A stretch of DNA of 64,000 bases from Bdellovibrionales bacterium (lineage in GTDB: Bacteria > Bdellovibrionota > Bdellovibrionia > Bdellovibrionales > UBA1609). This document shows, one piece after another, positions 1 to 64,000 of the stretch; position 1 is the stretch's first letter; the number at the start of each line of letters is the position of its first letter. The position numbers and the translations under genes are program-made. The stretch covers positions 955,529 through 1,019,528 of the forward strand of contig OZ250145.1 in assembly GCA_965237565.1 (NCBI GenBank), read 5' to 3'. Below the pieces are notes generated by a model. The model worked only from the letters and a program-made list of their open reading frames with translations. It searched no databases and was not told the DNA's origin.

Positions 1-2030
1 GTTTTTCAGAGAGATATCGAAGGGGTGAGACCTCCCATACCATTCATGTTTGGTGGGCGAGAAGACCTCATGTAGCAATGCGATTATTGATCTATGCCAC
101 TGTTTGCAAAAACACTTCAAAAAAAAATGTAGAAGTGATGAATCAGCTTTCTGTGTTGAATGGGAATGAAAAACTTTTAGAAAAAGCGAGACAATTTGTA
201 AAAGAAGGGTACGCTCGCACTCCGAAGATTTTGGATATGTTTGGAGGTGGAGGTACCATTTCCTATGAAGCTTTGAACCTTGGTTTGGATAGTTATTCGA
301 TCGACTCTAACGAACTTTCCGTTTTTATACAAAAAGCCCATCTGCAATATCGAAATGACATGAAAGAAGAGGATTTCATTGCCATTTTAAAAAAATCGGG
401 AGAGAGAGTTTTGAATCATTTGAAAAAACTTACGGCACCTATTTTTCCCAGCAGAAATCAAAAAAATGGCAAACAAACAACAAATTATCTTTGGGCATAC
501 TCTTATCCTTGCAAGCATTGTGGTGGGCAATTTTCTTTGAGCAAAAGATTTTGGCTTTCAAAAAAGAAAGAGCGACAGGCTTTTATTGATATTGGGGAAA
601 CTTTGGCAGGTCCTATATTTCATATAAAAAAAGGAAAAACAGCAAAGAATCAAACAAATTGGTTAAAAAAATCCAATGTGCTTCAGTGTCCTCATTGCCA
701 AAACAAAGTAAGCAATATTTCAGTGAAAAAGGCTAAAGAAATCTTGGTTGTTGAAGTGGTGAAGGAAAAAATTGGAAAAAGCTTTCAAAAAGGAAGGCAG
801 TTGGATCCAGAGATAATGAAAAAAATAAAACGTTTGGAAGACCTGTCATTGAAAGCCTTACAATCTCATCTTCCCAAATCAGACTTGCCGAAATGGTCTG
901 GGATCGTCAATCCTGCTTTATATGGCATCGAAAAACATGCAGATATTTTTCATCCAAGACAGAGGGTGACCTGCCTAGCATTATTAAAAGTACTGAAAGA
1001 TGAATACGATTATATTAGCCAAGAGGAAGGAACATCGACTGCAAAATATATCATCTCTTTGTTATCCGGCTTGGTGGATCAGGTTGTTGATTGGAACTCT
1101 AGAATGTCCATCTGGATACCTCAAAATGAACAGGTGGGGAGGGCTTTTTGCGGACCCGGCATATCAATGTACTGGGATTTTTGTGAAACAGACCCCGTAG
1201 CTTTTGGGCCATCCAATTTGCACGCAAAATTGAAGCGAATCATCAAAGGTGCGAAAGCAATAAAAAAATTGCATAAAAAAGGATATGTAAAGCATGCATT
1301 TGCCCAAAACCTTCCTTTTAAAGATAAAATGTTTGATGCGATTGTTACGGACCCGCCTTATTATGACAATATATTTTACACAGTACTTGCAGATAATTTC
1401 TATGCTTGGAAAAGGATGCTATTAAAACACGTTGAGCCAGAGCTATTTAAAAACGAGAGTACCAATTTTGAAAATGAATTGGTCGCATCCACTCAAAGAA
1501 AAGGAAGCAAAGCTCATAAGGATTATTGTATCAATCTTGATACAGCTATCAAGGAAGCTTCAAGGGTCCTGAAAGATGACGGAACCATGTCCTTTGTTTA
1601 TTCACATCGTTCCATCTTGGGCTGGGAAGCAATGATCCAAGCATTTAGACATTCTTCACTGTTTTTTACGAGCGTTCAACCACTTTCTATTGAAAGAAGG
1701 CAAAGGCCCAGAGCCATTCGTTCAGAAGCTGTGAATACTTGCATGGCCTTCATTGCAAAAAAATCTCATCAGGCAAAACTTCCCATATCAGTGGATGCAC
1801 TCCTATCAAAATGCAATGACATAATAAAGGGAAATTTTATCCATTCACTGCAAAGATTGGGCTGGCTGGGAGAAGATATTGCAATAGGACTGATGGCTCA
1901 AGCAGTTGCTTTGGTCTCGAATGCTATACGCATAGAGAACACTGATGACAAAGAAGCCCTTCTAGAAGTCGAAAAACTCATTGCCAAAAAATTTCCAAAA
2001 TTTACACTCAGTAAAAGAAAATCACTCTAA
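1..2030 (+). CDS. DNA methyltransferase with internal Zn-ribbon (COG1743 / DUF1156 type), 5' end outside window
   Basis: Frame is open from nt 3. 'HTIHVWWARRP' (DUF1156-type signature) is encoded at nt 36-68, upstream of the first ATG at 78. 'LDMFGGGGT' is SAM motif I. 'CKHCGG' and 'CPHCQN' form a CxxC...CxxC Zn-ribbon. 'VTDPPYYDN' is catalytic motif IV (DPPY). Confidence 0.8.
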   Translation, partial: FSERYRRGETSHTIHVWWARRPHVAMRLLIYATVCKNTSKKNVEVMNQLSVLNGNEKLLEKARQFVKEGYARTPKILDMFGGGGTISYEALNLGLDSYSIDSNELSVFIQKAHLQYRNDMKEEDFIAILKKSGERVLNHLKKLTAPIFPSRNQKNGKQTTNYLWAYSYPCKHCGGQFSLSKRFWLSKKKERQAFIDIGETLAGPIFHIKKGKTAKNQTNWLKKSNVLQCPHCQNKVSNISVKKAKEILVVEVVKEKIGKSFQKGRQLDPEIMKKIKRLEDLSLKALQSHLPKSDLPKWSGIVNPALYGIEKHADIFHPRQRVTCLALLKVLKDEYDYISQEEGTSTAKYIISLLSGLVDQVVDWNSRMSIWIPQNEQVGRAFCGPGISMYWDFCETDPVAFGPSNLHAKLKRIIKGAKAIKKLHKKGYVKHAFAQNLPFKDKMFDAIVTDPPYYDNIFYTVLADNFYAWKRMLLKHVEPELFKNESTNFENELVASTQRKGSKAHKDYCINLDTAIKEASRVLKDDGTMSFVYSHRSILGWEAMIQAFRHSSLFFTSVQPLSIERRQRPRAIRSEAVNTCMAFIAKKSHQAKLPISVDALLSKCNDIIKGNFIHSLQRLGWLGEDIAIGLMAQAVALVSNAIRIENTDDKEALLEVEKLIAKKFPKFTLSKRKSL

Positions 2031-2113
2031 CAAATATTATTTGTTTCAAGGCTCATCAAGAGAGATCACATCTTCAAGTTCAATGTGCTGTCGATCTTGT
2101 ACGTTGGTGGAGG
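2014..2113. repeat. 100-bp direct repeat, copy 1 (last 17 nt of methyltransferase CDS plus 83 nt downstream, ending tggtggagg)
   Basis: Identical by eye to 3635-3734. Its terminal tggtggag equals the CCA-end 8 nt of tRNA-Ala at 6150-6157. It is followed immediately by a G10 tract. Confidence 0.85.
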
Positions 2114-2126
2114 GGGGGGGGATTAA

Positions 2127-2327
2127 TTTCTGCAAAAGAAGATTTATCTTCTTTTATGCTACTTTGCGAAATACTGTGTACGAGCTTTAAGAAAAGCAGG
2201 AAGTGGAAGTACTTTTATAACCCAAGGTGTAGAGGAGATTGTTAGTCATCCTATAGGGTCAGCTATTTTAGGAAACACAGCTATTAAATTTGTATTAATG
2301 CAAAAAGGTGATTTAGATATTTTGTAG
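2127..2327 (+). pseudogene. C-terminal fragment of a VirB4/TraG-type conjugative transfer ATPase
   Basis: A 66-codon open frame with no plausible start: '...FAKYCVRALRKAGSGSTFITQGVEEIVSHPIGSAILGNTAIKFVLMQKGDLDIL*'. It matches the conserved tail pattern (RK..G......TQ...D...S.....I..N...K..L.Q) of conjugative-transposon TraG/VirB4 ATPases. Confidence 0.4.
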
Positions 2328-2412
2328 AAGAATTTAAAACTAAATAATCAAGAAGGTTTAAATTAAACAATGTTCTTTAACAAACGATGTGTTATACAAA
2401 TATAGAGATTTT

Positions 2413-3306
2413 ATGAAAAAAATAATGAATTTAGAAAAAACTATTCAAACTAAAATTTATAATATTCGTGACATGCAGGTAATGCTGGATAGGGATTTGG
2501 CAGAATTATACGAAGTAACCACTAAAAGACTAAATGAACAAGTCAAAAGAAATATTGAAAGATTCCCTACAGATTTTATGTTTCAAATAACTGAAGAAGA
2601 ATTTAAGTCTTTAAGGTCGCAAATTGCGACCTTAAAGACTGGCCGAGGAACACATAGAAAATATTTAGCTTACGCATTTACCGAACAAGGGGTAGCAATG
2701 CTATCCTCAGTGTTGAGTAGCAAAACGGCAATAAAGGTCAATATTCAAATTATTAAAATATTTGTTAGCCTAAGAAAAGCACTTTCTTCAAATATCTTAA
2801 TACGTAATAAAGTTGATCTTTTGGAGAAAAAACAACTAAAAACAGATAAAAGAGTAGAGCATATTTTAAGGGCTATTGAAAATGAAGAAGTTCAAATAAA
2901 GTCACAAATAATTTTTAATGGAAAAATTTTTGATGCTCACGCCCTACTGAGCAAGCTGATCAAAGGAGCAAAGAAAGATATTGTATTAATTGATAACTAT
3001 GTGGACGAAAACGTTTTGATACTAATTTCTAAAAGAAGGAAAGCTTGCAAGGCTACTATCTATACAAAATCTATAAACAAGGCTTTAAAATTAGATTTAG
3101 AAAAACATAACAAACAATATCCAGAAATTAAAATCAAAGTTTCTAAAAAATTCCATGATAGGTTTTTAATTTTAGATAAAAAAGAAGTTTATCATATAGG
3201 GGCTTCCTTAAAAGATTTAGGTAAAAAAATATGTGTTATTTCTAAGTTTGAAATCTTAACTAGTGTTATATTAAAAGTACTAAAACAATTAAGTTCTACA
3301 TTATAA
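2413..3306 (+). CDS. ORF6N (KilA-N-like DNA-binding) domain protein
   Basis: 'IRDMQVMLDRDLAELYEVTTKRLNEQVKRNIERFPTDFMFQIT...GRGTHRKYLAYAFTEQGVAMLSSVL' is the typical ORF6N core. The ORF opens at GTG 2389; I prefer ATG 2413. Confidence 0.7.
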   Translation: MKKIMNLEKTIQTKIYNIRDMQVMLDRDLAELYEVTTKRLNEQVKRNIERFPTDFMFQITEEEFKSLRSQIATLKTGRGTHRKYLAYAFTEQGVAMLSSVLSSKTAIKVNIQIIKIFVSLRKALSSNILIRNKVDLLEKKQLKTDKRVEHILRAIENEEVQIKSQIIFNGKIFDAHALLSKLIKGAKKDIVLIDNYVDENVLILISKRRKACKATIYTKSINKALKLDLEKHNKQYPEIKIKVSKKFHDRFLILDKKEVYHIGASLKDLGKKICVISKFEILTSVILKVLKQLSSTL

Positions 3307-3634
3307 TATAAGCCCTAATTGGTTGCAAATTTCAGCCAGTTAAAAAGAGAAAACTTCTACTAAGAAAATAACTTTTTGGAGATTGCAAATTGTGATATCT
3401 AGACTAAAATTTAAAACAGGAAGCTAATATTCTGCCATTTAGCCTTAAGAAAGATTGCTGTGAAGGAACCTATAATCACGACCTTTTAGTCCATAAAGTA
3501 AAAAATATTATCTAACTAGCATGATGATAGGCCTCTCACTTTTAGCTCGCGACATGACATATTCATCTACAATAGGTACAAATTTCACGGACACTGAAAT
3601 TGCAGAAAAAAGACAAAAACACTCAAAAGAATAC

Positions 3635-3734
3635 AAAGAAAATCACTCTAACAAATATTATTTGTTTCAAGGCTCATCAAGAGAGATCACATCTTCAAGT
3701 TCAATGTGCTGTCGATCTTGTACGTTGGTGGAGG
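3635..3734. repeat. 100-bp direct repeat, copy 2
   Basis: Identical by eye to 2014-2113. The ORF-track entries 1981..2190 and 3521..3772 share a peptide only because both read through this repeat. Confidence 0.85.
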
Positions 3735-4004
3735 ATGGTAGATATCCCCGCCAAATTTCTTTTCCATTTTAGATCGGGTGGACACAAAAATTTATTTCTT
3801 TATTATCTTTGCTTGTGCAAATTTTTCTAAAAGAGTTGAACTTGGATGATTAGCAAGAGAAACCAGCTGATTAATAAGAGCCACAGGGACAAGAGCATTG
3901 TCATACGTATCATAACTTTAGTCTTGGAATAATGAGTCCTGTGGAATATAAAAAAAGTTAAAGATTTTTATTGAATAACTCTGAATATATAGCACAATTT
4001 ATAC

Positions 4005-4493
4005 ATGAATTTTTTAAAAGTCAAAGTCCTTATATTTTTTTTGGGTCATTTCTTATTGATTGGAGTTCTTCATGCTGAAGACAAGAAAAATTTAATTCCT
4101 TTGATCAAAAAAAATCTTCCGACAGAAATTAGAGAAGTATTTTTTGAGGCAAAAAATAAGCAAGATATTGAGTTGGCTTTGAAAAAACCAGATCTCGTAG
4201 AAGACCAAACCTATTTTTATATCATAGCAGGATTTAAATATGCACTATCAATAACATTTAATAAAAATGATATTGAAAAAATTAGATTCTATTTACCAAA
4301 AAGTGGAGATCCATATTCTGTTTTTTCAGATAGTTTGTCTAATATTCCAAAGATTATGGAAAACAAAGGAACGCATGCAGAAGGAAGAGATTTTTCCACA
4401 ACGGATGATCAATTAGGCATCAAGCTAGTTTTTAGAAATAATTCTGAGAAAAATCTCAAAACTATAACACGCACAATTCAACAGAAAAAATGA
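4005..4493 (+). CDS. Secreted hypothetical protein
   Basis: N-terminal signal peptide 'MNFLKVKVLIFFLGHFLLIGVLHA'. Its stop overlaps the next start (ATGA), so the two genes are translationally coupled. Confidence 0.55.
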   Translation: MNFLKVKVLIFFLGHFLLIGVLHAEDKKNLIPLIKKNLPTEIREVFFEAKNKQDIELALKKPDLVEDQTYFYIIAGFKYALSITFNKNDIEKIRFYLPKSGDPYSVFSDSLSNIPKIMENKGTHAEGRDFSTTDDQLGIKLVFRNNSEKNLKTITRTIQQKK

Positions 4494-5599
4494 CACAAAT
4501 ATCCGCCTTGCTTTTGCTTTTTGTTTTTTCTATGCCGCCATTTGCAAACTCAAGTAAACGTTGCGAGTCTGTGCCTGTAAAAGATTCAAATTCTTGGCTG
4601 GACGATAATATGATGGAAATTAAGGAAGTGTTAGACAAAAGCTCGGCTGATTCTACACAAAAAATGAGAAACGCTTCATGTCGAAGCATTCCTCTAACAG
4701 AGGATGAGATTAATTCTTATTTTAATTCATTCAAATCAACAAGTAATGGAAATGTAATTAGTGTAAGCGGTGTTACTTTCGAAAATGAATCAAAAAAACT
4801 TATACAAATGTTTAATGAGCTAGTTACGAAATATACTTATTGGGGGAAACCTATGGAAACAATAGATGTTCAAAAAAAATATTCAATTAATCCCAAATGT
4901 AAAAAGGTAATTTGTGCAATAAAGAAGATCTTTGGGAAAACACTTGGTCCTAAGCTACTATATATGAAAACGAGATATGGGTTTAATAGCTCTCATCTTT
5001 CATATGACGTTGCATCACCACTTAATGATAGGGAATTAGAGAGGATTTTGATTGGAATAAGAAATTTTCCTCCATCTACTTTCCCCCTTAAACACACTCG
5101 GAGTCCAAAAACTACTGGAAATAAACAACTTATTAGAATACGAGGCCCCTCTCGTAGAGGTATAATAGCTAATGCAACTATGAAATATTTTGATCCATGG
5201 GAGCAACAAAGTGATCCTTATATGGATATTGCTGTTGTTCATGAACTGGGGCATTACATATGGGCAGAAAAAAAACTATCCAGTCTAACTTGGAATGCGT
5301 TTAGTGGTTGGGTAAACAAAGGTAGCAAGTGGGAATATACTAAGAAACATACATTGACATCTGACTATGCAACAAATGGTCCTGAGGAAGACTTTGCCGA
5401 ATCTGTTGTAGAGTATAGATATGACCCAATAGCACTCAAAAAGGCAAGTCTTGAAAAATATAATTTTATTAAGAATAAAGTATTTAATGATATTGAATAT
5501 GAAGATAGGTGTCCTTATCTTGCGGAGAATGAGGCGAATGATGCGGACCAGGGTACAACCGAAGGAAAAAAATATATAATAAGGATAATTTTTCAATAA
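4490..5599 (+). CDS. Secreted zinc metallopeptidase-like protein (HEXXH, gluzincin-like)
   Basis: Signal peptide 'MTQISALLLLFVFSMPPFANS'. 'VVHELGHYIW' is an HEXXH motif. Downstream 'EEDFAESVVEY' could supply the third Zn ligand Glu. Confidence 0.6.
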   Translation: MTQISALLLLFVFSMPPFANSSKRCESVPVKDSNSWLDDNMMEIKEVLDKSSADSTQKMRNASCRSIPLTEDEINSYFNSFKSTSNGNVISVSGVTFENESKKLIQMFNELVTKYTYWGKPMETIDVQKKYSINPKCKKVICAIKKIFGKTLGPKLLYMKTRYGFNSSHLSYDVASPLNDRELERILIGIRNFPPSTFPLKHTRSPKTTGNKQLIRIRGPSRRGIIANATMKYFDPWEQQSDPYMDIAVVHELGHYIWAEKKLSSLTWNAFSGWVNKGSKWEYTKKHTLTSDYATNGPEEDFAESVVEYRYDPIALKKASLEKYNFIKNKVFNDIEYEDRCPYLAENEANDADQGTTEGKKYIIRIIFQ

Positions 5600-5664
5600 T
5601 CTCATGTTTTATCTACTTGTTTTATCGAGCCCCGAAGGCATCTTGACGAGAACTGTCATTAAAT

Positions 5665-6144
5665 CTTCCCTTTAAAGATAAAATGTTTGATGCGATTGTT
5701 ACGGACCCGCCTTATTATGACAATATATTTTACACAGTACTTGCAGATAATTTCTATGCTTGGAAAAGGATGCTATTAAAACACGTTGAGCCAGAGCTAT
5801 TTAAAAACGAGAGTACCAATTTTGAAAATGAATTGGTCGCATCCACTCAAAGAAAAGGAAGCAAAGCTCATAAGGATTATTGTATCAATCTTGATACAGC
5901 TATCAAGGAAGCTTCAAGGGTCCTGAAAGATGACGGAACCATGTCCTTTGTTTATTCACATCGTTCCATCTTGGGCTGGCTGGGAGAAGATATTGCAATA
6001 GGACTGATGGCTCAAGCAGTTGCTTTGGTCTCGAATGCTATACGCATAGAGAACACTGATGACAAAAAAGCCCTTCTAGAAGTCGAAAAACTCATTGCCA
6101 AAAAATTTCCAAAATTTACACTCAGTAAAAGAAAATCACTCTAA
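5665..6144 (+). pseudogene. Duplicated 3' fragment of the COG1743 methyltransferase gene with a 240-bp internal deletion
   Basis: Matches 1311-2030. The encoded 153 aa equal residues from 'MFDAIVTDPPYY' to the stop of the full gene, except for one E->K change and loss of 80 aa between two ttgggctgg microhomologies. The N-terminal two thirds of the gene are absent. Confidence 0.85.
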
Positions 6145-6149
6145 TAGGC

Positions 6150-6225
6150 TGGTGGAGCTGAGAGGGATCGAACCTCCGACCTCAACACTGCCAGCGTTGC
6201 GCTCTCCCAATTGAGCTACAGCCCC
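6150..6225 (-). tRNA. tRNA-Ala (anticodon GGC)
   Basis: Minus-strand read: GGGGCTGTAGCTCAATTGGGAGAGCGCAACGCTGGCAGTGTTGAGGTCGGAGGTTCGATCCCTCTCAGCTCCACCA, 76 nt. It folds as a cloverleaf with anticodon loop CTGGCAG, a G3:U70 alanine identity pair, a TTCGATC T-loop and an encoded CCA. Confidence 0.9.
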
Positions 6226-6331
6226 ATGCACAGTAATTTCTAGTCTATTCATCATAGGTCTTGCAAGCATTTAGTGAGTGTGAGGGTTACGCCATTTTCT
6301 AGTGATTTGAATGAGTAGTTTCTATGGCTTT

Positions 6332-6775
6332 TTATTCTTCTCTCGTGAGAATGTCTCCTCTCACAATTTCTATCAAAGCATTGAGAGCATCTATGGAAGT
6401 GAAGATGCCCAGTTCACCACCGGGATGGGCCACCAGAGCGCTCCCGTACTTATTTTTGGACATATGAAAAGCCACTTCAGAGATTTTTGTTTCCGGATCC
6501 ACTTGGTAAGGGTCCTTGTGCATAATGTCCCCTGCGCACAATTCATTCATATCGCCTAGGCGGTAGGCGAAATAAATATCTCTTTCACTAATGATTCCGA
6601 CAAGAGTTCCGTTTTCCTCAACAGGTACATGGCGGATGTCTTTTTTTTTCATCAGCAGTTCTAGTTTGTTTAGTTTCAGATCAGAGGATACAACCGTTGG
6701 ACAAGGAGTGGTGAATTCCTCCACTTTCAAATTTTTCACTTTTTCCCAAGTTGCATCATTAGCCATTTTGCTCAT
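6332..6775 (-). CDS. CBS-domain pair protein
   Basis: Two CBS-like units ('IRHVPVEENGTLVGIISERDI', 'GSALVAHPGGELGIFTSIDAL'). Overlaps the upstream gene by 4 nt. Confidence 0.7.
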   Translation of the reverse strand: MSKMANDATWEKVKNLKVEEFTTPCPTVVSSDLKLNKLELLMKKKDIRHVPVEENGTLVGIISERDIYFAYRLGDMNELCAGDIMHKDPYQVDPETKISEVAFHMSKNKYGSALVAHPGGELGIFTSIDALNALIEIVRGDILTREE

Positions 6776-8004
6776 TCACCCTCTTCGCTTTCATCACACT
6801 CACTGGAATTTTTGAGAATGGTGAATTCTCTACCATACCAGAAAAATCTTCCTTCGCCAGCCGGAAGTGTGCAATTCACCCTCTGCCTCAAATCATGCAC
6901 TTTCTTTACGCCAAATCCAAGAGGGGCTTTTAATTGCAGACTCACGAAGCCATCTTGAATGGAAACAATCTGTGCTCTTTTCCCCAAGGAAGAGTGACTG
7001 GGAAAGCAATTGATTCTTTTCAAAGGCAGGTTCGGATCAGTCAAAAAACCTATCTGATCAATTTTCTCCTCTATACAGACAGATTTATTTCTTGGATTTT
7101 GCTCAAAAACAGGAAGATGTCGAGAATTGAGTTTTACTTTAAACAAACTATTTATGGTGCCATATCGCTTGTTCATAGCAAATCTTGGTATCGTAAACAA
7201 ATTGGTTGAGCAACCGGCTGGTCCAGACTGAGTAGAAAAAGCAGCTGCAAAGGAAAAATCTTTTCCATCTATGTTTTCTTTCATATTTTTTAACTCATTT
7301 ACCAGCTTGGTACTCGTTTCGCCGTATGGATAAGAAAAATATTTAGGTATTTTCCCTGTGTTTTCATAAATTCTTCTCACAGATTGCAATATGTCATTGG
7401 CTCTTTCATCAGGAGTCAGGGATCTCACCAAGTATTTGTGAGTGTGAGAATGAGCTTCCAATTGCCCTAGGTCGGAGTCAGAGATCTCCTTCAATTCCTC
7501 CCAACTCATATAGGCTCTCGATCTTTCATCTATCCCCTCAGTGTTTACAAAAATTGTATAAGGATAATCGTATTTTTCAAAAACAGCTTTGCCATTTACA
7601 TAAAAAGATTTGAAGGCATCATCTATTGTGATAACAATCCACTTGTCACCGAGGGGAATATCGCCCTTGAGAGCAGATATCAATTGATTCATAGAAACAA
7701 CAGTGAATCCGTTTTTTTTAAAGAATTGGAAATGTGTTTCTAATAGTTTGGGGGAAACGCTAGTGCTGGGGTAGCGAGTTTCACCGAATCTGTGATACAT
7801 CAAAACAATAGCAGAACCATCCCTCGCTTCACACAATTGGAATTTTCTTTCGAGCTCATCTTCACTTTTGTAAGTGATCTCTCTATTTTTCAATGTTTCA
7901 GAATCTAAGAAGGAGGAAAGACTTTGGCAAGAGGGAAACAAGAAGCTAGCAAGGAGAAAAAGAAAAAATAGGGACCATTTCATAATTGCTTTAGAATTTA
8001 TCAC
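6772..8004 (-). CDS. Polysaccharide deacetylase (NodB-homology) family lipoprotein
   Basis: Signal/lipobox 'LLASFLFPSC'. 'TIDDAFKSF' (NodB motif 1-like) and 'AHSHTH' (His motif). Confidence 0.65.
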   Translation of the reverse strand: MINSKAIMKWSLFFLFLLASFLFPSCQSLSSFLDSETLKNREITYKSEDELERKFQLCEARDGSAIVLMYHRFGETRYPSTSVSPKLLETHFQFFKKNGFTVVSMNQLISALKGDIPLGDKWIVITIDDAFKSFYVNGKAVFEKYDYPYTIFVNTEGIDERSRAYMSWEELKEISDSDLGQLEAHSHTHKYLVRSLTPDERANDILQSVRRIYENTGKIPKYFSYPYGETSTKLVNELKNMKENIDGKDFSFAAAFSTQSGPAGCSTNLFTIPRFAMNKRYGTINSLFKVKLNSRHLPVFEQNPRNKSVCIEEKIDQIGFLTDPNLPLKRINCFPSHSSLGKRAQIVSIQDGFVSLQLKAPLGFGVKKVHDLRQRVNCTLPAGEGRFFWYGREFTILKNSSECDESEEGE

Positions 8005-8905
8005 AGTTTTCTATCCAATTGCAATTTTTTCTGATGATTGACTGAATTGCGGATGGATAATCTTTTTCATTCGCATAGGGAGCCAATTCATTAGACATTT
8101 GCAAAGCCAGTTCGCAATGATCTTCGTTTTCAGAGGATTCATATCTAGCCTCTCTTAGTTTTGAGTAAGCGGGTCGGGAATTGAGTATTTGCATATAAGT
8201 GTAAAATCCCAATTCAATATTTCCATTGAAGTTATAGACGCAAAGATTTGGCTTTCTTCGTGCCGGTACACAACGAGCATGATTCTTTACTTTTTCAGGA
8301 GAGGAAAAAAGAGTCTGTAGACCGAATAAATTGAAAGCTTCTTTTGCGAAATAAGAGGTGCCGAAGCCGGATTCGATACTCGCTTGAGCCAAAGCCAGAG
8401 AGGGTGGAATTTCTCTGATTTGTTTCTGAATGGCTAGAATGCAATCTTCACCGGAGATTGTTTTTTTTTCATGCCGACCCTTTGAATAAATATAACAATG
8501 TTGGATGCCATTTTCTTGCTTATCCACATATTGTCGAGCAAAATGTTCCGGTATTTCCAATTGTTCGTGCTCAATACAAAGATAGCTGTAGTAGAGACAA
8601 CTCGTGCCGTTTTCATTCGTTGGTAGAAGTTGGTATCTCATGAGGATTCTCGTCAATAGAGTCTGGTCATCCTTAGAAAGCTCTCCTTCCTCCTGAAGTT
8701 TGGCAATCAGTTCAAGGCTTACTAGACGATCATTCGTAATTTTTTTATTCAAAAAATCCACAGCCTCTAAATGATCGCAAGTGAATTGTTTGGGAAAAGT
8801 ACGCACTTCCGTTTGGCCTATGCTTTTCCAAGAAATGAAGCAAAAGAGCATAGACATACACATCAAAAAAAGTTGACAATTCATAATATTTCTCACTACA
8901 TTCAC
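7991..8905 (-). CDS. Glucosaminidase-domain protein (FlgJ/Bax-like muramidase family)
   Basis: 'LALAQASIESGFGTSYFAKEAFNLFGLQ' matches the mannosyl-glycoprotein endo-beta-N-acetylglucosaminidase core. Forms a minus-strand operon with the deacetylase and CBS genes. Confidence 0.65.
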   Translation of the reverse strand: MNVVRNIMNCQLFLMCMSMLFCFISWKSIGQTEVRTFPKQFTCDHLEAVDFLNKKITNDRLVSLELIAKLQEEGELSKDDQTLLTRILMRYQLLPTNENGTSCLYYSYLCIEHEQLEIPEHFARQYVDKQENGIQHCYIYSKGRHEKKTISGEDCILAIQKQIREIPPSLALAQASIESGFGTSYFAKEAFNLFGLQTLFSSPEKVKNHARCVPARRKPNLCVYNFNGNIELGFYTYMQILNSRPAYSKLREARYESSENEDHCELALQMSNELAPYANEKDYPSAIQSIIRKNCNWIENCDKF

Positions 8906-8944
8906 TCTCTTCTTTGCTCAGAAATTTTTAGAGGAGTCTTAATT

Positions 8945-9721
8945 TTGCAAGTCATCGGTTTATTCGTTTCTTTTCTCTATTGTACGATCATTTTCCTTGT
9001 TTCTTTGTGGCTTGTTCGTCAAGAGAAAAGGTGGAATCTCTACGCTGTTGCATCATTCAGTACGGGTTCCTTGACAGCACTCATTCTTCTTTCACTTCTG
9101 CCACACTCTCTGGGGGGGGGCTACCCACTTTATCTAGGCATTATATTCATGACAAGCGGTTTTTTATTTAATATGTTGTCTGAGTTTTGGATTCTTCCTA
9201 GGATGAAGATGTTTCATCATTTTTTTTCCAAAAAAAAGAAGGTCAATTCTCATTCCTGCCAACACATACACTATCACTTGCTCCCATCCTCTGTTGGTTC
9301 TCCAGTTATGGCTTGCTTTATTTTGTGTGCTTTTTTCGATGGGATACGTCTCATGTCTTCTTTTTCCATTACGATTCAAACGGCTGTTTTGGCTAGTTTG
9401 AGTTTGTTGTTTCATCTCTTGCCAGAAAGTGTGAGCGTGATTGGGCTCGGGCTTTCTTCTGGTTTTTCTCGAAAAAATTTAATAAAAATCATTGTAGCCT
9501 TTTATATTTCCTTTTTTGCCGGTGCTATGAGTTTCTTCTTTTTTTCTCATATTGATACTTTCAAACATGTAGTGATTCCCTTTGCGAGTGGACTTTTCCT
9601 CTACGTGTGTTTTGTTCATCTGATTCCGCTCTCAATCAAAATGAAACAAAAAAAATGCTTCGTCGCTGGGATTGTGTTTTGTTTTCTTCTTCTTCAGATA
9701 TCGGAAGCTCTTTTCCATTAA
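8945..9721 (+). CDS. ZIP-family divalent metal (zinc) transporter
   Basis: Polytopic membrane protein. 'HLLPESVSVIGLG' resembles the ZupT HxxPEG motif, and there is a His-rich loop 'HSCQHIHYH'. The track ORF starts at 8771 but that overlaps the divergent gene. In-frame TTG 8945 is preceded by GAGGAG (8931-8936). Confidence 0.6.
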   Translation: MQVIGLFVSFLYCTIIFLVSLWLVRQEKRWNLYAVASFSTGSLTALILLSLLPHSLGGGYPLYLGIIFMTSGFLFNMLSEFWILPRMKMFHHFFSKKKKVNSHSCQHIHYHLLPSSVGSPVMACFILCAFFDGIRLMSSFSITIQTAVLASLSLLFHLLPESVSVIGLGLSSGFSRKNLIKIIVAFYISFFAGAMSFFFFSHIDTFKHVVIPFASGLFLYVCFVHLIPLSIKMKQKKCFVAGIVFCFLLLQISEALFH

Positions 9722-9742
9722 TGGATCAAATTGCTTCTTTGT

Positions 9743-10567
9743 TTACTTATCCCACTTCGGACCCCACTTTGGATCCACAAGACGCATGGACCTAGAATAA
9801 AGAGAACCCAAAAGAAGAGGGTCTGGGTCCTTGAGATGAAAATCAAAAATATCAAAATTTGATTCAGCGTGTTCTCTGTTTCCAGCTTTTGGAATGGCTA
9901 CCACGTTTTCTTGCTCCAGCAACCAACGCAACACGACCTGTCCAGCCGTTTTGGAATATTTTTTGGCGATTTGGCAAACGGTTTTATCTTTAAATATTTT
10001 ATTTCTAGCCAAAGGAGAATACGCGGTCAAAAACATGTTGTTTTTTCTTAAGCAACTCAGTAGAGTTCCTTGCCCTAAGAATGGATGATACTCCACCTGA
10101 TTGCATACAATCTCTGGAACAATCTGCTTCGCTTTTTCTACCAAATCCACTGGAAAATTGCTCACGCCAATAAATTTTATTTTTTGCGCTTTAACGAGCT
10201 TTCTCATAGCCAACAAACTTTCTTCAAGCGATACGCGAATTTCAGGCCAATGAATCAATAACAAATCCACATAATCTGTTTTTAGTTTTCTAAGACTTTC
10301 TTCCGTACTTTGTTCAACCTTTTTTGCGGATAAGTTATCTCGCCAGACTTTTGTCACAAGAAAAATATCTTCACGCATCACACCAGAATCAGCGATACCT
10401 TGTCCAACTTGTTCTTCATTCTCGTAAATTTGTGCCGTATCAATGTGGCGATAACCAATTTCTAGAGCGAATTGCACTGCCTCTACGCATTGCTTTCCTT
10501 TTATGAGCCAAGTTCCAAAGCCTAGTTTCGGGACTTTGGTCTTATTATTTATTTTCCAGTACTCCAT
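9743..10567 (-). CDS. Aldo/keto reductase (DkgA-like)
   Basis: 'LGFGTW', 'GYRHIDTAQIYENEEQVG', 'LLLIHWP'. Size 274 aa. Confidence 0.85.
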   Translation of the reverse strand: MEYWKINNKTKVPKLGFGTWLIKGKQCVEAVQFALEIGYRHIDTAQIYENEEQVGQGIADSGVMREDIFLVTKVWRDNLSAKKVEQSTEESLRKLKTDYVDLLLIHWPEIRVSLEESLLAMRKLVKAQKIKFIGVSNFPVDLVEKAKQIVPEIVCNQVEYHPFLGQGTLLSCLRKNNMFLTAYSPLARNKIFKDKTVCQIAKKYSKTAGQVVLRWLLEQENVVAIPKAGNREHAESNFDIFDFHLKDPDPLLLGSLYSRSMRLVDPKWGPKWDK

Positions 10568-10645
10568 TTTTTTTATTCTCCTTTGATGAAAGCATTTAAA
10601 AAATGTTTATCATTTCATAAATTTTTCTATATAATACTCACAGAT

Positions 10646-11449
10646 ATGCGGGAGTTTGTTTCCTTGTCAACCGGAGTTTGCAACTTGAAAAATATATTTT
10701 CTATTTTTGGCGTGCTGGCTTTCTCTCTAATCTTGCTTTCTTGTGATTCTCAAGTCAATTTGCCCTCTATTCAGTTTGACGCTTGTTTCACAAATTATAA
10801 AACAAAAAATGATTTGATAGAAAAATTGGAGCTTTTCAATGCCGATCAAATACTAGAAGACGAATCACCCAACTATTCTGTCATGGCCGTTGTGGGATGC
10901 TTGTATTACCAATTGGGCCAATTTCCGAAGGCTGTGGAATTATTGCAGAAGTCCTTTCAAGAATCTACGGAAGAGAAAACAAAAAGAATAGCAGCCTCTG
11001 CTTTGTCTCTCATTTACCTGAAGCTCGCTGAGACTGATCGCACTGCAATGGAAAAGATCAATCCCTATATTGCATCTGCGGGAACAGATTCCATAGGCAG
11101 ATGGATGCTTGTTCTCAAAGGTGTTTATACTTATTTCTTTTACGACAATACGCAAGCTCTTCAGTCTTCTATCAAATGGATAAAGTACAAAAATGAGAAT
11201 GAAGGCGGTACGGATACAACGGTTCGCTTCCTTGAGCAGATGGAGGATGTGTATTTATCGGAGCAAGCTTGTCGATCTTCGCAAGCAGCAGGGGGCAGTG
11301 TTGTTGCCATGGTTGAGCCCGCTCAGGTTTATTCAGGCACAAAAGTTTGCAGTAGGAATGCGTTACAAGAAAGCAGGATAGGTCTTTTCAGTTGGAGCAA
11401 AGGCTATCTGGCATATCTTCTCAAGGAAGCTCCTTTTCATGGTGAATGA
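10646..11449 (+). CDS. Lipoprotein, TPR-like, function unknown
   Basis: From ATG 10646 the N-terminus reads '...IFGVLAFSLILLSC' (lipobox). The track ORF begins at 10583, only 15 nt from the divergent gene. Confidence 0.5.
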   Translation: MREFVSLSTGVCNLKNIFSIFGVLAFSLILLSCDSQVNLPSIQFDACFTNYKTKNDLIEKLELFNADQILEDESPNYSVMAVVGCLYYQLGQFPKAVELLQKSFQESTEEKTKRIAASALSLIYLKLAETDRTAMEKINPYIASAGTDSIGRWMLVLKGVYTYFFYDNTQALQSSIKWIKYKNENEGGTDTTVRFLEQMEDVYLSEQACRSSQAAGGSVVAMVEPAQVYSGTKVCSRNALQESRIGLFSWSKGYLAYLLKEAPFHGE

Positions 11450-11462
11450 AATTCACCCTTAG

Positions 11463-12851
11463 CTAGTCAAAAATTTTTCCTATATTGAGAATGTTGTTTG
11501 GGTCAAATATCTTTTTGATTGCTTTCATGTAATGAATTTCTGATTCGGAACAAGAATAGTGCAAGTAGGGTTTTTTCAGCAATCCCACTCCGTGTTCGGC
11601 TGAGATGGAACCTTTGTATTTTTTAATCACTGAAAATAAGACTTCATTTACGTGAGTACACTTTTCTAAAAAACTCTCTTTGCTTAGAGGCTCTGGTTTG
11701 AGTACATTGATATGTAGGTTTCCATCCCCCACATGACCAAACCACACGACTGAAAAATCAGGATACTCCTTTTCTAAAATTTGATTCATCTCGGCTAAAA
11801 AGCTGGATAGGTCTGAGATTCGAACAGATACATCATTTTTATAAGGAGTAAAAGGCGATAGAGATTCGCTGATATTTTCTCTGATAGACCAAAGCTCAGA
11901 AGCTTGCTGAGAATTTTCACTCATCACTCCGTCTAGTATGTCACCGTTTTCCAAACTGGACTCAAAGAGTTTCAAGGATTCTTCCTGACTATTTTCTTCA
12001 CATTCTAATAAAACGTAATAGGGAGATTTTGTTTGCAGTGGAACTTTTTTCCTAGCGATCTTTTCTACATACTCAAGAGCCAACTGAGTGAACATTTCAA
12101 AAGCGTTCAAACAAAGTTTTGATTTAAAAAGAGTGTAAACTTTTAAAAGAGCTGAGAGATTGGGTATGGCAAGCAAAAAAACGGAAGGAGACTTGGGGGC
12201 CTTCGTCAATCGTACACTGACTTCAGTGATGAGGCCAAGGGTCCCTTCAGAACCAATAAATAGGTTCATTAAATCATAGCCAGCTACATTCTTAATCAGA
12301 TTACGTCCCAATTGCAAAGTTTGGCCCCTGCCTGTGACAACTTTTACATTGGAGATCCATTTTCTCAAAGGTCCGTAGCGAATCACATGGACGCCTCCCG
12401 CATTGGTGGCCACATTTCCTCCGATTTGACTGGAACCTTCAGAGGCAAAAGAGAGAGGAAAAAAAAGCCCCCTTTTTTGTGCTTCTTCTTGGACTCTCTT
12501 CGTGATGACTCCAGATTCCAGAGTGAGACTTTGTTCCACTTCATTGAATTCCAATACACGATTCATACGTTCAAAAGACACAATCACTTCCTTGTCTTTT
12601 GCGACGGCAGCACCGCTAAGCCCCGTCCGACCTCCTGAAGCAACCAAAGGGCAATGAAAACGGTGAGCCCACTTCACGATATCTTCGACGTTTTGGTGGG
12701 ACTCGGGAAAAAGAACGAGACTAGGATCTGAAGAATAGAGTTTCAACCAGTCACTTCCGTAGGTTTCCAAGACTTCTTTTTCTGAGCTGATTTGCCCATT
12801 GGATAAAAAGTTTTTTAAGTGATCTATTTTTGTTTGGTCTATTTCAGGCAT
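11463..12851 (-). CDS. FAD-binding oxidoreductase (GlcD / D-lactate dehydrogenase family)
   Basis: 'VASGGRTGLSGAAV' is the FAD_binding_4 motif. 462 aa, with a C-terminal 'SAEHGVGLLK' FAD-oxidase motif. Confidence 0.8.
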   Translation of the reverse strand: MPEIDQTKIDHLKNFLSNGQISSEKEVLETYGSDWLKLYSSDPSLVLFPESHQNVEDIVKWAHRFHCPLVASGGRTGLSGAAVAKDKEVIVSFERMNRVLEFNEVEQSLTLESGVITKRVQEEAQKRGLFFPLSFASEGSSQIGGNVATNAGGVHVIRYGPLRKWISNVKVVTGRGQTLQLGRNLIKNVAGYDLMNLFIGSEGTLGLITEVSVRLTKAPKSPSVFLLAIPNLSALLKVYTLFKSKLCLNAFEMFTQLALEYVEKIARKKVPLQTKSPYYVLLECEENSQEESLKLFESSLENGDILDGVMSENSQQASELWSIRENISESLSPFTPYKNDVSVRISDLSSFLAEMNQILEKEYPDFSVVWFGHVGDGNLHINVLKPEPLSKESFLEKCTHVNEVLFSVIKKYKGSISAEHGVGLLKKPYLHYSCSESEIHYMKAIKKIFDPNNILNIGKIFD

Positions 12852-12962
12852 TTTCTATTGGTCCATCTCAGGGGTTTTCTTGTTTATCAGTAGCTGAGGC
12901 TACAAAGTCAAAATGATTTTTGGTGAATGGGAATAAAAATAAAAATCGTGCGGACAAGAAAA

Positions 12963-13790
12963 TTAGGCGATATTTGAGTGAAGAACACGAACTTGGGGGA
13001 GAGTGAATAAAAAAATGGCTCCCTTTCCATTTGGGCGATTCATGGCTTTTACATTCCCTCCATGAGACAGCAAAATTTGACGAGCGATGCTCAGTCCCAA
13101 GCCACTTCCCTTAAAATAAGAGCTATCTTTTTTTCGGCTTCGGTAAAGAGGCCTGAATATTTTATCCAAATCTGCTGAAGCAATTCCGGCGCCTTGGTCC
13201 TCGATTTTCACCTGCAAACCTTTCTGATTTTTTGTTTTGTCGAGTTCCCAAGAGAGTTCTATCCTATCTTGTTTTCTAGAATGTTCTATCGCGTTAACGA
13301 TAAAATTCATGAGAACCTGCTCTAGGTACATGGGGTCGGCAAGTGTTTGGAAATCCTGTCCGTCCCAGTGAATTTTGAGATGTGTTTCTGACTTTTGCAC
13401 TAAAGGCTCCAATTTTTTTTCCACATTTTGTACGATTTGGTTCCAACTTTGCCATTCAAAGGACATTTGTAAATTTTTTCCCATTTTTTTGATGTCTAAG
13501 GTATCAGAGATGAGTCGAGCCATCCAATCCAACTCCATGTCCATGACCTCGATAATAGGGTGGTGTTGAGAGGGAAGTTGTTTTTTTAGTAAATGTGTAT
13601 TGAGTTTTAAAGTAGTTAAAGGGGTTTTGAGTTCATGGCTGATAAGACTTAAAATGTCTAGATCAAGTTCTTTGTTATCTAGAGTAAGCTCCTTGTTGTT
13701 TTTTGCTGAAAAGCCCATAACTAGAAGTTTTGTCGGTCCAAGCATATCCATTCTTGAACAAAAAACTTTTTTTGGTATTTTCAATGGCAA
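12963..13790 (-). CDS. Soluble sensor histidine kinase (HisKA + HATPase_c), no adjacent response regulator
   Basis: H-box 'ISHELKTPLT', N-box 'NFIVNAIEHS', G-boxes 'IEDQGAGI' and 'GSGLGLSIARQI'. Confidence 0.8.
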   Translation of the reverse strand: MPLKIPKKVFCSRMDMLGPTKLLVMGFSAKNNKELTLDNKELDLDILSLISHELKTPLTTLKLNTHLLKKQLPSQHHPIIEVMDMELDWMARLISDTLDIKKMGKNLQMSFEWQSWNQIVQNVEKKLEPLVQKSETHLKIHWDGQDFQTLADPMYLEQVLMNFIVNAIEHSRKQDRIELSWELDKTKNQKGLQVKIEDQGAGIASADLDKIFRPLYRSRKKDSSYFKGSGLGLSIARQILLSHGGNVKAMNRPNGKGAIFLFTLPQVRVLHSNIA

Positions 13791-13949
13791 AACTCATGGC
13801 AGAGCTTGTAATGGCAAAAAGATCATGGATCTTTTTGCATAGACTTTGTAAAGCCATGATATAATTCGGCTTGTTTGGATGCACAACGAGGGGCTATATG
13901 GTGTGCACAGTGGATCATGTGTTGCGAACGAATGAACCCTATGTTGTAG

Positions 13950-15011
13950 GTGAAAATATCTGTGAATAAGTCTCAGAATTTTTTGTTTCATCATGTTTTG
14001 AATCTTTTGAGAAAATCAAAGCATGAAGATTCTCATTTGTTAGTGGCTGTTTCAGGGGGCATAGACTCCATGGCTTTGCTCTCGGTTTTGCTAGAACTTC
14101 GTGGGATCTTACAGCTGAAAATCTCAGTCAGTCATGTTCATCATGGATCCTTGCAGAAAAAACAAAGGGCTTTTCAAAACAAAGCTTTCATTCATACAAA
14201 AGACTTTTGTTCAAAACAAAATTTGGATTTTTATTCGAATATTGTGGCAGATTTGGATGTCTCTATGAAGCCAAATGTTCCTGCAAATCCAAACGTTCCC
14301 ACAAGCCCTGCCCCAATGGTTCAATCAAAGCCTATGCAAGCCTCAGAAGCCCAAATGAGAAAGTATCGTTACGAGATATTTGCTCAACACCTAAAACAGT
14401 CAAAGGCTCAACATCTCGTCCTCGCTCATACCGCAGATGATTTGGTAGAAACTCGTCTCATTCGTCTCATTCGTGGAACGGGAGAACAAGGTCTTTTGTC
14501 TATGCCTTTTCAAAGGGGTAAAGTCCTCAGGCCTATGATTCACATCATTCGCATGGATATTCAAAAGTACGTTCGGAACAACAAACTCGAATGGTGCGAA
14601 GATCCCAGCAACCGTTCATCCAATTACAGTTTGAGAAATTGGATTCGAAATGAATGGCTTCCTCAACTAGAACAAAAACGCCCCGGGGCCAAAAAAAGTC
14701 TTGCCCGTTCTCTCTATCTTCTCTCGCAACAAACAAAAACAAAGCAAAAGAATGTAAAAAAAAATTATCAAAGCATTCAAACACAGCAAGGTTTGAGACG
14801 AGACTTATTGCTCAAACTCCCTGAACAAGAAAGACAAAAAATTTTAGCTCATTATATGAATCAAAAAGGGTTTAAAAATTATCAATCTTCTCACATCCAA
14901 GAGATACTAAAACAACTTGACAGGCCTCAAAAACAATTCATCTTTTCTTTGCTAGGGGAAAAATGGAAAGTTAGCCCTTTTTGGTTTTCCATCAGAAAAA
15001 GTACCAAATGA
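13950..15011 (+). CDS. tilS: tRNA(Ile)-lysidine synthase (short form)
   Basis: PP-loop 'VAVSGGIDSMAL'. GTG start. Lies in the conserved position upstream of ftsH. Confidence 0.8.
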   Translation: MKISVNKSQNFLFHHVLNLLRKSKHEDSHLLVAVSGGIDSMALLSVLLELRGILQLKISVSHVHHGSLQKKQRAFQNKAFIHTKDFCSKQNLDFYSNIVADLDVSMKPNVPANPNVPTSPAPMVQSKPMQASEAQMRKYRYEIFAQHLKQSKAQHLVLAHTADDLVETRLIRLIRGTGEQGLLSMPFQRGKVLRPMIHIIRMDIQKYVRNNKLEWCEDPSNRSSNYSLRNWIRNEWLPQLEQKRPGAKKSLARSLYLLSQQTKTKQKNVKKNYQSIQTQQGLRRDLLLKLPEQERQKILAHYMNQKGFKNYQSSHIQEILKQLDRPQKQFIFSLLGEKWKVSPFWFSIRKSTK

Positions 15012-15136
15012 TCTTTATTCAAGGGGACCGTGTTTTTTTACCAGACTCACAAATCCGTTTGGACGATCAAGGTACTTTCTCATTGCATTTTATGCACCAC
15101 GAGTTTACACTGAGGGTGAATTAGGAGAAAGAGATT

Positions 15137-17101
15137 ATGAAACATTCTGGTCGAAAAGTTTTTTTGCTTTGGATACTTTTTTTAGTTCTTGGCATGCTTT
15201 TTTTCCAAGTCTATGAGTACAAACGCAAATCTTTTGTCAAAGATTTTAATTACCCCAAGTTTGTGGAAGCTCTTTCACAGGGTTACATTCAAAAGCAGGG
15301 TCTGGTTTTTGATACGACCAAAAAAGAAATCTTAGGTGATTTAACTCCATCTGGAGTGGAAAAATACAAAGGAAAAAAATTTCGTATTCAAGGCAATGTG
15401 GGAGACAAAGGTTTTGAGCTTTTAGACAAGTACGGAATTATTCCCTCCTATGTAAATAGCGATCATTCCTTTTGGACTTCCGTGTTTTTGAATTGGTTGC
15501 CTCTCATTATTTTTGCTGGGTTATTTATTTTCTTTATTCGTCAGCTCCAAATTGGAGGAGGAAAAGCTATGGCATTTGGAAAAAGTCGGGCTCGTTTGGT
15601 GGCAGATAAAAAGAAAGTGTTGTTTAAAGATGTGGCCGGCGTGGAAGAAGCCAGAGAGGAATTGATAGAGATTGTTGAGTTTTTAAAAAATCCAAAAAAA
15701 TTCACTCGTCTAGGTGGACGTATTCCAAAGGGAGTGTTGCTCATCGGAGCTCCTGGTACGGGTAAGACACTCTTGGCCAGAGCGGTTGCTGGGGAAGCCC
15801 ATGTTCCTTTTTTCACTATTTCTGGATCTGATTTTGTGGAAATGTTTGTGGGTGTAGGAGCTTCACGCGTGAGAGACTTATTTTTACAAGGAAAAAAACA
15901 CGCCCCTTGCGTCATCTTCATAGATGAAATCGATGCTGTCGGAAGGCATCGTGGCTCAGGCATGGGAGGAGGTCACGATGAAAGAGAACAAACGCTGAAT
16001 CAACTTTTGGTTGAGATGGATGGCTTTGAAAGCCAAGTTGGGATTATCTTGATCGCCGCTACCAATCGACCAGATGTTTTGGACCCCGCACTTCTCAGGC
16101 CTGGTCGTTTTGATCGCCGAGTGATTGTCAATTCTCCGGACCTAAATGGTCGTCACGAAATTTTAAAAGTCCATACAAGGAAAGTTCCTCTTTCAAAGTC
16201 CGTGGAACTAAAAAAAATTGCAAGAGGGACTCCGGGATTTTCCGGAGCAGACTTGGAAAATCTCGTCAACGAGTCCGCTTTGATGGCTGCTCGTGAAAAT
16301 AAAAATCAAATTGAAATGTCAGACATTGAAAAGTCAAGGGACAAGGTCATCATGGGTCGAGAAAGAAGATCTATGGTGATCAGTGAAGAGGATCGTAAGA
16401 TCACCGCCTACCATGAATCAGGTCACGCCCTCGTGGGGAGAAAATTACCCAATCTAGACCCTATCCATAAAGTGACAATCATCCCTCGTGGAATGGCCCT
16501 AGGTGTGACACAAACTCTTCCCAAGGAAGACACTCTGAACCTCACCAAGAGCAAGGCAGAAAATACTTTGGCCTTTTTGTTTGGAGGCAGAGCCGCCGAA
16601 GAAATCATTTTCAAAGACTATACGACAGGAGCGGGCAATGATATTGAAAAGGCTACTGAGCTGGCTCGTCGGATGGTTTGCGAGTGGGGAATGAGTGAAA
16701 AATTGGGCCCTCTAGCCTTGGAGAAAAAAGAAGTCCCTATTTATTTGGGCATACAATACACAAAAGGCAGAGAGTATTCAGAGGCGAAGGCTAAAGAAGT
16801 GGATGAAGAAGTTCGACTAATTATCCAAACAGCTTATAAGAAAGCCCTTCGCATTTTAAAAGAAAACAAAAAGGAGTTGAAAGTGATGGCCAAGGCTCTT
16901 TTGGAATTTGAAACCATTAGTGGTGAGGAAGTGAATCTGATTTTGGATGGAGCCAATTTGAGTCAATTGGAAAAAAGAAGATCCAACAGTGAATCTGCTT
17001 TAAAGAAGGAAAGAGAAGAAGTGGCCAAAACTTCCAAAACTTCAGATCAAAAATCGAGCCAAACCGATCCAGTGGGAGACCCGGATCCAATCATTGCCTA
17101 A
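15137..17101 (+). CDS. ftsH: ATP-dependent zinc metalloprotease FtsH
   Basis: Walker A '[13 protein letters not shown]', SRH region, Zn motif 'HESGHAL', N-terminal TM segments. Confidence 0.97.
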
Positions 17102-17107
17102 GAGACA

Positions 17108-18484
17108 ATGAAAAAAACGCAAAAACTTTTTGGAACAGATGGAATCAGAGGCAGGTCTAATCAGTTTCCTGTTCAAGCCGATGTCATTTTAAAAGTAGGG
17201 CAGGCGTTTGGTTATTTGTTGCAACAATCAAAAAAACCGAATCGAAAACATCCTATGGTTTTGATCGGCAAGGATACTCGTCTTTCTGGTTATATGCTGG
17301 AGCAAGCTTTAGCCAGTGGGCTCAACTCCATGGGAGTTTGGGTACAACTCACAGGGCCTTTGCCCACTCCGGGGATTGGTTTTTTGGCACGTAACATGAG
17401 AGCTTCTGCAGGAGTGGTGATCTCCGCTTCGCACAATCCCTATTCCGACAATGGAATCAAATTTTTTGATGAGCAGGGGTTTAAAATTTCCCACCAAATG
17501 GAAAAGAAAATTGAATCACTCGTATTTTCTGATGAATTAAACAAAAAAATTGTTTCATCGGACCGAGTGGGACGTAGCCGAAGAATTGATGATGCAGCTG
17601 GGAGATACATTGTCCATGTAAAAAATTCTTTTCCACTTGATCACACACTGGACGGACTTCGTATTGTTTTGGATTGTGGACACGGAGCCACTTACAAGAT
17701 CGCTCCCACCATTTTTCAAGAACTGGGTGCTGAGGTGATTGTTTTGGGCAACGAACCCAATGGCTACAACATCAACGACCGTGCTGGTACTTTGTACATG
17801 GAAACTCTTCGTGGAGTTGTGTTGAAACATGGAGCTCATGTGGGAATTAGCATTGATGGAGATGGGGACCGTGTTTTGATGACAGATGAATTGGGCAATC
17901 TGGTGGATGGAGATCACATTTTGGGTATTTGTGCCCTTAGTTTGCAAAAAAAAGGAGAGTTAACAGAAAACAAAGTGACGAGTACCTATATGTCCAACAT
18001 GGGTTTGGAAAAAATGTTGAACCAAAAGGGGATTGAGCTTTTTCGAACCGAAGTGGGGGATAGAAATGTAGTAGAATACATGAAGGAGCACGGGATTACA
18101 TTGGGAGGAGAACCTTCGGGTCACATCATTTTTCTTAATCAAAGTACGACGGGGGATGCCTGTGTAGCTGCCTTAAATGTTTTGGCCGTTATGAGATATG
18201 AAAACAAAAAACTTTCTGAGCTGAGATCAGTCTTACTCTCTGTTCCTCAACTAAAATCTTCGATCCATGTGACAAAAAAAGTGAATCTATCTGAGCTCAA
18301 AGGCTATTCTTCCTTAATGGGAAAGGTGCAAAAAAAACTTGCAGGCTTAGGGCGTGTCTATGTTCGTTTTTCTGGTACAGAGCCTGTGATCAGAATTTTG
18401 CTTGAATCGGAAGACACCAGCCTAATGAAATCTTGCTCAGATGAAATCACTCATTTTCTTCGTGAGAAATTGGTGAATGTCTAA
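17108..18484 (+). CDS. glmM: Phosphoglucosamine mutase
   Basis: 'SASHNPYSDNGIKFF' active-site serine loop, 'DGDGDR' Mg site. 458 aa. Confidence 0.95.
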   Translation: MKKTQKLFGTDGIRGRSNQFPVQADVILKVGQAFGYLLQQSKKPNRKHPMVLIGKDTRLSGYMLEQALASGLNSMGVWVQLTGPLPTPGIGFLARNMRASAGVVISASHNPYSDNGIKFFDEQGFKISHQMEKKIESLVFSDELNKKIVSSDRVGRSRRIDDAAGRYIVHVKNSFPLDHTLDGLRIVLDCGHGATYKIAPTIFQELGAEVIVLGNEPNGYNINDRAGTLYMETLRGVVLKHGAHVGISIDGDGDRVLMTDELGNLVDGDHILGICALSLQKKGELTENKVTSTYMSNMGLEKMLNQKGIELFRTEVGDRNVVEYMKEHGITLGGEPSGHIIFLNQSTTGDACVAALNVLAVMRYENKKLSELRSVLLSVPQLKSSIHVTKKVNLSELKGYSSLMGKVQKKLAGLGRVYVRFSGTEPVIRILLESEDTSLMKSCSDEITHFLREKLVNV

Positions 18485-20015
18485 GCCTCTTAGTTATTTA
18501 AAGGATCAAAAGCAAAAATTGAACCCATTAGCGACTGTTGAACAGGCGATGGCAATCGATCGATTGGCCCAAGAGCAATATGGTATTTCAGCAGAGATTT
18601 TGATGGAATCAGCGGGAGCTTTATCCGCGAGAGAAATTTTCTCTCATGAAAAAGCCAAAGAGTGGACCAAGTCTTCAGTCACGATTCTTTGCGGACCGGG
18701 AAACAATGGTGGGGACGGCTTGGTTCTTGCTCGACATTTGCTCTGTAGTGGCATAGATGTTCTGGTTTTTTGTCCCAAAGATTGCAAATCCTCCTTGCTA
18801 AAAACACAAAAAAAAAGACTCATCTCCCAGGGATTAACTCTTCACTCCGTTCAGGACATGGAGGAGATAAAAAAAGCCTGCTCTCGTTCCTCTTTGATCA
18901 TAGACGCTCTTTTTGGAATTGGGCTTTCAAAAAATATTGAGAACTTTTATTTTGATCTTATCTGTTTCCTAAACGAAAGAAAAAATCCTCTTATCTCCTT
19001 AGACATTCCCTCTGGCTTGAATGCGAACAGGGGTCTTGCGATGGGGATAAGCGTTCATGCTGATGCAACAATTAGTTTTGGTTTTGCAAAGCCTGGTTTT
19101 TACTTGATGGATGGTCCTTCGTTTGTAGGCGAGTTGTGTATTTTACTGATTGGTTTTCCTCGTAAACTTTTTTACGAGCAAGCAAACACTCATTTTTTGA
19201 TCGATGAGCCATGGGTAGTCTCTCAATTGCCAAAACGCTTGCCAACCGATCACAAAGCTTGTCAAGGGCATTTGCTTGTTTGTGCTGGTAGGGAGGGATT
19301 TTGGGGTGCTGGTCAACTCGCAGCCTTATCTGCTTATCGAATGGGTTCAGGTTATGTGACTTGGGCAGGAGGGGATGGCAGGGAGCATCCGCCTATTGAA
19401 GGGCTCAGTGATGTTTTGACAAAGTCGATTTCTGACAAAGATCTTTTTTCAAAAAAGCAGGCTGTGGTCATTGGCCCAGGCTTAGGAGTGGGAGAGGTAA
19501 CAAAAAAATTGTTGCTCGATTTGAAGCAAAAAAAAATTCCTGTTGTCGTAGACGCAGATGCTTTTACTCTTTGTGTGAATGAGAATTTGTTTCCTCTGCC
19601 TTCTCACTGGATTGTTACCCCCCATAGCGGAGAGCTGGCTTCTTTGTTTCATGTAAAGGGAGAAGACATTGACCAAGATCGCACTCATTATGCCCAAGAA
19701 GCCAGTCAAAAAACAGGTGCTTTGGTTTTGTTAAAAGGATTTCATTCCGTTTTGGCCTCAAAAGATTCTTGTTGGATTGTGCCGACTGGAAACTCCGCTT
19801 TGGCCAAAGCAGGCACGGGGGATGTGTTGGCAGGATTCATAGGTGCTTTGTTGGCTCGCGGGCTTTCTTCTTTTTCCGCTACAGCAGTGGCTAGTTTCGT
19901 ACACGGAAAGCTAGCCGATGAATGGGTTTTATCTGGAAAGGATCGAGATAGCTTGATGGCTCAGGATTTAAAAGAACTTTTACCACTTGTTTTAAAAAAA
20001 TTGAGAAAAGAATAA
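18477..20015 (+). CDS. nnr: Bifunctional NAD(P)H-hydrate epimerase/dehydratase (YjeF)
   Basis: YjeF_N 'GPGNNGGDGLV'. C-terminal carbohydrate-kinase motif 'GTGDVLAG'. Start overlaps the glmM stop. Confidence 0.9.
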   Translation: MSKPLSYLKDQKQKLNPLATVEQAMAIDRLAQEQYGISAEILMESAGALSAREIFSHEKAKEWTKSSVTILCGPGNNGGDGLVLARHLLCSGIDVLVFCPKDCKSSLLKTQKKRLISQGLTLHSVQDMEEIKKACSRSSLIIDALFGIGLSKNIENFYFDLICFLNERKNPLISLDIPSGLNANRGLAMGISVHADATISFGFAKPGFYLMDGPSFVGELCILLIGFPRKLFYEQANTHFLIDEPWVVSQLPKRLPTDHKACQGHLLVCAGREGFWGAGQLAALSAYRMGSGYVTWAGGDGREHPPIEGLSDVLTKSISDKDLFSKKQAVVIGPGLGVGEVTKKLLLDLKQKKIPVVVDADAFTLCVNENLFPLPSHWIVTPHSGELASLFHVKGEDIDQDRTHYAQEASQKTGALVLLKGFHSVLASKDSCWIVPTGNSALAKAGTGDVLAGFIGALLARGLSSFSATAVASFVHGKLADEWVLSGKDRDSLMAQDLKELLPLVLKKLRKE

Positions 20016-20055
20016 AATCAAAGAGCTAGTATTTAAAAATGTAAGCGAAAAAGAC

Positions 20056-20469
20056 ATGGCACTTGTTGTCCTTCAGGTGAAAGAGCTATTTCAAAAACCG
20101 CAAGCACTTTTGCTTTCTGGCAGTTTGGGTTCTGGTAAAACAAGCTTTGTTCGTTATCTTTTAGAGATTGACAAGAAACTTGCAAAAAAAATTTCTTCGC
20201 TTGTTCTCTCTCCAACATTCACCATACAAAACACATACCAAACTTTTGTTTTCGGACATGTACAGCATTTCGATCTTTATCGCATAAAAAATGACGAAGA
20301 TTTGGAATCAACAGGATTTTGGGATGTGTTTTCCCAGAAAAAAGATTTGTTGATCATTGAGTGGGCAGATCGTCTCAATATGAGAAACCTTCCCCCGGAT
20401 TGGAATTATTTACAGCTTTTTTTTTCCTTCGGTGAAAAAAAAGGAACCCGTCACATAAAGATAAAGTAG
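20056..20469 (+). CDS. tsaE: tRNA t6A37 biosynthesis ATPase TsaE
   Basis: P-loop 'GSLGSGKTSFVR', 'SPTFT', 'HFDLYR'. 137 aa. Confidence 0.85.
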   Translation: MALVVLQVKELFQKPQALLLSGSLGSGKTSFVRYLLEIDKKLAKKISSLVLSPTFTIQNTYQTFVFGHVQHFDLYRIKNDEDLESTGFWDVFSQKKDLLIIEWADRLNMRNLPPDWNYLQLFFSFGEKKGTRHIKIK

Positions 20470-20510
20470 CTATTGACTTATCTAGGGTCTTCTTCTTACA
20501 ATTTTTCAAG

Positions 20511-23399
20511 GTGGTTTATATGCTAGGATTGCTGATTATTTTCTGTAGGGAAGCTTTCGCTCGTTTCTTCTTGTTTCTATCTCTCAAAAACTTGTTCTCC
20601 CAATCAGGAGTGGGTCTAATTGGTGTAATGATCTCCGCCGCTGTGATGGTACCAGTGGCCTTGGTTTCAGTTCAGATTCATAAAAATATGTTGGTAGCAC
20701 AAAAGGACGTGGAGAGAAGATACTCTGTGGATCATTTGTTTCAAGATATTAGGTCTGAGCTAGGAGATACAGTGATTTGTACTCGGACCTTACGAACTTA
20801 TTTAGTAGATATGAAACTTCCAACAGAAGAAGAGGGGACTGCGGATTTGCCTTCCATAAAGACCAAGGATGGAACGGGTGATCTTCATGTGAAAGGAGGT
20901 ATTTACGAGGGCGGGAATGCAAAAATAAAGGAGATGGAAGTGTCACATCTTACGAGAGATACTTCAGGAGGCAACACAGGGACGGCAATTTTTACGGCAC
21001 ATTTTGAAAAGGGTAGCGCGGAGCAGGTAGGTTTGACAGACTTTAAACCTAGGGATTTGGAGTTAATGGTGGTTATGAACCTAGATGTAGCAGGAGAGCC
21101 GACAACTGTGAAAAGGTGCTGGGCTAAGTTTGCTGGACAAAATCTATCCTTATTAGAATCCTGCAAGGGTCGGATTGATTTTGTGAAGAACAATTGCCCT
21201 TATACCATGCCTCCTTGGTTATCATCAGCTAGTACATCGGATGAGATTGTTGAGCTTACCGGTGATAATGAGGTGATTTGGCACGAGGGTACTTGGAATG
21301 ATGGCACTTGGTGTACCTCTTCAACAAAATTGGAGCACTGTTTGTGGAAGGGAGGAACTTGGACCTCGGGGACTTGGAATAATGGTATCTGGCAAGCGGG
21401 TGAATGGTTTGGTTCTCCTGTTGATGGTGCTGATTGGAAAGCTGGTTTGTGTAAGGACAAAACACACCCCACTCCACCTCCTATCGTATGTTACGATCCA
21501 TGTGTTCCAACTGCTCCAGTCGCAACAGAAGGACATTGTGTGGTTTCAAAAGGACGTAGACACAGTGAGAAAGCTAGTGATGCTGTGACTACTTGTGAAG
21601 CTGGTTACCTAGGTAAATGTGAATCCGAATGCAATAATGGGAATTGGTTAAAAACTAGTAGATATAATGATGATGACTATTGCCATTTGCCAAGGAAATG
21701 TAGTGCAAAAACTATTAGTAGTCTTGATTGTTCACTCAAAGAGGTTGAACATGAGGGTACATCGGGAGATTGCAATGAGGGCTATGCAGGAAAATGCAAG
21801 CACAAATGCAATGATGAAACTTGGGAATATCTTCCTCTTACCAGCTATGATCCAGTTCGGATATCGTACGATGATCTTGTTAGAGGGACCTATGAAGAAT
21901 CTTACAATCACGCATGTCGTCCATTCAACACATGTTCTGGTAGCACCTTAGTAGCTGGCTCCAGAAGTTGCCATTCTGTGAATCCTTCTTCTGGTGTTAA
22001 GCATGGTGAGAAAGCCTCTGGGACATGTGGGCCTGGCTATGTGGGAGAATGTGGCTACACTTGTGTGGATGGTCGTTGGAATAGTCCTGGTTTTCATCAT
22101 ACCTGTCGCCTAGGCAAATCGTGTAGTGGAACTCGCAAGGGGGGAAGATGCAACTTAACTGTCGCTTCTCACGGAGTAACAACAAGAGGGCGTTGCGAAG
22201 ACTTCGGTAGTTGTAGATATAGGTGCCACGACGGTGAGTGGGAGCCTTCCACTGATACTTGTCGTGCAGGAAGGTCATGCAGCAATACTTCATTCAGAGA
22301 TTCTTCCTGTAAAGTGCTTGTTACTTCTCACGGTGACAAGTCAGGCACATGTGCATCAGACTACGTAGGAGAGTGCAAATTTAAATGTTTTGACTCTATC
22401 TGGAAGGATACATCCCCTGCTACCTCCAACACTTGTCGTTTGCCTAACAATTGTTTGGGAGATAAGATGATCGAGTATTGTTCGCTCGCAAGTGTTGGTA
22501 GTGGTAGAAGTTCAGGAACATGTCCATATGGTGGTGAGTGTAGCTACACCTGCAATGATGGTAGATGGACAAAATCTTTGAACACTTGCGGGGTACCGAG
22601 GACTTGTGATTCTGAGATAGTTGGTTTTTGCAATATGTATCACACCTTAGCCAAGCACGATAAAACATACCAGGGTCTTTGTACGGTCGGGTCCATCTAC
22701 GGCTATTGTGGGTATAAATGTAATGATGGCAACTGGGAAAAGGTTCGCTCTGAGTGTGGCTGTAACACTGAAACAAAGGATAACTGTAATGTGAGAATAA
22801 CTCAGCACGACACAGTCCAAGCAGGTACTTGCGCAGAGGGTTATACGGGTGAGTGTTCGTACGAGTGCAATGACGGTACTTGGCAGAGTGCTTCCACCGA
22901 TTTTTGTTCTGCCACATGTGTTGCAACAACCACAAGTGATAACTGTGAGTTGTCTGCTAGTGAGCATGGTCAGTCAGGAGGAGAATGTGCTGGTGGTTAC
23001 ACCGGTGGTTGTAGATATGAATGTGTTAATGGCACTTGGAAGAAGATGATTGTAGATAGCGAAGGAGGAGGTGGTTCATTATGTCAACCTGCTGTTTGGT
23101 GTGATGGGACTTGGGGATATAACCACTGTCAACTGCTGCCGAGGATTCATGGTAAGACATCAGGAAGATGTATACTTGGTGGTGGATGTAGCTACACGTG
23201 TGTCAATGGTACTTGGAGTAAGAATAGCAATACTTGCGTACATTGTAGTACTTATTGTCAGAGAAAAAAGAACACTTGCTGTGCGGAAAGAGTATATCGT
23301 ATGCATGGTAGTAGTACGACGAGATGTGCGCGGAACTCAGGAGCGTGTGACGGCACCTACAACAATTGTATGAACTCTTACAGGTGCTCTCCTCGGTAA
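20511..23399 (+). CDS. Cysteine-rich tandem-repeat protein with a hydrophobic pilin-like N-terminal anchor; function unknown
   Basis: 962-aa ORF. The N-terminal hydrophobic segment is 'GVGLIGVMISAAVMVPVAL'. GxW pentads are followed by about 10 tandem ~50-60-aa modules of the form C..(H)G...G.C..GY.G.C.Y.C.DG.W....C....C. Confidence 0.7.
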   Translation: MVYMLGLLIIFCREAFARFFLFLSLKNLFSQSGVGLIGVMISAAVMVPVALVSVQIHKNMLVAQKDVERRYSVDHLFQDIRSELGDTVICTRTLRTYLVDMKLPTEEEGTADLPSIKTKDGTGDLHVKGGIYEGGNAKIKEMEVSHLTRDTSGGNTGTAIFTAHFEKGSAEQVGLTDFKPRDLELMVVMNLDVAGEPTTVKRCWAKFAGQNLSLLESCKGRIDFVKNNCPYTMPPWLSSASTSDEIVELTGDNEVIWHEGTWNDGTWCTSSTKLEHCLWKGGTWTSGTWNNGIWQAGEWFGSPVDGADWKAGLCKDKTHPTPPPIVCYDPCVPTAPVATEGHCVVSKGRRHSEKASDAVTTCEAGYLGKCESECNNGNWLKTSRYNDDDYCHLPRKCSAKTISSLDCSLKEVEHEGTSGDCNEGYAGKCKHKCNDETWEYLPLTSYDPVRISYDDLVRGTYEESYNHACRPFNTCSGSTLVAGSRSCHSVNPSSGVKHGEKASGTCGPGYVGECGYTCVDGRWNSPGFHHTCRLGKSCSGTRKGGRCNLTVASHGVTTRGRCEDFGSCRYRCHDGEWEPSTDTCRAGRSCSNTSFRDSSCKVLVTSHGDKSGTCASDYVGECKFKCFDSIWKDTSPATSNTCRLPNNCLGDKMIEYCSLASVGSGRSSGTCPYGGECSYTCNDGRWTKSLNTCGVPRTCDSEIVGFCNMYHTLAKHDKTYQGLCTVGSIYGYCGYKCNDGNWEKVRSECGCNTETKDNCNVRITQHDTVQAGTCAEGYTGECSYECNDGTWQSASTDFCSATCVATTTSDNCELSASEHGQSGGECAGGYTGGCRYECVNGTWKKMIVDSEGGGGSLCQPAVWCDGTWGYNHCQLLPRIHGKTSGRCILGGGCSYTCVNGTWSKNSNTCVHCSTYCQRKKNTCCAERVYRMHGSSTTRCARNSGACDGTYNNCMNSYRCSPR

Positions 23400-23433
23400 G
23401 TATACAATTTGTTCCAGATAATAATAAAAAATC

Positions 23434-24267
23434 AGGGTCTGTTTTTACAGACAATGCAGTTATTCACTGGGGCATGAAGCAAAATAACCGTCTTTATCTT
23501 TACTGTAGTATTTAATGTATTTATATGATTGTAGAACTTCATGGCAGATCGAATTTCCTGTATTGGGAATATCAGAATCTGGATCGGGTATGCAATTATT
23601 TACCATTTGTTTAAAAAAACAATTTTGGTTCAGCAAACAAGTGCCGGTAGAGGGATCATAGATTGCATATAAAGATTCGCAAATTTTTTCATCTTCAAAC
23701 ATTACTTGGCAGGTCTCTACCACATGTGTCACGGGATTTAGGAGAAAAAGTATATCAAACTGATACAGAGGCAATTCAAAGGCTTTCGTGGGCTGAGCTT
23801 CAGGAATAATTTCTGAGAGGAGTTCGATTCTTCCAATAACCAATTTGTATTTTTGCTCCCTGAATAGATATGCTTGGACTGGTACAGAGTTTTTATGTTT
23901 CCAACTGAGGTTTTTAATTCGCCACCTACCATCAATAATGCTTCCAGTTTTAAGTATATTATCTTTTTGTAAATAGCTCCCGGTTTTGTACCCACTAATA
24001 TCAATACTTATTTCGGACTTTTTTGGAGGAACTTCTGTAGAATAGGGAAAAACTTTGCCAGAAAAATTCAATTTGCAAGATTGTTTTAGATAATAATTCA
24101 AACCAGAATAAAAATCATTAGCTTCAGCTTTAGCTAGCACATGCTCTTGAGATTGGAAATTTATTGGATACTAGTTTTCCAACTGCAAAGATCCAGATAG
24201 CAATCAAAATTGGGTCAAAAACTAAGTTCACTGATCTTGATTCAGATTTTAGCATCATCATTATTTT
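23434..24267 (-). pseudogene. Decayed paralogue of the 26702-27649 pilin-like Cys-rich gene
   Basis: Collinear with 26702-27640 but has three defects. A 95-bp deletion near the 3' end lies between 'attca' repeats and shifts the frame. A 1-nt insertion sits near the anchor-coding region. The start-codon region is lost at a junction. Confidence 0.8.
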
Positions 24268-24714
24268 CTTTATACCTATTTTAGTCGTAGGGATTGTCTC
24301 TGGATTGGAACTACCATTACTAATGAAAATCAGGAATAAAATGGAAGAAAAATTTTATGTCTTAGGATTTGATTTTGTGGGTATGTTTGTTGCATCTCTG
24401 TTATTTCCTATATCTTTTTTCACATTGGGGCTTTTTAAAACAGCAACCACTATCTCTATTATCAATCTTCTGGTTACCTATAGGCTTTCTCCCTCGAAAG
24501 AATTTGGTAAGGAAAAATTGATCGTTATATTTTTACTTCTTATCGCTATTTTTTTATGGCTATTCGACAAAAGGTATCTCCAGAAAAGCTATGGAGGGGA
24601 AAGACATCTTCCATCAATGGCACCAGATAGTAGCCCTCTAACGAAACAACAGGAAAGAGCATTAGAAGTGCCAAATAAAGAAAAAAAATAATCACCGAAG
24701 TGATTACTCTTTAT
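24260..24714 (+). pseudogene. Chimeric fragment: 3' half of the 29077-29760 membrane-protein gene fused to the 3' end of the metzincin gene
   Basis: 24260-~24565 matches 29401-~29710. ~24565-24714 matches 25882-26033. The track ORF 24164..24691 reads across both junctions. Confidence 0.8.
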
Positions 24715-24884
24715 TTTGGTTTTTGGCAAAGAATTGTAAAATTTTCTCTGCTACAACATAATTCTGATCGAACATGTGTTTTAAACTACCAGTGCACCAA
24801 GTATATGTACATTTTTAAACTGATAATCACTTTTATTGCTTTCCCCTTCTTTTTTTTCTCTTAACTTTGATATATGATATAAAA

Positions 24885-26039
24885 ATGAAAAAAATAGTAC
24901 AATATCTCCTTCATTTATCACTACTCCTTTTTGTGATGTGGTCATTAGATGTAAAAGTTCAAGCATTTGAGAGACTGAGAATCAAAGTTTTTTTAGGTGG
25001 TAGCTTGAAAGAAAAGGTCCTGCCTCTGGCCACCCCAAATCTTATCCTTGTAGGTAGTAGCCAAGGAACTGATGACACACCAACATTAGAAATTACAAAT
25101 TTAGAAAAGGATGCAAGGGTTAGCTTGTATAAAAACTCTCTTTGTTCTGGTTCTGGTGCCAATATTTTTGTAGATAGCAGTGGAAGATTTACAGTCCCCT
25201 CTGAGCTAGAGACAAGTTATGGAGGTAATTATTATTCTGCCAAACAAACAGTAAATGGAAAAAGCTCTGCTTGCTCTGAGGCCATTTATTATCTCCACTC
25301 TTCCCCGTCAATAAACGGATGGAAGCGCTGGTCCGAGGATATGCTACGTAAAGGTATCACTACTAAAATCAGTACATTTTTTGGCAAGGATCTAGAAGAC
25401 ACCCGAGATTCTCGTGGCATCAATGCTTTTGAACGAATGATGGAGGAGTGGAATAAAAACGGATTGAACGGATTGAACGGTTTTAAAGTTCCAAGCGTTA
25501 GAGTAGATAACATAGATGGACTAGTTTATGAGAATGGTGTAGTGTCAATTCATGTCAACCAACGAGATTTACCTATCTACACCCCTGATGTAATAGCCCG
25601 GGCCTTCCGTAGAATGATAGTTGAATATGAGGGTACTCCTTACGAACACGGACAGATAATCGCTGCTAGTGTTCTAGTGAACTGGAACGCACAATTAGAT
25701 TTTGTCGGCTTTACTTACGATCCTTTAGATATTCGTAACTTTGATTTACCTTCTACCATTCTTCATGAGTTAGGGCATTGCTTGGGTTTAGGGCATTCAC
25801 CTAGTGGTTCTATGTCAATAATGGAAGCATATTTTAGTAGTAATCCCGTCCTTCGAGCTCTGCGAGCTCTCACACCTTATGACAAAAGATATCTCCAGAA
25901 AAGCTATGGAGGAGAAAGACATCCCCCCCCATCAATGGCATCAGCTAACAGCCCTCTAGCGAAGCAGCAGAAAAGAGGATTACAAGCACCAAATAAAGAA
26001 AAAAAAATAATCACCGAAGTAATTACTCTTTATCGCTAG
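24885..26039 (+). CDS. Secreted metzincin-type zinc metalloprotease with an N-terminal Ig-like domain
   Basis: Signal 'MKKIVQYLLHLSLLLFVMWSLDVKVQA'. 'ILHELGHCLGLGHS' is HExxHxxGxxH, followed by 'SIMEAY' (Met-turn). 'TPTLEITNLEKDARVSLYKNSLCSG...SACSEAIYY' is a bacterial Ig-like pattern. Confidence 0.75.
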   Translation: MKKIVQYLLHLSLLLFVMWSLDVKVQAFERLRIKVFLGGSLKEKVLPLATPNLILVGSSQGTDDTPTLEITNLEKDARVSLYKNSLCSGSGANIFVDSSGRFTVPSELETSYGGNYYSAKQTVNGKSSACSEAIYYLHSSPSINGWKRWSEDMLRKGITTKISTFFGKDLEDTRDSRGINAFERMMEEWNKNGLNGLNGFKVPSVRVDNIDGLVYENGVVSIHVNQRDLPIYTPDVIARAFRRMIVEYEGTPYEHGQIIAASVLVNWNAQLDFVGFTYDPLDIRNFDLPSTILHELGHCLGLGHSPSGSMSIMEAYFSSNPVLRALRALTPYDKRYLQKSYGGERHPPPSMASANSPLAKQQKRGLQAPNKEKKIITEVITLYR

Positions 26040-26129
26040 TTCCCCACATAGCTTTTTTAGGTGGTAGCGTGAAAGAAAGGGTCCTGCCTCTGGCTACCCC
26101 AAATCTTAGCATTGTAGGTAGTAGCCATG

Positions 26130-26690
26130 GATGGGATTTATGCTTTTATGGATGCCCATCTGGGAGTGGATCCTGCTAAGGGAATCTTACTTAAAAGGTA
26201 TATTGGTGGGGAGTTGTATTGAAGCAGGTCATTGCCGAGTATATTGTGTTTCCAATATTCCCTTGGATTGGGCTAATATGGTTTTGCCTCAATGGGGAGG
26301 TTATTATCAGAAACCATTTGAAGTAGAGATTTATTGTCTTACCCTTACCCAAAATCCAATTATTTTTTATTCGTATATCACTTCTTTCTAGAGTAAATAT
26401 TTTTCTTTCTCAAATAAAAATTATGCACTGGCTTTGTTCTCTGCTGTAGGTAAAACGTTTTGGAATATGTTATATCACACATTTTATTTTTCTATTTTTG
26501 TACCAAAAGATTTTTTCTTTTTTCGATCTATATGAAACTGATCATTTTTTTAAATTTGCTGAATTATATCTATTCATTGGTGCAATGCAAGCATTCATTC
26601 TTACGGAGTTTTCGATACGGGCAGGAAACTATCTCAAAGAAAGGACCATCTTGCGCTATAAATGTTGATAGACTGTAGAGCTTATTTTTA
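26130..26690 (+). pseudogene. Decayed copy of the 3' half of the acyltransferase-like gene 27871-28968
   Basis: Matches 28300-28975, with an internal deletion (~40 codons) and frameshifts. Track ORFs 26131..26391 and 26460..26678 are its pieces. It is preceded (26052-26130) by a copy of metzincin nt 24988-25066. Confidence 0.8.
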
Positions 26691-26701
26691 TTAAAGTAGC
26701 A

Positions 26702-27649
26702 TTAGGGTCTGCTTTTACAGACAATGCAATTATTCATCTTTAGTCTTACTGAGTAGGTGTTTGTACAATTTTCTCCACAACTTTGCTTTTTTGATCCATA
26801 TAATGTAGTGGAAAAAAGCACAGTTGAATCACTGGGGCATGAAGCAAAATAACCATCTTTATCTTTACTGTTGTATTCAATGTATTTATGTGACTGCAAA
26901 ACCTCGTGGCAGATCGAATTTCCTGTATTGGGAATATCAGAATCTGGATCGGGTATGCAGTTATTAGCCCTGCTTTTAGAAAAACAATTTTGGTTCAATA
27001 AACAAGTACTGGTAGAGGGATCATAGATTGCATGTAAAGATTCGCAAATTTTTTCATCTTCAAACATTACTTGGCAGGTCTCTACCACATGTGTCACAGG
27101 ATTTAGGAGAAAAAGTATATCAAACTGATACAGAGGCAATTCAAAGGCTTCTGCGGGCTGAGCTTCAGGAATAATTTCTGATAAAAGTTCGATTCTTCCA
27201 ATAACCAATTTGTATTTTTGCTCCTTGAATAGATATGCTTGGACTGGTACAGAGTTTTTATGTTTCCAACTAAGCTTTTTAATTCGCCACCTACCATCAA
27301 TAATGCTTCCTGTCTTGAGTATATTATCTTTTTGCAAATAGCTTCCAGTTTTGTACCCATTAATATCAATACTTAGCTCAGAATCCTCAGGAGAGGCTTC
27401 TGTAGAATAGGGAAAAGGTTTGCCAGAAAAATTCAAATCGCAAGATTGTTTTAGATAATAGTCTAAGCCAGAATAAAAATCATTGGCTTCAGCTCTGGCC
27501 AGCACATGGTCTTGAGATTGAAAACTATTGGATACTAATGTTCCAACTGCCAAGATCCAGATAGCAATCAAAATTAGACCAAAAACTAGGCTCACTGAGC
27601 TTGATTCAGGCTTTAATATCATCATTATTTTTGTGTAAAAATTTTTCAT
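26702..27649 (-). CDS. Cys-rich exported protein with a pilin-like N-terminal hydrophobic anchor; function unknown
   Basis: 'MKNFYTKIMMILKPESSSVSLVFGLILIAIWILAVGTLV' is followed by a soluble domain with about 12 Cys. This is the intact paralogue of 23434-24267. The track ORF begins at GTG 27661. Confidence 0.6.
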   Translation of the reverse strand: MKNFYTKIMMILKPESSSVSLVFGLILIAIWILAVGTLVSNSFQSQDHVLARAEANDFYSGLDYYLKQSCDLNFSGKPFPYSTEASPEDSELSIDINGYKTGSYLQKDNILKTGSIIDGRWRIKKLSWKHKNSVPVQAYLFKEQKYKLVIGRIELLSEIIPEAQPAEAFELPLYQFDILFLLNPVTHVVETCQVMFEDEKICESLHAIYDPSTSTCLLNQNCFSKSRANNCIPDPDSDIPNTGNSICHEVLQSHKYIEYNSKDKDGYFASCPSDSTVLFSTTLYGSKKQSCGENCTNTYSVRLKMNNCIVCKSRP

Positions 27650-27870
27650 TCTGGTACCCACATTTAAAAGACCAAAAACTCCGCATGATCGACAAATGGG
27701 ATGCTAACAAATTGGATTGCAATGCACAATCAATATATCACAATATGCATCAAACATCTTTTTCAACAAATAAGTTTTCATTCTGGATTCGAAAAGATAA
27801 TATTGAAGAAAAATTTTCTATTCTAAGAGTTAATTGTAAACTCATGAAGTGAATAGCTGGTTTATTTCTC

Positions 27871-28968
27871 ATGGATATATGTAAAGAAAATTTTAGTAAA
27901 AATAAATTTCCAAGTCGTTTTTACTGTCTAGATGTTCTTCGATTTTTCTCCATTCTCAATATTATATATTATCACTTGTGTGAGATATTTTTTCACAACA
28001 ATTTTCTACTGCCCATAACCGGCAACATGATAAATATTCATAGAGCTTTTTTGGTGCTAAATATCTTCATACTTATTGCTTTCCCACCTTTTTTTTATGG
28101 CTTGAAACCAAGCTCTAAAGATCGGTGGAAGAAACTCATCGCCCTTATACTCCTAGGGCATATTGTTTTGTTCTTTTCTTATTCAGGAACCCTTGGAACT
28201 TTTTACACTAGCTGGGATATTTTTACGTTTTTGAGTGTAAGTACTTTTTCTCTTTATTTGATAAAGAGATTTAAAAAACTTATTGTTCTCTCTTTTTGCA
28301 TGGGATTCATACTTTTATGGATGCCCATCTGGAAATGGATACTACCAGGGCCTTCTTACTTAAAAGGTATATTGGTGGGGAGTTGTGTTGAAGCAGGTCA
28401 TTCTGAGTACATTGTGTTTCCAATATTCCCTTGGATTGGGCTAATATGGTTTTGCTATGGTTTGGGAACTTGGGTTGGAAAAAAAGCTTTGGCTATTCTA
28501 TCGACTTGGCAAGTCAAAGAAATTTTTATCTGGCTTTTCTTATTTATAATAGCTTTCCCCCAATGGGGAGGCTATTATCAGAAACCATTTGAGGTAGAGA
28601 TTTACTGTCTTGCCCTTACACGAGATCCAATTATTTTTTGGAGTCATTTTATTATTATCTTATTTTTTATTCGCATATCACTTCTCTCTAGAGTAAATAC
28701 TTTTTTTTCTCAAATGAAGATTGTGCACTGGCTTTGCTCTCTATCATGGGTAAGACGTTTTGGAATATGTTACATCACACATTTTGTTTTTCTATTTTTG
28801 TACCAAAGGCTTTTTTCTGTTTTGGGTCTATATGGAAACAATCATTTTTTTGAATTTGCTGAGTTATATTTACTTATTGGTGTAATGCAAGCTCTCATCC
28901 TTACGGAATTTTCGGTGCGAGTGGGCAGTTACCTTAAAGAAAGAATCATCTCGCAACATAGATGCTGA
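27871..28968 (+). CDS. Polytopic membrane protein, acyltransferase-3 / DUF1624-like
   Basis: About 10 hydrophobic segments. The N-terminal 'RFYCLDVLRFFSILNIIYYH' resembles the R..lD.lR......v..H opening of the AT3/heparan-N-acetyltransferase-like families. Confidence 0.5.
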   Translation: MDICKENFSKNKFPSRFYCLDVLRFFSILNIIYYHLCEIFFHNNFLLPITGNMINIHRAFLVLNIFILIAFPPFFYGLKPSSKDRWKKLIALILLGHIVLFFSYSGTLGTFYTSWDIFTFLSVSTFSLYLIKRFKKLIVLSFCMGFILLWMPIWKWILPGPSYLKGILVGSCVEAGHSEYIVFPIFPWIGLIWFCYGLGTWVGKKALAILSTWQVKEIFIWLFLFIIAFPQWGGYYQKPFEVEIYCLALTRDPIIFWSHFIIILFFIRISLLSRVNTFFSQMKIVHWLCSLSWVRRFGICYITHFVFLFLYQRLFSVLGLYGNNHFFEFAELYLLIGVMQALILTEFSVRVGSYLKERIISQHRC

Positions 28969-29076
28969 CGGACTTTAAGGCTTGTTCTTATTGACCAAAT
29001 AAAGTAGTGTCGTGGGTGAATAATATTAAAAAAATGCCTAGGATCATACTTTTTCTTTTGAAAGGAAAAAAAATCA

Positions 29077-29760
29077 ATGAAACAGATAGAAAATAAAAAA
29101 GAGTTCATGTTCATTACTTTTCTTCTAGCTTTTTGTAGCTTATTTTATGAACTCATTTTTTCTCAATTGATATCTATCTTTATTGGAAGTGTTATTTTCA
29201 GTTATAGTTTGGGAATTGGAGTTTTTATCCTAGGCTTGGGTTTGGGAGCTTTTTTGTGTGATAGGTTAACGGATAAGTCAAAGTATATTGAGCAACTTTT
29301 TTATATTGAGATAGCCTTAGCTATTTACGCACTTATTGGGCTGTATGTGGGGATTATTTTGGCACAAGTGACAACATTTTATCCTACAACACTTAGATAC
29401 ATTATTTTCTTTATACCCATTTTAGCTGTGGGAATTGTCTCTGGGCTGGAATTACCATTACTAATGAAAATAAGAAATAAGATTGAAGAAAAATTTTATG
29501 TCTTGGGATTTGATTTTGTAGGCATGTTTGTTGCATCTTTACTATTTCCTATATTTTTTTTCACATTGGGACTTTTTAAAGCAGCTACCACTATCGCTAT
29601 TATCAATCTTCTAGCTGCCTATAGGCTTGCTCCTTTTAAAAAATTTGGTAAAGAAAAATTGATCGTTATATTTTTGCTCCTTATTGCTACTCTTTTATGG
29701 TTGTTTGATTCTCATTTGATTCCTTTACGAGAATACCTATTTTTAGGAACGAGGGCGTGA
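29077..29760 (+). CDS. Membrane-only homologue of the N-terminal domain of the downstream fused membrane/spermidine-synthase-like proteins
   Basis: 'FCSLFYELIFSQLISIFIGSVIFSYSLGIGVFILGLGLGAF' parallels 'FCSMSYQLLMARALAETTGHHILSYSASFGFFLLGMGIGG' of the paralogues. Its stop overlaps the GTG start of the next gene (gcGTGA). Confidence 0.65.
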   Translation: MKQIENKKEFMFITFLLAFCSLFYELIFSQLISIFIGSVIFSYSLGIGVFILGLGLGAFLCDRLTDKSKYIEQLFYIEIALAIYALIGLYVGIILAQVTTFYPTTLRYIIFFIPILAVGIVSGLELPLLMKIRNKIEEKFYVLGFDFVGMFVASLLFPIFFFTLGLFKAATTIAIINLLAAYRLAPFKKFGKEKLIVIFLLLIATLLWLFDSHLIPLREYLFLGTRA

Positions 29761-31427
29761 TTTTTCTAAGAGTATTATTCTTAGCATTTTGTAGTATGAG
29801 CTACCAACTCTTAATGGCCAGAGCTTTAGCCGAAACAACAGGTCATCATATACTTAGTTATAGTGCCTCTTTTGGTTTCTTTTTGCTTGGGATGGGAATT
29901 GGTGGAATTTATTATACCAAATCCTTGATTCGAAAATCTCCACTCAAGGTCTTTTTTTATACGGAAATTTTATTAGCTCTTTTAGGTGGTTTGGCTGTTG
30001 TTTTTATCTTTTTTTCACATACTTTGCTAAATCTTTGGTTTTTTTCAGACATGAATAACTTCTTTTCAGAACGGATAAAGGATTTTCTCTTTATCTTTTT
30101 TTCACAAATTTTTCTTTTTCTTGTTGGCTTTCTTTCCGGCTTTGAGCTTCCCATTTGGTTGAAATTAGCAGAAGCAAGAAAAAATTCCCAAGGAATTTTA
30201 AACAAGACTGGAGCTTTATTGGCAGCTAGCTACATGGGAGGTTTTGCTGGAAGCTTGTTACTTACACTTTTGATTGCGCCGATTTTTGGACTCATCAGTT
30301 CTTGTATATTAATTGGTTTTATAAATGTAATTGTTTTGATTGAGACTTTTGTTTCTTATAAAAATCTTTCTTTAAAAAAAAGTTTTGCTATTTTGGCATC
30401 TATATTTGTTATTTATACAGGTGGGTTTTGGCAAAAAGAGATTTTGCAAATTAATTTAAAATCTTCTTATTTACAAGTGGGTTTGTCGGAATTTAGTTTT
30501 AATGCGGCAAAAGATTTTTTTTCTTTATCTCATCATTATGGAGAAGTTTTAAGAATCCGTACTCCTTATCAAAATGTTGATATTTTGCTTTCCAATTTTT
30601 TAAAAAATCCCGTTCATAATTCTTTTACATTCAGTGGATCTGGAATTGTTCTTTTTCTGAATAGATTTACACAGTTTGAAGAAAAATTTTGGTTAATCTA
30701 TCATGAAATGCTTGCGATTGGAGGGGTACTTTTGGCGGATAAAGAACCTAAAAATGTCTTAGTTTTAGGTGGAGGGGATGGGCTACTCATCTCACAGATG
30801 TTAAAGCTTTATAAGGGGATTAAAAAAATCACCCAAGTTGATATTGATTCCGCCTTAATTAAAGTAGGAAGGTATTATAGGCCCATAAATGTCGTGAACC
30901 AAGAAGCTTTGTCGAGTCATAAATTAACTACTATTATAGGTGATGCCTTTGAGTATGTGAGCAAATCCAAAAGCACCTATGATGCTATTTTTATAGATAT
31001 ACCTTTTCCATATACCTTTGATTTGTCTAGGCTCTATAGCTTTGAATTTTATAAAAATCTTAGCCATCTTTTAGAAGAAGATGGTTTTGTTGTAACAGAT
31101 TCTCCTACCAAAGAGTGTTTGAAAACATCTTTATTTGTTGAGAAAATACTTCAGCTGTCTGATTCTCCAATGAATATTCTTTATAACACCCTAACTTATG
31201 CTGGTTACAAAACAGTTATTCCTTATGGTACAACAGAACCATGCATGCTATTTTTTCAAAAAATAAAACGAGATAAGGTTAATTTTAGTAAAGAAGAGAT
31301 TGAGAAATATCCGCTATCTAAGATAGGAAAAAGAAATTTAGTTATAAATAAAGATGTAAAAAAAGATGTTAAAATTAAGAAAAAGTATATTAATTCTGTT
31401 TTTAAACCTACGCTATTCAGATATTAG
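29757..31427 (+). CDS. Fused polytopic membrane / spermidine-synthase-like protein, paralogue 1
   Basis: About 7-8 TM segments, then 'VLVLGGGDGLLISQML...ITQVDIDSALI...IIGDAFEYV...YDAIFIDIPFPYTFDLSRLYSFEFY' (SpeE-fold motifs). Confidence 0.75.
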   Translation: MIFLRVLFLAFCSMSYQLLMARALAETTGHHILSYSASFGFFLLGMGIGGIYYTKSLIRKSPLKVFFYTEILLALLGGLAVVFIFFSHTLLNLWFFSDMNNFFSERIKDFLFIFFSQIFLFLVGFLSGFELPIWLKLAEARKNSQGILNKTGALLAASYMGGFAGSLLLTLLIAPIFGLISSCILIGFINVIVLIETFVSYKNLSLKKSFAILASIFVIYTGGFWQKEILQINLKSSYLQVGLSEFSFNAAKDFFSLSHHYGEVLRIRTPYQNVDILLSNFLKNPVHNSFTFSGSGIVLFLNRFTQFEEKFWLIYHEMLAIGGVLLADKEPKNVLVLGGGDGLLISQMLKLYKGIKKITQVDIDSALIKVGRYYRPINVVNQEALSSHKLTTIIGDAFEYVSKSKSTYDAIFIDIPFPYTFDLSRLYSFEFYKNLSHLLEEDGFVVTDSPTKECLKTSLFVEKILQLSDSPMNILYNTLTYAGYKTVIPYGTTEPCMLFFQKIKRDKVNFSKEEIEKYPLSKIGKRNLVINKDVKKDVKIKKKYINSVFKPTLFRY

Positions 31428-31453
31428 ATTAAACTTATTTTTGGGAATTGCCG

Positions 31454-33178
31454 GTGATTTTTGTAAGAATTTTCATTTTGTCTTTTTGTAGTATGAGTTA
31501 TCAACTTCTGATGGCTAGATCTTTAGCTGAAATAACACAACATCATATATTTGGTTATAGTATTTCCTTTGGCTTCTTTTTGCTTGGGATGGGAATTGGT
31601 GGAATTTATTATGCCAAATCTTTGATTCAAAAATCTCCACTCAAGGTCTTTTTTTCTACTGAAATTTTCTTAGCTCTTTTAGGTGGTTTAGCTGTTTTTT
31701 TTATCTTTTTTTCACATACTTTGCTAAATCTATTGGTTTTTTCAGACATGAATAACTTCTTTTCTGGAAATGCAAAAGATTTTATCTTTATCTTTTTTTC
31801 ACAAAGTTTTCTTTTTCTTATTGGCTTTTTTTCCGGCTTTGAGCTTCCCATTTGGTTGAAATTAGCAGAAGCAAGAAAAAATTCCCAAGGAATTTTAAAC
31901 AAAACTGGAGCTTTATTGGCAGCTAGCTACATGGGAGGTTTTGCTGGAAGTTTGTTACTTACACTTTTGATTGCACCAATTTTTGGACTCATCAGCTCTT
32001 GTATATTGATTGGGTTTATAAATGTAATTATTTTGATTGAGACTTTTGTTTCTTATAAAAATCTTTCTTTAAAAAAAAGTTTTGCCATTTTGGTATCTAT
32101 ATTTTTCCTTTATATGGGAAATTATTGGCAAAAAGAGATTTTGCAAATGAATTTGAAATCTTATTATTTGCGGGTGGGTTTGTCGGAGTTTAGTTTTAAG
32201 GCAGCAAAAGATTTTTTTTCTTTGTTGGATGATTATAATGAAATTTTAAGAGTTCGGACTACTTATCAAAATGTAGACATTATACTTTTCAATTTTTTAA
32301 GAAATTCCTCTCAACGGAATTTTCCATTTAGAGATCGTACTCTCCATCTTTTTCTGAATAGGTTTCATCAATTTGAATTTTCCCTAGACAAATTCAATCG
32401 AGAAAGCTGGGTACGAGAAAACTGGGTACGAGAAAGCTGGGTAGATTATTATGATACTTCATTGGTTGGAGGAGCTATTTTAGCAGGTGGAGAACCTAAA
32501 AATATTTTGATTGTAGGGGCAGGAGGACATAGTTTAGGGCTCCCACGAGTTCTAAAATTTTATAAGGGAGTTAGAAAAATTACATTATTGGATATTGATC
32601 CCTTCATGATCAAAATAGGAAGATCCTATAAACCCATAAGTAGTTTGAACCCAAAAGACCTTCTGAAGCATAAACTGAATATTATCATAGATGATGCTTT
32701 TGACTACGTGAGCAAAACCATGGATACTTATGATGCTGTGTTTATACAATTCCCCTCTCCATACACTTTTGATTTATCTAGGCTTTATAGCTTTGAATTT
32801 TATAAAAATCTCAGTCATCTTCTAGAGGAAGATGGTTTTATTTTGATGGATGCTCGTTCGATTGAGTGTGGGAAGGCAGCTTTATTTAATGAAGAAGGAT
32901 TTCAGTTTTCTGGTTCTCCGGTTAATATTTTGTATAGCACACTAACTTATGCTGGTTACAACACAATTATCATTTACGGTAGGACAAGGTCGTGTCTTTT
33001 ATTTGCTCAAAAAATAAAGCGAGATGAAATTAGTTTTAAGAAAAAAGCAATGAAAAAATATCCCTTATCTAAGAGAAGAGAAAAAGAGTTGGTTATAAAT
33101 AAAGATATAAAAAAAAGTATTGAAATCAAGCGAAAGTATATCAACTCCGTTTTCAAGCCCACATTCTTCAGATACTAA
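31454..33178 (+). CDS. Fused membrane / spermidine-synthase-like protein, paralogue 2 (degenerate cofactor motif)
   Basis: Same architecture, but GGGDG is replaced by 'GAGGHSLG' and 'FIDIP' by 'FIQFP'. It carries a 'RESWVRENWVRESWV' insertion. I prefer GTG 31454 (MIFVRIF..., matching its siblings) over TTG 31448. Confidence 0.7.
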   Translation: MIFVRIFILSFCSMSYQLLMARSLAEITQHHIFGYSISFGFFLLGMGIGGIYYAKSLIQKSPLKVFFSTEIFLALLGGLAVFFIFFSHTLLNLLVFSDMNNFFSGNAKDFIFIFFSQSFLFLIGFFSGFELPIWLKLAEARKNSQGILNKTGALLAASYMGGFAGSLLLTLLIAPIFGLISSCILIGFINVIILIETFVSYKNLSLKKSFAILVSIFFLYMGNYWQKEILQMNLKSYYLRVGLSEFSFKAAKDFFSLLDDYNEILRVRTTYQNVDIILFNFLRNSSQRNFPFRDRTLHLFLNRFHQFEFSLDKFNRESWVRENWVRESWVDYYDTSLVGGAILAGGEPKNILIVGAGGHSLGLPRVLKFYKGVRKITLLDIDPFMIKIGRSYKPISSLNPKDLLKHKLNIIIDDAFDYVSKTMDTYDAVFIQFPSPYTFDLSRLYSFEFYKNLSHLLEEDGFILMDARSIECGKAALFNEEGFQFSGSPVNILYSTLTYAGYNTIIIYGRTRSCLLFAQKIKRDEISFKKKAMKKYPLSKRREKELVINKDIKKSIEIKRKYINSVFKPTFFRY

Positions 33179-33204
33179 GTGAAATTGATTGTTGAGAATT
33201 ACTA

Positions 33205-34875
33205 ATGATTTTTATAAGAATTTTCATTTTGTCTTTTTGTAGTATGAGTTATCAACTCCTGATGGCCAGATCTTTGGCCGAAACAACAAGCTATTATATA
33301 TTTAGCTATAGCGTATCCTTTGGCTTCTTTTTGCTTGGGATGGGAATTGGTGGAATTTATTATGCCAAATCTTTGATTCAAAAATCTCCACTCAAGGTCT
33401 TTTTTTATATTGAAATTTTCTTAGCTCTTTTAGGTGGTTTAGCTGTTTTTTTTATCTTTTTTTCACATACTTTTCTGAATTTATTGTTTTTTTCAGACAT
33501 GAATAACTTCTTTTCTGGAATTGCAAGAGATTTTCTCTTTATACTGGTTTCACAAATTTTTCTTTTTCTTGTTGGCTTTTTTTCTGGTTTTGAACTTCCT
33601 ATTTGGTTAAAATTGGCAGAAATAAAAAAAGATTCTAAAGCAATATTATACAAAACTGGAGCTTTACTGGGAGCTAGCTACATGGGAGGTTTTGCTGGAA
33701 GCTTGTTAATCACACTTTTGATTGTGCCAATTTTTGGTCTACTCAATGCCTGTGTACTGATTGGTTTGATAAACTTAATAGTTTTGATTGAGACTTTTGT
33801 TTCTTATAAAAGTCTTTCTTTAAAAAAAAGTTTTGCTATTTTGGCATCTATATTCTTGCTTTACGCAGGGAATTTTTGGCAAAAAGAGATTTTGCAAATG
33901 AATTTAAAATCTTCTTATTTAGAATTAGGTTTGTCGGAATTTAGCTTTAAAGCAGCGAAAGATTTTTTGTCCTTATCTCATGATTATGAGGAAATTTTAA
34001 GAGTCCGTACTCCTTACCAAAATATTGATATTATGCCCTCCAACTTTTTAAAAAATTCCAAGCGATTAGGATTTTCATTTAGTGAATATGGAATCGTTCT
34101 TTTTTTGAATAGATTTTGGCAGTTCCATCAAGCATTTTGGGTATCCAACCATGAAGCTCAGGTGGTTGGAGGAACTCTTTTGGCGGGTAAAGAACCTAAA
34201 AATATTTTAATTTTGGGTGGAGGGGATGGATTGATGATCTCACAGATGTTAAAGTTTTATAAGGGAATCAAAAAAATTACACAAATCGATATTGATTCTG
34301 TCTTAATTAAGGTAGGAAGATATTATAGGCCCATAAGTGCCGTGAGCAAGGAAGCTCTTTTGAGCAATAAATTAACTACTATTATAGGTGATGGGTTTGA
34401 ATATGTGAGCAAATCCAAAAGCACTTATGATGCTGTTTTTATAGATGTACCCATGCCATATACTTTTGATTTGTCTAGACTTTATAGTTTTGAATTTTAT
34501 AAAAATCTTGGTCATATTTTAGAAGAAGATGGATTTGTTGTGATGGATTCTCCTTTGAAAGGATGTCAGAAAATATTTTTATTCGGTGGAACAATGTTTG
34601 AACTAGCTGGTTCTCCAGCTAATATTTTGTATAGCACTTTAACTTATGCAGGTTACAAAACAATTATTGCTTATGGAATGAATTATACATGTATACTATT
34701 TTTTCAAAAAATAAAACGAGATAAAATTGAGTTTACTAAAACAGAAATTGAAAAATATTCTTTATCCAAAGGAGGGAAAAGAGAGTTGCTTATACATAAA
34801 GATGTAGAAAAGAATATTAAAATTAAACAAAAATACATCAATTCTGTTTTTAAGCCTACGCTATTCAGATACTAG
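33205..34875 (+). CDS. Fused membrane / spermidine-synthase-like protein, paralogue 3
   Basis: 'ILILGGGDGLMISQML', 'ITQIDIDSVLI', 'YDAVFIDVPMPYTFDLSRLYSFEFY'. Confidence 0.75.
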   Translation: MIFIRIFILSFCSMSYQLLMARSLAETTSYYIFSYSVSFGFFLLGMGIGGIYYAKSLIQKSPLKVFFYIEIFLALLGGLAVFFIFFSHTFLNLLFFSDMNNFFSGIARDFLFILVSQIFLFLVGFFSGFELPIWLKLAEIKKDSKAILYKTGALLGASYMGGFAGSLLITLLIVPIFGLLNACVLIGLINLIVLIETFVSYKSLSLKKSFAILASIFLLYAGNFWQKEILQMNLKSSYLELGLSEFSFKAAKDFLSLSHDYEEILRVRTPYQNIDIMPSNFLKNSKRLGFSFSEYGIVLFLNRFWQFHQAFWVSNHEAQVVGGTLLAGKEPKNILILGGGDGLMISQMLKFYKGIKKITQIDIDSVLIKVGRYYRPISAVSKEALLSNKLTTIIGDGFEYVSKSKSTYDAVFIDVPMPYTFDLSRLYSFEFYKNLGHILEEDGFVVMDSPLKGCQKIFLFGGTMFELAGSPANILYSTLTYAGYKTIIAYGMNYTCILFFQKIKRDKIEFTKTEIEKYSLSKGGKRELLIHKDVEKNIKIKQKYINSVFKPTLFRY

Positions 34876-34901
34876 CTCAAATTGATTCTTAGGGAGGACC
34901 A

Positions 34902-36569
34902 ATGATTTTTGTAAGAATTTTCATTCTGTCTTTTTGCAGTATGAGCTATCAATTTTTGATGGCTAGATCTTTAGCTGAGACAACAGGTCACTATATACTT
35001 AGTTACAGTGTCTCATTTGGTTTTTTTTTATTGGGGATGGGAATTGGTGGAATTTATTATGCCAAATCCCTGATTCGAGAGCCTCCACTCAAGGTCTTTT
35101 TTTATATTGAAATTTTGTTGGCTCTTCTAGGTGGTCTGGCTGTTTTTTTTATCTTTTTTTCACATACTTTGTTAAATCTTTGGTTTTTTTCGGATATAAA
35201 TAACTTATTTTCAGGGCAGGTAAAAGATTTTATTTTTATCTTTTTTTCACAAATTATTCTTTTTTTTGTTGGTTTCCTTTCTGGATTTGAACTTCCTATC
35301 TGGTTAAGATTGACAAAAATGAAAAAAAATATCAATGGGGCTTTGTATGAAACTGGAGCTTTATTGGCAGCTAGCTGCATGGGAGGTTTTGTTGGAAGCT
35401 TGTTAATTACCCTTTTAATTGTGCCAATTTTTGGTCTGATTCATTCTTGCATACTGATTGGTTTTATAAACCTAATTATTTTGATGGAATCTTTTGGTTT
35501 TTATAAAAATCTTTCCTTAAAAAAAAGTTTTGCTATTTTAGTATCTATATTTATACTTTACACAGGGAATTTTTGGCAAAAAGAGATTTTGCAAATTAAT
35601 TTAAAATCTTCTTATTTGCGAGTGGGTTTGTCGGAATTTAGTTTTAAAGCAGCGAGAGATTTTTTTTCTTTGTTGGATAATTACAATCAAGTATTAAGAG
35701 TTCGGACTTCTTATCAAAATGGCGATATTATGCTTTCAAATTTTTTAAGAAATTTTGCTCAATCGAGTTTTCCATTTCATAATCATGGAGTCACTCTTTT
35801 CCTGAATAGATTTTGGCAATTTGATCAAGTATTTTGGCTATCCTACCATGAAGCTGAAGCAGTTGGAGGGGCTCTTTTGGCAGGAAAAGAGCCCAAAAAT
35901 ATCTTAATTTTAGGTGGAGGAGAAGGGTTGTTAATTTCACAGATTCTAAAATTTTATAAAGGAATCAAAAAAATTACACAAGTGGAGATTGATCCTATTA
36001 TGATGAAAGTAGGAAGATACTATAAACCTGTCAGTACTGTGAGCCAAGGAGCTCTTTTAAATCACAAATTGAATACTATTCTAGGGGATGGTTTTGAATA
36101 TGTAAGCAAAGCCAAAAGCACCTATGATGCTATTTTTGTTGATGTTCCTTTTCCATATACTTTTGATTTGTCTAGACTCTATAGCCTTGAATTTTATAAA
36201 AATCTTAGCCATCTTTTAAAAGAAGATGCTTTTGTTGTCATAGATTCTCCTTTAAAGGAATGCGAGAGAGAAATTTTTGGGGAAGAGGCAACTCAATTAG
36301 CTGGTTCTCCAGCTAATATTTTATATAGTACCTTAACTTATGCTGGTTACAAAACAATTATTGCTTATGGAATGAATGATACATGTATATTATTTTTTCA
36401 AAAAATAAAGCGAGATGAAGTTAGTTTTAGAGAAGAAGAGCTAAAAAAATATCCCATATCTAAAGAAACAAGAAAGATGCTCACCATAAACAAAGAGATA
36501 GAAAAAAATATTAAAATTAAACGAAAATATATCAATTCTGTTTTTAAACCTACGCTATTCAGGTACTGA
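34902..36569 (+). CDS. Fused membrane / spermidine-synthase-like protein, paralogue 4
   Basis: 'ILILGGGEGLLISQIL', 'ITQVEIDPIMM', 'YDAIFVDVPFPYTFDLSRLYSLEFY'. Confidence 0.75.
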   Translation: MIFVRIFILSFCSMSYQFLMARSLAETTGHYILSYSVSFGFFLLGMGIGGIYYAKSLIREPPLKVFFYIEILLALLGGLAVFFIFFSHTLLNLWFFSDINNLFSGQVKDFIFIFFSQIILFFVGFLSGFELPIWLRLTKMKKNINGALYETGALLAASCMGGFVGSLLITLLIVPIFGLIHSCILIGFINLIILMESFGFYKNLSLKKSFAILVSIFILYTGNFWQKEILQINLKSSYLRVGLSEFSFKAARDFFSLLDNYNQVLRVRTSYQNGDIMLSNFLRNFAQSSFPFHNHGVTLFLNRFWQFDQVFWLSYHEAEAVGGALLAGKEPKNILILGGGEGLLISQILKFYKGIKKITQVEIDPIMMKVGRYYKPVSTVSQGALLNHKLNTILGDGFEYVSKAKSTYDAIFVDVPFPYTFDLSRLYSLEFYKNLSHLLKEDAFVVIDSPLKECEREIFGEEATQLAGSPANILYSTLTYAGYKTIIAYGMNDTCILFFQKIKRDEVSFREEELKKYPISKETRKMLTINKEIEKNIKIKRKYINSVFKPTLFRY

Positions 36570-36579
36570 AAATCTTTTT

Positions 36580-37638
36580 CTAGGCAGCAAGGGGTTTTTT
36601 CAATTTTTTGGCAATTGATGAGGTAAGATATTCCGTCCATTTGTTGATTTCATCTAAATGAGCGGAATCAACCACTGCATCTGCTATGCCCAAAAAAGCT
36701 CCCGTCATTTTTTTTTCTTCGTTCAATACGGGAATAAGGGTCGCATGACTGGGTAATTTTTCAAATCCCCAAGATTGAAAAAATTTTAGATGCTTTTCAT
36801 TTTTTATAACGTAGCCATGGTAGGATTGCTTGCTAGAGCAGATCAGCCTAAACATGGAGGCTTCCTTGGTCTCAATAGGTGTAGTGGGACCATCTAAGTT
36901 TTTACTCCACTTAATCGGGATAAATTTTTGGTTTTGAAAAGCAAATACAATGGCTCCTGAAAAATATTTTTTCGATAATTCAAAAACCTCAGTATAATTT
37001 GCTGTTTCTTTTTTCTCACCCTTCTTGTTGGTGAAAATAGCATGAAAAATAAACTGAGTAATCTTGCTTATTGCAGAAGGACTTTCTTCTTCGTTATACG
37101 CTTTTTTCGCTACACTTGAATCGGCAGGTGGTCGAACTTTACTGGGCTGTGCCTTCTCACTGGCTACTTCTTTGCTTTTATTGCTTGCTGGATCCAATAC
37201 GGTGGTGATTTTCTGCCAGAACATTTCCAAATATTTTGGCTCAGTCAAAATGGGAACGACGTGATCATTTTTTTTATTTACCGGAGGTTCTACGCAACCA
37301 GCAAATACAATGTTGTCCCATTTATAAATGGGAAGAAAAGATTCGCTCCAATTTTCTTGATCTTTCACTTCATTCCATAGTTCTTGGTTGATGATCATGT
37401 TGTCAAAAAAATTCCCGTCTAGACTGGGAATTCCATAGTGATTTCTTGCCCATTCAAAATATGGTTCAGAAGGCAGGTTTTTTTCTTTCAGAGCCCAAAA
37501 AGTAAGATCTTGATCTTTGCAAAGTTTTTGCCAATTGGAATAATCGATTTCTGCAACATTTAGGGCCTTTTGCCACTTTTTCATGTCTTTCATACTAAGA
37601 ACCATTGGAGTTTTTTGCTCTTTTTTTACACTTTCCAT
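36580..37638 (-). CDS. Hypothetical protein with a T2SS-E-N-terminal-like domain and a GAF-like C-terminal half
   Basis: 'YFEWARNHYGIPSLDGNFF...ELWNEV...FLPIYKWDNIVFAGCVEPP' fits the GspE/PilB N-domain pattern (...lP.....n.l.va..eP). The C-terminal domain assignment is weak. Confidence 0.45.
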   Translation of the reverse strand: MESVKKEQKTPMVLSMKDMKKWQKALNVAEIDYSNWQKLCKDQDLTFWALKEKNLPSEPYFEWARNHYGIPSLDGNFFDNMIINQELWNEVKDQENWSESFLPIYKWDNIVFAGCVEPPVNKKNDHVVPILTEPKYLEMFWQKITTVLDPASNKSKEVASEKAQPSKVRPPADSSVAKKAYNEEESPSAISKITQFIFHAIFTNKKGEKKETANYTEVFELSKKYFSGAIVFAFQNQKFIPIKWSKNLDGPTTPIETKEASMFRLICSSKQSYHGYVIKNEKHLKFFQSWGFEKLPSHATLIPVLNEEKKMTGAFLGIADAVVDSAHLDEINKWTEYLTSSIAKKLKKPLAA

Positions 37639-37753
37639 GCCATTGCTTCCTTTCCCCCTTCCCTTATCGGATCAAGCTTCCTCATTTTCAAACAGAAAGC
37701 ACACTAACAAAGCTCAGTTTTTTGTGGTAAAAAGCTATCTTTTGGACTGATTT

Positions 37754-38941
37754 ATGGAAGTTTTATCTGATACAAAGCGTGTCTACCTAGACTATAACGC
37801 CACCACTCCTCCAGCCAAATTTCTTCTGGACAAAATCAATGAGTGGTTTTCTGTTTGGGGAAACCCTAGTTCTGTTCACAGAACAGGCCAGTTGGCTCGC
37901 TCTGCCCTCTGGTCCTCAAAGGTGCAAGTGGCTCGTTTCATAGGCTGTCGTCCTCTTGAGTTGGTGGTTTCCAGTGGAGCCAGTGAGGCCAACAATATGG
38001 CTATCAAGGGCCTCCATGAGAAGTATTTTCCTGCACGCTCTGATAGAAATGAAATCATCATGTCTACTGTCGAACACCCAAGCGTGAAAGCCCCTATGGA
38101 TATTTTGAAGGCAAAGGGCATGAAACAAATTATCATTCCCGTTTCCAAAGAAGGAAAGCTGGATGAAAGAGCTTACAAAGAGGCTTTGAGTGAAAAAACT
38201 TTTTTGGTTTCGATCATGTACGCCAACAACGAAACGGGCCACGTGTTTCCGATCCATCGTCTGTCTCAAATGGCTCGCAAAGCGGGAGCTTTCTTTCACT
38301 GTGATGCGGTTCAGGCACTGGGGAAAAGGCCAGTGAATTTACAGGAACTGGACGTGGATACGGCAAGTTTTTCTGCTCACAAGACCTATGCCCTAAAAGG
38401 AACAGGGCTTCTTTATTGTCGAAAGGGAATTTTGCCAGAAAGCCTCATTCACGGAGGGCCTCAAGAAAGAACCAGAAGGGCGGGGACAGAAAATATTTTG
38501 GGTATGCTTTGTTTTGGAGCTGTTTGCGAGAAAGGAGATTTGATCCTAAAAGAATTTGCTCGCTTAAAAGAGCTCAGAGACCAAATGGAAAAAAATATTT
38601 TATCCCAACTAAGTTCTGCTCACGTCATCGGTTCTCAAGGGGAGAGACTGCCAAACACTTCAGCCATTTACATTCCGGGGGTGGATGGAGAAACTTTACT
38701 CATGAATATGGACCTAAAAGGCTACTCTTTCAGTGTGGGTTCTGCTTGTCATTCAGGAAGTCTCAATCCCAGTCGTGTTCTGATATCCATGGGGTTTAGT
38801 GAAAAAGAAGCTCGCTCCACTTTTCGAGTGAGTTTGGGACTTGCTACGAAAAAAGAAGAGCTGGATGATTTTGTCTCTGATCTGACTCTTTCTGTAAAAC
38901 GCATATCTAGTTTTTCTGAGCAAATGAGGATTCAAAAATAA
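37754..38941 (+). CDS. Cysteine desulfurase (NifS/IscS family)
   Basis: PLP-lysine motif 'FSAHKTYALKGTGLLY'. Catalytic loop 'GSACHSG'. Confidence 0.9.
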   Translation: MEVLSDTKRVYLDYNATTPPAKFLLDKINEWFSVWGNPSSVHRTGQLARSALWSSKVQVARFIGCRPLELVVSSGASEANNMAIKGLHEKYFPARSDRNEIIMSTVEHPSVKAPMDILKAKGMKQIIIPVSKEGKLDERAYKEALSEKTFLVSIMYANNETGHVFPIHRLSQMARKAGAFFHCDAVQALGKRPVNLQELDVDTASFSAHKTYALKGTGLLYCRKGILPESLIHGGPQERTRRAGTENILGMLCFGAVCEKGDLILKEFARLKELRDQMEKNILSQLSSAHVIGSQGERLPNTSAIYIPGVDGETLLMNMDLKGYSFSVGSACHSGSLNPSRVLISMGFSEKEARSTFRVSLGLATKKEELDDFVSDLTLSVKRISSFSEQMRIQK

Positions 38942-38980
38942 TCGTTTGGATTTTTCCCAACTGTTTGTTAAAAAAATAAA

Positions 38981-40087
38981 ATGAAAACGATGAAGAAAAA
39001 AAAACGTGTTTTGATGGCTATGAGCGGGGGCGTGGATAGCAGTGTGTCTGCCCTTCTTTTGCAAGACCAAGGCTATGATGTGGTGGGCATTACCATGCAA
39101 GTGTGGGATCATTCTGCTCCAGATTCAGACATGCAGCAAGAGGGCCATGGAACTTGTTGCTCCAGTGTGGATGTGGAAGACGCAAGGGTGGTCTGCCAAA
39201 AACTGGAGATTCCCTTTTATGTACTGAACTGCGAAGCTCGTTTTAAAACCCAGGTCATTGACAAATTTGTAAATTCTTATCTAGAGGGAAAAACCCCTAT
39301 CCCTTGTGTGGATTGTAACACCTATTTGAAATTTGACTATCTTTTGCAAAAGATGAAGGAACTACACTGTGATTTTCTTGCAACTGGGCACTATGCGAAA
39401 ATCAAGAAAACAACAAATGGTCGCCTAATTATTTGCAAAAGCACGGATGATTGGAAGGATCAAACCTATTTTTTGTTCACTATTTCCCCTGAAATCATTC
39501 CCTCCTTGCTCTTTCCCGTTGGCAACATGGAAAAGCAGGAGGTGAGAGAGATCGCGAAAGCCAAGGGGCTCGAAGTGTTTAAGAAAAAAGACTCAACGGG
39601 ACTTTGCTTCGTGGGTTCAAAGGGCTATGCGGATTTTATTGAAAAACAAAATGTAAAGCAAAGTAAAGGTCCGATCAGACGCTATCCCTCTGGGGAGCTC
39701 ATGGGTGAGCATGAGGGGCTTTATCACTTCACCTACGGCCAACGCAAGGGACTCAATGTCGCCTCTGACAAAGCCCTCTATGTAATGAAAATAGATGTCA
39801 AAACGGATACCTTGTGGCTGGGAGAAGAGTCCTCTCTTTACAGCGAGCGAGCTCGTTTGAAAGATTTGAATTGGTTGGACAAAGTGGCTGAGGGGGAAAG
39901 ATTGCAGGTGAAAATTCGTTTTCATCACAAGGGTTGCTGGGCTCGCGTATACAGGCAAGATGAATCTTGTTTGCTTGAGTTTGAAGAACCACAAAAAGCT
40001 GTGACCCCTGGGCAAGCGGGTGTTTTGTACCGATCCGACCAACTGGTTGGCGGGGGTAGAATTGATGAATTAGAGATAAGAAACTAA
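38981..40087 (+). CDS. mnmA: tRNA 2-thiouridine(34) synthase
   Basis: PP-loop 'AMSGGVDSSVSA', 'CCS..D', 'TGHYA'. 368 aa. Confidence 0.93.
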   Translation: MKTMKKKKRVLMAMSGGVDSSVSALLLQDQGYDVVGITMQVWDHSAPDSDMQQEGHGTCCSSVDVEDARVVCQKLEIPFYVLNCEARFKTQVIDKFVNSYLEGKTPIPCVDCNTYLKFDYLLQKMKELHCDFLATGHYAKIKKTTNGRLIICKSTDDWKDQTYFLFTISPEIIPSLLFPVGNMEKQEVREIAKAKGLEVFKKKDSTGLCFVGSKGYADFIEKQNVKQSKGPIRRYPSGELMGEHEGLYHFTYGQRKGLNVASDKALYVMKIDVKTDTLWLGEESSLYSERARLKDLNWLDKVAEGERLQVKIRFHHKGCWARVYRQDESCLLEFEEPQKAVTPGQAGVLYRSDQLVGGGRIDELEIRN

Positions 40088-40092
40088 GAAAG

Positions 40093-41427
40093 ATGCAATA
40101 TTCCATCAAAACATTTGGTTGCAAAGTAAACACCTATGACAGCGGTTTGATACAAAAACGTTTGAAAGAAAAAAATTGGACCGAAAATTCTTTTTCGGAA
40201 GATCACGAAGTACATATTGTCAATACTTGTGCAGTGACGGAAGAAGCCGTGAGGGAGGCTCGTCGATGGATTTCCCGTCACAAAAAAAAATATCCGAAAG
40301 TACAAATTGTGGTAACAGGTTGTGCGGCTGAAATCGAACCCGAAACCTTTGCCTCCATGAAGAATGTGGATGCTGTAGTGGCCAATTCCAAAAAAAGTGA
40401 ACTGGCAGAGATTTTAGACAAAAAAAGCTATCGCTCTCAGCGAGTGTTTCAGTCTTCAATATTTAAACAAACATCACTCGAAAAAGAGGGAACTTTGGAA
40501 AGCCATCACACTCGATTTTTTTTAAAAATCCAAGATGGTTGCAATAGCTTTTGTACTTTTTGTGTCATTCCCTTCGCTAGAGGGAAAAGCCGAAGCATTC
40601 CACCCGATGATTTGGTTTCATCTGTCGAGAGGTCTTATGATGGGGGAGTGAGAGAAGTGGTTTTAACCGGGATTCACATAGGGGATTATCGCATAGCCGA
40701 TATGGAAGCCAAAAAATCTTTGCCGAAACTTTTAAGAATTTTACTAAAAAAAACCAGAATGCCTCGCATTCGCTTATCCAGTCTAGAGCCTTTGGAACTC
40801 ACGGGAGAGCTTTTGGATTTATTCAGTTGTGATCGAATTTGTCCTCATTTTCATATCAGCATCCAGAGTGCTGAAACAAAAGTGCTAAAAGATATGAAAA
40901 GAAAATACGAAGCAGGAGACGTGGCAAACACTTTGTTGCGAATTGAAAAAAAAATTCCCTCAGCCTATGTGGGCATGGACGTGATAGCGGGATTTCCCTC
41001 AGAAACACAAGAACAATTTGAGCAAGGCTACTCTCTACTAAAAGATTGTCCTTGGACGAAAATGCATGTTTTTCCCTATAGTCCTAGAAAATTCACTTAT
41101 GCATCTAGGCTCAAATCTTGGCCTCTTTTTGTGATCAAGAAAAGAGCCGCTTTGCTACGGCATCTCAGCGAAGATCGCCAAAAAGAGAAATTGCGAAAAC
41201 AAATCGGGACGATCAAAAAGGTTTTGCCGTTGCGTAACTCTCATTCACTTTCTCGAATGGATTGGCACACTGGACTCAGTAGAGACTATTGGTCCGTTCG
41301 GTGGAAAGATCAAAAGACTTTTTCGGACATTCAGTCAGAAGAAAAAAAATGTTCAGAAGAACTAAGCATGAAAATTTTATTTGTGAACGAAGAAAAACAT
41401 TACTTGGAAGGGGAATGTACAAGGTGA
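40093..41427 (+). CDS. mtaB: Radical-SAM methylthiotransferase (MtaB/MiaB-like)
   Basis: UPF0004 domain 'KTFGCKVNTYDS'. Radical SAM 'CNSFCTFCVIP' (CxxxCxxC). Confidence 0.8.
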   Translation: MQYSIKTFGCKVNTYDSGLIQKRLKEKNWTENSFSEDHEVHIVNTCAVTEEAVREARRWISRHKKKYPKVQIVVTGCAAEIEPETFASMKNVDAVVANSKKSELAEILDKKSYRSQRVFQSSIFKQTSLEKEGTLESHHTRFFLKIQDGCNSFCTFCVIPFARGKSRSIPPDDLVSSVERSYDGGVREVVLTGIHIGDYRIADMEAKKSLPKLLRILLKKTRMPRIRLSSLEPLELTGELLDLFSCDRICPHFHISIQSAETKVLKDMKRKYEAGDVANTLLRIEKKIPSAYVGMDVIAGFPSETQEQFEQGYSLLKDCPWTKMHVFPYSPRKFTYASRLKSWPLFVIKKRAALLRHLSEDRQKEKLRKQIGTIKKVLPLRNSHSLSRMDWHTGLSRDYWSVRWKDQKTFSDIQSEEKKCSEELSMKILFVNEEKHYLEGECTR

Positions 41428-41595
41428 TGAAAGAAGAACAAAGCTGTTAGGATTTTTTTGTAAAAAAATGAAGCTTGCATTTCATTCATCTTATCGTTTC
41501 GGCTATGTAGGACGCATTGTGATCGTGTGGGAGTCATTGCAATTGTTTAGAAATCACTGCAGTGTTACCAGAGGCAATATTCGGTTAGAGAACAA

Positions 41596-42345
41596 ATGGT
41601 GAAATTAAAAAATTTTCTTATACCCTTGATTCATCGTCTGAGTTATCGGCAAAAGTTTGCACTTGAAAGAAGAATTGGTTACTTTTTTACGAATCAAAAT
41701 TTAAAAGAGCAATCATTGACACACAAAAGTTTGGCTAATGAGAGCGGACATGAAAGACACAATGAACGCTTGGAGTTTTTAGGGGATGCGGTTTTTGATC
41801 TTTGTATCAGTGATTTGTTGATGCAAGAATATCCAGATGCCGACGAGGGAGATTTGTCAAAAATGAGAGCTTCTTTGGTGAATACAGATGCTTTAGCTGA
41901 CTTGGCTTTGTTTCTGAAACTGGATCAAGAGATGAAAATGGGAATGTCTGAGTCTCGTGACAGAGGGCAACTCAAACCTCGTTTGCTCGCCTGTGTTTTG
42001 GAGGCATTGGTCGGGGCGGTGTACTTGGATGGAGGTTATAAAAAAGTAAAAATTTTCGTTATGAATTTGGTAGAGAAAAAAATCAAAGAAGGTCCGGTCA
42101 ATAAAGATTATAAGAGCATTCTGCAAGAATTTGTGCAAAAAAAATTCCAGAGGATTCCCACTTACAATATATTGGATATCAAGGGAGTTCCACACGCAAA
42201 GGTATTTGTTATGGAAGCGATTGTAGATCAGAAAGTTGTTGGCCAAGGGACGGGGAAAAGCAAAAAACAAGCCACCCAGATGGCAGCTTTTTCTGCTTTG
42301 AAGAAATTAAAAGCTCCTCCTTTTCATCGCATTCTGGAGTCATAG
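41596..42345 (+). CDS. rnc: Ribonuclease III
   Basis: Signature 'NERLEFLGDAV'. C-terminal dsRBD 'GTGKSKKQATQMAA'. Confidence 0.93.
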   Translation: MVKLKNFLIPLIHRLSYRQKFALERRIGYFFTNQNLKEQSLTHKSLANESGHERHNERLEFLGDAVFDLCISDLLMQEYPDADEGDLSKMRASLVNTDALADLALFLKLDQEMKMGMSESRDRGQLKPRLLACVLEALVGAVYLDGGYKKVKIFVMNLVEKKIKEGPVNKDYKSILQEFVQKKFQRIPTYNILDIKGVPHAKVFVMEAIVDQKVVGQGTGKSKKQATQMAAFSALKKLKAPPFHRILES

Positions 42346-42347
42346 AA

Positions 42348-43667
42348 TTGAATCGCGTGTTAATTCTTGGACGCCCCAACGTGGGCAAGTCTTCTTTATT
42401 CAATCGTTTGATTCGCCAGAAAAAAGCCTTGGTCGTGAACCAGCCAGGGGTCACTCGCGATATTTTAAAAGCAAAAGCGTCTTGGTGGGGAGTGGATTTT
42501 GAAGTTTGGGACTCTGGGGGGCTTTGGTCGAAACATTCGAAGTGGGGGAAGTCGCTGGATCAGCAAGTTTGTTCAGCCATTCAACAAGCGGACTTGGTTG
42601 TTTTTGTGATGGATGTTCGCTCAGGTCTTTTGGATGAAGATAAGCAAAGCTTTCGTTTGGTAAAAAAGTCTGGAAAGAAATTTTTAACAGTTGTTAACAA
42701 AGTAGATGAACCAAAAAAATCTGAACTATTGTTGAGCGGGTTTCATTCTTTGGGAGTGAATCTTCTCCATTCTTCCTTCGAAGCGGATCGTGGAGTGACG
42801 GAAATTGTAGAGTGGATAGTGGCTCAAAAGGATTTGGCTTCTTATCATCCATCCCGGGAAAAATCTCACAGTTCCTCAGTTCGCTTGCTAGTGGCTGGCA
42901 AAATCAATGTGGGAAAGAGTTCGCTTTGCAACGCCCTTTTGAAAAAAAATCGCATGCTAACCTCATCTTTTGCTGGGACCACTATGGATGTAGTCGATGA
43001 TCAGTTTCAATATAGAGGGAAGTCTTATGCTTTGCTAGATACAGCAGGGGTACGAAAATTAGATCCCAAAAAAAGCATTGAGAATCTGGCAAACTTTAAG
43101 TCGCAGCAAAAGTTTTCGAAAGTAGACATCATCCTCCTTTTGGTGGAATCCACTTCGCACCCAAGTCGCGGAGAAGCTCGCATGCTCCAACACTGTGCGG
43201 AAGAGCACAAGCCCGTCATTATGGTTGTAAACAAATGGGACCTAGCTTTGAAAGATAAAAAGATGAGCAAAGTGGAATATAGAAAATTGGTCAAAAATCA
43301 ATTTCACTTTTATCCTGACTTGCCAGTTGTTTTTACCAGCGCTTTGCATTCTTCTGGTCTCTCAGTTTTATTGAAAAAGGTAGATGAAATCTATGAAAAG
43401 CTTTGTAAGCGTATTTCCACTTCGGAATTGAACAAATTTTTTACTTCTGTTATTCGCAAAGCTCCGGCCCCAGTTTACGGAGGGCAAGATGTGAAGTTTT
43501 ACTATCTCACGCAAACGCAACACACTCCGCCTGCTTTTGTTGCTTTTGCAAATTATCCGCAAGGGATTAAAAAGTCTTATCGACGTTTTCTGATTCACCA
43601 AATTCAAAATCGTTGGAATCTAAAAGGGATTCCCATTCGGATCTTTGTTCTGTCAAAAAACAGATAG
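42348..43667 (+). CDS. der: Ribosome-associated GTPase Der/EngA
   Basis: Two G domains ('GRPNVGKSSLFN', 'GKINVGKSSLCN', 'NKVD'/'NKWD') and a KH-like tail. Confidence 0.93.
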   Translation: MNRVLILGRPNVGKSSLFNRLIRQKKALVVNQPGVTRDILKAKASWWGVDFEVWDSGGLWSKHSKWGKSLDQQVCSAIQQADLVVFVMDVRSGLLDEDKQSFRLVKKSGKKFLTVVNKVDEPKKSELLLSGFHSLGVNLLHSSFEADRGVTEIVEWIVAQKDLASYHPSREKSHSSSVRLLVAGKINVGKSSLCNALLKKNRMLTSSFAGTTMDVVDDQFQYRGKSYALLDTAGVRKLDPKKSIENLANFKSQQKFSKVDIILLLVESTSHPSRGEARMLQHCAEEHKPVIMVVNKWDLALKDKKMSKVEYRKLVKNQFHFYPDLPVVFTSALHSSGLSVLLKKVDEIYEKLCKRISTSELNKFFTSVIRKAPAPVYGGQDVKFYYLTQTQHTPPAFVAFANYPQGIKKSYRRFLIHQIQNRWNLKGIPIRIFVLSKNR

Positions 43668-43685
43668 TTTCGCTAGGGAACAAAT

Positions 43686-43720
43686 AAAAAAAAGGCCAGA
43701 AAGTGTTTCCGGCCTTTTTT
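43686..43720. terminator. Bidirectional rho-independent terminator between convergent der and an OMP gene
   Basis: A-tract, stem GGCCaGAAA / TTTCcGGCC (one A.C mismatch), GTG loop, T-tract. Confidence 0.7.
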
Positions 43721-43776
43721 CTACCAATCACTATGGGTGCGAGTATATGCTTCTCTCTCACTCCCTCTTTTCACAA

Positions 43777-44406
43777 CTAGTGAAAATAATGTACATAAGC
43801 TAGCGAGAGATCAACGGAATAATCTATACTTGCAGCAAAGTTTCGTAGTTCCGTTAGCACATCAAAATTCAGGCTGGCAACTAATCCAGTTCGGCTAGCT
43901 AGAAAGTATTTAACACTCACATAGGGTGAAAACAACAGATTGTGCTGGTTGCCCTTCATGAGCGAGTAGTTAATCTTTAGCCCTAGGGCTGGTACAAACT
44001 CATTTTTTCTTACGTTTTTTATGAAGTTAAATTCAGCCCAACCTCCGACATCAAGATTCAAACTCACTTTGCCACCCTCAGAACTGAGACTCAAATTGGG
44101 TCCCACTTCAAATTGGCCAGCGTTATACCCATAAAGAAGATCCACATCGAAACGCAAATTGCGATCGCTGATTCTGCTCCAAGGGATAAACTGTGCACCC
44201 ACTTGCATACGATGAGTTCTTTTGCGATAGCGGTATCTTTTCTTCTTCATTCCATCCATTGAGGACATGCCATTCATAGCCACGGTCTTGGGCAGCATGC
44301 TTTTGCCTTCTTCTATTGCAGACTCAGCCTGTGCAATCGCCGGAAGAAAAAAAGACATTGCCAGCGTGATCACAGAGGCGGAGAGAAATTTTCTACTTGT
44401 TTCCAT
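43777..44406 (-). CDS. Small outer-membrane beta-barrel protein
   Basis: Signal 'LAMSFFLPAIAQA'. Alternating amphipathic strands and an aromatic C-terminus '...YVHYFH'. Confidence 0.6.
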   Translation of the reverse strand: METSRKFLSASVITLAMSFFLPAIAQAESAIEEGKSMLPKTVAMNGMSSMDGMKKKRYRYRKRTHRMQVGAQFIPWSRISDRNLRFDVDLLYGYNAGQFEVGPNLSLSSEGGKVSLNLDVGGWAEFNFIKNVRKNEFVPALGLKINYSLMKGNQHNLLFSPYVSVKYFLASRTGLVASLNFDVLTELRNFAASIDYSVDLSLAYVHYFH

Positions 44407-44635
44407 TTTGAGTCCTCCTTGTTATTGAAACTCTTAATTTTTACTATAAAACTTTTTCTATTTCAGTACTCGACCTTCACAAGCTTCTAACATAGGAAAC
44501 GGAGTTTTTCAATGCATATAGCTGGTATGCATCTAAATTTGCGTCCAAATGCGTGAGAAGGATCAAAAAGTCCAAGTCTTTGGTTCATTTGTGTTGGCGC
44601 ATATTTTCAAGCAAGGAGACCTCTTCTTCAACTGT

Positions 44636-45454
44636 CTAAAAATTGACTCCCATCAATGCAGTAACAGTCATCCAATCTCCATAGGGTTTAAAATTTGTTC
44701 TGTTTTGTCCAGAGCTTGTGACCAATACAATTCCTTGAGACTCTTCTTCAAGTGTCACATATTTAAACACATACTGGAGACCAAAGTGGATTTTCCGCAA
44801 AAACATCAGTTCAAAACCTAGGCCCATATTGATGCCAAACCCGCTGTCTTCGTAATGGCCCCCTTGATTTGTAAGCGTGGCAACAACCGTGAGGGTGGAG
44901 TGGGAAACACCCAATAAAAAGTAGGGCTGAAGCCAGTTCAGTTGCTTGTGGAAGAGATTTCGATTTACAAAATATTTAAAATCCACTCCCATGGAAAGAA
45001 AAGAGGCACTTCCTATGAAGGGATTTGTCCCTTCGAGATTGACAGCAATGTTGTGGTTACTGCCTGTGATGGCAAATTGAAGGGCAAAAGTCAGGTCGAA
45101 AAAATAATTGAGATAGCCTCCGTAAGAGGGTCCTATCTCGAAGAGGTTGGCCATGTTGAGAGTGAAGATTTTTACTCCGCCATTTACTCCAAGCGTTAAA
45201 AACCGTCCCTCTTGAAAAAATGTGATATTTTCTTGTTCCTCAGCTGTGTTTTCAAATTCTGAATAGTCCGCAAAAGGATCATAAGCACTGATTTCATCCT
45301 GTTTGTCCTCGTTTTTCCCTCCATTGCTAGCAATGAGAATGGATTTTTTTGCAGATCCAAGAAAGAAGCCACTATGTGTCATTTTTTCCTTGGCAAAAGC
45401 TTGCTGAGAAGCCAAAGGCAAGGAGAAAAGGAAAATAAAAAGGAAATGTTTCAT
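44636..45454 (-). CDS. Outer-membrane beta-barrel protein
   Basis: Signal 'MKHFLFIFLFSLPLASQQAFA'. Strand-like repeats and a terminal '...LMGVNF'. Confidence 0.6.
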   Translation of the reverse strand: MKHFLFIFLFSLPLASQQAFAKEKMTHSGFFLGSAKKSILIASNGGKNEDKQDEISAYDPFADYSEFENTAEEQENITFFQEGRFLTLGVNGGVKIFTLNMANLFEIGPSYGGYLNYFFDLTFALQFAITGSNHNIAVNLEGTNPFIGSASFLSMGVDFKYFVNRNLFHKQLNWLQPYFLLGVSHSTLTVVATLTNQGGHYEDSGFGINMGLGFELMFLRKIHFGLQYVFKYVTLEEESQGIVLVTSSGQNRTNFKPYGDWMTVTALMGVNF

Positions 45455-45628
45455 AACGAAATAACTCTCCTTGTTTTGTTTCGGTTTTATGGGTTAAGAA
45501 AATAAAAAAATCTCATCTTGCATACAAGACGCTTGGGCCATGAAAATAGCTTGTACGATTGGAGCAGATTTTTTTTAAAATTGGACATTAGGCGAGGAAA
45601 ATTATTAGACATTAGGTTAGGAGAATCC

Positions 45629-46642
45629 TTGGATTATCATAAAGCTGGCGTAAATATTTCTGAAGCGAACAAGTTAGTGGATTGGTTAAAGAGGAAGCAA
45701 AAACATAGCAAAAATAAAAAGGTTCTTTCCGGTATCGGATCCTATAGTGCTTTGTTTCGTGCTTCCTTCCCAAAGATGAAAAAACCCTGCTTGGCTACGA
45801 GCGTAGATGGGGTGGGAACGAAAGTAAAACTGGCGACGTATTTTCAGAGCTACAAGGAAGTAGCCCAAGACTTGGTCGCTATGTGTGTGAATGATCTTAT
45901 TTGTTGCGGAGCAGAGCCACTTTTTTTTATGGATTATTATGCTTGTTCCAAAATCAATCCAAAATCAGTTCGAGAATTTTTACATGGCGTCCAATTGGCC
46001 TGTGAAAAAAGTGCTTGTGTCTTGCTAGGAGGAGAAACCGCTGAGATGCCAGGCTGTTACAAAGTTGGAGACTTTGACTGTGCGGGCTTTGTCATTGGGG
46101 CAGTGGACTTTTCAAATATTTTGGGAGCTCACAAAGTGAGGGTGGGGGACCGCATTCTGGGCGTATCCAGTTCAGGCTTTCATAGCAACGGTTTTTCTTT
46201 GTTGAGAAAAATTTTTCAAAAAGATTTGAAGCTTTGGAAGAAAGAGTTGCTAAGGCCCACGGCTCTTTATGTGGAGTTGGCGAAAAAAATTTTTCCAATC
46301 AAGGGTCTAAGGGCCATGGCCCATATCACAGGGGGAGGCTTGGACAATTTGTTGAGAGTTTTACCGATAGGGACAAAAGCGGAGCTCAAGCCTTGGCCCG
46401 TTCCATCCATTTTCTTGGAGGCCAAGAAGAGAGCAAAAATCACTTGGCCATCACTGCTCAAAACATGTAACTGCGGAGTGGGATTGGTTTTGATTCTTTC
46501 TCCTTCCGCTCATAAGAAAGTGCAAAAACATATTACTCAGCTTGGTTTTTCGGCTTTCGATTTGGGTTTCATTCAGGAACAAAAAATGAAAAACAAAGCG
46601 CCTTCTTGGTCTCTTCCTTTTTCGAAGTTGAAAACTTCATGA
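45629..46642 (+). CDS. purM: Phosphoribosylformylglycinamidine cyclo-ligase (AIR synthetase)
   Basis: 'SVDGVGTKVKLA', 'GGETAEMPG', 'SSGFHSNGFSL'. I prefer TTG 45629 with AGGAG 5 nt upstream, giving 'MDYHKAGV...'. The track ORF opens at 45518. Confidence 0.9.
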   Translation: MDYHKAGVNISEANKLVDWLKRKQKHSKNKKVLSGIGSYSALFRASFPKMKKPCLATSVDGVGTKVKLATYFQSYKEVAQDLVAMCVNDLICCGAEPLFFMDYYACSKINPKSVREFLHGVQLACEKSACVLLGGETAEMPGCYKVGDFDCAGFVIGAVDFSNILGAHKVRVGDRILGVSSSGFHSNGFSLLRKIFQKDLKLWKKELLRPTALYVELAKKIFPIKGLRAMAHITGGGLDNLLRVLPIGTKAELKPWPVPSIFLEAKKRAKITWPSLLKTCNCGVGLVLILSPSAHKKVQKHITQLGFSAFDLGFIQEQKMKNKAPSWSLPFSKLKTS

Positions 46643-47802
46643 AGGATGTGTTCATTGTATCGGCTTGGGGTCGTGGAGCTTTTTTGGCGCATAGGCTTGC
46701 TAGACATTTTTCTGTTTCTTTTTTGGATCTTTCCCCTCTTTTTTCGAACTCTTTACCAGAGATCGAAGGACCTTTTGGCGTGTTTTTGCCAGAAAACTTG
46801 GATGACAACAAAAGACAATACCTCTGCGGTGATTTGATCCACATGGTTCCACAAGGTTTTTGTGTCCTAAATCCCAAAGGGATTTTTGAATTTCAAGGAG
46901 CTATGAGTTCATTTTTTATGAAAAAACCGGAAGCAAAATTTGCCCACTCTTTTTTTTCGAACTGGAAAAAGGAGAAGCATAATAAAGAAGACGAGGAGCT
47001 TGCTTGGCTCATTCGTTTGGCAGAACAAATGGGAAGCAGTGTGCTTTCCCCTGAGAGAAAAAAAAATTCTTCCTATTTTTACAGCCCCATTTTTTCTCCC
47101 TATGCTTTGAAAGAGAGTTCTTTTCGCTACTTTGAAAATTTACAGAAAAATTTATCTTATCAAGGCATAGAGTGTTTCACTATTGATTCTTCAATGAAAT
47201 TGGATGTTCAAAAAAAAAGTGTTTGTATAAAGACAAATCAAATGCAAAAAGAAGCCAAGCATCTGGTATGGGCCCTCAGCGGTCCAGAGACCAATCGATA
47301 TTTTCCCTCGTTGATGAACACCTTGTTTCCCAATTGGGAAAAGCCCAAATGGATTTGGCAGAGATTTTCTCTTTCTTGGGATGATCTTTCTTATGAAGGA
47401 GTGATTCCCTCTATCTTCCTCTTGCAAACGGAGATTTCTTCGCCTTGCTTGCTGGGGAATACAATGATTGTTAAGAAAAACCCCAACTCACATGAGGGAG
47501 ATCTTTGGAAAATTTGCCCTTACTCGAAAAGATTCGATAAAAAGATCATGATTTCTGAATTGCAGTCCGCTTTGTGCCATCTTCGCCAGTTTTTTCCTTT
47601 CTTCTCTATTGAAGCTTCGCTTCCGGATGAGAATTTTTGTCACGACTACTTTGTCTTGTATGAAAAAAGTGGTATGAGAAAATCAATATCGAAACCTGTC
47701 TTTCATTTGAATCCAGAAGCGAGCGGAAAATTAGATGATTATTCTCTATTGCAATACGCAGAATTGTTATTTCAGGAACTCTTGAAGGAAAAGAATGCTT
47801 AA
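46639..47802 (+). CDS. Hypothetical protein embedded in the pur operon (degenerate Rossmann-like N-terminus)
   Basis: ATG 46639 overlaps the purM stop (ATGA), and the 3' end overlaps the purB start by 8 nt. 'VFIVSAWGRGAFLAHRLA' is a GxGxxG-like motif. Confidence 0.6.
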   Translation: MKDVFIVSAWGRGAFLAHRLARHFSVSFLDLSPLFSNSLPEIEGPFGVFLPENLDDNKRQYLCGDLIHMVPQGFCVLNPKGIFEFQGAMSSFFMKKPEAKFAHSFFSNWKKEKHNKEDEELAWLIRLAEQMGSSVLSPERKKNSSYFYSPIFSPYALKESSFRYFENLQKNLSYQGIECFTIDSSMKLDVQKKSVCIKTNQMQKEAKHLVWALSGPETNRYFPSLMNTLFPNWEKPKWIWQRFSLSWDDLSYEGVIPSIFLLQTEISSPCLLGNTMIVKKNPNSHEGDLWKICPYSKRFDKKIMISELQSALCHLRQFFPFFSIEASLPDENFCHDYFVLYEKSGMRKSISKPVFHLNPEASGKLDDYSLLQYAELLFQELLKEKNA

Positions 47803-49117
47803 AAGATACACAAGAGAAGAGATGGGTCGCATTTGGACTCTAGAGAATCGCTTTAGAAAAATGTTGGAGATTGAAAAAGCCGTAGCCTCCGTACAAACTG
47901 ATTTGGATTTGATTCCCAAGGAGGCGGGAGAGGCCATTCAGAAAAAAGCTGATTTTCGATTGGAAAATATTTTAGAAAAAGAAAAGAAAACTCGTCACGA
48001 TGTAACGGCTTTCATTCAGGAAGTGGCTCAACATGTGGGCTCCCAGTACGGCAGTTATGTGCACTGGGGACTCACTTCTTCTGATGTCTTGGATTCCGCT
48101 TTGGCCTTGATGATTCGGGATGCCTCTTTTGTTTTGGAGAAATCTTTTCACAGTTTAAAGCAGGCTTTGCTTTCGCAAATAGAAAAACATCTGGATACTC
48201 TTTGCTCTGGACGCACACACGCAGTGGTGGCAGAGCCTATCACTTTCGGTTTCAAGCTCTCTGGTTTTTTATTGGAGTTGGAGCGTAATCAAGTTCGTGT
48301 CTTTCGAGCTATTCGTCAGACTCAAGTTGGCAAGATCAGCGGAGCGGTGGGAGCTTATGGCACTCTTCCTCCTGAATTGGAAAAAAAGCTTTGTGAAAAA
48401 TTGCATCTTTCTCCCGAGCCCTTGGCAACGCAGGTGATCCCTAGAGATCGTTATGCAGAGCTTGTTTTTTCGCTCGCTATGACAGCTAGTGGTTTGGAGA
48501 GACTGGCAGTTGAGATTCGTCATTTGCAAAGATCCGAAGTGTCTGAAGTCGCGGAGGGTTTTCGATCTGGACAAATGGGTTCCAGTGCTATGCCTCACAA
48601 AAAAAATCCTGTTTCTTCTGAAAATATTACTGGTCTTTCTCGTCTGATTCGCTCCTATGTGATGCCCAGTTTGGAAAATATTGTTTTGTGGCATGAAAGA
48701 GATATTTCACACTCCTCTGTGGAACGCGTGATCTTTCCTTCTGTTTTTATCCTTTGTGACTATGCTTTGAATCGTATGAGTGAGTTGATACAAAATCTAG
48801 AAGTAAACAAAGAGCAGATGTTGAAAAATATGGAAGTAAAGGGAGGAGTGATATTTTCTTCTTTTTTACTCTCTGCCTTGATTCGGAAGGGAATGTCTCG
48901 TTCTTCGGCCTATGACTTGGTTCAGTCTTTAAGTTTATCTTTACAAGCTTCTGAGTCTTTTCAAGATGTTTTGTTGAAGGATCAATCCATAATGAAATAC
49001 TTGAGTTCCAAAGAGATAAAAGAAATTTTTTCCTTTGAAAAAAGAAAAAAAGAACTTCATTTGAGAGTGAAAAAGATTTTGGATTCTTTTCGGCAAGCAA
49101 ATAGGCAAAAAGCATGA
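47795..49117 (+). CDS. purB: Adenylosuccinate lyase
   Basis: Fumarate-lyase signature 'GSSAMPHKKNP'. 440 aa. Confidence 0.95.
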   Translation: MLKRYTREEMGRIWTLENRFRKMLEIEKAVASVQTDLDLIPKEAGEAIQKKADFRLENILEKEKKTRHDVTAFIQEVAQHVGSQYGSYVHWGLTSSDVLDSALALMIRDASFVLEKSFHSLKQALLSQIEKHLDTLCSGRTHAVVAEPITFGFKLSGFLLELERNQVRVFRAIRQTQVGKISGAVGAYGTLPPELEKKLCEKLHLSPEPLATQVIPRDRYAELVFSLAMTASGLERLAVEIRHLQRSEVSEVAEGFRSGQMGSSAMPHKKNPVSSENITGLSRLIRSYVMPSLENIVLWHERDISHSSVERVIFPSVFILCDYALNRMSELIQNLEVNKEQMLKNMEVKGGVIFSSFLLSALIRKGMSRSSAYDLVQSLSLSLQASESFQDVLLKDQSIMKYLSSKEIKEIFSFEKRKKELHLRVKKILDSFRQANRQKA

Positions 49118-49848
49118 AATGGCATAGAGGAGATTTCCTTCATGAAGGGAAGGGAAAGTCGATTTATTCCATTGAAAATTCTTCTCACTTGCTTTGGATG
49201 GATTTTAAAGATCAATTGACGGCATACAACGGAGAAAAAAAATCTTCCTTTGAAAAAAAAGGCATGTTCAATCGAGATTGCAGTTCCATTATTTTTCGCT
49301 ATTTAGAAAAGGAAGGATTTTCCACTCATTGGATAGAAAATGTGAATGATTGCTCGATGATTTGTCGTCGGCTGGATATGGTTCCCTTAGAGGTAGTCGT
49401 AAGAAATCGCATTGCCGGATCCATTGCTCGCAAGTTTTCGATGAAGGAAGGAACTTCTTTAGAAAATCCTTTAGTGGAACTTTATTATAAGAACGACAAT
49501 CTCAAAGACCCTTTCATAAATTCAGAGCAGGCCTTGGCGCTCAAATTGCTTTGCAAACAGGAGGAAATCAATTTGTTGAAGAGGGTGGCTTTACGAATCA
49601 ACGAGCGCTTGGTTTTATTTTTTGATTTCGTTGGAGTGGAACTCATTGACTTCAAGTTAGAATTTGGAAGAAATAAGGATGATTTTATTTTGGGTGACGA
49701 AATTTCCTGTGACACCTGTCGCTTGTGGGAAAAATCGACCGGAGAGAAATTAGATAAGGATCGTTTTCGCTTGGATTTGGGAGGGACGGAAGAAGCCTAC
49801 GAGAAGGTGCATCGTCTTTTGACTGAAAAATGGGAGAAAAGATTGTGA
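49114..49848 (+). CDS. purC: SAICAR synthetase
   Basis: 'GKGKSIY', 'LEVVVRN', 'LIDFKLEFG', 'DEISCDTCRLW'. Confidence 0.92.
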   Translation: MKWHRGDFLHEGKGKSIYSIENSSHLLWMDFKDQLTAYNGEKKSSFEKKGMFNRDCSSIIFRYLEKEGFSTHWIENVNDCSMICRRLDMVPLEVVVRNRIAGSIARKFSMKEGTSLENPLVELYYKNDNLKDPFINSEQALALKLLCKQEEINLLKRVALRINERLVLFFDFVGVELIDFKLEFGRNKDDFILGDEISCDTCRLWEKSTGEKLDKDRFRLDLGGTEEAYEKVHRLLTEKWEKRL

Positions 49849-50093
49849 CATTTGTAGTAGATGTGAGTGTTTTGCCAAGGAAGGAGGTCTTAGATGTTCA
49901 GGGGAGAGCCATTGCCGAGACTTTAAAAAGCTTGGGTCATTCCATCGAAGATTGTATTTGTGGAAAATTGATTCGAATAAAGGTCCAAGGAGAAAATCAG
50001 GAAGAGGCTTTACAAAAGGCAAAAGAGATGGTCAAGACAGTTTTGTGTAATCCTCTTGTGGAGACATACCACTTGGAAATTTCGTCTCTGTAA
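49830..50093 (+). CDS. purS: FGAM synthase subunit PurS
   Basis: 87 aa. 'VLPRKEVLDVQGRAIAETLKSLGH' is the typical PurS pattern. Positioned between purC and purQ. Confidence 0.85.
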   Translation: MGEKIVTFVVDVSVLPRKEVLDVQGRAIAETLKSLGHSIEDCICGKLIRIKVQGENQEEALQKAKEMVKTVLCNPLVETYHLEISSL

Positions 50094-50108
50094 AGTGGGG
50101 AACCCATT

Positions 50109-50750
50109 ATGAAGCCAGTTGCAGTTTTGTGTTTTCCGGGAACCCAATGCGATCAAGATGTAAAAGCTGTTTTTGATTTATTAAACAAGCCTGTGAAATG
50201 GATCTGGCACAAAGATCAATTTTCTTATAGAGATTATTCTTCTTTTATTTTAGCTGGGGGATTTTCCTATGGAGACTATCTGCGGGCTGGAGCTTTGGCA
50301 GCTCATTCGCAGGCCACTCGGGAAATCCATTCGGCAGCTTTAGCTGGCTGGCCTGTATTGGGTATTTGTAATGGTTTTCAAATTCTATGTGAAATGGGAT
50401 TGCTAACAGGGACTTTGAGACTGAATCAAAATTGTCGTTTTATTTCCAAGTGGATAGACTTAGAGCTTTGCAATCCTTGTGAGATGTGGGGTGGAGACAA
50501 AAAGAAAAATATTTGCATTCCGATGGCTCACAAAGAGGGTTCTTTTTACGTTTCAAAAGAACAGTTGAGGGGCTTGGAAAATGAATCACAAATCTGGTGG
50601 CGATACAAAAAAAATCCCAACGGTTCAGTAGAAGACATAGCTGGTGTGATGAATAAAAAAAGAAATGTTGCTGGACTCATGCCTCATCCGGAAAGAGCGG
50701 TGGCGAATTGGATGGGGAGCGAGCAGGGGCTTTCTTTTTTTCAAAATTGA
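50109..50750 (+). CDS. purQ: FGAM synthase glutaminase subunit PurQ
   Basis: Nucleophile elbow 'GICNGFQIL' and 'MPHPER'. Confidence 0.93.
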   Translation: MKPVAVLCFPGTQCDQDVKAVFDLLNKPVKWIWHKDQFSYRDYSSFILAGGFSYGDYLRAGALAAHSQATREIHSAALAGWPVLGICNGFQILCEMGLLTGTLRLNQNCRFISKWIDLELCNPCEMWGGDKKKNICIPMAHKEGSFYVSKEQLRGLENESQIWWRYKKNPNGSVEDIAGVMNKKRNVAGLMPHPERAVANWMGSEQGLSFFQN

Positions 50751-50765
50751 AAAAAGGGGTCTGAA

Positions 50766-52976
50766 ATGCAAAAGGAGCTTTTGGCTCATTACCGCTTGAG
50801 TGTAGAGGAGTACCAGTCCATTGAAAAAAAACTTAGGCATTCTCCCTCTCGCTTGGAGTTGGCTTTGTTTTCCGCCCTCTGGAGCGAGCATTGTTCTTAC
50901 AAAAGTACTTCCATTCATCTAAAGAAACTCTATTTTGATTCACCCAAAGTGCTGAGTTCCTTCGGTGAAAATGCAGGAGTTGTAGATATCGGACAAGAGG
51001 AAAAAGTGGCTTTCAAAGTAGAAAGCCACAATCATCCTTCTCAGATTTCCCCTTATCACGGAGCGGGAACGGGGGTGGGTGGAATTTTGAGAGATATATT
51101 TGTTATGAATGCTCGTCCAGTGGCCTTGGCCAATTATCTTTGCTTTGGCAGTCCAGACTCTGCATCCACTCCCAGCTTGGTGGATGGAGTGGTTCGCGGA
51201 ATTGGGGATTACGGCAACTGCATGGGCATTCCAACGATTACTGGGCAAACCGAGTTTCATCCTTCTTATAATGAAAATGTTATCGTAAACGCTTTCGCTC
51301 TTGGCTATTTTGGTCCTAAGGATTCCGTGATGACTTCAAAACCTTGGGGGAGTGGCAACTTGTTAGTTTATGCCGGGTCTCAGACGGGGAGAGACGGCAT
51401 CCATGGCGCTTCCATGGCGAGTGAATCTTTTACGGAGAAAAGCCATAAAAACAAAGAGACCTGTGTGCAAATAGGAGATCCCTTCTATGGGAAATTACTA
51501 ATGGAATCTTGTTTGGAGGTGATGAAAAAAAAATTGATTGTGTCAGCTCAGGATATGGGAGCTGCCGGTTTGATTAGTTCCAGTTTTGAGATGCTGAGCA
51601 AGGGAAAAATGGGGATGGATCTTCATTTGGACCGAGTTCCTTTAAGAGATTCTAGCATGAGTCCGGAAGACATTTTATTATCTGAAACACAGGAGAGAGT
51701 TTTGTTTGTGGTTCAGCCGGATAAGTGGGATCAAGTGCAATCTATTTTTACGAAATGGGGCTTGCCGTCTTTTGTGCTTGGGAAATTAAAAGAAGAAAGA
51801 AGTGCCAAATTGTTTTGGCGAGGGAAGCAAATTTTGCAAATTGATCCCAGTTTTTTAACGGATGAGGCTCCTTGCTACAAGCGTCCTTTTTCTTCGTGGA
51901 AGGCCTTGCATCGTACAAAGAATAAGGAAAATACAAAACCTGCTTTCAACAAGCAAGAAGCTTCGACAGTCTTGTTATCCATTCTCAGTGATTCACGAGC
52001 CTGCACTCGCCAATTCATTTATGGGCAATATGATCAAACCGTGGGAGCCAAAACAATTAGGGATGCCTCTTTTCCTATTGCTGTGATTCGTTTGCCCAGT
52101 TCGGGCAGATTTTTGGCTCTCTGTTTTGGGGGAAGACCTCATATCATGAGAATGGATAGCTTGGAGGGAGGCAAAGATTCCATTTATGAACCAGCCCTTC
52201 AGTTAGCGAGTCGAGGTTTTGAGCCTTTGGCTTTCACAGATGGTCTGAATTTTGGTTCTCCTGAAAACAAAACTGTGATGACCGAATTGGTAGCTTGCAT
52301 AGAGGGCATGGCTCAGGCGAGTCGATCTTTAAAAACGCCGATTGTGAGTGGTAATGTGAGCTTGTATAATGAAACAAAGGGAAGAGTGATTTCCTCTACC
52401 CCAGTGACCACTTTGATTGGAGTGAAGGATTCTTTGGACATGCCCAAAGCTTCTTTAACCGGCGAAGCTGGCCACTCGGTGTATGTATTGAGTGCTCATC
52501 AAGTTTTCCATAAAGGTCTCATGGCAGAGAAAATGAAAGAAAAAGCCCCCTTCGTTTTTTATGGGTCCTTAGAACCAAAGATTTGCAAAAACTTTATGGA
52601 AACTTTATGGAAAGTGAGCCAAATGGCTCCTCCTGAGTCTTTGCGGGTTGTCGGGAAATTTGGTTTGCTTTACACTCTTGCCCGGAAACTTTTGTATGCG
52701 AATCTTGGAATGAAGCTCAATATCCCTTATGATTTTTTTCAGGAAAGGTTGTATGAATTGGTTTTAGTTTTGACAAAAGAGCAATCAGATATTTGGAAGG
52801 AAAGCGTAGCTGGCACAGATTTTCAGTTGGAAAAAATTGGTGAAACAATATCCGAGCCAAGGCTCTTGGTGAATCATCAAATTGATTTACCAAATGATCA
52901 ATTAAGAAAAGCCTATGAATCGGGATGGAATCGGTCTTTTCAACATTCATCTGCTCATAAATTGGTGGGATTATAG
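50766..52976 (+). CDS. purL: FGAM synthase subunit PurL (small type)
   Basis: 'SEHCSYKS', 'ESHNHPS', 'GTGVGGILRD'. 736 aa. Confidence 0.95.
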   Translation: MQKELLAHYRLSVEEYQSIEKKLRHSPSRLELALFSALWSEHCSYKSTSIHLKKLYFDSPKVLSSFGENAGVVDIGQEEKVAFKVESHNHPSQISPYHGAGTGVGGILRDIFVMNARPVALANYLCFGSPDSASTPSLVDGVVRGIGDYGNCMGIPTITGQTEFHPSYNENVIVNAFALGYFGPKDSVMTSKPWGSGNLLVYAGSQTGRDGIHGASMASESFTEKSHKNKETCVQIGDPFYGKLLMESCLEVMKKKLIVSAQDMGAAGLISSSFEMLSKGKMGMDLHLDRVPLRDSSMSPEDILLSETQERVLFVVQPDKWDQVQSIFTKWGLPSFVLGKLKEERSAKLFWRGKQILQIDPSFLTDEAPCYKRPFSSWKALHRTKNKENTKPAFNKQEASTVLLSILSDSRACTRQFIYGQYDQTVGAKTIRDASFPIAVIRLPSSGRFLALCFGGRPHIMRMDSLEGGKDSIYEPALQLASRGFEPLAFTDGLNFGSPENKTVMTELVACIEGMAQASRSLKTPIVSGNVSLYNETKGRVISSTPVTTLIGVKDSLDMPKASLTGEAGHSVYVLSAHQVFHKGLMAEKMKEKAPFVFYGSLEPKICKNFMETLWKVSQMAPPESLRVVGKFGLLYTLARKLLYANLGMKLNIPYDFFQERLYELVLVLTKEQSDIWKESVAGTDFQLEKIGETISEPRLLVNHQIDLPNDQLRKAYESGWNRSFQHSSAHKLVGL

Positions 52977-54370
52977 TGTCTGGATGGAATGATAAATGCG
53001 CTGTGTTTGGCATCTGGGATGATCCTGAAGCTTCTTGGATGACTTATTTGGGTCTTTATGCCCAACAACATCGTGGTCAGGAGGGGGCGGGTATTGTCTC
53101 TCTTCACGAGGGCAATCATATCATTCACCGTGGTTCCGGTTTGGTGGGGGAAGTTTTTAATGAAAATATTTTAAAAAAACTAAAAGGACGTTCTGCGATT
53201 GGACATGCAAGGTATTCGACTCGGGGTCATGAAGTAAAGGGCAATGTTCAGCCGTTAACATCTCGTCTATCTAATGGCTTGATAGCTGTTTCACACAATG
53301 GAAATATTGTTAATTTTTCTGAACTCAGAAAAGAGTTGATGGATCGAGGGAGTATTTTCTATGGCACGAGCGACACAGAGTGCTTGATTCATTTGTTAGC
53401 CTATGAAAATAAGTCTTCCATTGTCTCTGCTTTAAAGAAATGTTTGCCTCGTTTGAAAGGGGCTTACAGTCTTACCCTATTAACGCAGGATTCTTTACTA
53501 GCGATCAGGGATCCGATGGGATTTCGGCCTCTTGTACTGGGTCGAAGACCCGTGAAAGGACAGCAAAAAAAATCTTGGGTGGTGGCCTCAGAGACTTGCG
53601 CTTTGGATCTAATAGGCGCGGAATTGGTTCGTGAAATTGAGCCGGGTGAAATATGGTCGGTCAATTCTGAAGAAGAGAAGTCGGAATTTTTGCCAATGAA
53701 AAACAAGCAACATCATCGTTGTGTTTTTGAGGCTGTGTATTTTGCTCGTCCGGACAGCCAAGTCTTTGGCAGAAATATTTATCAGACAAGAAAGGAACTG
53801 GGACGCATTTTGGCTCAAGAAAGTTCTGTGCCAGCTGACCTCGTTTTGCCCGTGCCTGATAGTGGTGTGCCCAGTGCAATTGGTTATAGTGAAGCCAGCG
53901 GAATTTCTTATGAGATGGGAATTATACGCAATCATTACATAGGGAGAACCTTTATCCATCCTTCGCAGAGCATTCGAAATTTTCGGGTGAAGATAAAACT
54001 TAGCCCGCAAAAATCATTGATTGCTAAAAAAAGTATTGTCGTTGTGGATGATTCTTTAGTTCGAGGGACCACTTCCTTAGCCCTTGTGGCTATGTTGAGG
54101 CAAGGCGGGGTCAAAGAAATTCATTTTCGCATAGCTTCTCCTCCCATCACTGGGCCTTGTTTTTACGGCGTAGACACTCCAGAAAAAAGTGAATTGATTG
54201 CGTCAAAAATGAATACAAAGGAAATTCAAAAATATCTTCAAGTAGATTCTTTGGCTTTTTTATCTCATGAGGGTTTGATGAAGGCCGTGAAAGGTCCAAA
54301 AAACACAGATGGATTTTGCTCGGCTTGTTTCACTGGGAATTATCCAACAGCTTTGCCCAAGAGTGTGTAG
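52976..54370 (+). CDS. purF: Amidophosphoribosyltransferase (Fe-S type, with short propeptide)
   Basis: '...DKCAVFGIW' (Ntn Cys after a 7-aa leader), PRPP loop 'VVDDSLVRGTT', cluster Cys in 'CFYGVDTP' and 'CSACFTGNYP'. Confidence 0.95.
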   Translation: MSGWNDKCAVFGIWDDPEASWMTYLGLYAQQHRGQEGAGIVSLHEGNHIIHRGSGLVGEVFNENILKKLKGRSAIGHARYSTRGHEVKGNVQPLTSRLSNGLIAVSHNGNIVNFSELRKELMDRGSIFYGTSDTECLIHLLAYENKSSIVSALKKCLPRLKGAYSLTLLTQDSLLAIRDPMGFRPLVLGRRPVKGQQKKSWVVASETCALDLIGAELVREIEPGEIWSVNSEEEKSEFLPMKNKQHHRCVFEAVYFARPDSQVFGRNIYQTRKELGRILAQESSVPADLVLPVPDSGVPSAIGYSEASGISYEMGIIRNHYIGRTFIHPSQSIRNFRVKIKLSPQKSLIAKKSIVVVDDSLVRGTTSLALVAMLRQGGVKEIHFRIASPPITGPCFYGVDTPEKSELIASKMNTKEIQKYLQVDSLAFLSHEGLMKAVKGPKNTDGFCSACFTGNYPTALPKSV

Positions 54371-54539
54371 CAATTTTCATCATTTTTCTATAAATGATCC
54401 AAGATCCAGCCCATCATGGTCACTGTAATTGGTTCAACCAGTGTCATTGATTTGGTTCCAAATAATGCGATCCAGTGGAAGATAGATAAATCGAACGAAT
54501 GTATAGTTTTTTTTTAAAATGATTGTATAGTTTTCACGT

Positions 54540-55475
54540 ATGTATGGTCGTTTAGACCCCTTATCTCATTCCTCCTTGATTGATCTGATAGCTCCTGGGG
54601 CCCCTGTCTCTTCCAATCAAGTTCGAGAGGCTGTGAAACAAGTGGAGTCTTTGGGATTTCGGGCCCGGTGGATGGGGTGCTTGGGTGGATCATTTTTATT
54701 TTCTGCGAGCGATCGAGAGAGAATACAGCACATAAAAAAAGTTTTGGCCCTCAGAGATTCCCAAGCCATTTGGTGCATTCGAGGAGGCTACGGAAGCCAA
54801 AGACTCATGAGCGTTTTAGGACGTATGAAAAAACCCCAACGAGCAAAAATTTTCATTGGCTATAGCGACGTAAGCATACTGCAGATGTTTCTAAACCTAA
54901 GCTGGGGATGGCCTGCTCTTCATTTTCCTGTTCTGACTCAATTAAAAGATTGTTCTCCCTCGGCTGTAAGGAGATTTCAATCTATTCTCAGGGGAGAAAA
55001 AACAAAACAGGTTTTTAAAAAACTAAAAGTTTTCAATCCAAAAAAAACTTTGAAGAGAATTCGTTCCTATGTAGTTGGCGGGAATATGACTCTTGTTCAA
55101 AGTTCTATTGGTACTCCTTGGGCCTATTCTTTCAAAAACAAAATTTTATTTTTGGAGGATACAGGTGAATCCCCTTACCGAGTGGATCGCACTTTGTGGC
55201 AGATGTACCATGCCGGCGTTTTTAAGGGAGTGAGAGCCTTGATTTTGGGAGATTTTATAGGATTGAAAAAAGGAGAAAAAAGCCAAATGAGAAAAGTGTT
55301 TCAATCTTTTTCCTCCTTGGTTTCTTTTCCTATTTTGGAGGGAATCCCTTGCGGTCACGGGCGAAAAAAAGAAGCACTTCCGTTTATGACAAATTGTGAA
55401 CTAACAATAAAGAGGGGGGCTCAGGCGGAACTTTGTATACAAAGTCCGTTCAAAAAACTACCAAAGGGAGTGTAA
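54540..55475 (+). CDS. ldcA: LD-carboxypeptidase (peptidase S66)
   Basis: 'IWCIRGGYGSQRLM', 'GYSDVS', C-terminal 'GHG'. Confidence 0.85.
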   Translation: MYGRLDPLSHSSLIDLIAPGAPVSSNQVREAVKQVESLGFRARWMGCLGGSFLFSASDRERIQHIKKVLALRDSQAIWCIRGGYGSQRLMSVLGRMKKPQRAKIFIGYSDVSILQMFLNLSWGWPALHFPVLTQLKDCSPSAVRRFQSILRGEKTKQVFKKLKVFNPKKTLKRIRSYVVGGNMTLVQSSIGTPWAYSFKNKILFLEDTGESPYRVDRTLWQMYHAGVFKGVRALILGDFIGLKKGEKSQMRKVFQSFSSLVSFPILEGIPCGHGRKKEALPFMTNCELTIKRGAQAELCIQSPFKKLPKGV

Positions 55476-56939
55476 TTGAAACTCAGAGTTCGTCGAGGAG
55501 CTTCGGCTGAATTTTCTTTCATAGACCTTACAGCTTCTGCAAAAATTCATATCATGGGAATCTGCGGGACGGCTATGTCTGCTCTGGCAGGGCTGTTGCA
55601 ACAAAAGGGTTACCAGATTTCTGGGAGTGATCGTCACTTTTATCCTCCCATTTCGAATGAACTCAAACGATTGAAAATCGCTTATTTGGAGGGTTACAAA
55701 GCCGAGCACATTCATCCCGATTTGGATCTGATCGTGGTAGGAAATGTGATTACAAAAACCCTTCCTGAAACACAGGCTCTTTTGGATTCTGGCTTGCCTT
55801 ATGTGAGTCTGCCGGAAATTCTCAATCCTCTCATTATTGGGAACAAAAAATCAGTGATGGTTTCGGGAACTCATGGAAAGACGACTGTTGCCTCTTTGAT
55901 AGCTTGGGTCTTGGATCAGTGTGGCTTGGATCCCAGTTTTCTCATTGGAGGGGTAACTGAAAATTTTCAGACCAATTTTCGAATGAGAAATTCTGATTGG
56001 TTTGTTATAGAAGGAGATGAATATGATACAGCTTTTTTCGAAAAGACACCCAAGTTTGTTCATTACAGGGCGACCCACACCATTTTGACAAATATAGAGT
56101 TCGACCATGCCGACATCTATAAAGATATTGAGGAAGTGAAAAAAGCTTTCATTCTCCTGATGGAAAGTTTGCCACCCTCCTCTCACTTGGTAGCCTGTCT
56201 CAGTTCGCCTTATGTAGAGGAGGTGATTGCACACACCCGCTCTTCTTGTGTGAGCTACGGCTCTTCAAGGGGGGATTATCAAATATTGAGACGGAAATCC
56301 TTGCAGACACAGATGACAGGGGGGCAAATTGTTTGGCTCAGAGGGCCTCGCCTAGGAGCTATCAGAATACAGACTCCTCTTTCCGGTGAACACAATGCTT
56401 TGAATATTTTGTCCGTCTGGACTCTTGGTCGCATCTTAGACTTGGATCCAAAGCGAGTGATTTCTGCACTAAAAACTTTTCAAGGCGTGCGACAGAGATT
56501 CCAATTGTTGGGAAATTTTAACGACCTCATCTTGATTGAGGATTTTGCCCATCACCCCACAGCCGTTTGGTTCACTCTACAATCGGCTCGTGAAATCTAT
56601 CCAGAGCATCGTCTTCTAGCTATCTTTGAACCTCGTTCTAACATATCTAGAAGGAATGTTTTTCAAACGGAATATCGACGTGTCCTAAGCGTAGCGGACA
56701 TGGTTTTTTGTATAAAACCTCATGATGTGTCAGGGATTCCTGAAGCCGAGAGATTTTCTTCAGAAAAGTTGATCCAAGAACTGAATCAGTCTGGGACAGT
56801 CTCTTTTTATGCTGAGGATGTGAAGAGTATGGCACAGCTTGTTCAACAAAAGGCATCAAAAGGCGATGTAGTGCTTGTGATGAGCAATGGAGATTTCGGC
56901 GGTCTTTGCTCTTTGTTAAAAGAAGGCTGGGCTAAGTAG
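55476..56939 (+). CDS. mpl: UDP-N-acetylmuramate:L-alanyl-gamma-D-glutamyl-meso-DAP ligase
   Basis: 'IHIMGICGTAMSALAGLL', Mur-ligase P-loop 'VSGTHGKTT'. TTG start lies 5 nt after GGAG and abuts the ldcA stop. Confidence 0.85.
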   Translation: MKLRVRRGASAEFSFIDLTASAKIHIMGICGTAMSALAGLLQQKGYQISGSDRHFYPPISNELKRLKIAYLEGYKAEHIHPDLDLIVVGNVITKTLPETQALLDSGLPYVSLPEILNPLIIGNKKSVMVSGTHGKTTVASLIAWVLDQCGLDPSFLIGGVTENFQTNFRMRNSDWFVIEGDEYDTAFFEKTPKFVHYRATHTILTNIEFDHADIYKDIEEVKKAFILLMESLPPSSHLVACLSSPYVEEVIAHTRSSCVSYGSSRGDYQILRRKSLQTQMTGGQIVWLRGPRLGAIRIQTPLSGEHNALNILSVWTLGRILDLDPKRVISALKTFQGVRQRFQLLGNFNDLILIEDFAHHPTAVWFTLQSAREIYPEHRLLAIFEPRSNISRRNVFQTEYRRVLSVADMVFCIKPHDVSGIPEAERFSSEKLIQELNQSGTVSFYAEDVKSMAQLVQQKASKGDVVLVMSNGDFGGLCSLLKEGWAK

Positions 56940-57206
56940 GTAACTATTTGTTTTTATGACATAATTCCAATAGGAATGAATGTTTGTCCCCAGAGAGCCT
57001 GCTTTCTCATCGCCATTCAATATTTTTTCAGAATCCGCTAAGAAAAAGAGAATGTTAAGTGTTTGTTAATAAGCAAAAATAGGCCTATGATTTTTCTCAT
57101 CATTGCTGTTAGGTAAAGGGTATTAGGAAGTCACAAAATAGATCAATTGGGATAATAAGGCAGAGTTTTTGTTTTTTCAACTTTTCACAGTTAAAGGGAA
57201 TTTCGC

Positions 57207-58361
57207 TTGAAAAAGCATTTGATTTTTTTGTGTGTTGCAATCTTTTGCCCATCTTTGTATGCACAATTGCAGGATAGTCATTTTCATAAAATCAACAGTT
57301 CTGAAATTCCCTCTCATTTTAAGCTAGATGGTTCTTGGAAGACACAAATTGAGGGCTCTGTTCTGACAAATAAGGAGAGCCGTGAGCGCTTGATGAATGT
57401 GAGGCTCTACGGAAAATTTGACCTCGATTTCGGTTCTCGTTTGACCGCCCTATTTGAGCCCTATCTATTGATCCAGCAGGGAGAAATCCAAAGTCGCTTT
57501 TCCAGAAAAGAATCTACCATTATACAGATGCGACAAGGGTACTTTCAGTGGAATCCTATGGATAGCTTGACCTTGCAGTTGGGTTCTATCAATCAAGATT
57601 ATTTAGCTTCTCCTTTGTTGGTTTCGAATCATTCTTCTCTCTCTTTATTGGGAGGATATTTGCACATAAGAGATCGCTATGAAGTCCAAGTGATTTTTCA
57701 AAGCAGTGTTCCTTCTATTGATAATACGTTTCGAAGATACAATGAAATGGCCGATACTCCCTATTTTAATTCTTTGTTCACTTACTTTGAGTGGCTTCCT
57801 TTCGATGACAACCAAGCTTCTTTTAGGGGGCACTTGACGGGCTTTCATTTCAGTACCTTGCCGGCTTTCATCGCTCATCGTAGCAAACTCTATGGCAATA
57901 CGATTCTTGGAAAAAAATCGAGTGCTAGTTTTGCCTACCGGTATTATGGTTTGGATTTTGATCTGAGTTCACAGTTTCGTTTGACGCCAGATATTTATTT
58001 GTCTCTTGGCTATACAGGCTTGATCAATTTGGGGGCTCCTTTTGCTCAATCTTGGGGAGAGAGAATTTACACCATCTTAGATATGAATTTTTGGAAAGGG
58101 ACAAAGATTTATTCTCGCTTGGAATATTTTCATAATAACTCGGATGCTTCTCCAGCTTATTTCAATAGCGAAATTTATGGCCACAATGATCGAAAAGGCT
58201 TCTTGGTGGAGCTAAAGGCTTTTTTCCCAAAAGGCAATTTTGAGGCAGGTTTTCGTTATGTTTTATCCGATCCCATTCGTACAACAATGCTGAGTTTCTC
58301 TTTAGGGGATAGGCAAAATGCTTTCATGCTATTTGTTAGCTCCCGCTACCATTCGATTTGA
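57207..58361 (+). CDS. Putative outer-membrane beta-barrel protein
   Basis: Signal 'MKKHLIFLCVAIFCPSLYAQ'. Long run of alternating strand-like segments. No recognised family. Confidence 0.5.
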   Translation: MKKHLIFLCVAIFCPSLYAQLQDSHFHKINSSEIPSHFKLDGSWKTQIEGSVLTNKESRERLMNVRLYGKFDLDFGSRLTALFEPYLLIQQGEIQSRFSRKESTIIQMRQGYFQWNPMDSLTLQLGSINQDYLASPLLVSNHSSLSLLGGYLHIRDRYEVQVIFQSSVPSIDNTFRRYNEMADTPYFNSLFTYFEWLPFDDNQASFRGHLTGFHFSTLPAFIAHRSKLYGNTILGKKSSASFAYRYYGLDFDLSSQFRLTPDIYLSLGYTGLINLGAPFAQSWGERIYTILDMNFWKGTKIYSRLEYFHNNSDASPAYFNSEIYGHNDRKGFLVELKAFFPKGNFEAGFRYVLSDPIRTTMLSFSLGDRQNAFMLFVSSRYHSI

Positions 58362-58661
58362 TCTCGCAAAGAGTGAATGATTTTACATTGAAAACTTCTG
58401 TCACAGTTGCATTCGCTCCATTTATCCTTTGATTCGGCAAATGAGTTAGAGTGAAAAGTGCCTTTGTTTTTTGCCTTATATCCTTAAACCATGCACTTTC
58501 ACCTTCTTTGATAAGATTTTGTTAATGATTAATTGTTTTTTTTGTAAATTCTTTTTATACAAATCATAACTTGATTATCAGCTTGTCCTTGTATTATAGC
58601 CATGGTTGGACGGTGCTGAAGAGATTTGTTACTTTTTACACCAAATTTATAGGTTTTATTT

Positions 58662-61600
58662 GTGAAGGATTTGGGGACTAATCTTGTCGTTTTGTTCATA
58701 AAATATCGCTTATTTTATTCGCTGGCTATTATTCTTCTTTTTTCTTCTCCGTCTTGCTCTTTATTCACAAGCCAAATAGACGCTTCCCTATTGACTGGAG
58801 AGAATCATTCCAGTTTTATTTTGGATGAAATCCTTGGCCAAGTGGTAGAAACACAAGTCAACGGTCTTCCGCAAGAAATCAAAATTTCCTATAAAGCTTG
58901 CTTCAGAGATTTTGTTCATCAAGACAATTCTTTGCCCAACACTGGGTTCAGAGTGCATCTTTTTGAATCTGTGAAACATCTGAAGAAAGGCTCAGATCAA
59001 AAATGTTCTGAGAGTAGGGTGTTCTTATTTTCAGATAAGCTAGAGACATCCTGCCTGCAGATGAGAACGGACGCCAGTGGATGTTTGAACTGGACAGAAA
59101 TCTATCCCTACAAATGGATCAGTGAGTCCGTGTGGTTTCGCTATGGAAGAGCTTTTGAAGGCACAGGAGTAAACAAGGGGCTCAGTTTGGTCTCCATGGC
59201 GGTGAATCCCTGGCTCTCTGCGGATCCGTCTGGCTCCGCGACGCAATTGCAGTTTATGGATCTTCGTTACAATTCTTTAGAGAAAATCCAACTCATTCAA
59301 ACAAAAAAGAAAGATATTTCTGCCTGTTCACTTTGTCGCAAGGGAGAAAAAAGTGATAGCTGTTTTCTCTGCGAGCAAAAGCAAAACAGTCTTTCCTATG
59401 TCATTGAGAATTTTGAGAAGATAGTCAAACGACCCCAACTATGGTTGAACAATATCAGTCTCAACATCAATCAAGAGTATTTTCATTTCAAAAATCCAAC
59501 GAGTAAGCAAAAAGAAATTCTGCGTAAACTGCGAGTTTGTCATGGTGAAATCAAAACAGATTGTGATTCAACGGGGCGATTCTTTAAAGTTCAATTGAAG
59601 ATGCCTCTAAAAATACGCGTACGAAATTATAGGGGAGAAGTGGAACTATTGCCTCTCATTCAGGGAGAATACTCCATTCAGCCTTACTTTTTATTAAAAG
59701 ATGATAAAGAGCGATATTGGTCTCTTCACAGAGACACGGGATTTCTTTTGCTTTCCCTAGATGGTGGATCGAGTGAGAATCAGCTGACTGCGGAATTTTA
59801 TTTACATATTCCTTATGAAAATCTGGGTTTGCCGGCCCTACTTGGTTTGAAGATACGAACTGCGGGAAAGCTCAAACCCTTTTTGTTGCCATTTGATGGA
59901 TTGTTTTCTTTCCCCAATACTTTGAAAAGCATCCATGGACGTAATTCCTTGTCTCTCAATCGAGAAGTGGCTTCATTTTATGAGAAAAACCCAGCGAACC
60001 TCTCTTTTATTGATAAGAGTTTGAACATCCAAAGGCGAACGAAGGATGAGGAGAAGGAGAAGGGGAGTGAGGAAGATTCTCAGATTCGTTTCACAAGAGC
60101 CAAATGGGTGATTGAATTAAAGAGAATGCGCTTTGTGGAGGTAGGTTTTGCTGAAAACAAATGCCCCTCTCCAGTGGAACGCCATGTTCGTTACGTGGGC
60201 GAGGTGTGCATCAAAGACCCTCTGACTGGAGATTATGTATCCAACACAAAGATTAAAATCAGCCGACAGATCATCGAATTCAGCAAGGATGGACGACCTA
60301 CTGGAGGGGCGATCACTGAAGTTTCTTTGAGTCCGCCGGAAACAAACCGCGAAGGCTGTCTCCAATGGTTTGATGAGATTCCCCACAAGTGGTATGACCG
60401 ACAAAGGTATTACATCAGAAGGATGATCTTTTCGCAAGATGATTGGGGCTTTCAAGGAGAAAAAATTTTAGCCATCAATCCTTGGCACTGGGGATTTATT
60501 TTTTACCAAGATGTTACTGAATTGATCAGTGATTTGAATCAGGAGGGAAAACGAGTTCCCATTTATTCCCAAGTTTTGGATCAACATGTCTCCAGTTACA
60601 TTCGAGTTAATCCCTCTAGAGAGGAAAAACCTCAAATCTTCTTGCATGATTTTAGAAGTCTATTTATTGAACCCATCTATGCCATTGATAGATGGCTGGG
60701 AATCAATATTTTTCACAATATCATGCTTCTTTTTAAAGTGAGAATTGATCGCCCAGATGGCATGGCCATCGGTTTGGGAGGACAGAGGCCATCTGCGATG
60801 GATATTCGGAGAGGTTACTATCTCGTTCGTTTTATCCTCTTAAAATCTCATGTAGAAGAACAAGGAGGACAAGGCAATCAGGTCCAGAATTTGGAATCTT
60901 TCCTGAAGACCTATCAAAATAGTTTGAATCAGTCATGGAATACAAATGAAGGTTGGAAAATGGGGCGAAGCAACGGGTCTGATTCTGGACAAATGATGAA
61001 TACGAATTTGGAATACATCACGCATTTTGACACCTATGTGCAGGTCAGAGATAGCATGGTCAATAATTACATTAACTTTCGATTTGATTTGGATGATTTT
61101 ATCTTTATTGGTTCAAACAACCGAATCATTGTTCAACTTTTTCCCACGGATCCAAAATACTATCGTTACGAAGAGGGAAGTTGCAAAGTGGATCCAGAGA
61201 AATCTCAATTTGTTCCCTACAAGGACCATGATTTAATTTCCAAGCCGTTTATAGGTGCTTTTATTCCTGGGGATCCAAGGAACTGGAATATTTTTAAAGT
61301 TTTGGATGGCAATCTGAATTTGGATGATTTGATAAATAATGACCGACTATATAAAACGAGTTTTATCAAGTTGAACACGGAGTTGGATTTAAAAAAACTG
61401 ATCCAAGAGGGTGAAAAAAACAGTTGGAGCCATCGTTTATTCAAAGAGTTGCAGTCCAAGATGATCTCCAAAAGTTTGCGGTGGAGCCAAAAATCCCAGC
61501 ATGCCAGCAAAAATTTCTCTTATGTTTTTACGACACTGGATGAAGCGATCGGTTCTTTTCTCTACCCGAAAAAAAAGGACATTCCCAACGGGAGCAATGC

Positions 61601-63950
61601 CATCTCTAGCGGGAGCAATGCCATCTCTAGCGGGAGCAATGCCCTGCCTAGCGAGAACGCGCATCTACTTGATGGAAGCAGAAATCACCTTGCAGATTCT
61701 CTAATGAAAGCTTTTTCTCTCATCAACGAGATTTTAATAGGCACCCAGCAAGGAAATGAGCAAAAAACTTTTTATCGAATCAAGAACATTTTGCTTAAGA
61801 TACTAGATAGCCTAGAGAGCTCAGCTTCGAAAACAGAATTGAGTAATCAAGTAAGAAAACAGTATGTTGCTCTGTTGAATCTCATGGAAGGCGTAGCTTC
61901 TATAGAACAAATAAAAGAAACAAATAAAGAGCACAGACTCTTGAACACTTTGGATACGGAGAATGAAAAGAAATATATAGAAGAGATAAAAAATCAACAC
62001 TTTAAGTCCAATATTGAGATTCCTGAAAGCTATTCCATCTCTACCTTTAATATGAATCAATATGCAAAAGATGAGGGGTTAAAAGTGATCGCAATGGATG
62101 ATGTTTCCATGAAGAATTTTTTGGCAGATTTAAATCAATCCATTCAGCAATTGAATCTCTTTCGTTCAGAACATAAATCGAAAAAAAAAGCCCAAGCCAC
62201 CTCTCTATCCTCCACACAAAGAGAAGTGTCTGCCCAAGGGCTGCCTTCTTCGACTCGTTCTACGCTAGAAAAGAAATTCCAAAAAATGCCCAATCAGTAC
62301 GAAATAAAAAACTCACAAGATCTGGAAGAGGCAATCAGCACAATCAATCAATATGAACAAGTATTTTTTAATAATTTTGCACGAGGAGAAGGGGAATCCC
62401 TATCTGATTTTTTCCAAAAAATAGAAAAAATGCATCTTCCAAAGATGTCACAATCTTGGTTAGAAAAGATTTTGGTCGATGGGATTCACGAAAGAACGGT
62501 TGACACGATTGAGGTGGCCACTTTCTTACACTCCATGTGCAGTTTTTGGTTTGATAAATTTTATGATCAGTATTTGGAGAAAAGACAGTTAGATATCATC
62601 TATGCCAAGCACAAAGATCATTTTGATTACTACAAAGCGACCGGAGAGTATTCCACAGATGAAATAAAAAAATACCAGTCTGTTTGGAAAGCCATGGGGG
62701 ATCACCATTTGTCGGCTATGGATCCCGAGTTGTTAAAGACAGAAAGCCCTTTTTGTGTTTCAGGCTCCAATGAAGGTTGGGGCTCATTTTTGGATGAGTT
62801 GGGGCAGTGGTTTTTTGAGGAAGAAAAAACTTCTCACACTTGTTTTGAAGGAGAATCTCAGAAATTTCATCCCTACCTGAAGTGCATCTCCAATCCCGTG
62901 AGGTTTTTTCATATAGAAAACAAGATCATCGTTGGTGAGATTGGTTCTGATTACAATGATTTGAGTTACGAGTATGGCCAGACGAGTACTTTTTATATGC
63001 AAAAAAGTTTTGATTTTTCTTATGGTCTGAATTGGGCTATGTCGCGTTCTTTTTCATCATCATTGGGAAGTGGTTTTGCTACATTGGACAGTCTGGAGCG
63101 ACTAGGAGGAAGTGGCAAGGCCATAAAAAAATTTTTAAATACTCTACGATCTGTCTCTCCTTTTTTCAGTTTCAGTGGAGTGCGTTTGAATGCCGATTGG
63201 GCAACTAGTAGGAGTGAATCCGAAGCTAGCCGTCGCCAACAAACATTGAGATTTTCTAGAGCTTTGGATTTGGTTTTAAATCATTCTGTTATGTCTATTC
63301 GATTGAAAGAATTTCGTCACTGCTTGATGATACGTCCTCAGAATTTGGCCTTCGAAGGATATGAGCAAAAAATATGGAAGCAATCACTGGAAGATGATTT
63401 CATTCATCAGGTTCCATACATCAAATCCGGCATCCTTATTTGTTCAGCAGATAAAGATTCTGATAGGATGGGAAATCCTTTTACAATTAAAGAAGACTAT
63501 TTTTATCTCTATCAGCCCAACCGTGGAGATCGTGGACAATTTCAAAATCCTCTAAATTTTCGGAACAGGCCGTATGTGATTACTATCAGAGGAGTAGCTG
63601 ATTTGGAAAAATTTGAATTTCTCGTTCAATCTTTTGTCGAACCAAATAAAACAGATGGGATAGAAGATTACAATCCACAAAAACCCATGACAAATCCCTA
63701 CAACCAACAATCCAACGTACCCACTGCAGTTCGCAGAGCTTTCACTAGCACAAAAATTTGGGATATGACAGGTTTTTATCCGGGTGTATACAATGTGAAA
63801 TACAATGAGAATCATTACTATTTTCACACCTCTGATTTAGAGGCGAGGGGTTACATTGAGGGAATGGGAAATTGGCTTTACGATGCCAATCCATTTAGCA
63901 ACATTCGTTTGGATGAAAATCCAAAGGTCATTGACAGATCACCTCAATAA
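58662..63950 (+). CDS. Giant (1762 aa) exported/lipoprotein-like protein of unknown function
   Basis: Uninterrupted 5.3-kb ORF. The N-terminal hydrophobic segment ends 'LLFSSPSC'. I recognised no catalytic or family motif. Contains an internal 21-bp x3 repeat. Confidence 0.7.
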   Translation: MKDLGTNLVVLFIKYRLFYSLAIILLFSSPSCSLFTSQIDASLLTGENHSSFILDEILGQVVETQVNGLPQEIKISYKACFRDFVHQDNSLPNTGFRVHLFESVKHLKKGSDQKCSESRVFLFSDKLETSCLQMRTDASGCLNWTEIYPYKWISESVWFRYGRAFEGTGVNKGLSLVSMAVNPWLSADPSGSATQLQFMDLRYNSLEKIQLIQTKKKDISACSLCRKGEKSDSCFLCEQKQNSLSYVIENFEKIVKRPQLWLNNISLNINQEYFHFKNPTSKQKEILRKLRVCHGEIKTDCDSTGRFFKVQLKMPLKIRVRNYRGEVELLPLIQGEYSIQPYFLLKDDKERYWSLHRDTGFLLLSLDGGSSENQLTAEFYLHIPYENLGLPALLGLKIRTAGKLKPFLLPFDGLFSFPNTLKSIHGRNSLSLNREVASFYEKNPANLSFIDKSLNIQRRTKDEEKEKGSEEDSQIRFTRAKWVIELKRMRFVEVGFAENKCPSPVERHVRYVGEVCIKDPLTGDYVSNTKIKISRQIIEFSKDGRPTGGAITEVSLSPPETNREGCLQWFDEIPHKWYDRQRYYIRRMIFSQDDWGFQGEKILAINPWHWGFIFYQDVTELISDLNQEGKRVPIYSQVLDQHVSSYIRVNPSREEKPQIFLHDFRSLFIEPIYAIDRWLGINIFHNIMLLFKVRIDRPDGMAIGLGGQRPSAMDIRRGYYLVRFILLKSHVEEQGGQGNQVQNLESFLKTYQNSLNQSWNTNEGWKMGRSNGSDSGQMMNTNLEYITHFDTYVQVRDSMVNNYINFRFDLDDFIFIGSNNRIIVQLFPTDPKYYRYEEGSCKVDPEKSQFVPYKDHDLISKPFIGAFIPGDPRNWNIFKVLDGNLNLDDLINNDRLYKTSFIKLNTELDLKKLIQEGEKNSWSHRLFKELQSKMISKSLRWSQKSQHASKNFSYVFTTLDEAIGSFLYPKKKDIPNGSNAISSGSNAISSGSNALPSENAHLLDGSRNHLADSLMKAFSLINEILIGTQQGNEQKTFYRIKNILLKILDSLESSASKTELSNQVRKQYVALLNLMEGVASIEQIKETNKEHRLLNTLDTENEKKYIEEIKNQHFKSNIEIPESYSISTFNMNQYAKDEGLKVIAMDDVSMKNFLADLNQSIQQLNLFRSEHKSKKKAQATSLSSTQREVSAQGLPSSTRSTLEKKFQKMPNQYEIKNSQDLEEAISTINQYEQVFFNNFARGEGESLSDFFQKIEKMHLPKMSQSWLEKILVDGIHERTVDTIEVATFLHSMCSFWFDKFYDQYLEKRQLDIIYAKHKDHFDYYKATGEYSTDEIKKYQSVWKAMGDHHLSAMDPELLKTESPFCVSGSNEGWGSFLDELGQWFFEEEKTSHTCFEGESQKFHPYLKCISNPVRFFHIENKIIVGEIGSDYNDLSYEYGQTSTFYMQKSFDFSYGLNWAMSRSFSSSLGSGFATLDSLERLGGSGKAIKKFLNTLRSVSPFFSFSGVRLNADWATSRSESEASRRQQTLRFSRALDLVLNHSVMSIRLKEFRHCLMIRPQNLAFEGYEQKIWKQSLEDDFIHQVPYIKSGILICSADKDSDRMGNPFTIKEDYFYLYQPNRGDRGQFQNPLNFRNRPYVITIRGVADLEKFEFLVQSFVEPNKTDGIEDYNPQKPMTNPYNQQSNVPTAVRRAFTSTKIWDMTGFYPGVYNVKYNENHYYFHTSDLEARGYIEGMGNWLYDANPFSNIRLDENPKVIDRSPQ

Positions 63951-64000
63951 GAGATTTTTTTCTAATTTTTCTTTTTGGCTTCCCAAGTACTTCCGAAAGG

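Follow-up and report, generated by a model that had tools for sequence, protein, structure and literature searches.

A fourfold tandem array of membrane-fused spermidine-synthase-like proteins beside a conserved membrane partner in a Bdellovibrionales bacterium

Introduction

Among relatives of soluble spermidine synthase (SpeE), fusions of an MFS module to a spermidine-synthase-like (SpdSyn) domain are reportedly clustered with S-adenosylmethionine decarboxylase (AdoMetDC), and non-putrescine aminopropylation is said to have been proposed for them by Li, Kurihara, Kim, Liang and Michael in 2019 (Biochem J 476:2579). A passage of PMC11237479 cites Li et al. 2019 for 'aminopropylation of other substrates'. 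The only experimentally characterised 7TM–SpdS-like enzyme that we found in the literature is fungal NHMT, a 7TM protein that methylates the N-terminal histidine of secreted LPMOs, with substrates in the secretory pathway, and whose 7TM sequence was found by its authors in filamentous fungi only (PMC10349129). The acidic glycine-loop residue needed for binding decarboxylated S-adenosylmethionine (dcSAM) is missing in this SAM-using enzyme (PMC10349129). In Haloferax volcanii, two paralogues are present per genome, of which one has a degenerate glycine loop, and their function is unassigned (PMC5178350, PMC6267482).

Here we analyse an array of related genes in a Bdellovibrionales bacterium, which is related to predatory bacteria, within a window comprising the whole 64-kb stretch of DNA under study. 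In our reading, to which we assign a probability of roughly 0.55, the array arose by lineage-specific expansion: the catalytic subunit of a conserved membrane system of two proteins now stands in four tandem copies, and the system would act as a dcSAM-dependent aminopropyltransferase on an acceptor other than putrescine. If this reading is true, aminopropylation may take place outside the cytoplasm.

Results

Layout of the array

The initial annotation had described five consecutive same-strand genes, a membrane-only protein (M0) homologous to the membrane domain of four larger proteins (P1–P4), and the ORFs and identities confirm this arrangement, with all five genes on the + strand at the positions given at that time. 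M0 (29077..29760, 227 aa), a 7-TM putative partner subunit resembling half an MFS transporter, overlaps the GTG-started P1 (29757..31427, 556 aa) by 4 nt (GTGA), and is followed by P2, P3 (33205..34875, 556 aa) and P4 (34902..36569, 555 aa). The longest ORF of P2 begins with TTG at 31448 (576 aa), and the spacers P1–P2, P2–P3 and P3–P4 as then listed are 20, 26 and 26 nt, respectively. A GTG at 31454 (P2 at 31454..33178) is probably the true start, because MIFxR opens all of the homologues and P2 is called as a 574-aa protein in the database (P0004); all three spacers would then be 26 nt. The P proteins share 70–76% pairwise identity, and M0 is 25–34% identical to their N-terminal ~200 residues. 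The glycine loops, the second motifs and the tail KYINSVFKPT(L/F)FRY, present in all four P proteins, are as annotated. In addition, P2 contains an in-frame 15-nt × 3 tandem repeat (32399..32443, + strand); the RESWV-like units that it encodes lie shortly before the YHE-motif position.

Family, fold and motifs of the P proteins

All four P proteins pass PF01564 (E 1e-17 to 6e-27), one of two models suggested by the initial annotation; on the other, NF037959, no window protein scores above 21.7 bits (cut-off 40), and the P proteins thus constitute a different family. The best-scoring curated model for M0 and P1–P4 is NCBIfam NF002956 (PRK03612), and the best NCBIfam matches of the P proteins are all 'polyamine aminopropyltransferase' models. 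The AlphaFold model of P1 (pLDDT 84.7, pTM 0.80) displays a complete SpeE fold preceded by seven TM helices, which narrows the earlier estimate of 7–8 to seven. Among PDB structures, the model matches Thermus SpeE 1uir best (Foldseek E 5e-12, ~280 aligned columns).

The P proteins fall in a large unnamed clade, sister of PRK03612, with 1,810 cluster representatives at E<=1e-30. Members of this clade score 186–334 bits on NF002956 against a cut-off of 472, whereas canonical DxPDP members score ~570. The family is functionally uncharacterised, as had been annotated. Across the clade, the dcSAM-binding residues and the catalytic Asp and Tyr are near-invariant, and the acidic glycine-loop residue (D/E) is kept in 187/189 homologues, including P1, P3 and P4. 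Two features that had been regarded as peculiar are ordinary: GGGEG is also found in Thermus SpeE and so is canonical, and DxP[F/Y]P is the norm of the clade rather than a property of the array. The second Asp of Thermus DLTDP, which we take to bind the distal amine of the diamine (putrescine), aligns with F, S, M and F in P1, P2, P3 and P4, respectively; among 189 homologues this position is Y in 70, F in 29, D in 27 and A in 11, with other residues in the remainder. Both the aromatic residue at this position and a C-terminal N-S-x-x-x-P tail are family-wide.

M0 as a partner subunit and the link to AdoMetDC

M0 matches the N-terminal membrane part of NF002956 with 100 bits, and its AF2 model has a pLDDT of 88.8. 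One M0-like gene stands beside one P gene in 13/13 Bdellovibrionales and Bacteriovoracaceae loci, and M0 orthologues also adjoin P in L014 (a Dehalococcoidales MAG), L016, L018 and L019, with a 4-nt or 1-nt start/stop overlap of M0 and P conserved in relatives. M0 had been viewed as a split-off module; judged from sequence and gene neighbourhood, it is instead a distinct, ancient partner-subunit paralogue, which neighbours P in lineages ranging from Dehalococcoidales to Bdellovibrionota and is often accompanied by, or fused to, AdoMetDC. Furthermore, single chains combining M0 (6 TM), 7 TM helices and SpeE account for 13 of the top 150 family representatives. In these natural fusions the N-terminal module outscores the second module on the M0 HMM, TM7 of M0 is dropped and a K/R-rich linker is present. 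Because such single-chain fusions exist, a hetero-oligomeric membrane complex of M0 and P, proposed in the initial annotation, is plausible.

A link to dcSAM supply emerges from the same loci. In Bacteriovoracaceae M0 is fused to AdoMetDC, and in Dehalococcoidales the decarboxylase adjoins M0. The AdoMetDC–M0 fusions, 356 aa long and bearing the ESH self-cleavage motif, are found in L006–L013, L016 and L017; in L014 and L018, M0 and P flank a separate AdoMetDC that passes TIGR03330 (133 and 117 bits, respectively; cut-off 75.65), and P0137 and P0139 are AdoMetDC–7TM–SpeE single chains. The fused AdoMetDC domains of Bacteriovoracaceae fall just under the TIGR03330 cut-off, and decarboxylation of arginine or ornithine is a known alternative activity among homologues of pyruvoyl AdoMetDC (PMC10407285). 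Within the 64-kb window, and within 10 kb of the M0–P pair in the five closest relatives, no AdoMetDC was found. The initial annotation had doubted aminopropyl transfer by the array; because the acidic glycine-loop residue is kept and relatives are linked to AdoMetDC, this doubt is mostly resolved for P1 and P4, and probably also for P3, while it stands for P2.

The same evidence could be taken to indicate ordinary membrane-anchored spermidine or polyamine synthases, which would convert putrescine or agmatine into a normal polyamine exported or imported by the membrane module, with four copies providing dosage or different polyamines. The PF01564 and NCBIfam matches, the closest structure (a Thermus triamine/agmatine aminopropyltransferase), the conserved dcSAM site and the AdoMetDC linkage in relatives all fit such a role. 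We nevertheless consider it unlikely, as the second Asp is replaced in all four proteins and is Y or F in most of the clade, the equivalog scores are all far under their cut-offs, and P2 is devoid of the catalytic Asp. The related MFS–SpdSyn fusions of Li et al. 2019 reportedly did not complement an E. coli speE mutant, which we also count against this alternative.

Membrane module and orientation

Nearly all Foldseek matches of the M0 model are single lobes of MFS transporters over ~200 columns, a weak similarity (E 0.03–0.5, TM-score 0.37–0.54). PF07690 is carried by the distant homologues P0035 and P0037, and the window proteins themselves have no Pfam MFS match. Across 189 sequences, the mean K+R content is 1.4 at the N-terminus and 3.1, 2.7 and 2.9 in loops 2–3, 4–5 and 6–7, compared with 0.2, 0.7 and 0.4 in loops 1–2, 3–4 and 5–6, a strong positive-inside bias. 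With seven helices and a cytoplasmic N-terminus, the catalytic domain would therefore probably face the periplasm, a prediction from helix count, the positive-inside rule and fusion logic. We know of no characterised bacterial precedent for an extracytoplasmic dcSAM-using enzyme.

Invariant membrane-embedded glutamates are present in both proteins (E70 and E130 in P, E78 and E125 in M0). In the mechanism that we favour, M0 and the TM module of P would form an MFS-like two-lobed conduit in which these glutamates may handle a cationic substrate; dcSAM would be delivered through it to the periplasmic catalytic domain, where its aminopropyl group could be moved onto an acceptor other than putrescine.

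An extracytoplasmic orientation would equally suit SAM-dependent methyltransferases that modify secreted or envelope proteins at their N-termini or at other groups, after the manner of NHMT, which has the same overall architecture and targets secreted proteins in the ER (PMC10349129); the His that replaces the acidic residue in the glycine loop of P2 points the same way. By comparison, the non-acidic I322 in GxG(D/E)G sets NHMT apart from dcSAM users, D or E is retained in 187/189 sequences here, and repeated fusion or adjacency to AdoMetDC would be senseless for a methyltransferase. We regard this alternative as very unlikely.

Active-site differences among P1–P4

Judged by their active-site residues, P1 (GGGDG, YHE, DIPFP) and P4 (GGGEG, YHE, DVPFP) read as orthodox enzymes, P4 nearly so in its motifs. 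In P3 (GGGDG, NHE, DVPMP) the catalytic Tyr is changed to Asn, a state seen in 2/189 homologues. P2 (GAGGH, QFPSP) carries H316Y, D341H and D414Q (P1 numbering), with three near-invariant catalytic residues gone, and is unique among the 189 homologues at these three sites. By comparison, the invariants of the TM module and of the C-terminus are all kept in P1–P4. P2 has thus lost three catalytic residues, but its membrane-module and tail invariants are all kept under purifying selection; the likeliest reading is a subunit without catalytic activity or a copy whose chemistry has changed.

Copy number, selection and the upstream region

Relatives carry one P copy each, with two in L019, and the fourfold array is the only unusual feature of the locus; of the singularity claimed by the initial annotation for array and membrane module together, the array part is upheld by this copy-number comparison, while M0 is a conserved partner. 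All four ORFs are intact, with gene-wide dN/dS of 0.22–0.34 (P2 ~0.3) at dS 0.5–0.7, indicating old duplicates under purifying selection. Relative-rate tests detect no acceleration, and P2 is not faster overall. The rapid diversification under selection once suggested for the array is thus not supported. Nucleotide identity between P1 and P2 is mosaic (97% over codons 120–180 versus 65% over codons 330–390) and paralogue relationships are incongruent between the N- and C-terminal halves; gene conversion, for which the initial annotation had advised a check, is therefore indicated.

In the upstream region (23.4–29 kb), decayed partial duplicates of M0, gene X, a 365-aa gene and a metalloprotease-like gene form a patchwork. 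The 365-aa polytopic membrane protein gene (27871..28968, + strand) is a conserved neighbour of M0–P in the closest relatives, with orthologues adjoining P in L001–L005; its product weakly matches HGSNAT_cat (PF07786, 23.8 bits against a cut-off of 22; 1/6 orthologues match), and a PDB search returned no relative. A decayed partial copy of its 3' part (26128..26692, + strand) shows 78–90% nucleotide identity to 28297–28992. Gene X (26702..27661, − strand, 319 aa) is divergent from the cluster and is conserved near the M0–P pair in L001–L003 and L005; in L001, its orthologue carries an N_methyl (pilin-like) motif that matches weakly. An ORF at 24164..24691 (+ strand) contains a truncated second M0 copy (residues 114–213, 86% identical, at 24275–24574; dN 0.08 and dS 0.63 against M0), joined to a duplicated 3' end of the adjacent metalloprotease-like gene.

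This patchwork raises the question of whether the array, too, is a side effect of its location in a region prone to recombination in a small genome, with additional copies that are redundant or decaying and lack distinct roles; gene conversion among the paralogues and the catalytic residues lost in P2 and P3 agree with such an origin. However, the four ORFs are intact and similar in length (555–576 aa), their dN/dS values at these dS values are those of old, constrained copies, the TM-module and C-terminal invariants are kept in 4/4, P2 shows no overall acceleration, and two copies are also maintained in a second lineage (L019), which makes this explanation distinctly unlikely.

Discussion

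Our comparison places the array among several known systems. Soluble SpeE proteins (Thermus thermophilus 1UIR/3ANX, T. maritima 1INL, human 2O06) share the whole catalytic fold with the P proteins, including the N-terminal beta domain, as well as GGG(D/E)G, YHE, the ribose-binding acidic residue, the adenine-binding Asp and the catalytic Asp. They lack a membrane module and contain the second Asp of D-x-x-D-P that is absent in the P proteins, and the C-terminal N-S-x-x-x-P tail is confined to the membrane-fused family. The H. volcanii proteins HVO_0255 and HVO_B0357 likewise combine seven TM helices with a SpeE-like domain; unlike the array, they are archaeal and unlinked, with no AdoMetDC in those genomes and no M0-type partner reported. 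Fungal NHMT (AN4663; PMC10349129), compared here by its published description, also joins a ~215-aa 7-TM module to a SpdS-like catalytic domain, but it has Ile at the acidic GxG(D/E)G position and uses SAM, whereas P1, P3 and P4 keep D or E.

The NF037959 fused MFS/spermidine-synthase-like proteins resemble the P proteins in pairing a transporter-like module with a SpdSyn-like domain and in their genomic link to AdoMetDC. In contrast to them, the membrane module here is half-sized (7 TM) and would be completed by the separate M0, and its odd helix count predicts an extracytoplasmic catalytic domain. PRK03612/NF002956 proteins of the actinobacterial type (for example, Streptomyces P0045) are homologous to the P proteins over their full length, with an N-terminal 7-TM module, the same invariant glutamates and a C-terminal SpeE fold. 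True members of that family carry D[FL]PDP, whereas the P-protein clade carries DxP[Y/F/...]P and, unlike them, is distinguished by a separate M0 partner and the link to AdoMetDC.

Organization of the M0–P1–P4 array

The 227-aa membrane protein M0 (29077–29760, + strand) is followed on the same strand by four tandem paralogues, P1–P4, each of which combines seven TM helices with a SpeE-like domain. P1 (29757–31427, 556 aa) uses a GTG start and overlaps M0 by 4 nt, and P3 and P4 occupy the ORFs at 33205–34875 and 34902–36569. The longest ORF of P2 spans 31448–33178; however, since MIFxR is the N-terminal start in all homologues and the database gene call for P2 is 574 aa, P2 most likely begins with the GTG codon at 31454, and each of the three intergenic spacers then measures 26 nt. 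The five ORFs coincide exactly in coordinates with those of the initial annotation, which was also right about the common C-terminal tail and about the glycine-loop and DxPxP variants of the four paralogues. P1–P4 are 70–76% identical to each other, and M0 shares 25–34% identity with their first ~200 residues. An in-frame tandem repeat in P2 (32399–32443, 15 nt × 3, consensus CGAGAAAGCTGGGTA, 93% matches) encodes RESWV-like units that make up most of the extra length of P2, and sits just upstream of its altered active-site positions. The G+C content is 0.31–0.34 over positions 28001–36000 of the window versus 0.40–0.43 in the flanks. A promoter and terminator scan gave counts not above shuffled expectation and yielded no operon boundaries.

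P1–P4 as members of an unnamed membrane-fused SpeE-like clade

All four P proteins exceed the gathering threshold of PF01564, the HMM check proposed at the outset, with 64.6–94.9 bits against a cut-off of 22.9. The AlphaFold (AF2) model of P1 (pLDDT 84.7, pTM 0.80) contains seven TM helices and a complete SpeE fold, including the N-terminal β domain and the Rossmann-like domain, and in Foldseek every one of its top 50 PDB matches is an aminopropyltransferase, with Thermus SpeE ranking first (best E 5e-12). The best curated model for P1–P4 is NF002956 (PRK03612, membrane-fused polyamine aminopropyltransferase), whose architecture of an N-terminal polytopic module and a C-terminal SpeE domain is present in all four. 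Their scores of 186–218 bits lie below its cut-off of 472, as do those of clade relatives (233–334 bits); members with the aromatic residue fall under the cut-off and canonical DxPDP members (570–578 bits) above it. P1–P4 also score below the cut-offs of the spermidine synthase equivalog TIGR00417 (56–88 bits; 249.55) and of the equivalog NF002010 (65–107 bits; 260). Membership of the NF037959 type (fused MFS/spermidine synthase), as initially suggested, was not borne out, with only 12.6–21.7 bits against a cut-off of 40. Judged by these profile scores, P1–P4 are members of an unnamed clade that falls short of the curated cut-off of each named family and numbers 1,810 proteins at E ≤ 1e-30 when 1.84 billion representatives are searched with a profile. 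The earlier view of a known but uncharacterised architecture holds in that P1–P4 are of the membrane-fused SpeE-like kind, which is uncharacterised.

Conservation of the M0–P pair and its linkage to AdoMetDC

When species-representative genomes were scanned, P1 alone retrieved no relative, and a 10-sequence alignment used as query retrieved relatives in Bdellovibrionales and Bacteriovoracaceae MAGs. Each of the 13 related loci has a single M0-like gene next to a single fused gene, the two usually overlapping by 4 or 1 nt, and in one further relative, L019, M0–P is followed 2.6 kb downstream by another P gene. These 13 single-copy loci and L019 indicate that the M0–P pair is conserved and that, of the genomes sampled, this one alone has the fourfold array, so that the array is indeed unusual, as had been proposed. 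The two P paralogues of L019 (10001–11734 and 14335–16035, in a 1.84-Mb relative) are identical over at least the first 80 residues despite 78% identity overall, which suggests ongoing gene conversion in this pair; three genes lie between them, one of which encodes a DUF418 membrane protein.

M0 matches the membrane part of NF002956. The proposal that it is a module split off from the fused proteins does not stand as a recent event; M0, P and S-adenosylmethionine decarboxylase (AdoMetDC) occur in several arrangements in other organisms. Eight Bacteriovoracaceae loci (L006–L013) and two more contigs (L016 and L017) encode an M0 orthologue of 356 aa whose N-terminal ~120 residues form an AdoMetDC domain (PF02675, E 6e-19) with the ESH proenzyme cleavage motif kept. 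The gene order M0, stand-alone AdoMetDC, P is found in a Dehalococcoidales MAG and on one other contig, and both stand-alone enzymes exceed the TIGR03330 cut-off. The best 150 family representatives include two AdoMetDC–7TM–SpeE single chains and 13 M0–7TM–SpeE single chains; in the latter the M0 HMM scores the first module above the second, the seventh M0 helix is missing and the linker is Lys/Arg-rich. AdoMetDC linkage is thus seen in Bacteriovoracaceae, Dehalococcoidales and other relatives. An HMM search over six-frame translations found no AdoMetDC either in the window or beside the pair in the five closest relatives (L001–L005), and an AdoMetDC alignment searched against the database placed none on the 1,331,856-bp contig of the window among the best 120 of 6,102 matches. 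At locus L018, the bona fide AdoMetDC lies upstream of P, and a second, weak AdoMetDC-like match (~9830–10380, E 9e-6, domain HMM) is found just downstream of P.

Other genes accompany the pair in relatives. In Bacteriovoracaceae (L007 4981–9634, L012 4450–9607, L016 2459–6931), AdoMetDC–M0 and P are preceded by two conserved, tightly packed genes on the same strand, encoding proteins of ~1,120–1,350 aa and 317–376 aa without a Pfam or PDB match, and are followed by a convergent GNAT acetyltransferase gene and by flagellin genes; the system may include these genes as well. In a 1.87-Mb relative (L001), genes for topoisomerase VI subunits A and B (14656–17719; TP6A_N/Toprim and HATPase/Topo-VIb_trans domains) lie ~3 kb from M0–P. 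Topoisomerase VI is uncommon in bacteria.

Active-site residues and likely chemistry

A residue census over an alignment of 189 homologues (P1 numbering) revealed near-invariant positions in both halves of the protein. In the SpeE-like domain these are the glycine-loop acidic residue D341 (D in 184, E in 3), the acidic residues D364 (189/189) and D396 (188/189), the catalytic D414 (187/189), and Y315 (185/189) and H316 (187/189) of the YHE motif. The TM module contributes E70 and E130 (188/189 each) and N190 (182/189), and the C-terminal tail an N-S-x-x-x-P motif (N in 180, S in 166 and P in 183 of 189). The second Asp of D-x-x-D-P is the contact for the distal amine of the diamine. In the column aligned to this residue of Thermus DLTDP, the 189 homologues carry Y (70), F (29), D (27), A (11), V (7), M (6) and others, and P1, P2, P3 and P4 carry F, S, M and F, respectively.

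The acidic residue of GxG(D/E)G binds dcSAM and excludes SAM (PMC10349129); it is D in P1 and P3, E in P4 and H in P2. This residue, together with the AdoMetDC linkage, makes it most likely that the clade moves an aminopropyl group from dcSAM to an acceptor that is not putrescine. The array itself is mixed in its catalytic residues, since the catalytic Asp, kept in P1, P3 and P4, is Gln in P2, and the Tyr of YHE, kept in P1, P2 and P4, is Asn in P3. P1 is orthodox, P4 departs by D341E alone, a state also found in Thermus, and the Y315N change of P3 occurs in 2 of the 189 sequences. The combination H316Y, D341H and D414Q of P2 is unique among the 189; P2 keeps every TM and tail invariant.

Divergence and gene conversion among the four copies

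Rapid diversification under selection, raised earlier as an explanation for the array, is not what the substitution patterns indicate: every pair of P1–P4 has a dN/dS of 0.22–0.34, well below 1 gene-wide, at a dS of 0.5–0.7 (Nei–Gojobori), and Tajima relative-rate tests are non-significant, with no overall rate acceleration of P2. P2 is a constrained, probably non-catalytic paralogue; that it serves as a regulatory partner is speculation.

Nucleotide identity between P1 and P2 is a mosaic, reaching 97% over codons 120–180 versus 65% over codons 330–390. Furthermore, dS in the TM half is 0.26 for P1–P2 and 0.30 for P2–P3, against 0.79–0.93 in the catalytic core, and the closest paralogue pairs are not the same in the N- and C-terminal halves. 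The mosaic identity and the half-dependent pairing indicate gene conversion among P1–P4. A clean two-gene duplication, P1P2 to P3P4, is suggested by a 2,620-nt blastn match but was rejected on the mosaic sliding-window identities; because of gene conversion, the duplication history of the array is blurred.

Duplicated segments and neighbours of the array

The region 23431–29000 is a mosaic of decayed segmental duplicates. It holds a truncated M0 copy (24275–24574, 86% aa identity, dS 0.63), and 24259–24567 matches 29400–29708, the 3′ part of M0, at 87%. In addition, 23457–24267 matches 26821–27631 within gene X (26702–27661, − strand, 319 aa) at 90% nt identity, 26128–26692 matches 28297–28992, the 3′ part of the 365-aa gene, at 78–90%, and two further duplicate segments pair 24566–24714 with 25881–26033 and 24983–25067 with 26047–26131. 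The region appears to be what is left of a second X–M0–P–365 locus, part of which a metalloprotease-like gene has replaced. A 390-aa ORF (24867–26039) weakly resembles matrixin-type zinc proteases (HELGHxxGLGH; 27.4 bits to PF00413), and the truncated M0 copy (ORF 24164–24691) ends in a duplicate of the last ~50 codons of this ORF.

The 365-aa polytopic membrane protein encoded upstream of the array (27871–28968, + strand) is a conserved neighbour in L001–L005, where the orthologous gene usually follows P with an overlap. Its identity as an HGSNAT-type transmembrane acetyltransferase was considered and not built upon, because the window member is barely above PF07786, none of the five orthologues passes, and no PDB relative was found by sequence or profile. 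Downstream, the array is followed by housekeeping genes.

Predicted membrane topology and a proposed aminopropylation machine

The AlphaFold model of M0 (pLDDT 88.8) finds nearly exclusively MFS transporters among its top 50 PDB matches, covering about one lobe of each, and the matches are weak (E 0.03–0.5, TM-score 0.37–0.54). PF07690 (MFS_1) has no match on the window proteins; two distant full-length P homologues, P0035 and P0037, carry it. The natural single chains that join M0 (6TM) to P (7TM) fit a two-lobe 12-TM assembly. In our reading, M0 makes up one lobe of an MFS-like unit and the TM module of P the other.

Mean K+R counts over 189 sequences are 1.4 at the N-terminus of P, 3.1, 2.7 and 2.9 in loops 2–3, 4–5 and 6–7, and 0.2, 0.7 and 0.4 in loops 1–2, 3–4 and 5–6. 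This distribution places the N-terminus of P in the cytoplasm, in agreement with the N-terminal AdoMetDC fusions, which are without a signal peptide and need cytoplasmic SAM. With a cytoplasmic N-terminus and an odd number of helices, the catalytic SpeE-like domain is predicted to face outwards. If so, the MFS-like module would need to carry dcSAM across the membrane. A eukaryotic parallel is luminal methylation, which needs Golgi SAM transporters, according to work cited in PMC10349129.

A more far-reaching reading, to which we give roughly a three-in-ten chance, is that the clade forms a self-contained trans-membrane aminopropylation machine. A cytoplasmic AdoMetDC, fused to M0 or P or encoded beside them, would make dcSAM; a split MFS-like conduit, built from M0 together with the TM module of P, would move it through the inner membrane; and the periplasm-facing SpeE-like domain would aminopropylate an envelope component, for example lipid head groups, glycans or the amines of peptidoglycan or proteins. 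Diversification of the machine would have left this genome with four paralogous catalytic subunits that share a single M0, one of the four being the putative dead, prozyme-like member.

Implications and comparison with known systems

Membrane-fused spermidine-synthase-like proteins are widespread and routinely labelled spermidine synthases, and no bacterial member has a known substrate. Our analysis adds a conserved, separately encoded half-transporter partner of the clade, repeated AdoMetDC fusions, a predicted outward-facing catalytic domain and a fourfold array including one catalytically degenerate member. If the inferences hold, dcSAM would be used independently of polyamines at the cell envelope, and the annotation of thousands of genes would have to be corrected; a trans-membrane machine, if real, would represent a type of bacterial envelope modification not known before. 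The array also offers a natural series, with an orthodox copy, a copy without the catalytic Tyr and a predicted dead copy, for dissecting the roles of the parts.

The same conclusion, non-putrescine aminopropylation, was reportedly reached by Li et al. 2019, a study cited in PMC11237479, for a different family, MFS-SpdSyn. The haloarchaeal 7TM–SpeE homologues are uncharacterised, as is the P1–P4 clade. NHMT, a fungal 7TM SAM-dependent methyltransferase with a SpdS-like domain, has a non-acidic residue, Ile, at the acidic position of GxG(D/E)G (PMC10349129), whereas P1, P3 and P4 keep D or E at this position and P2 alone deviates, with His.
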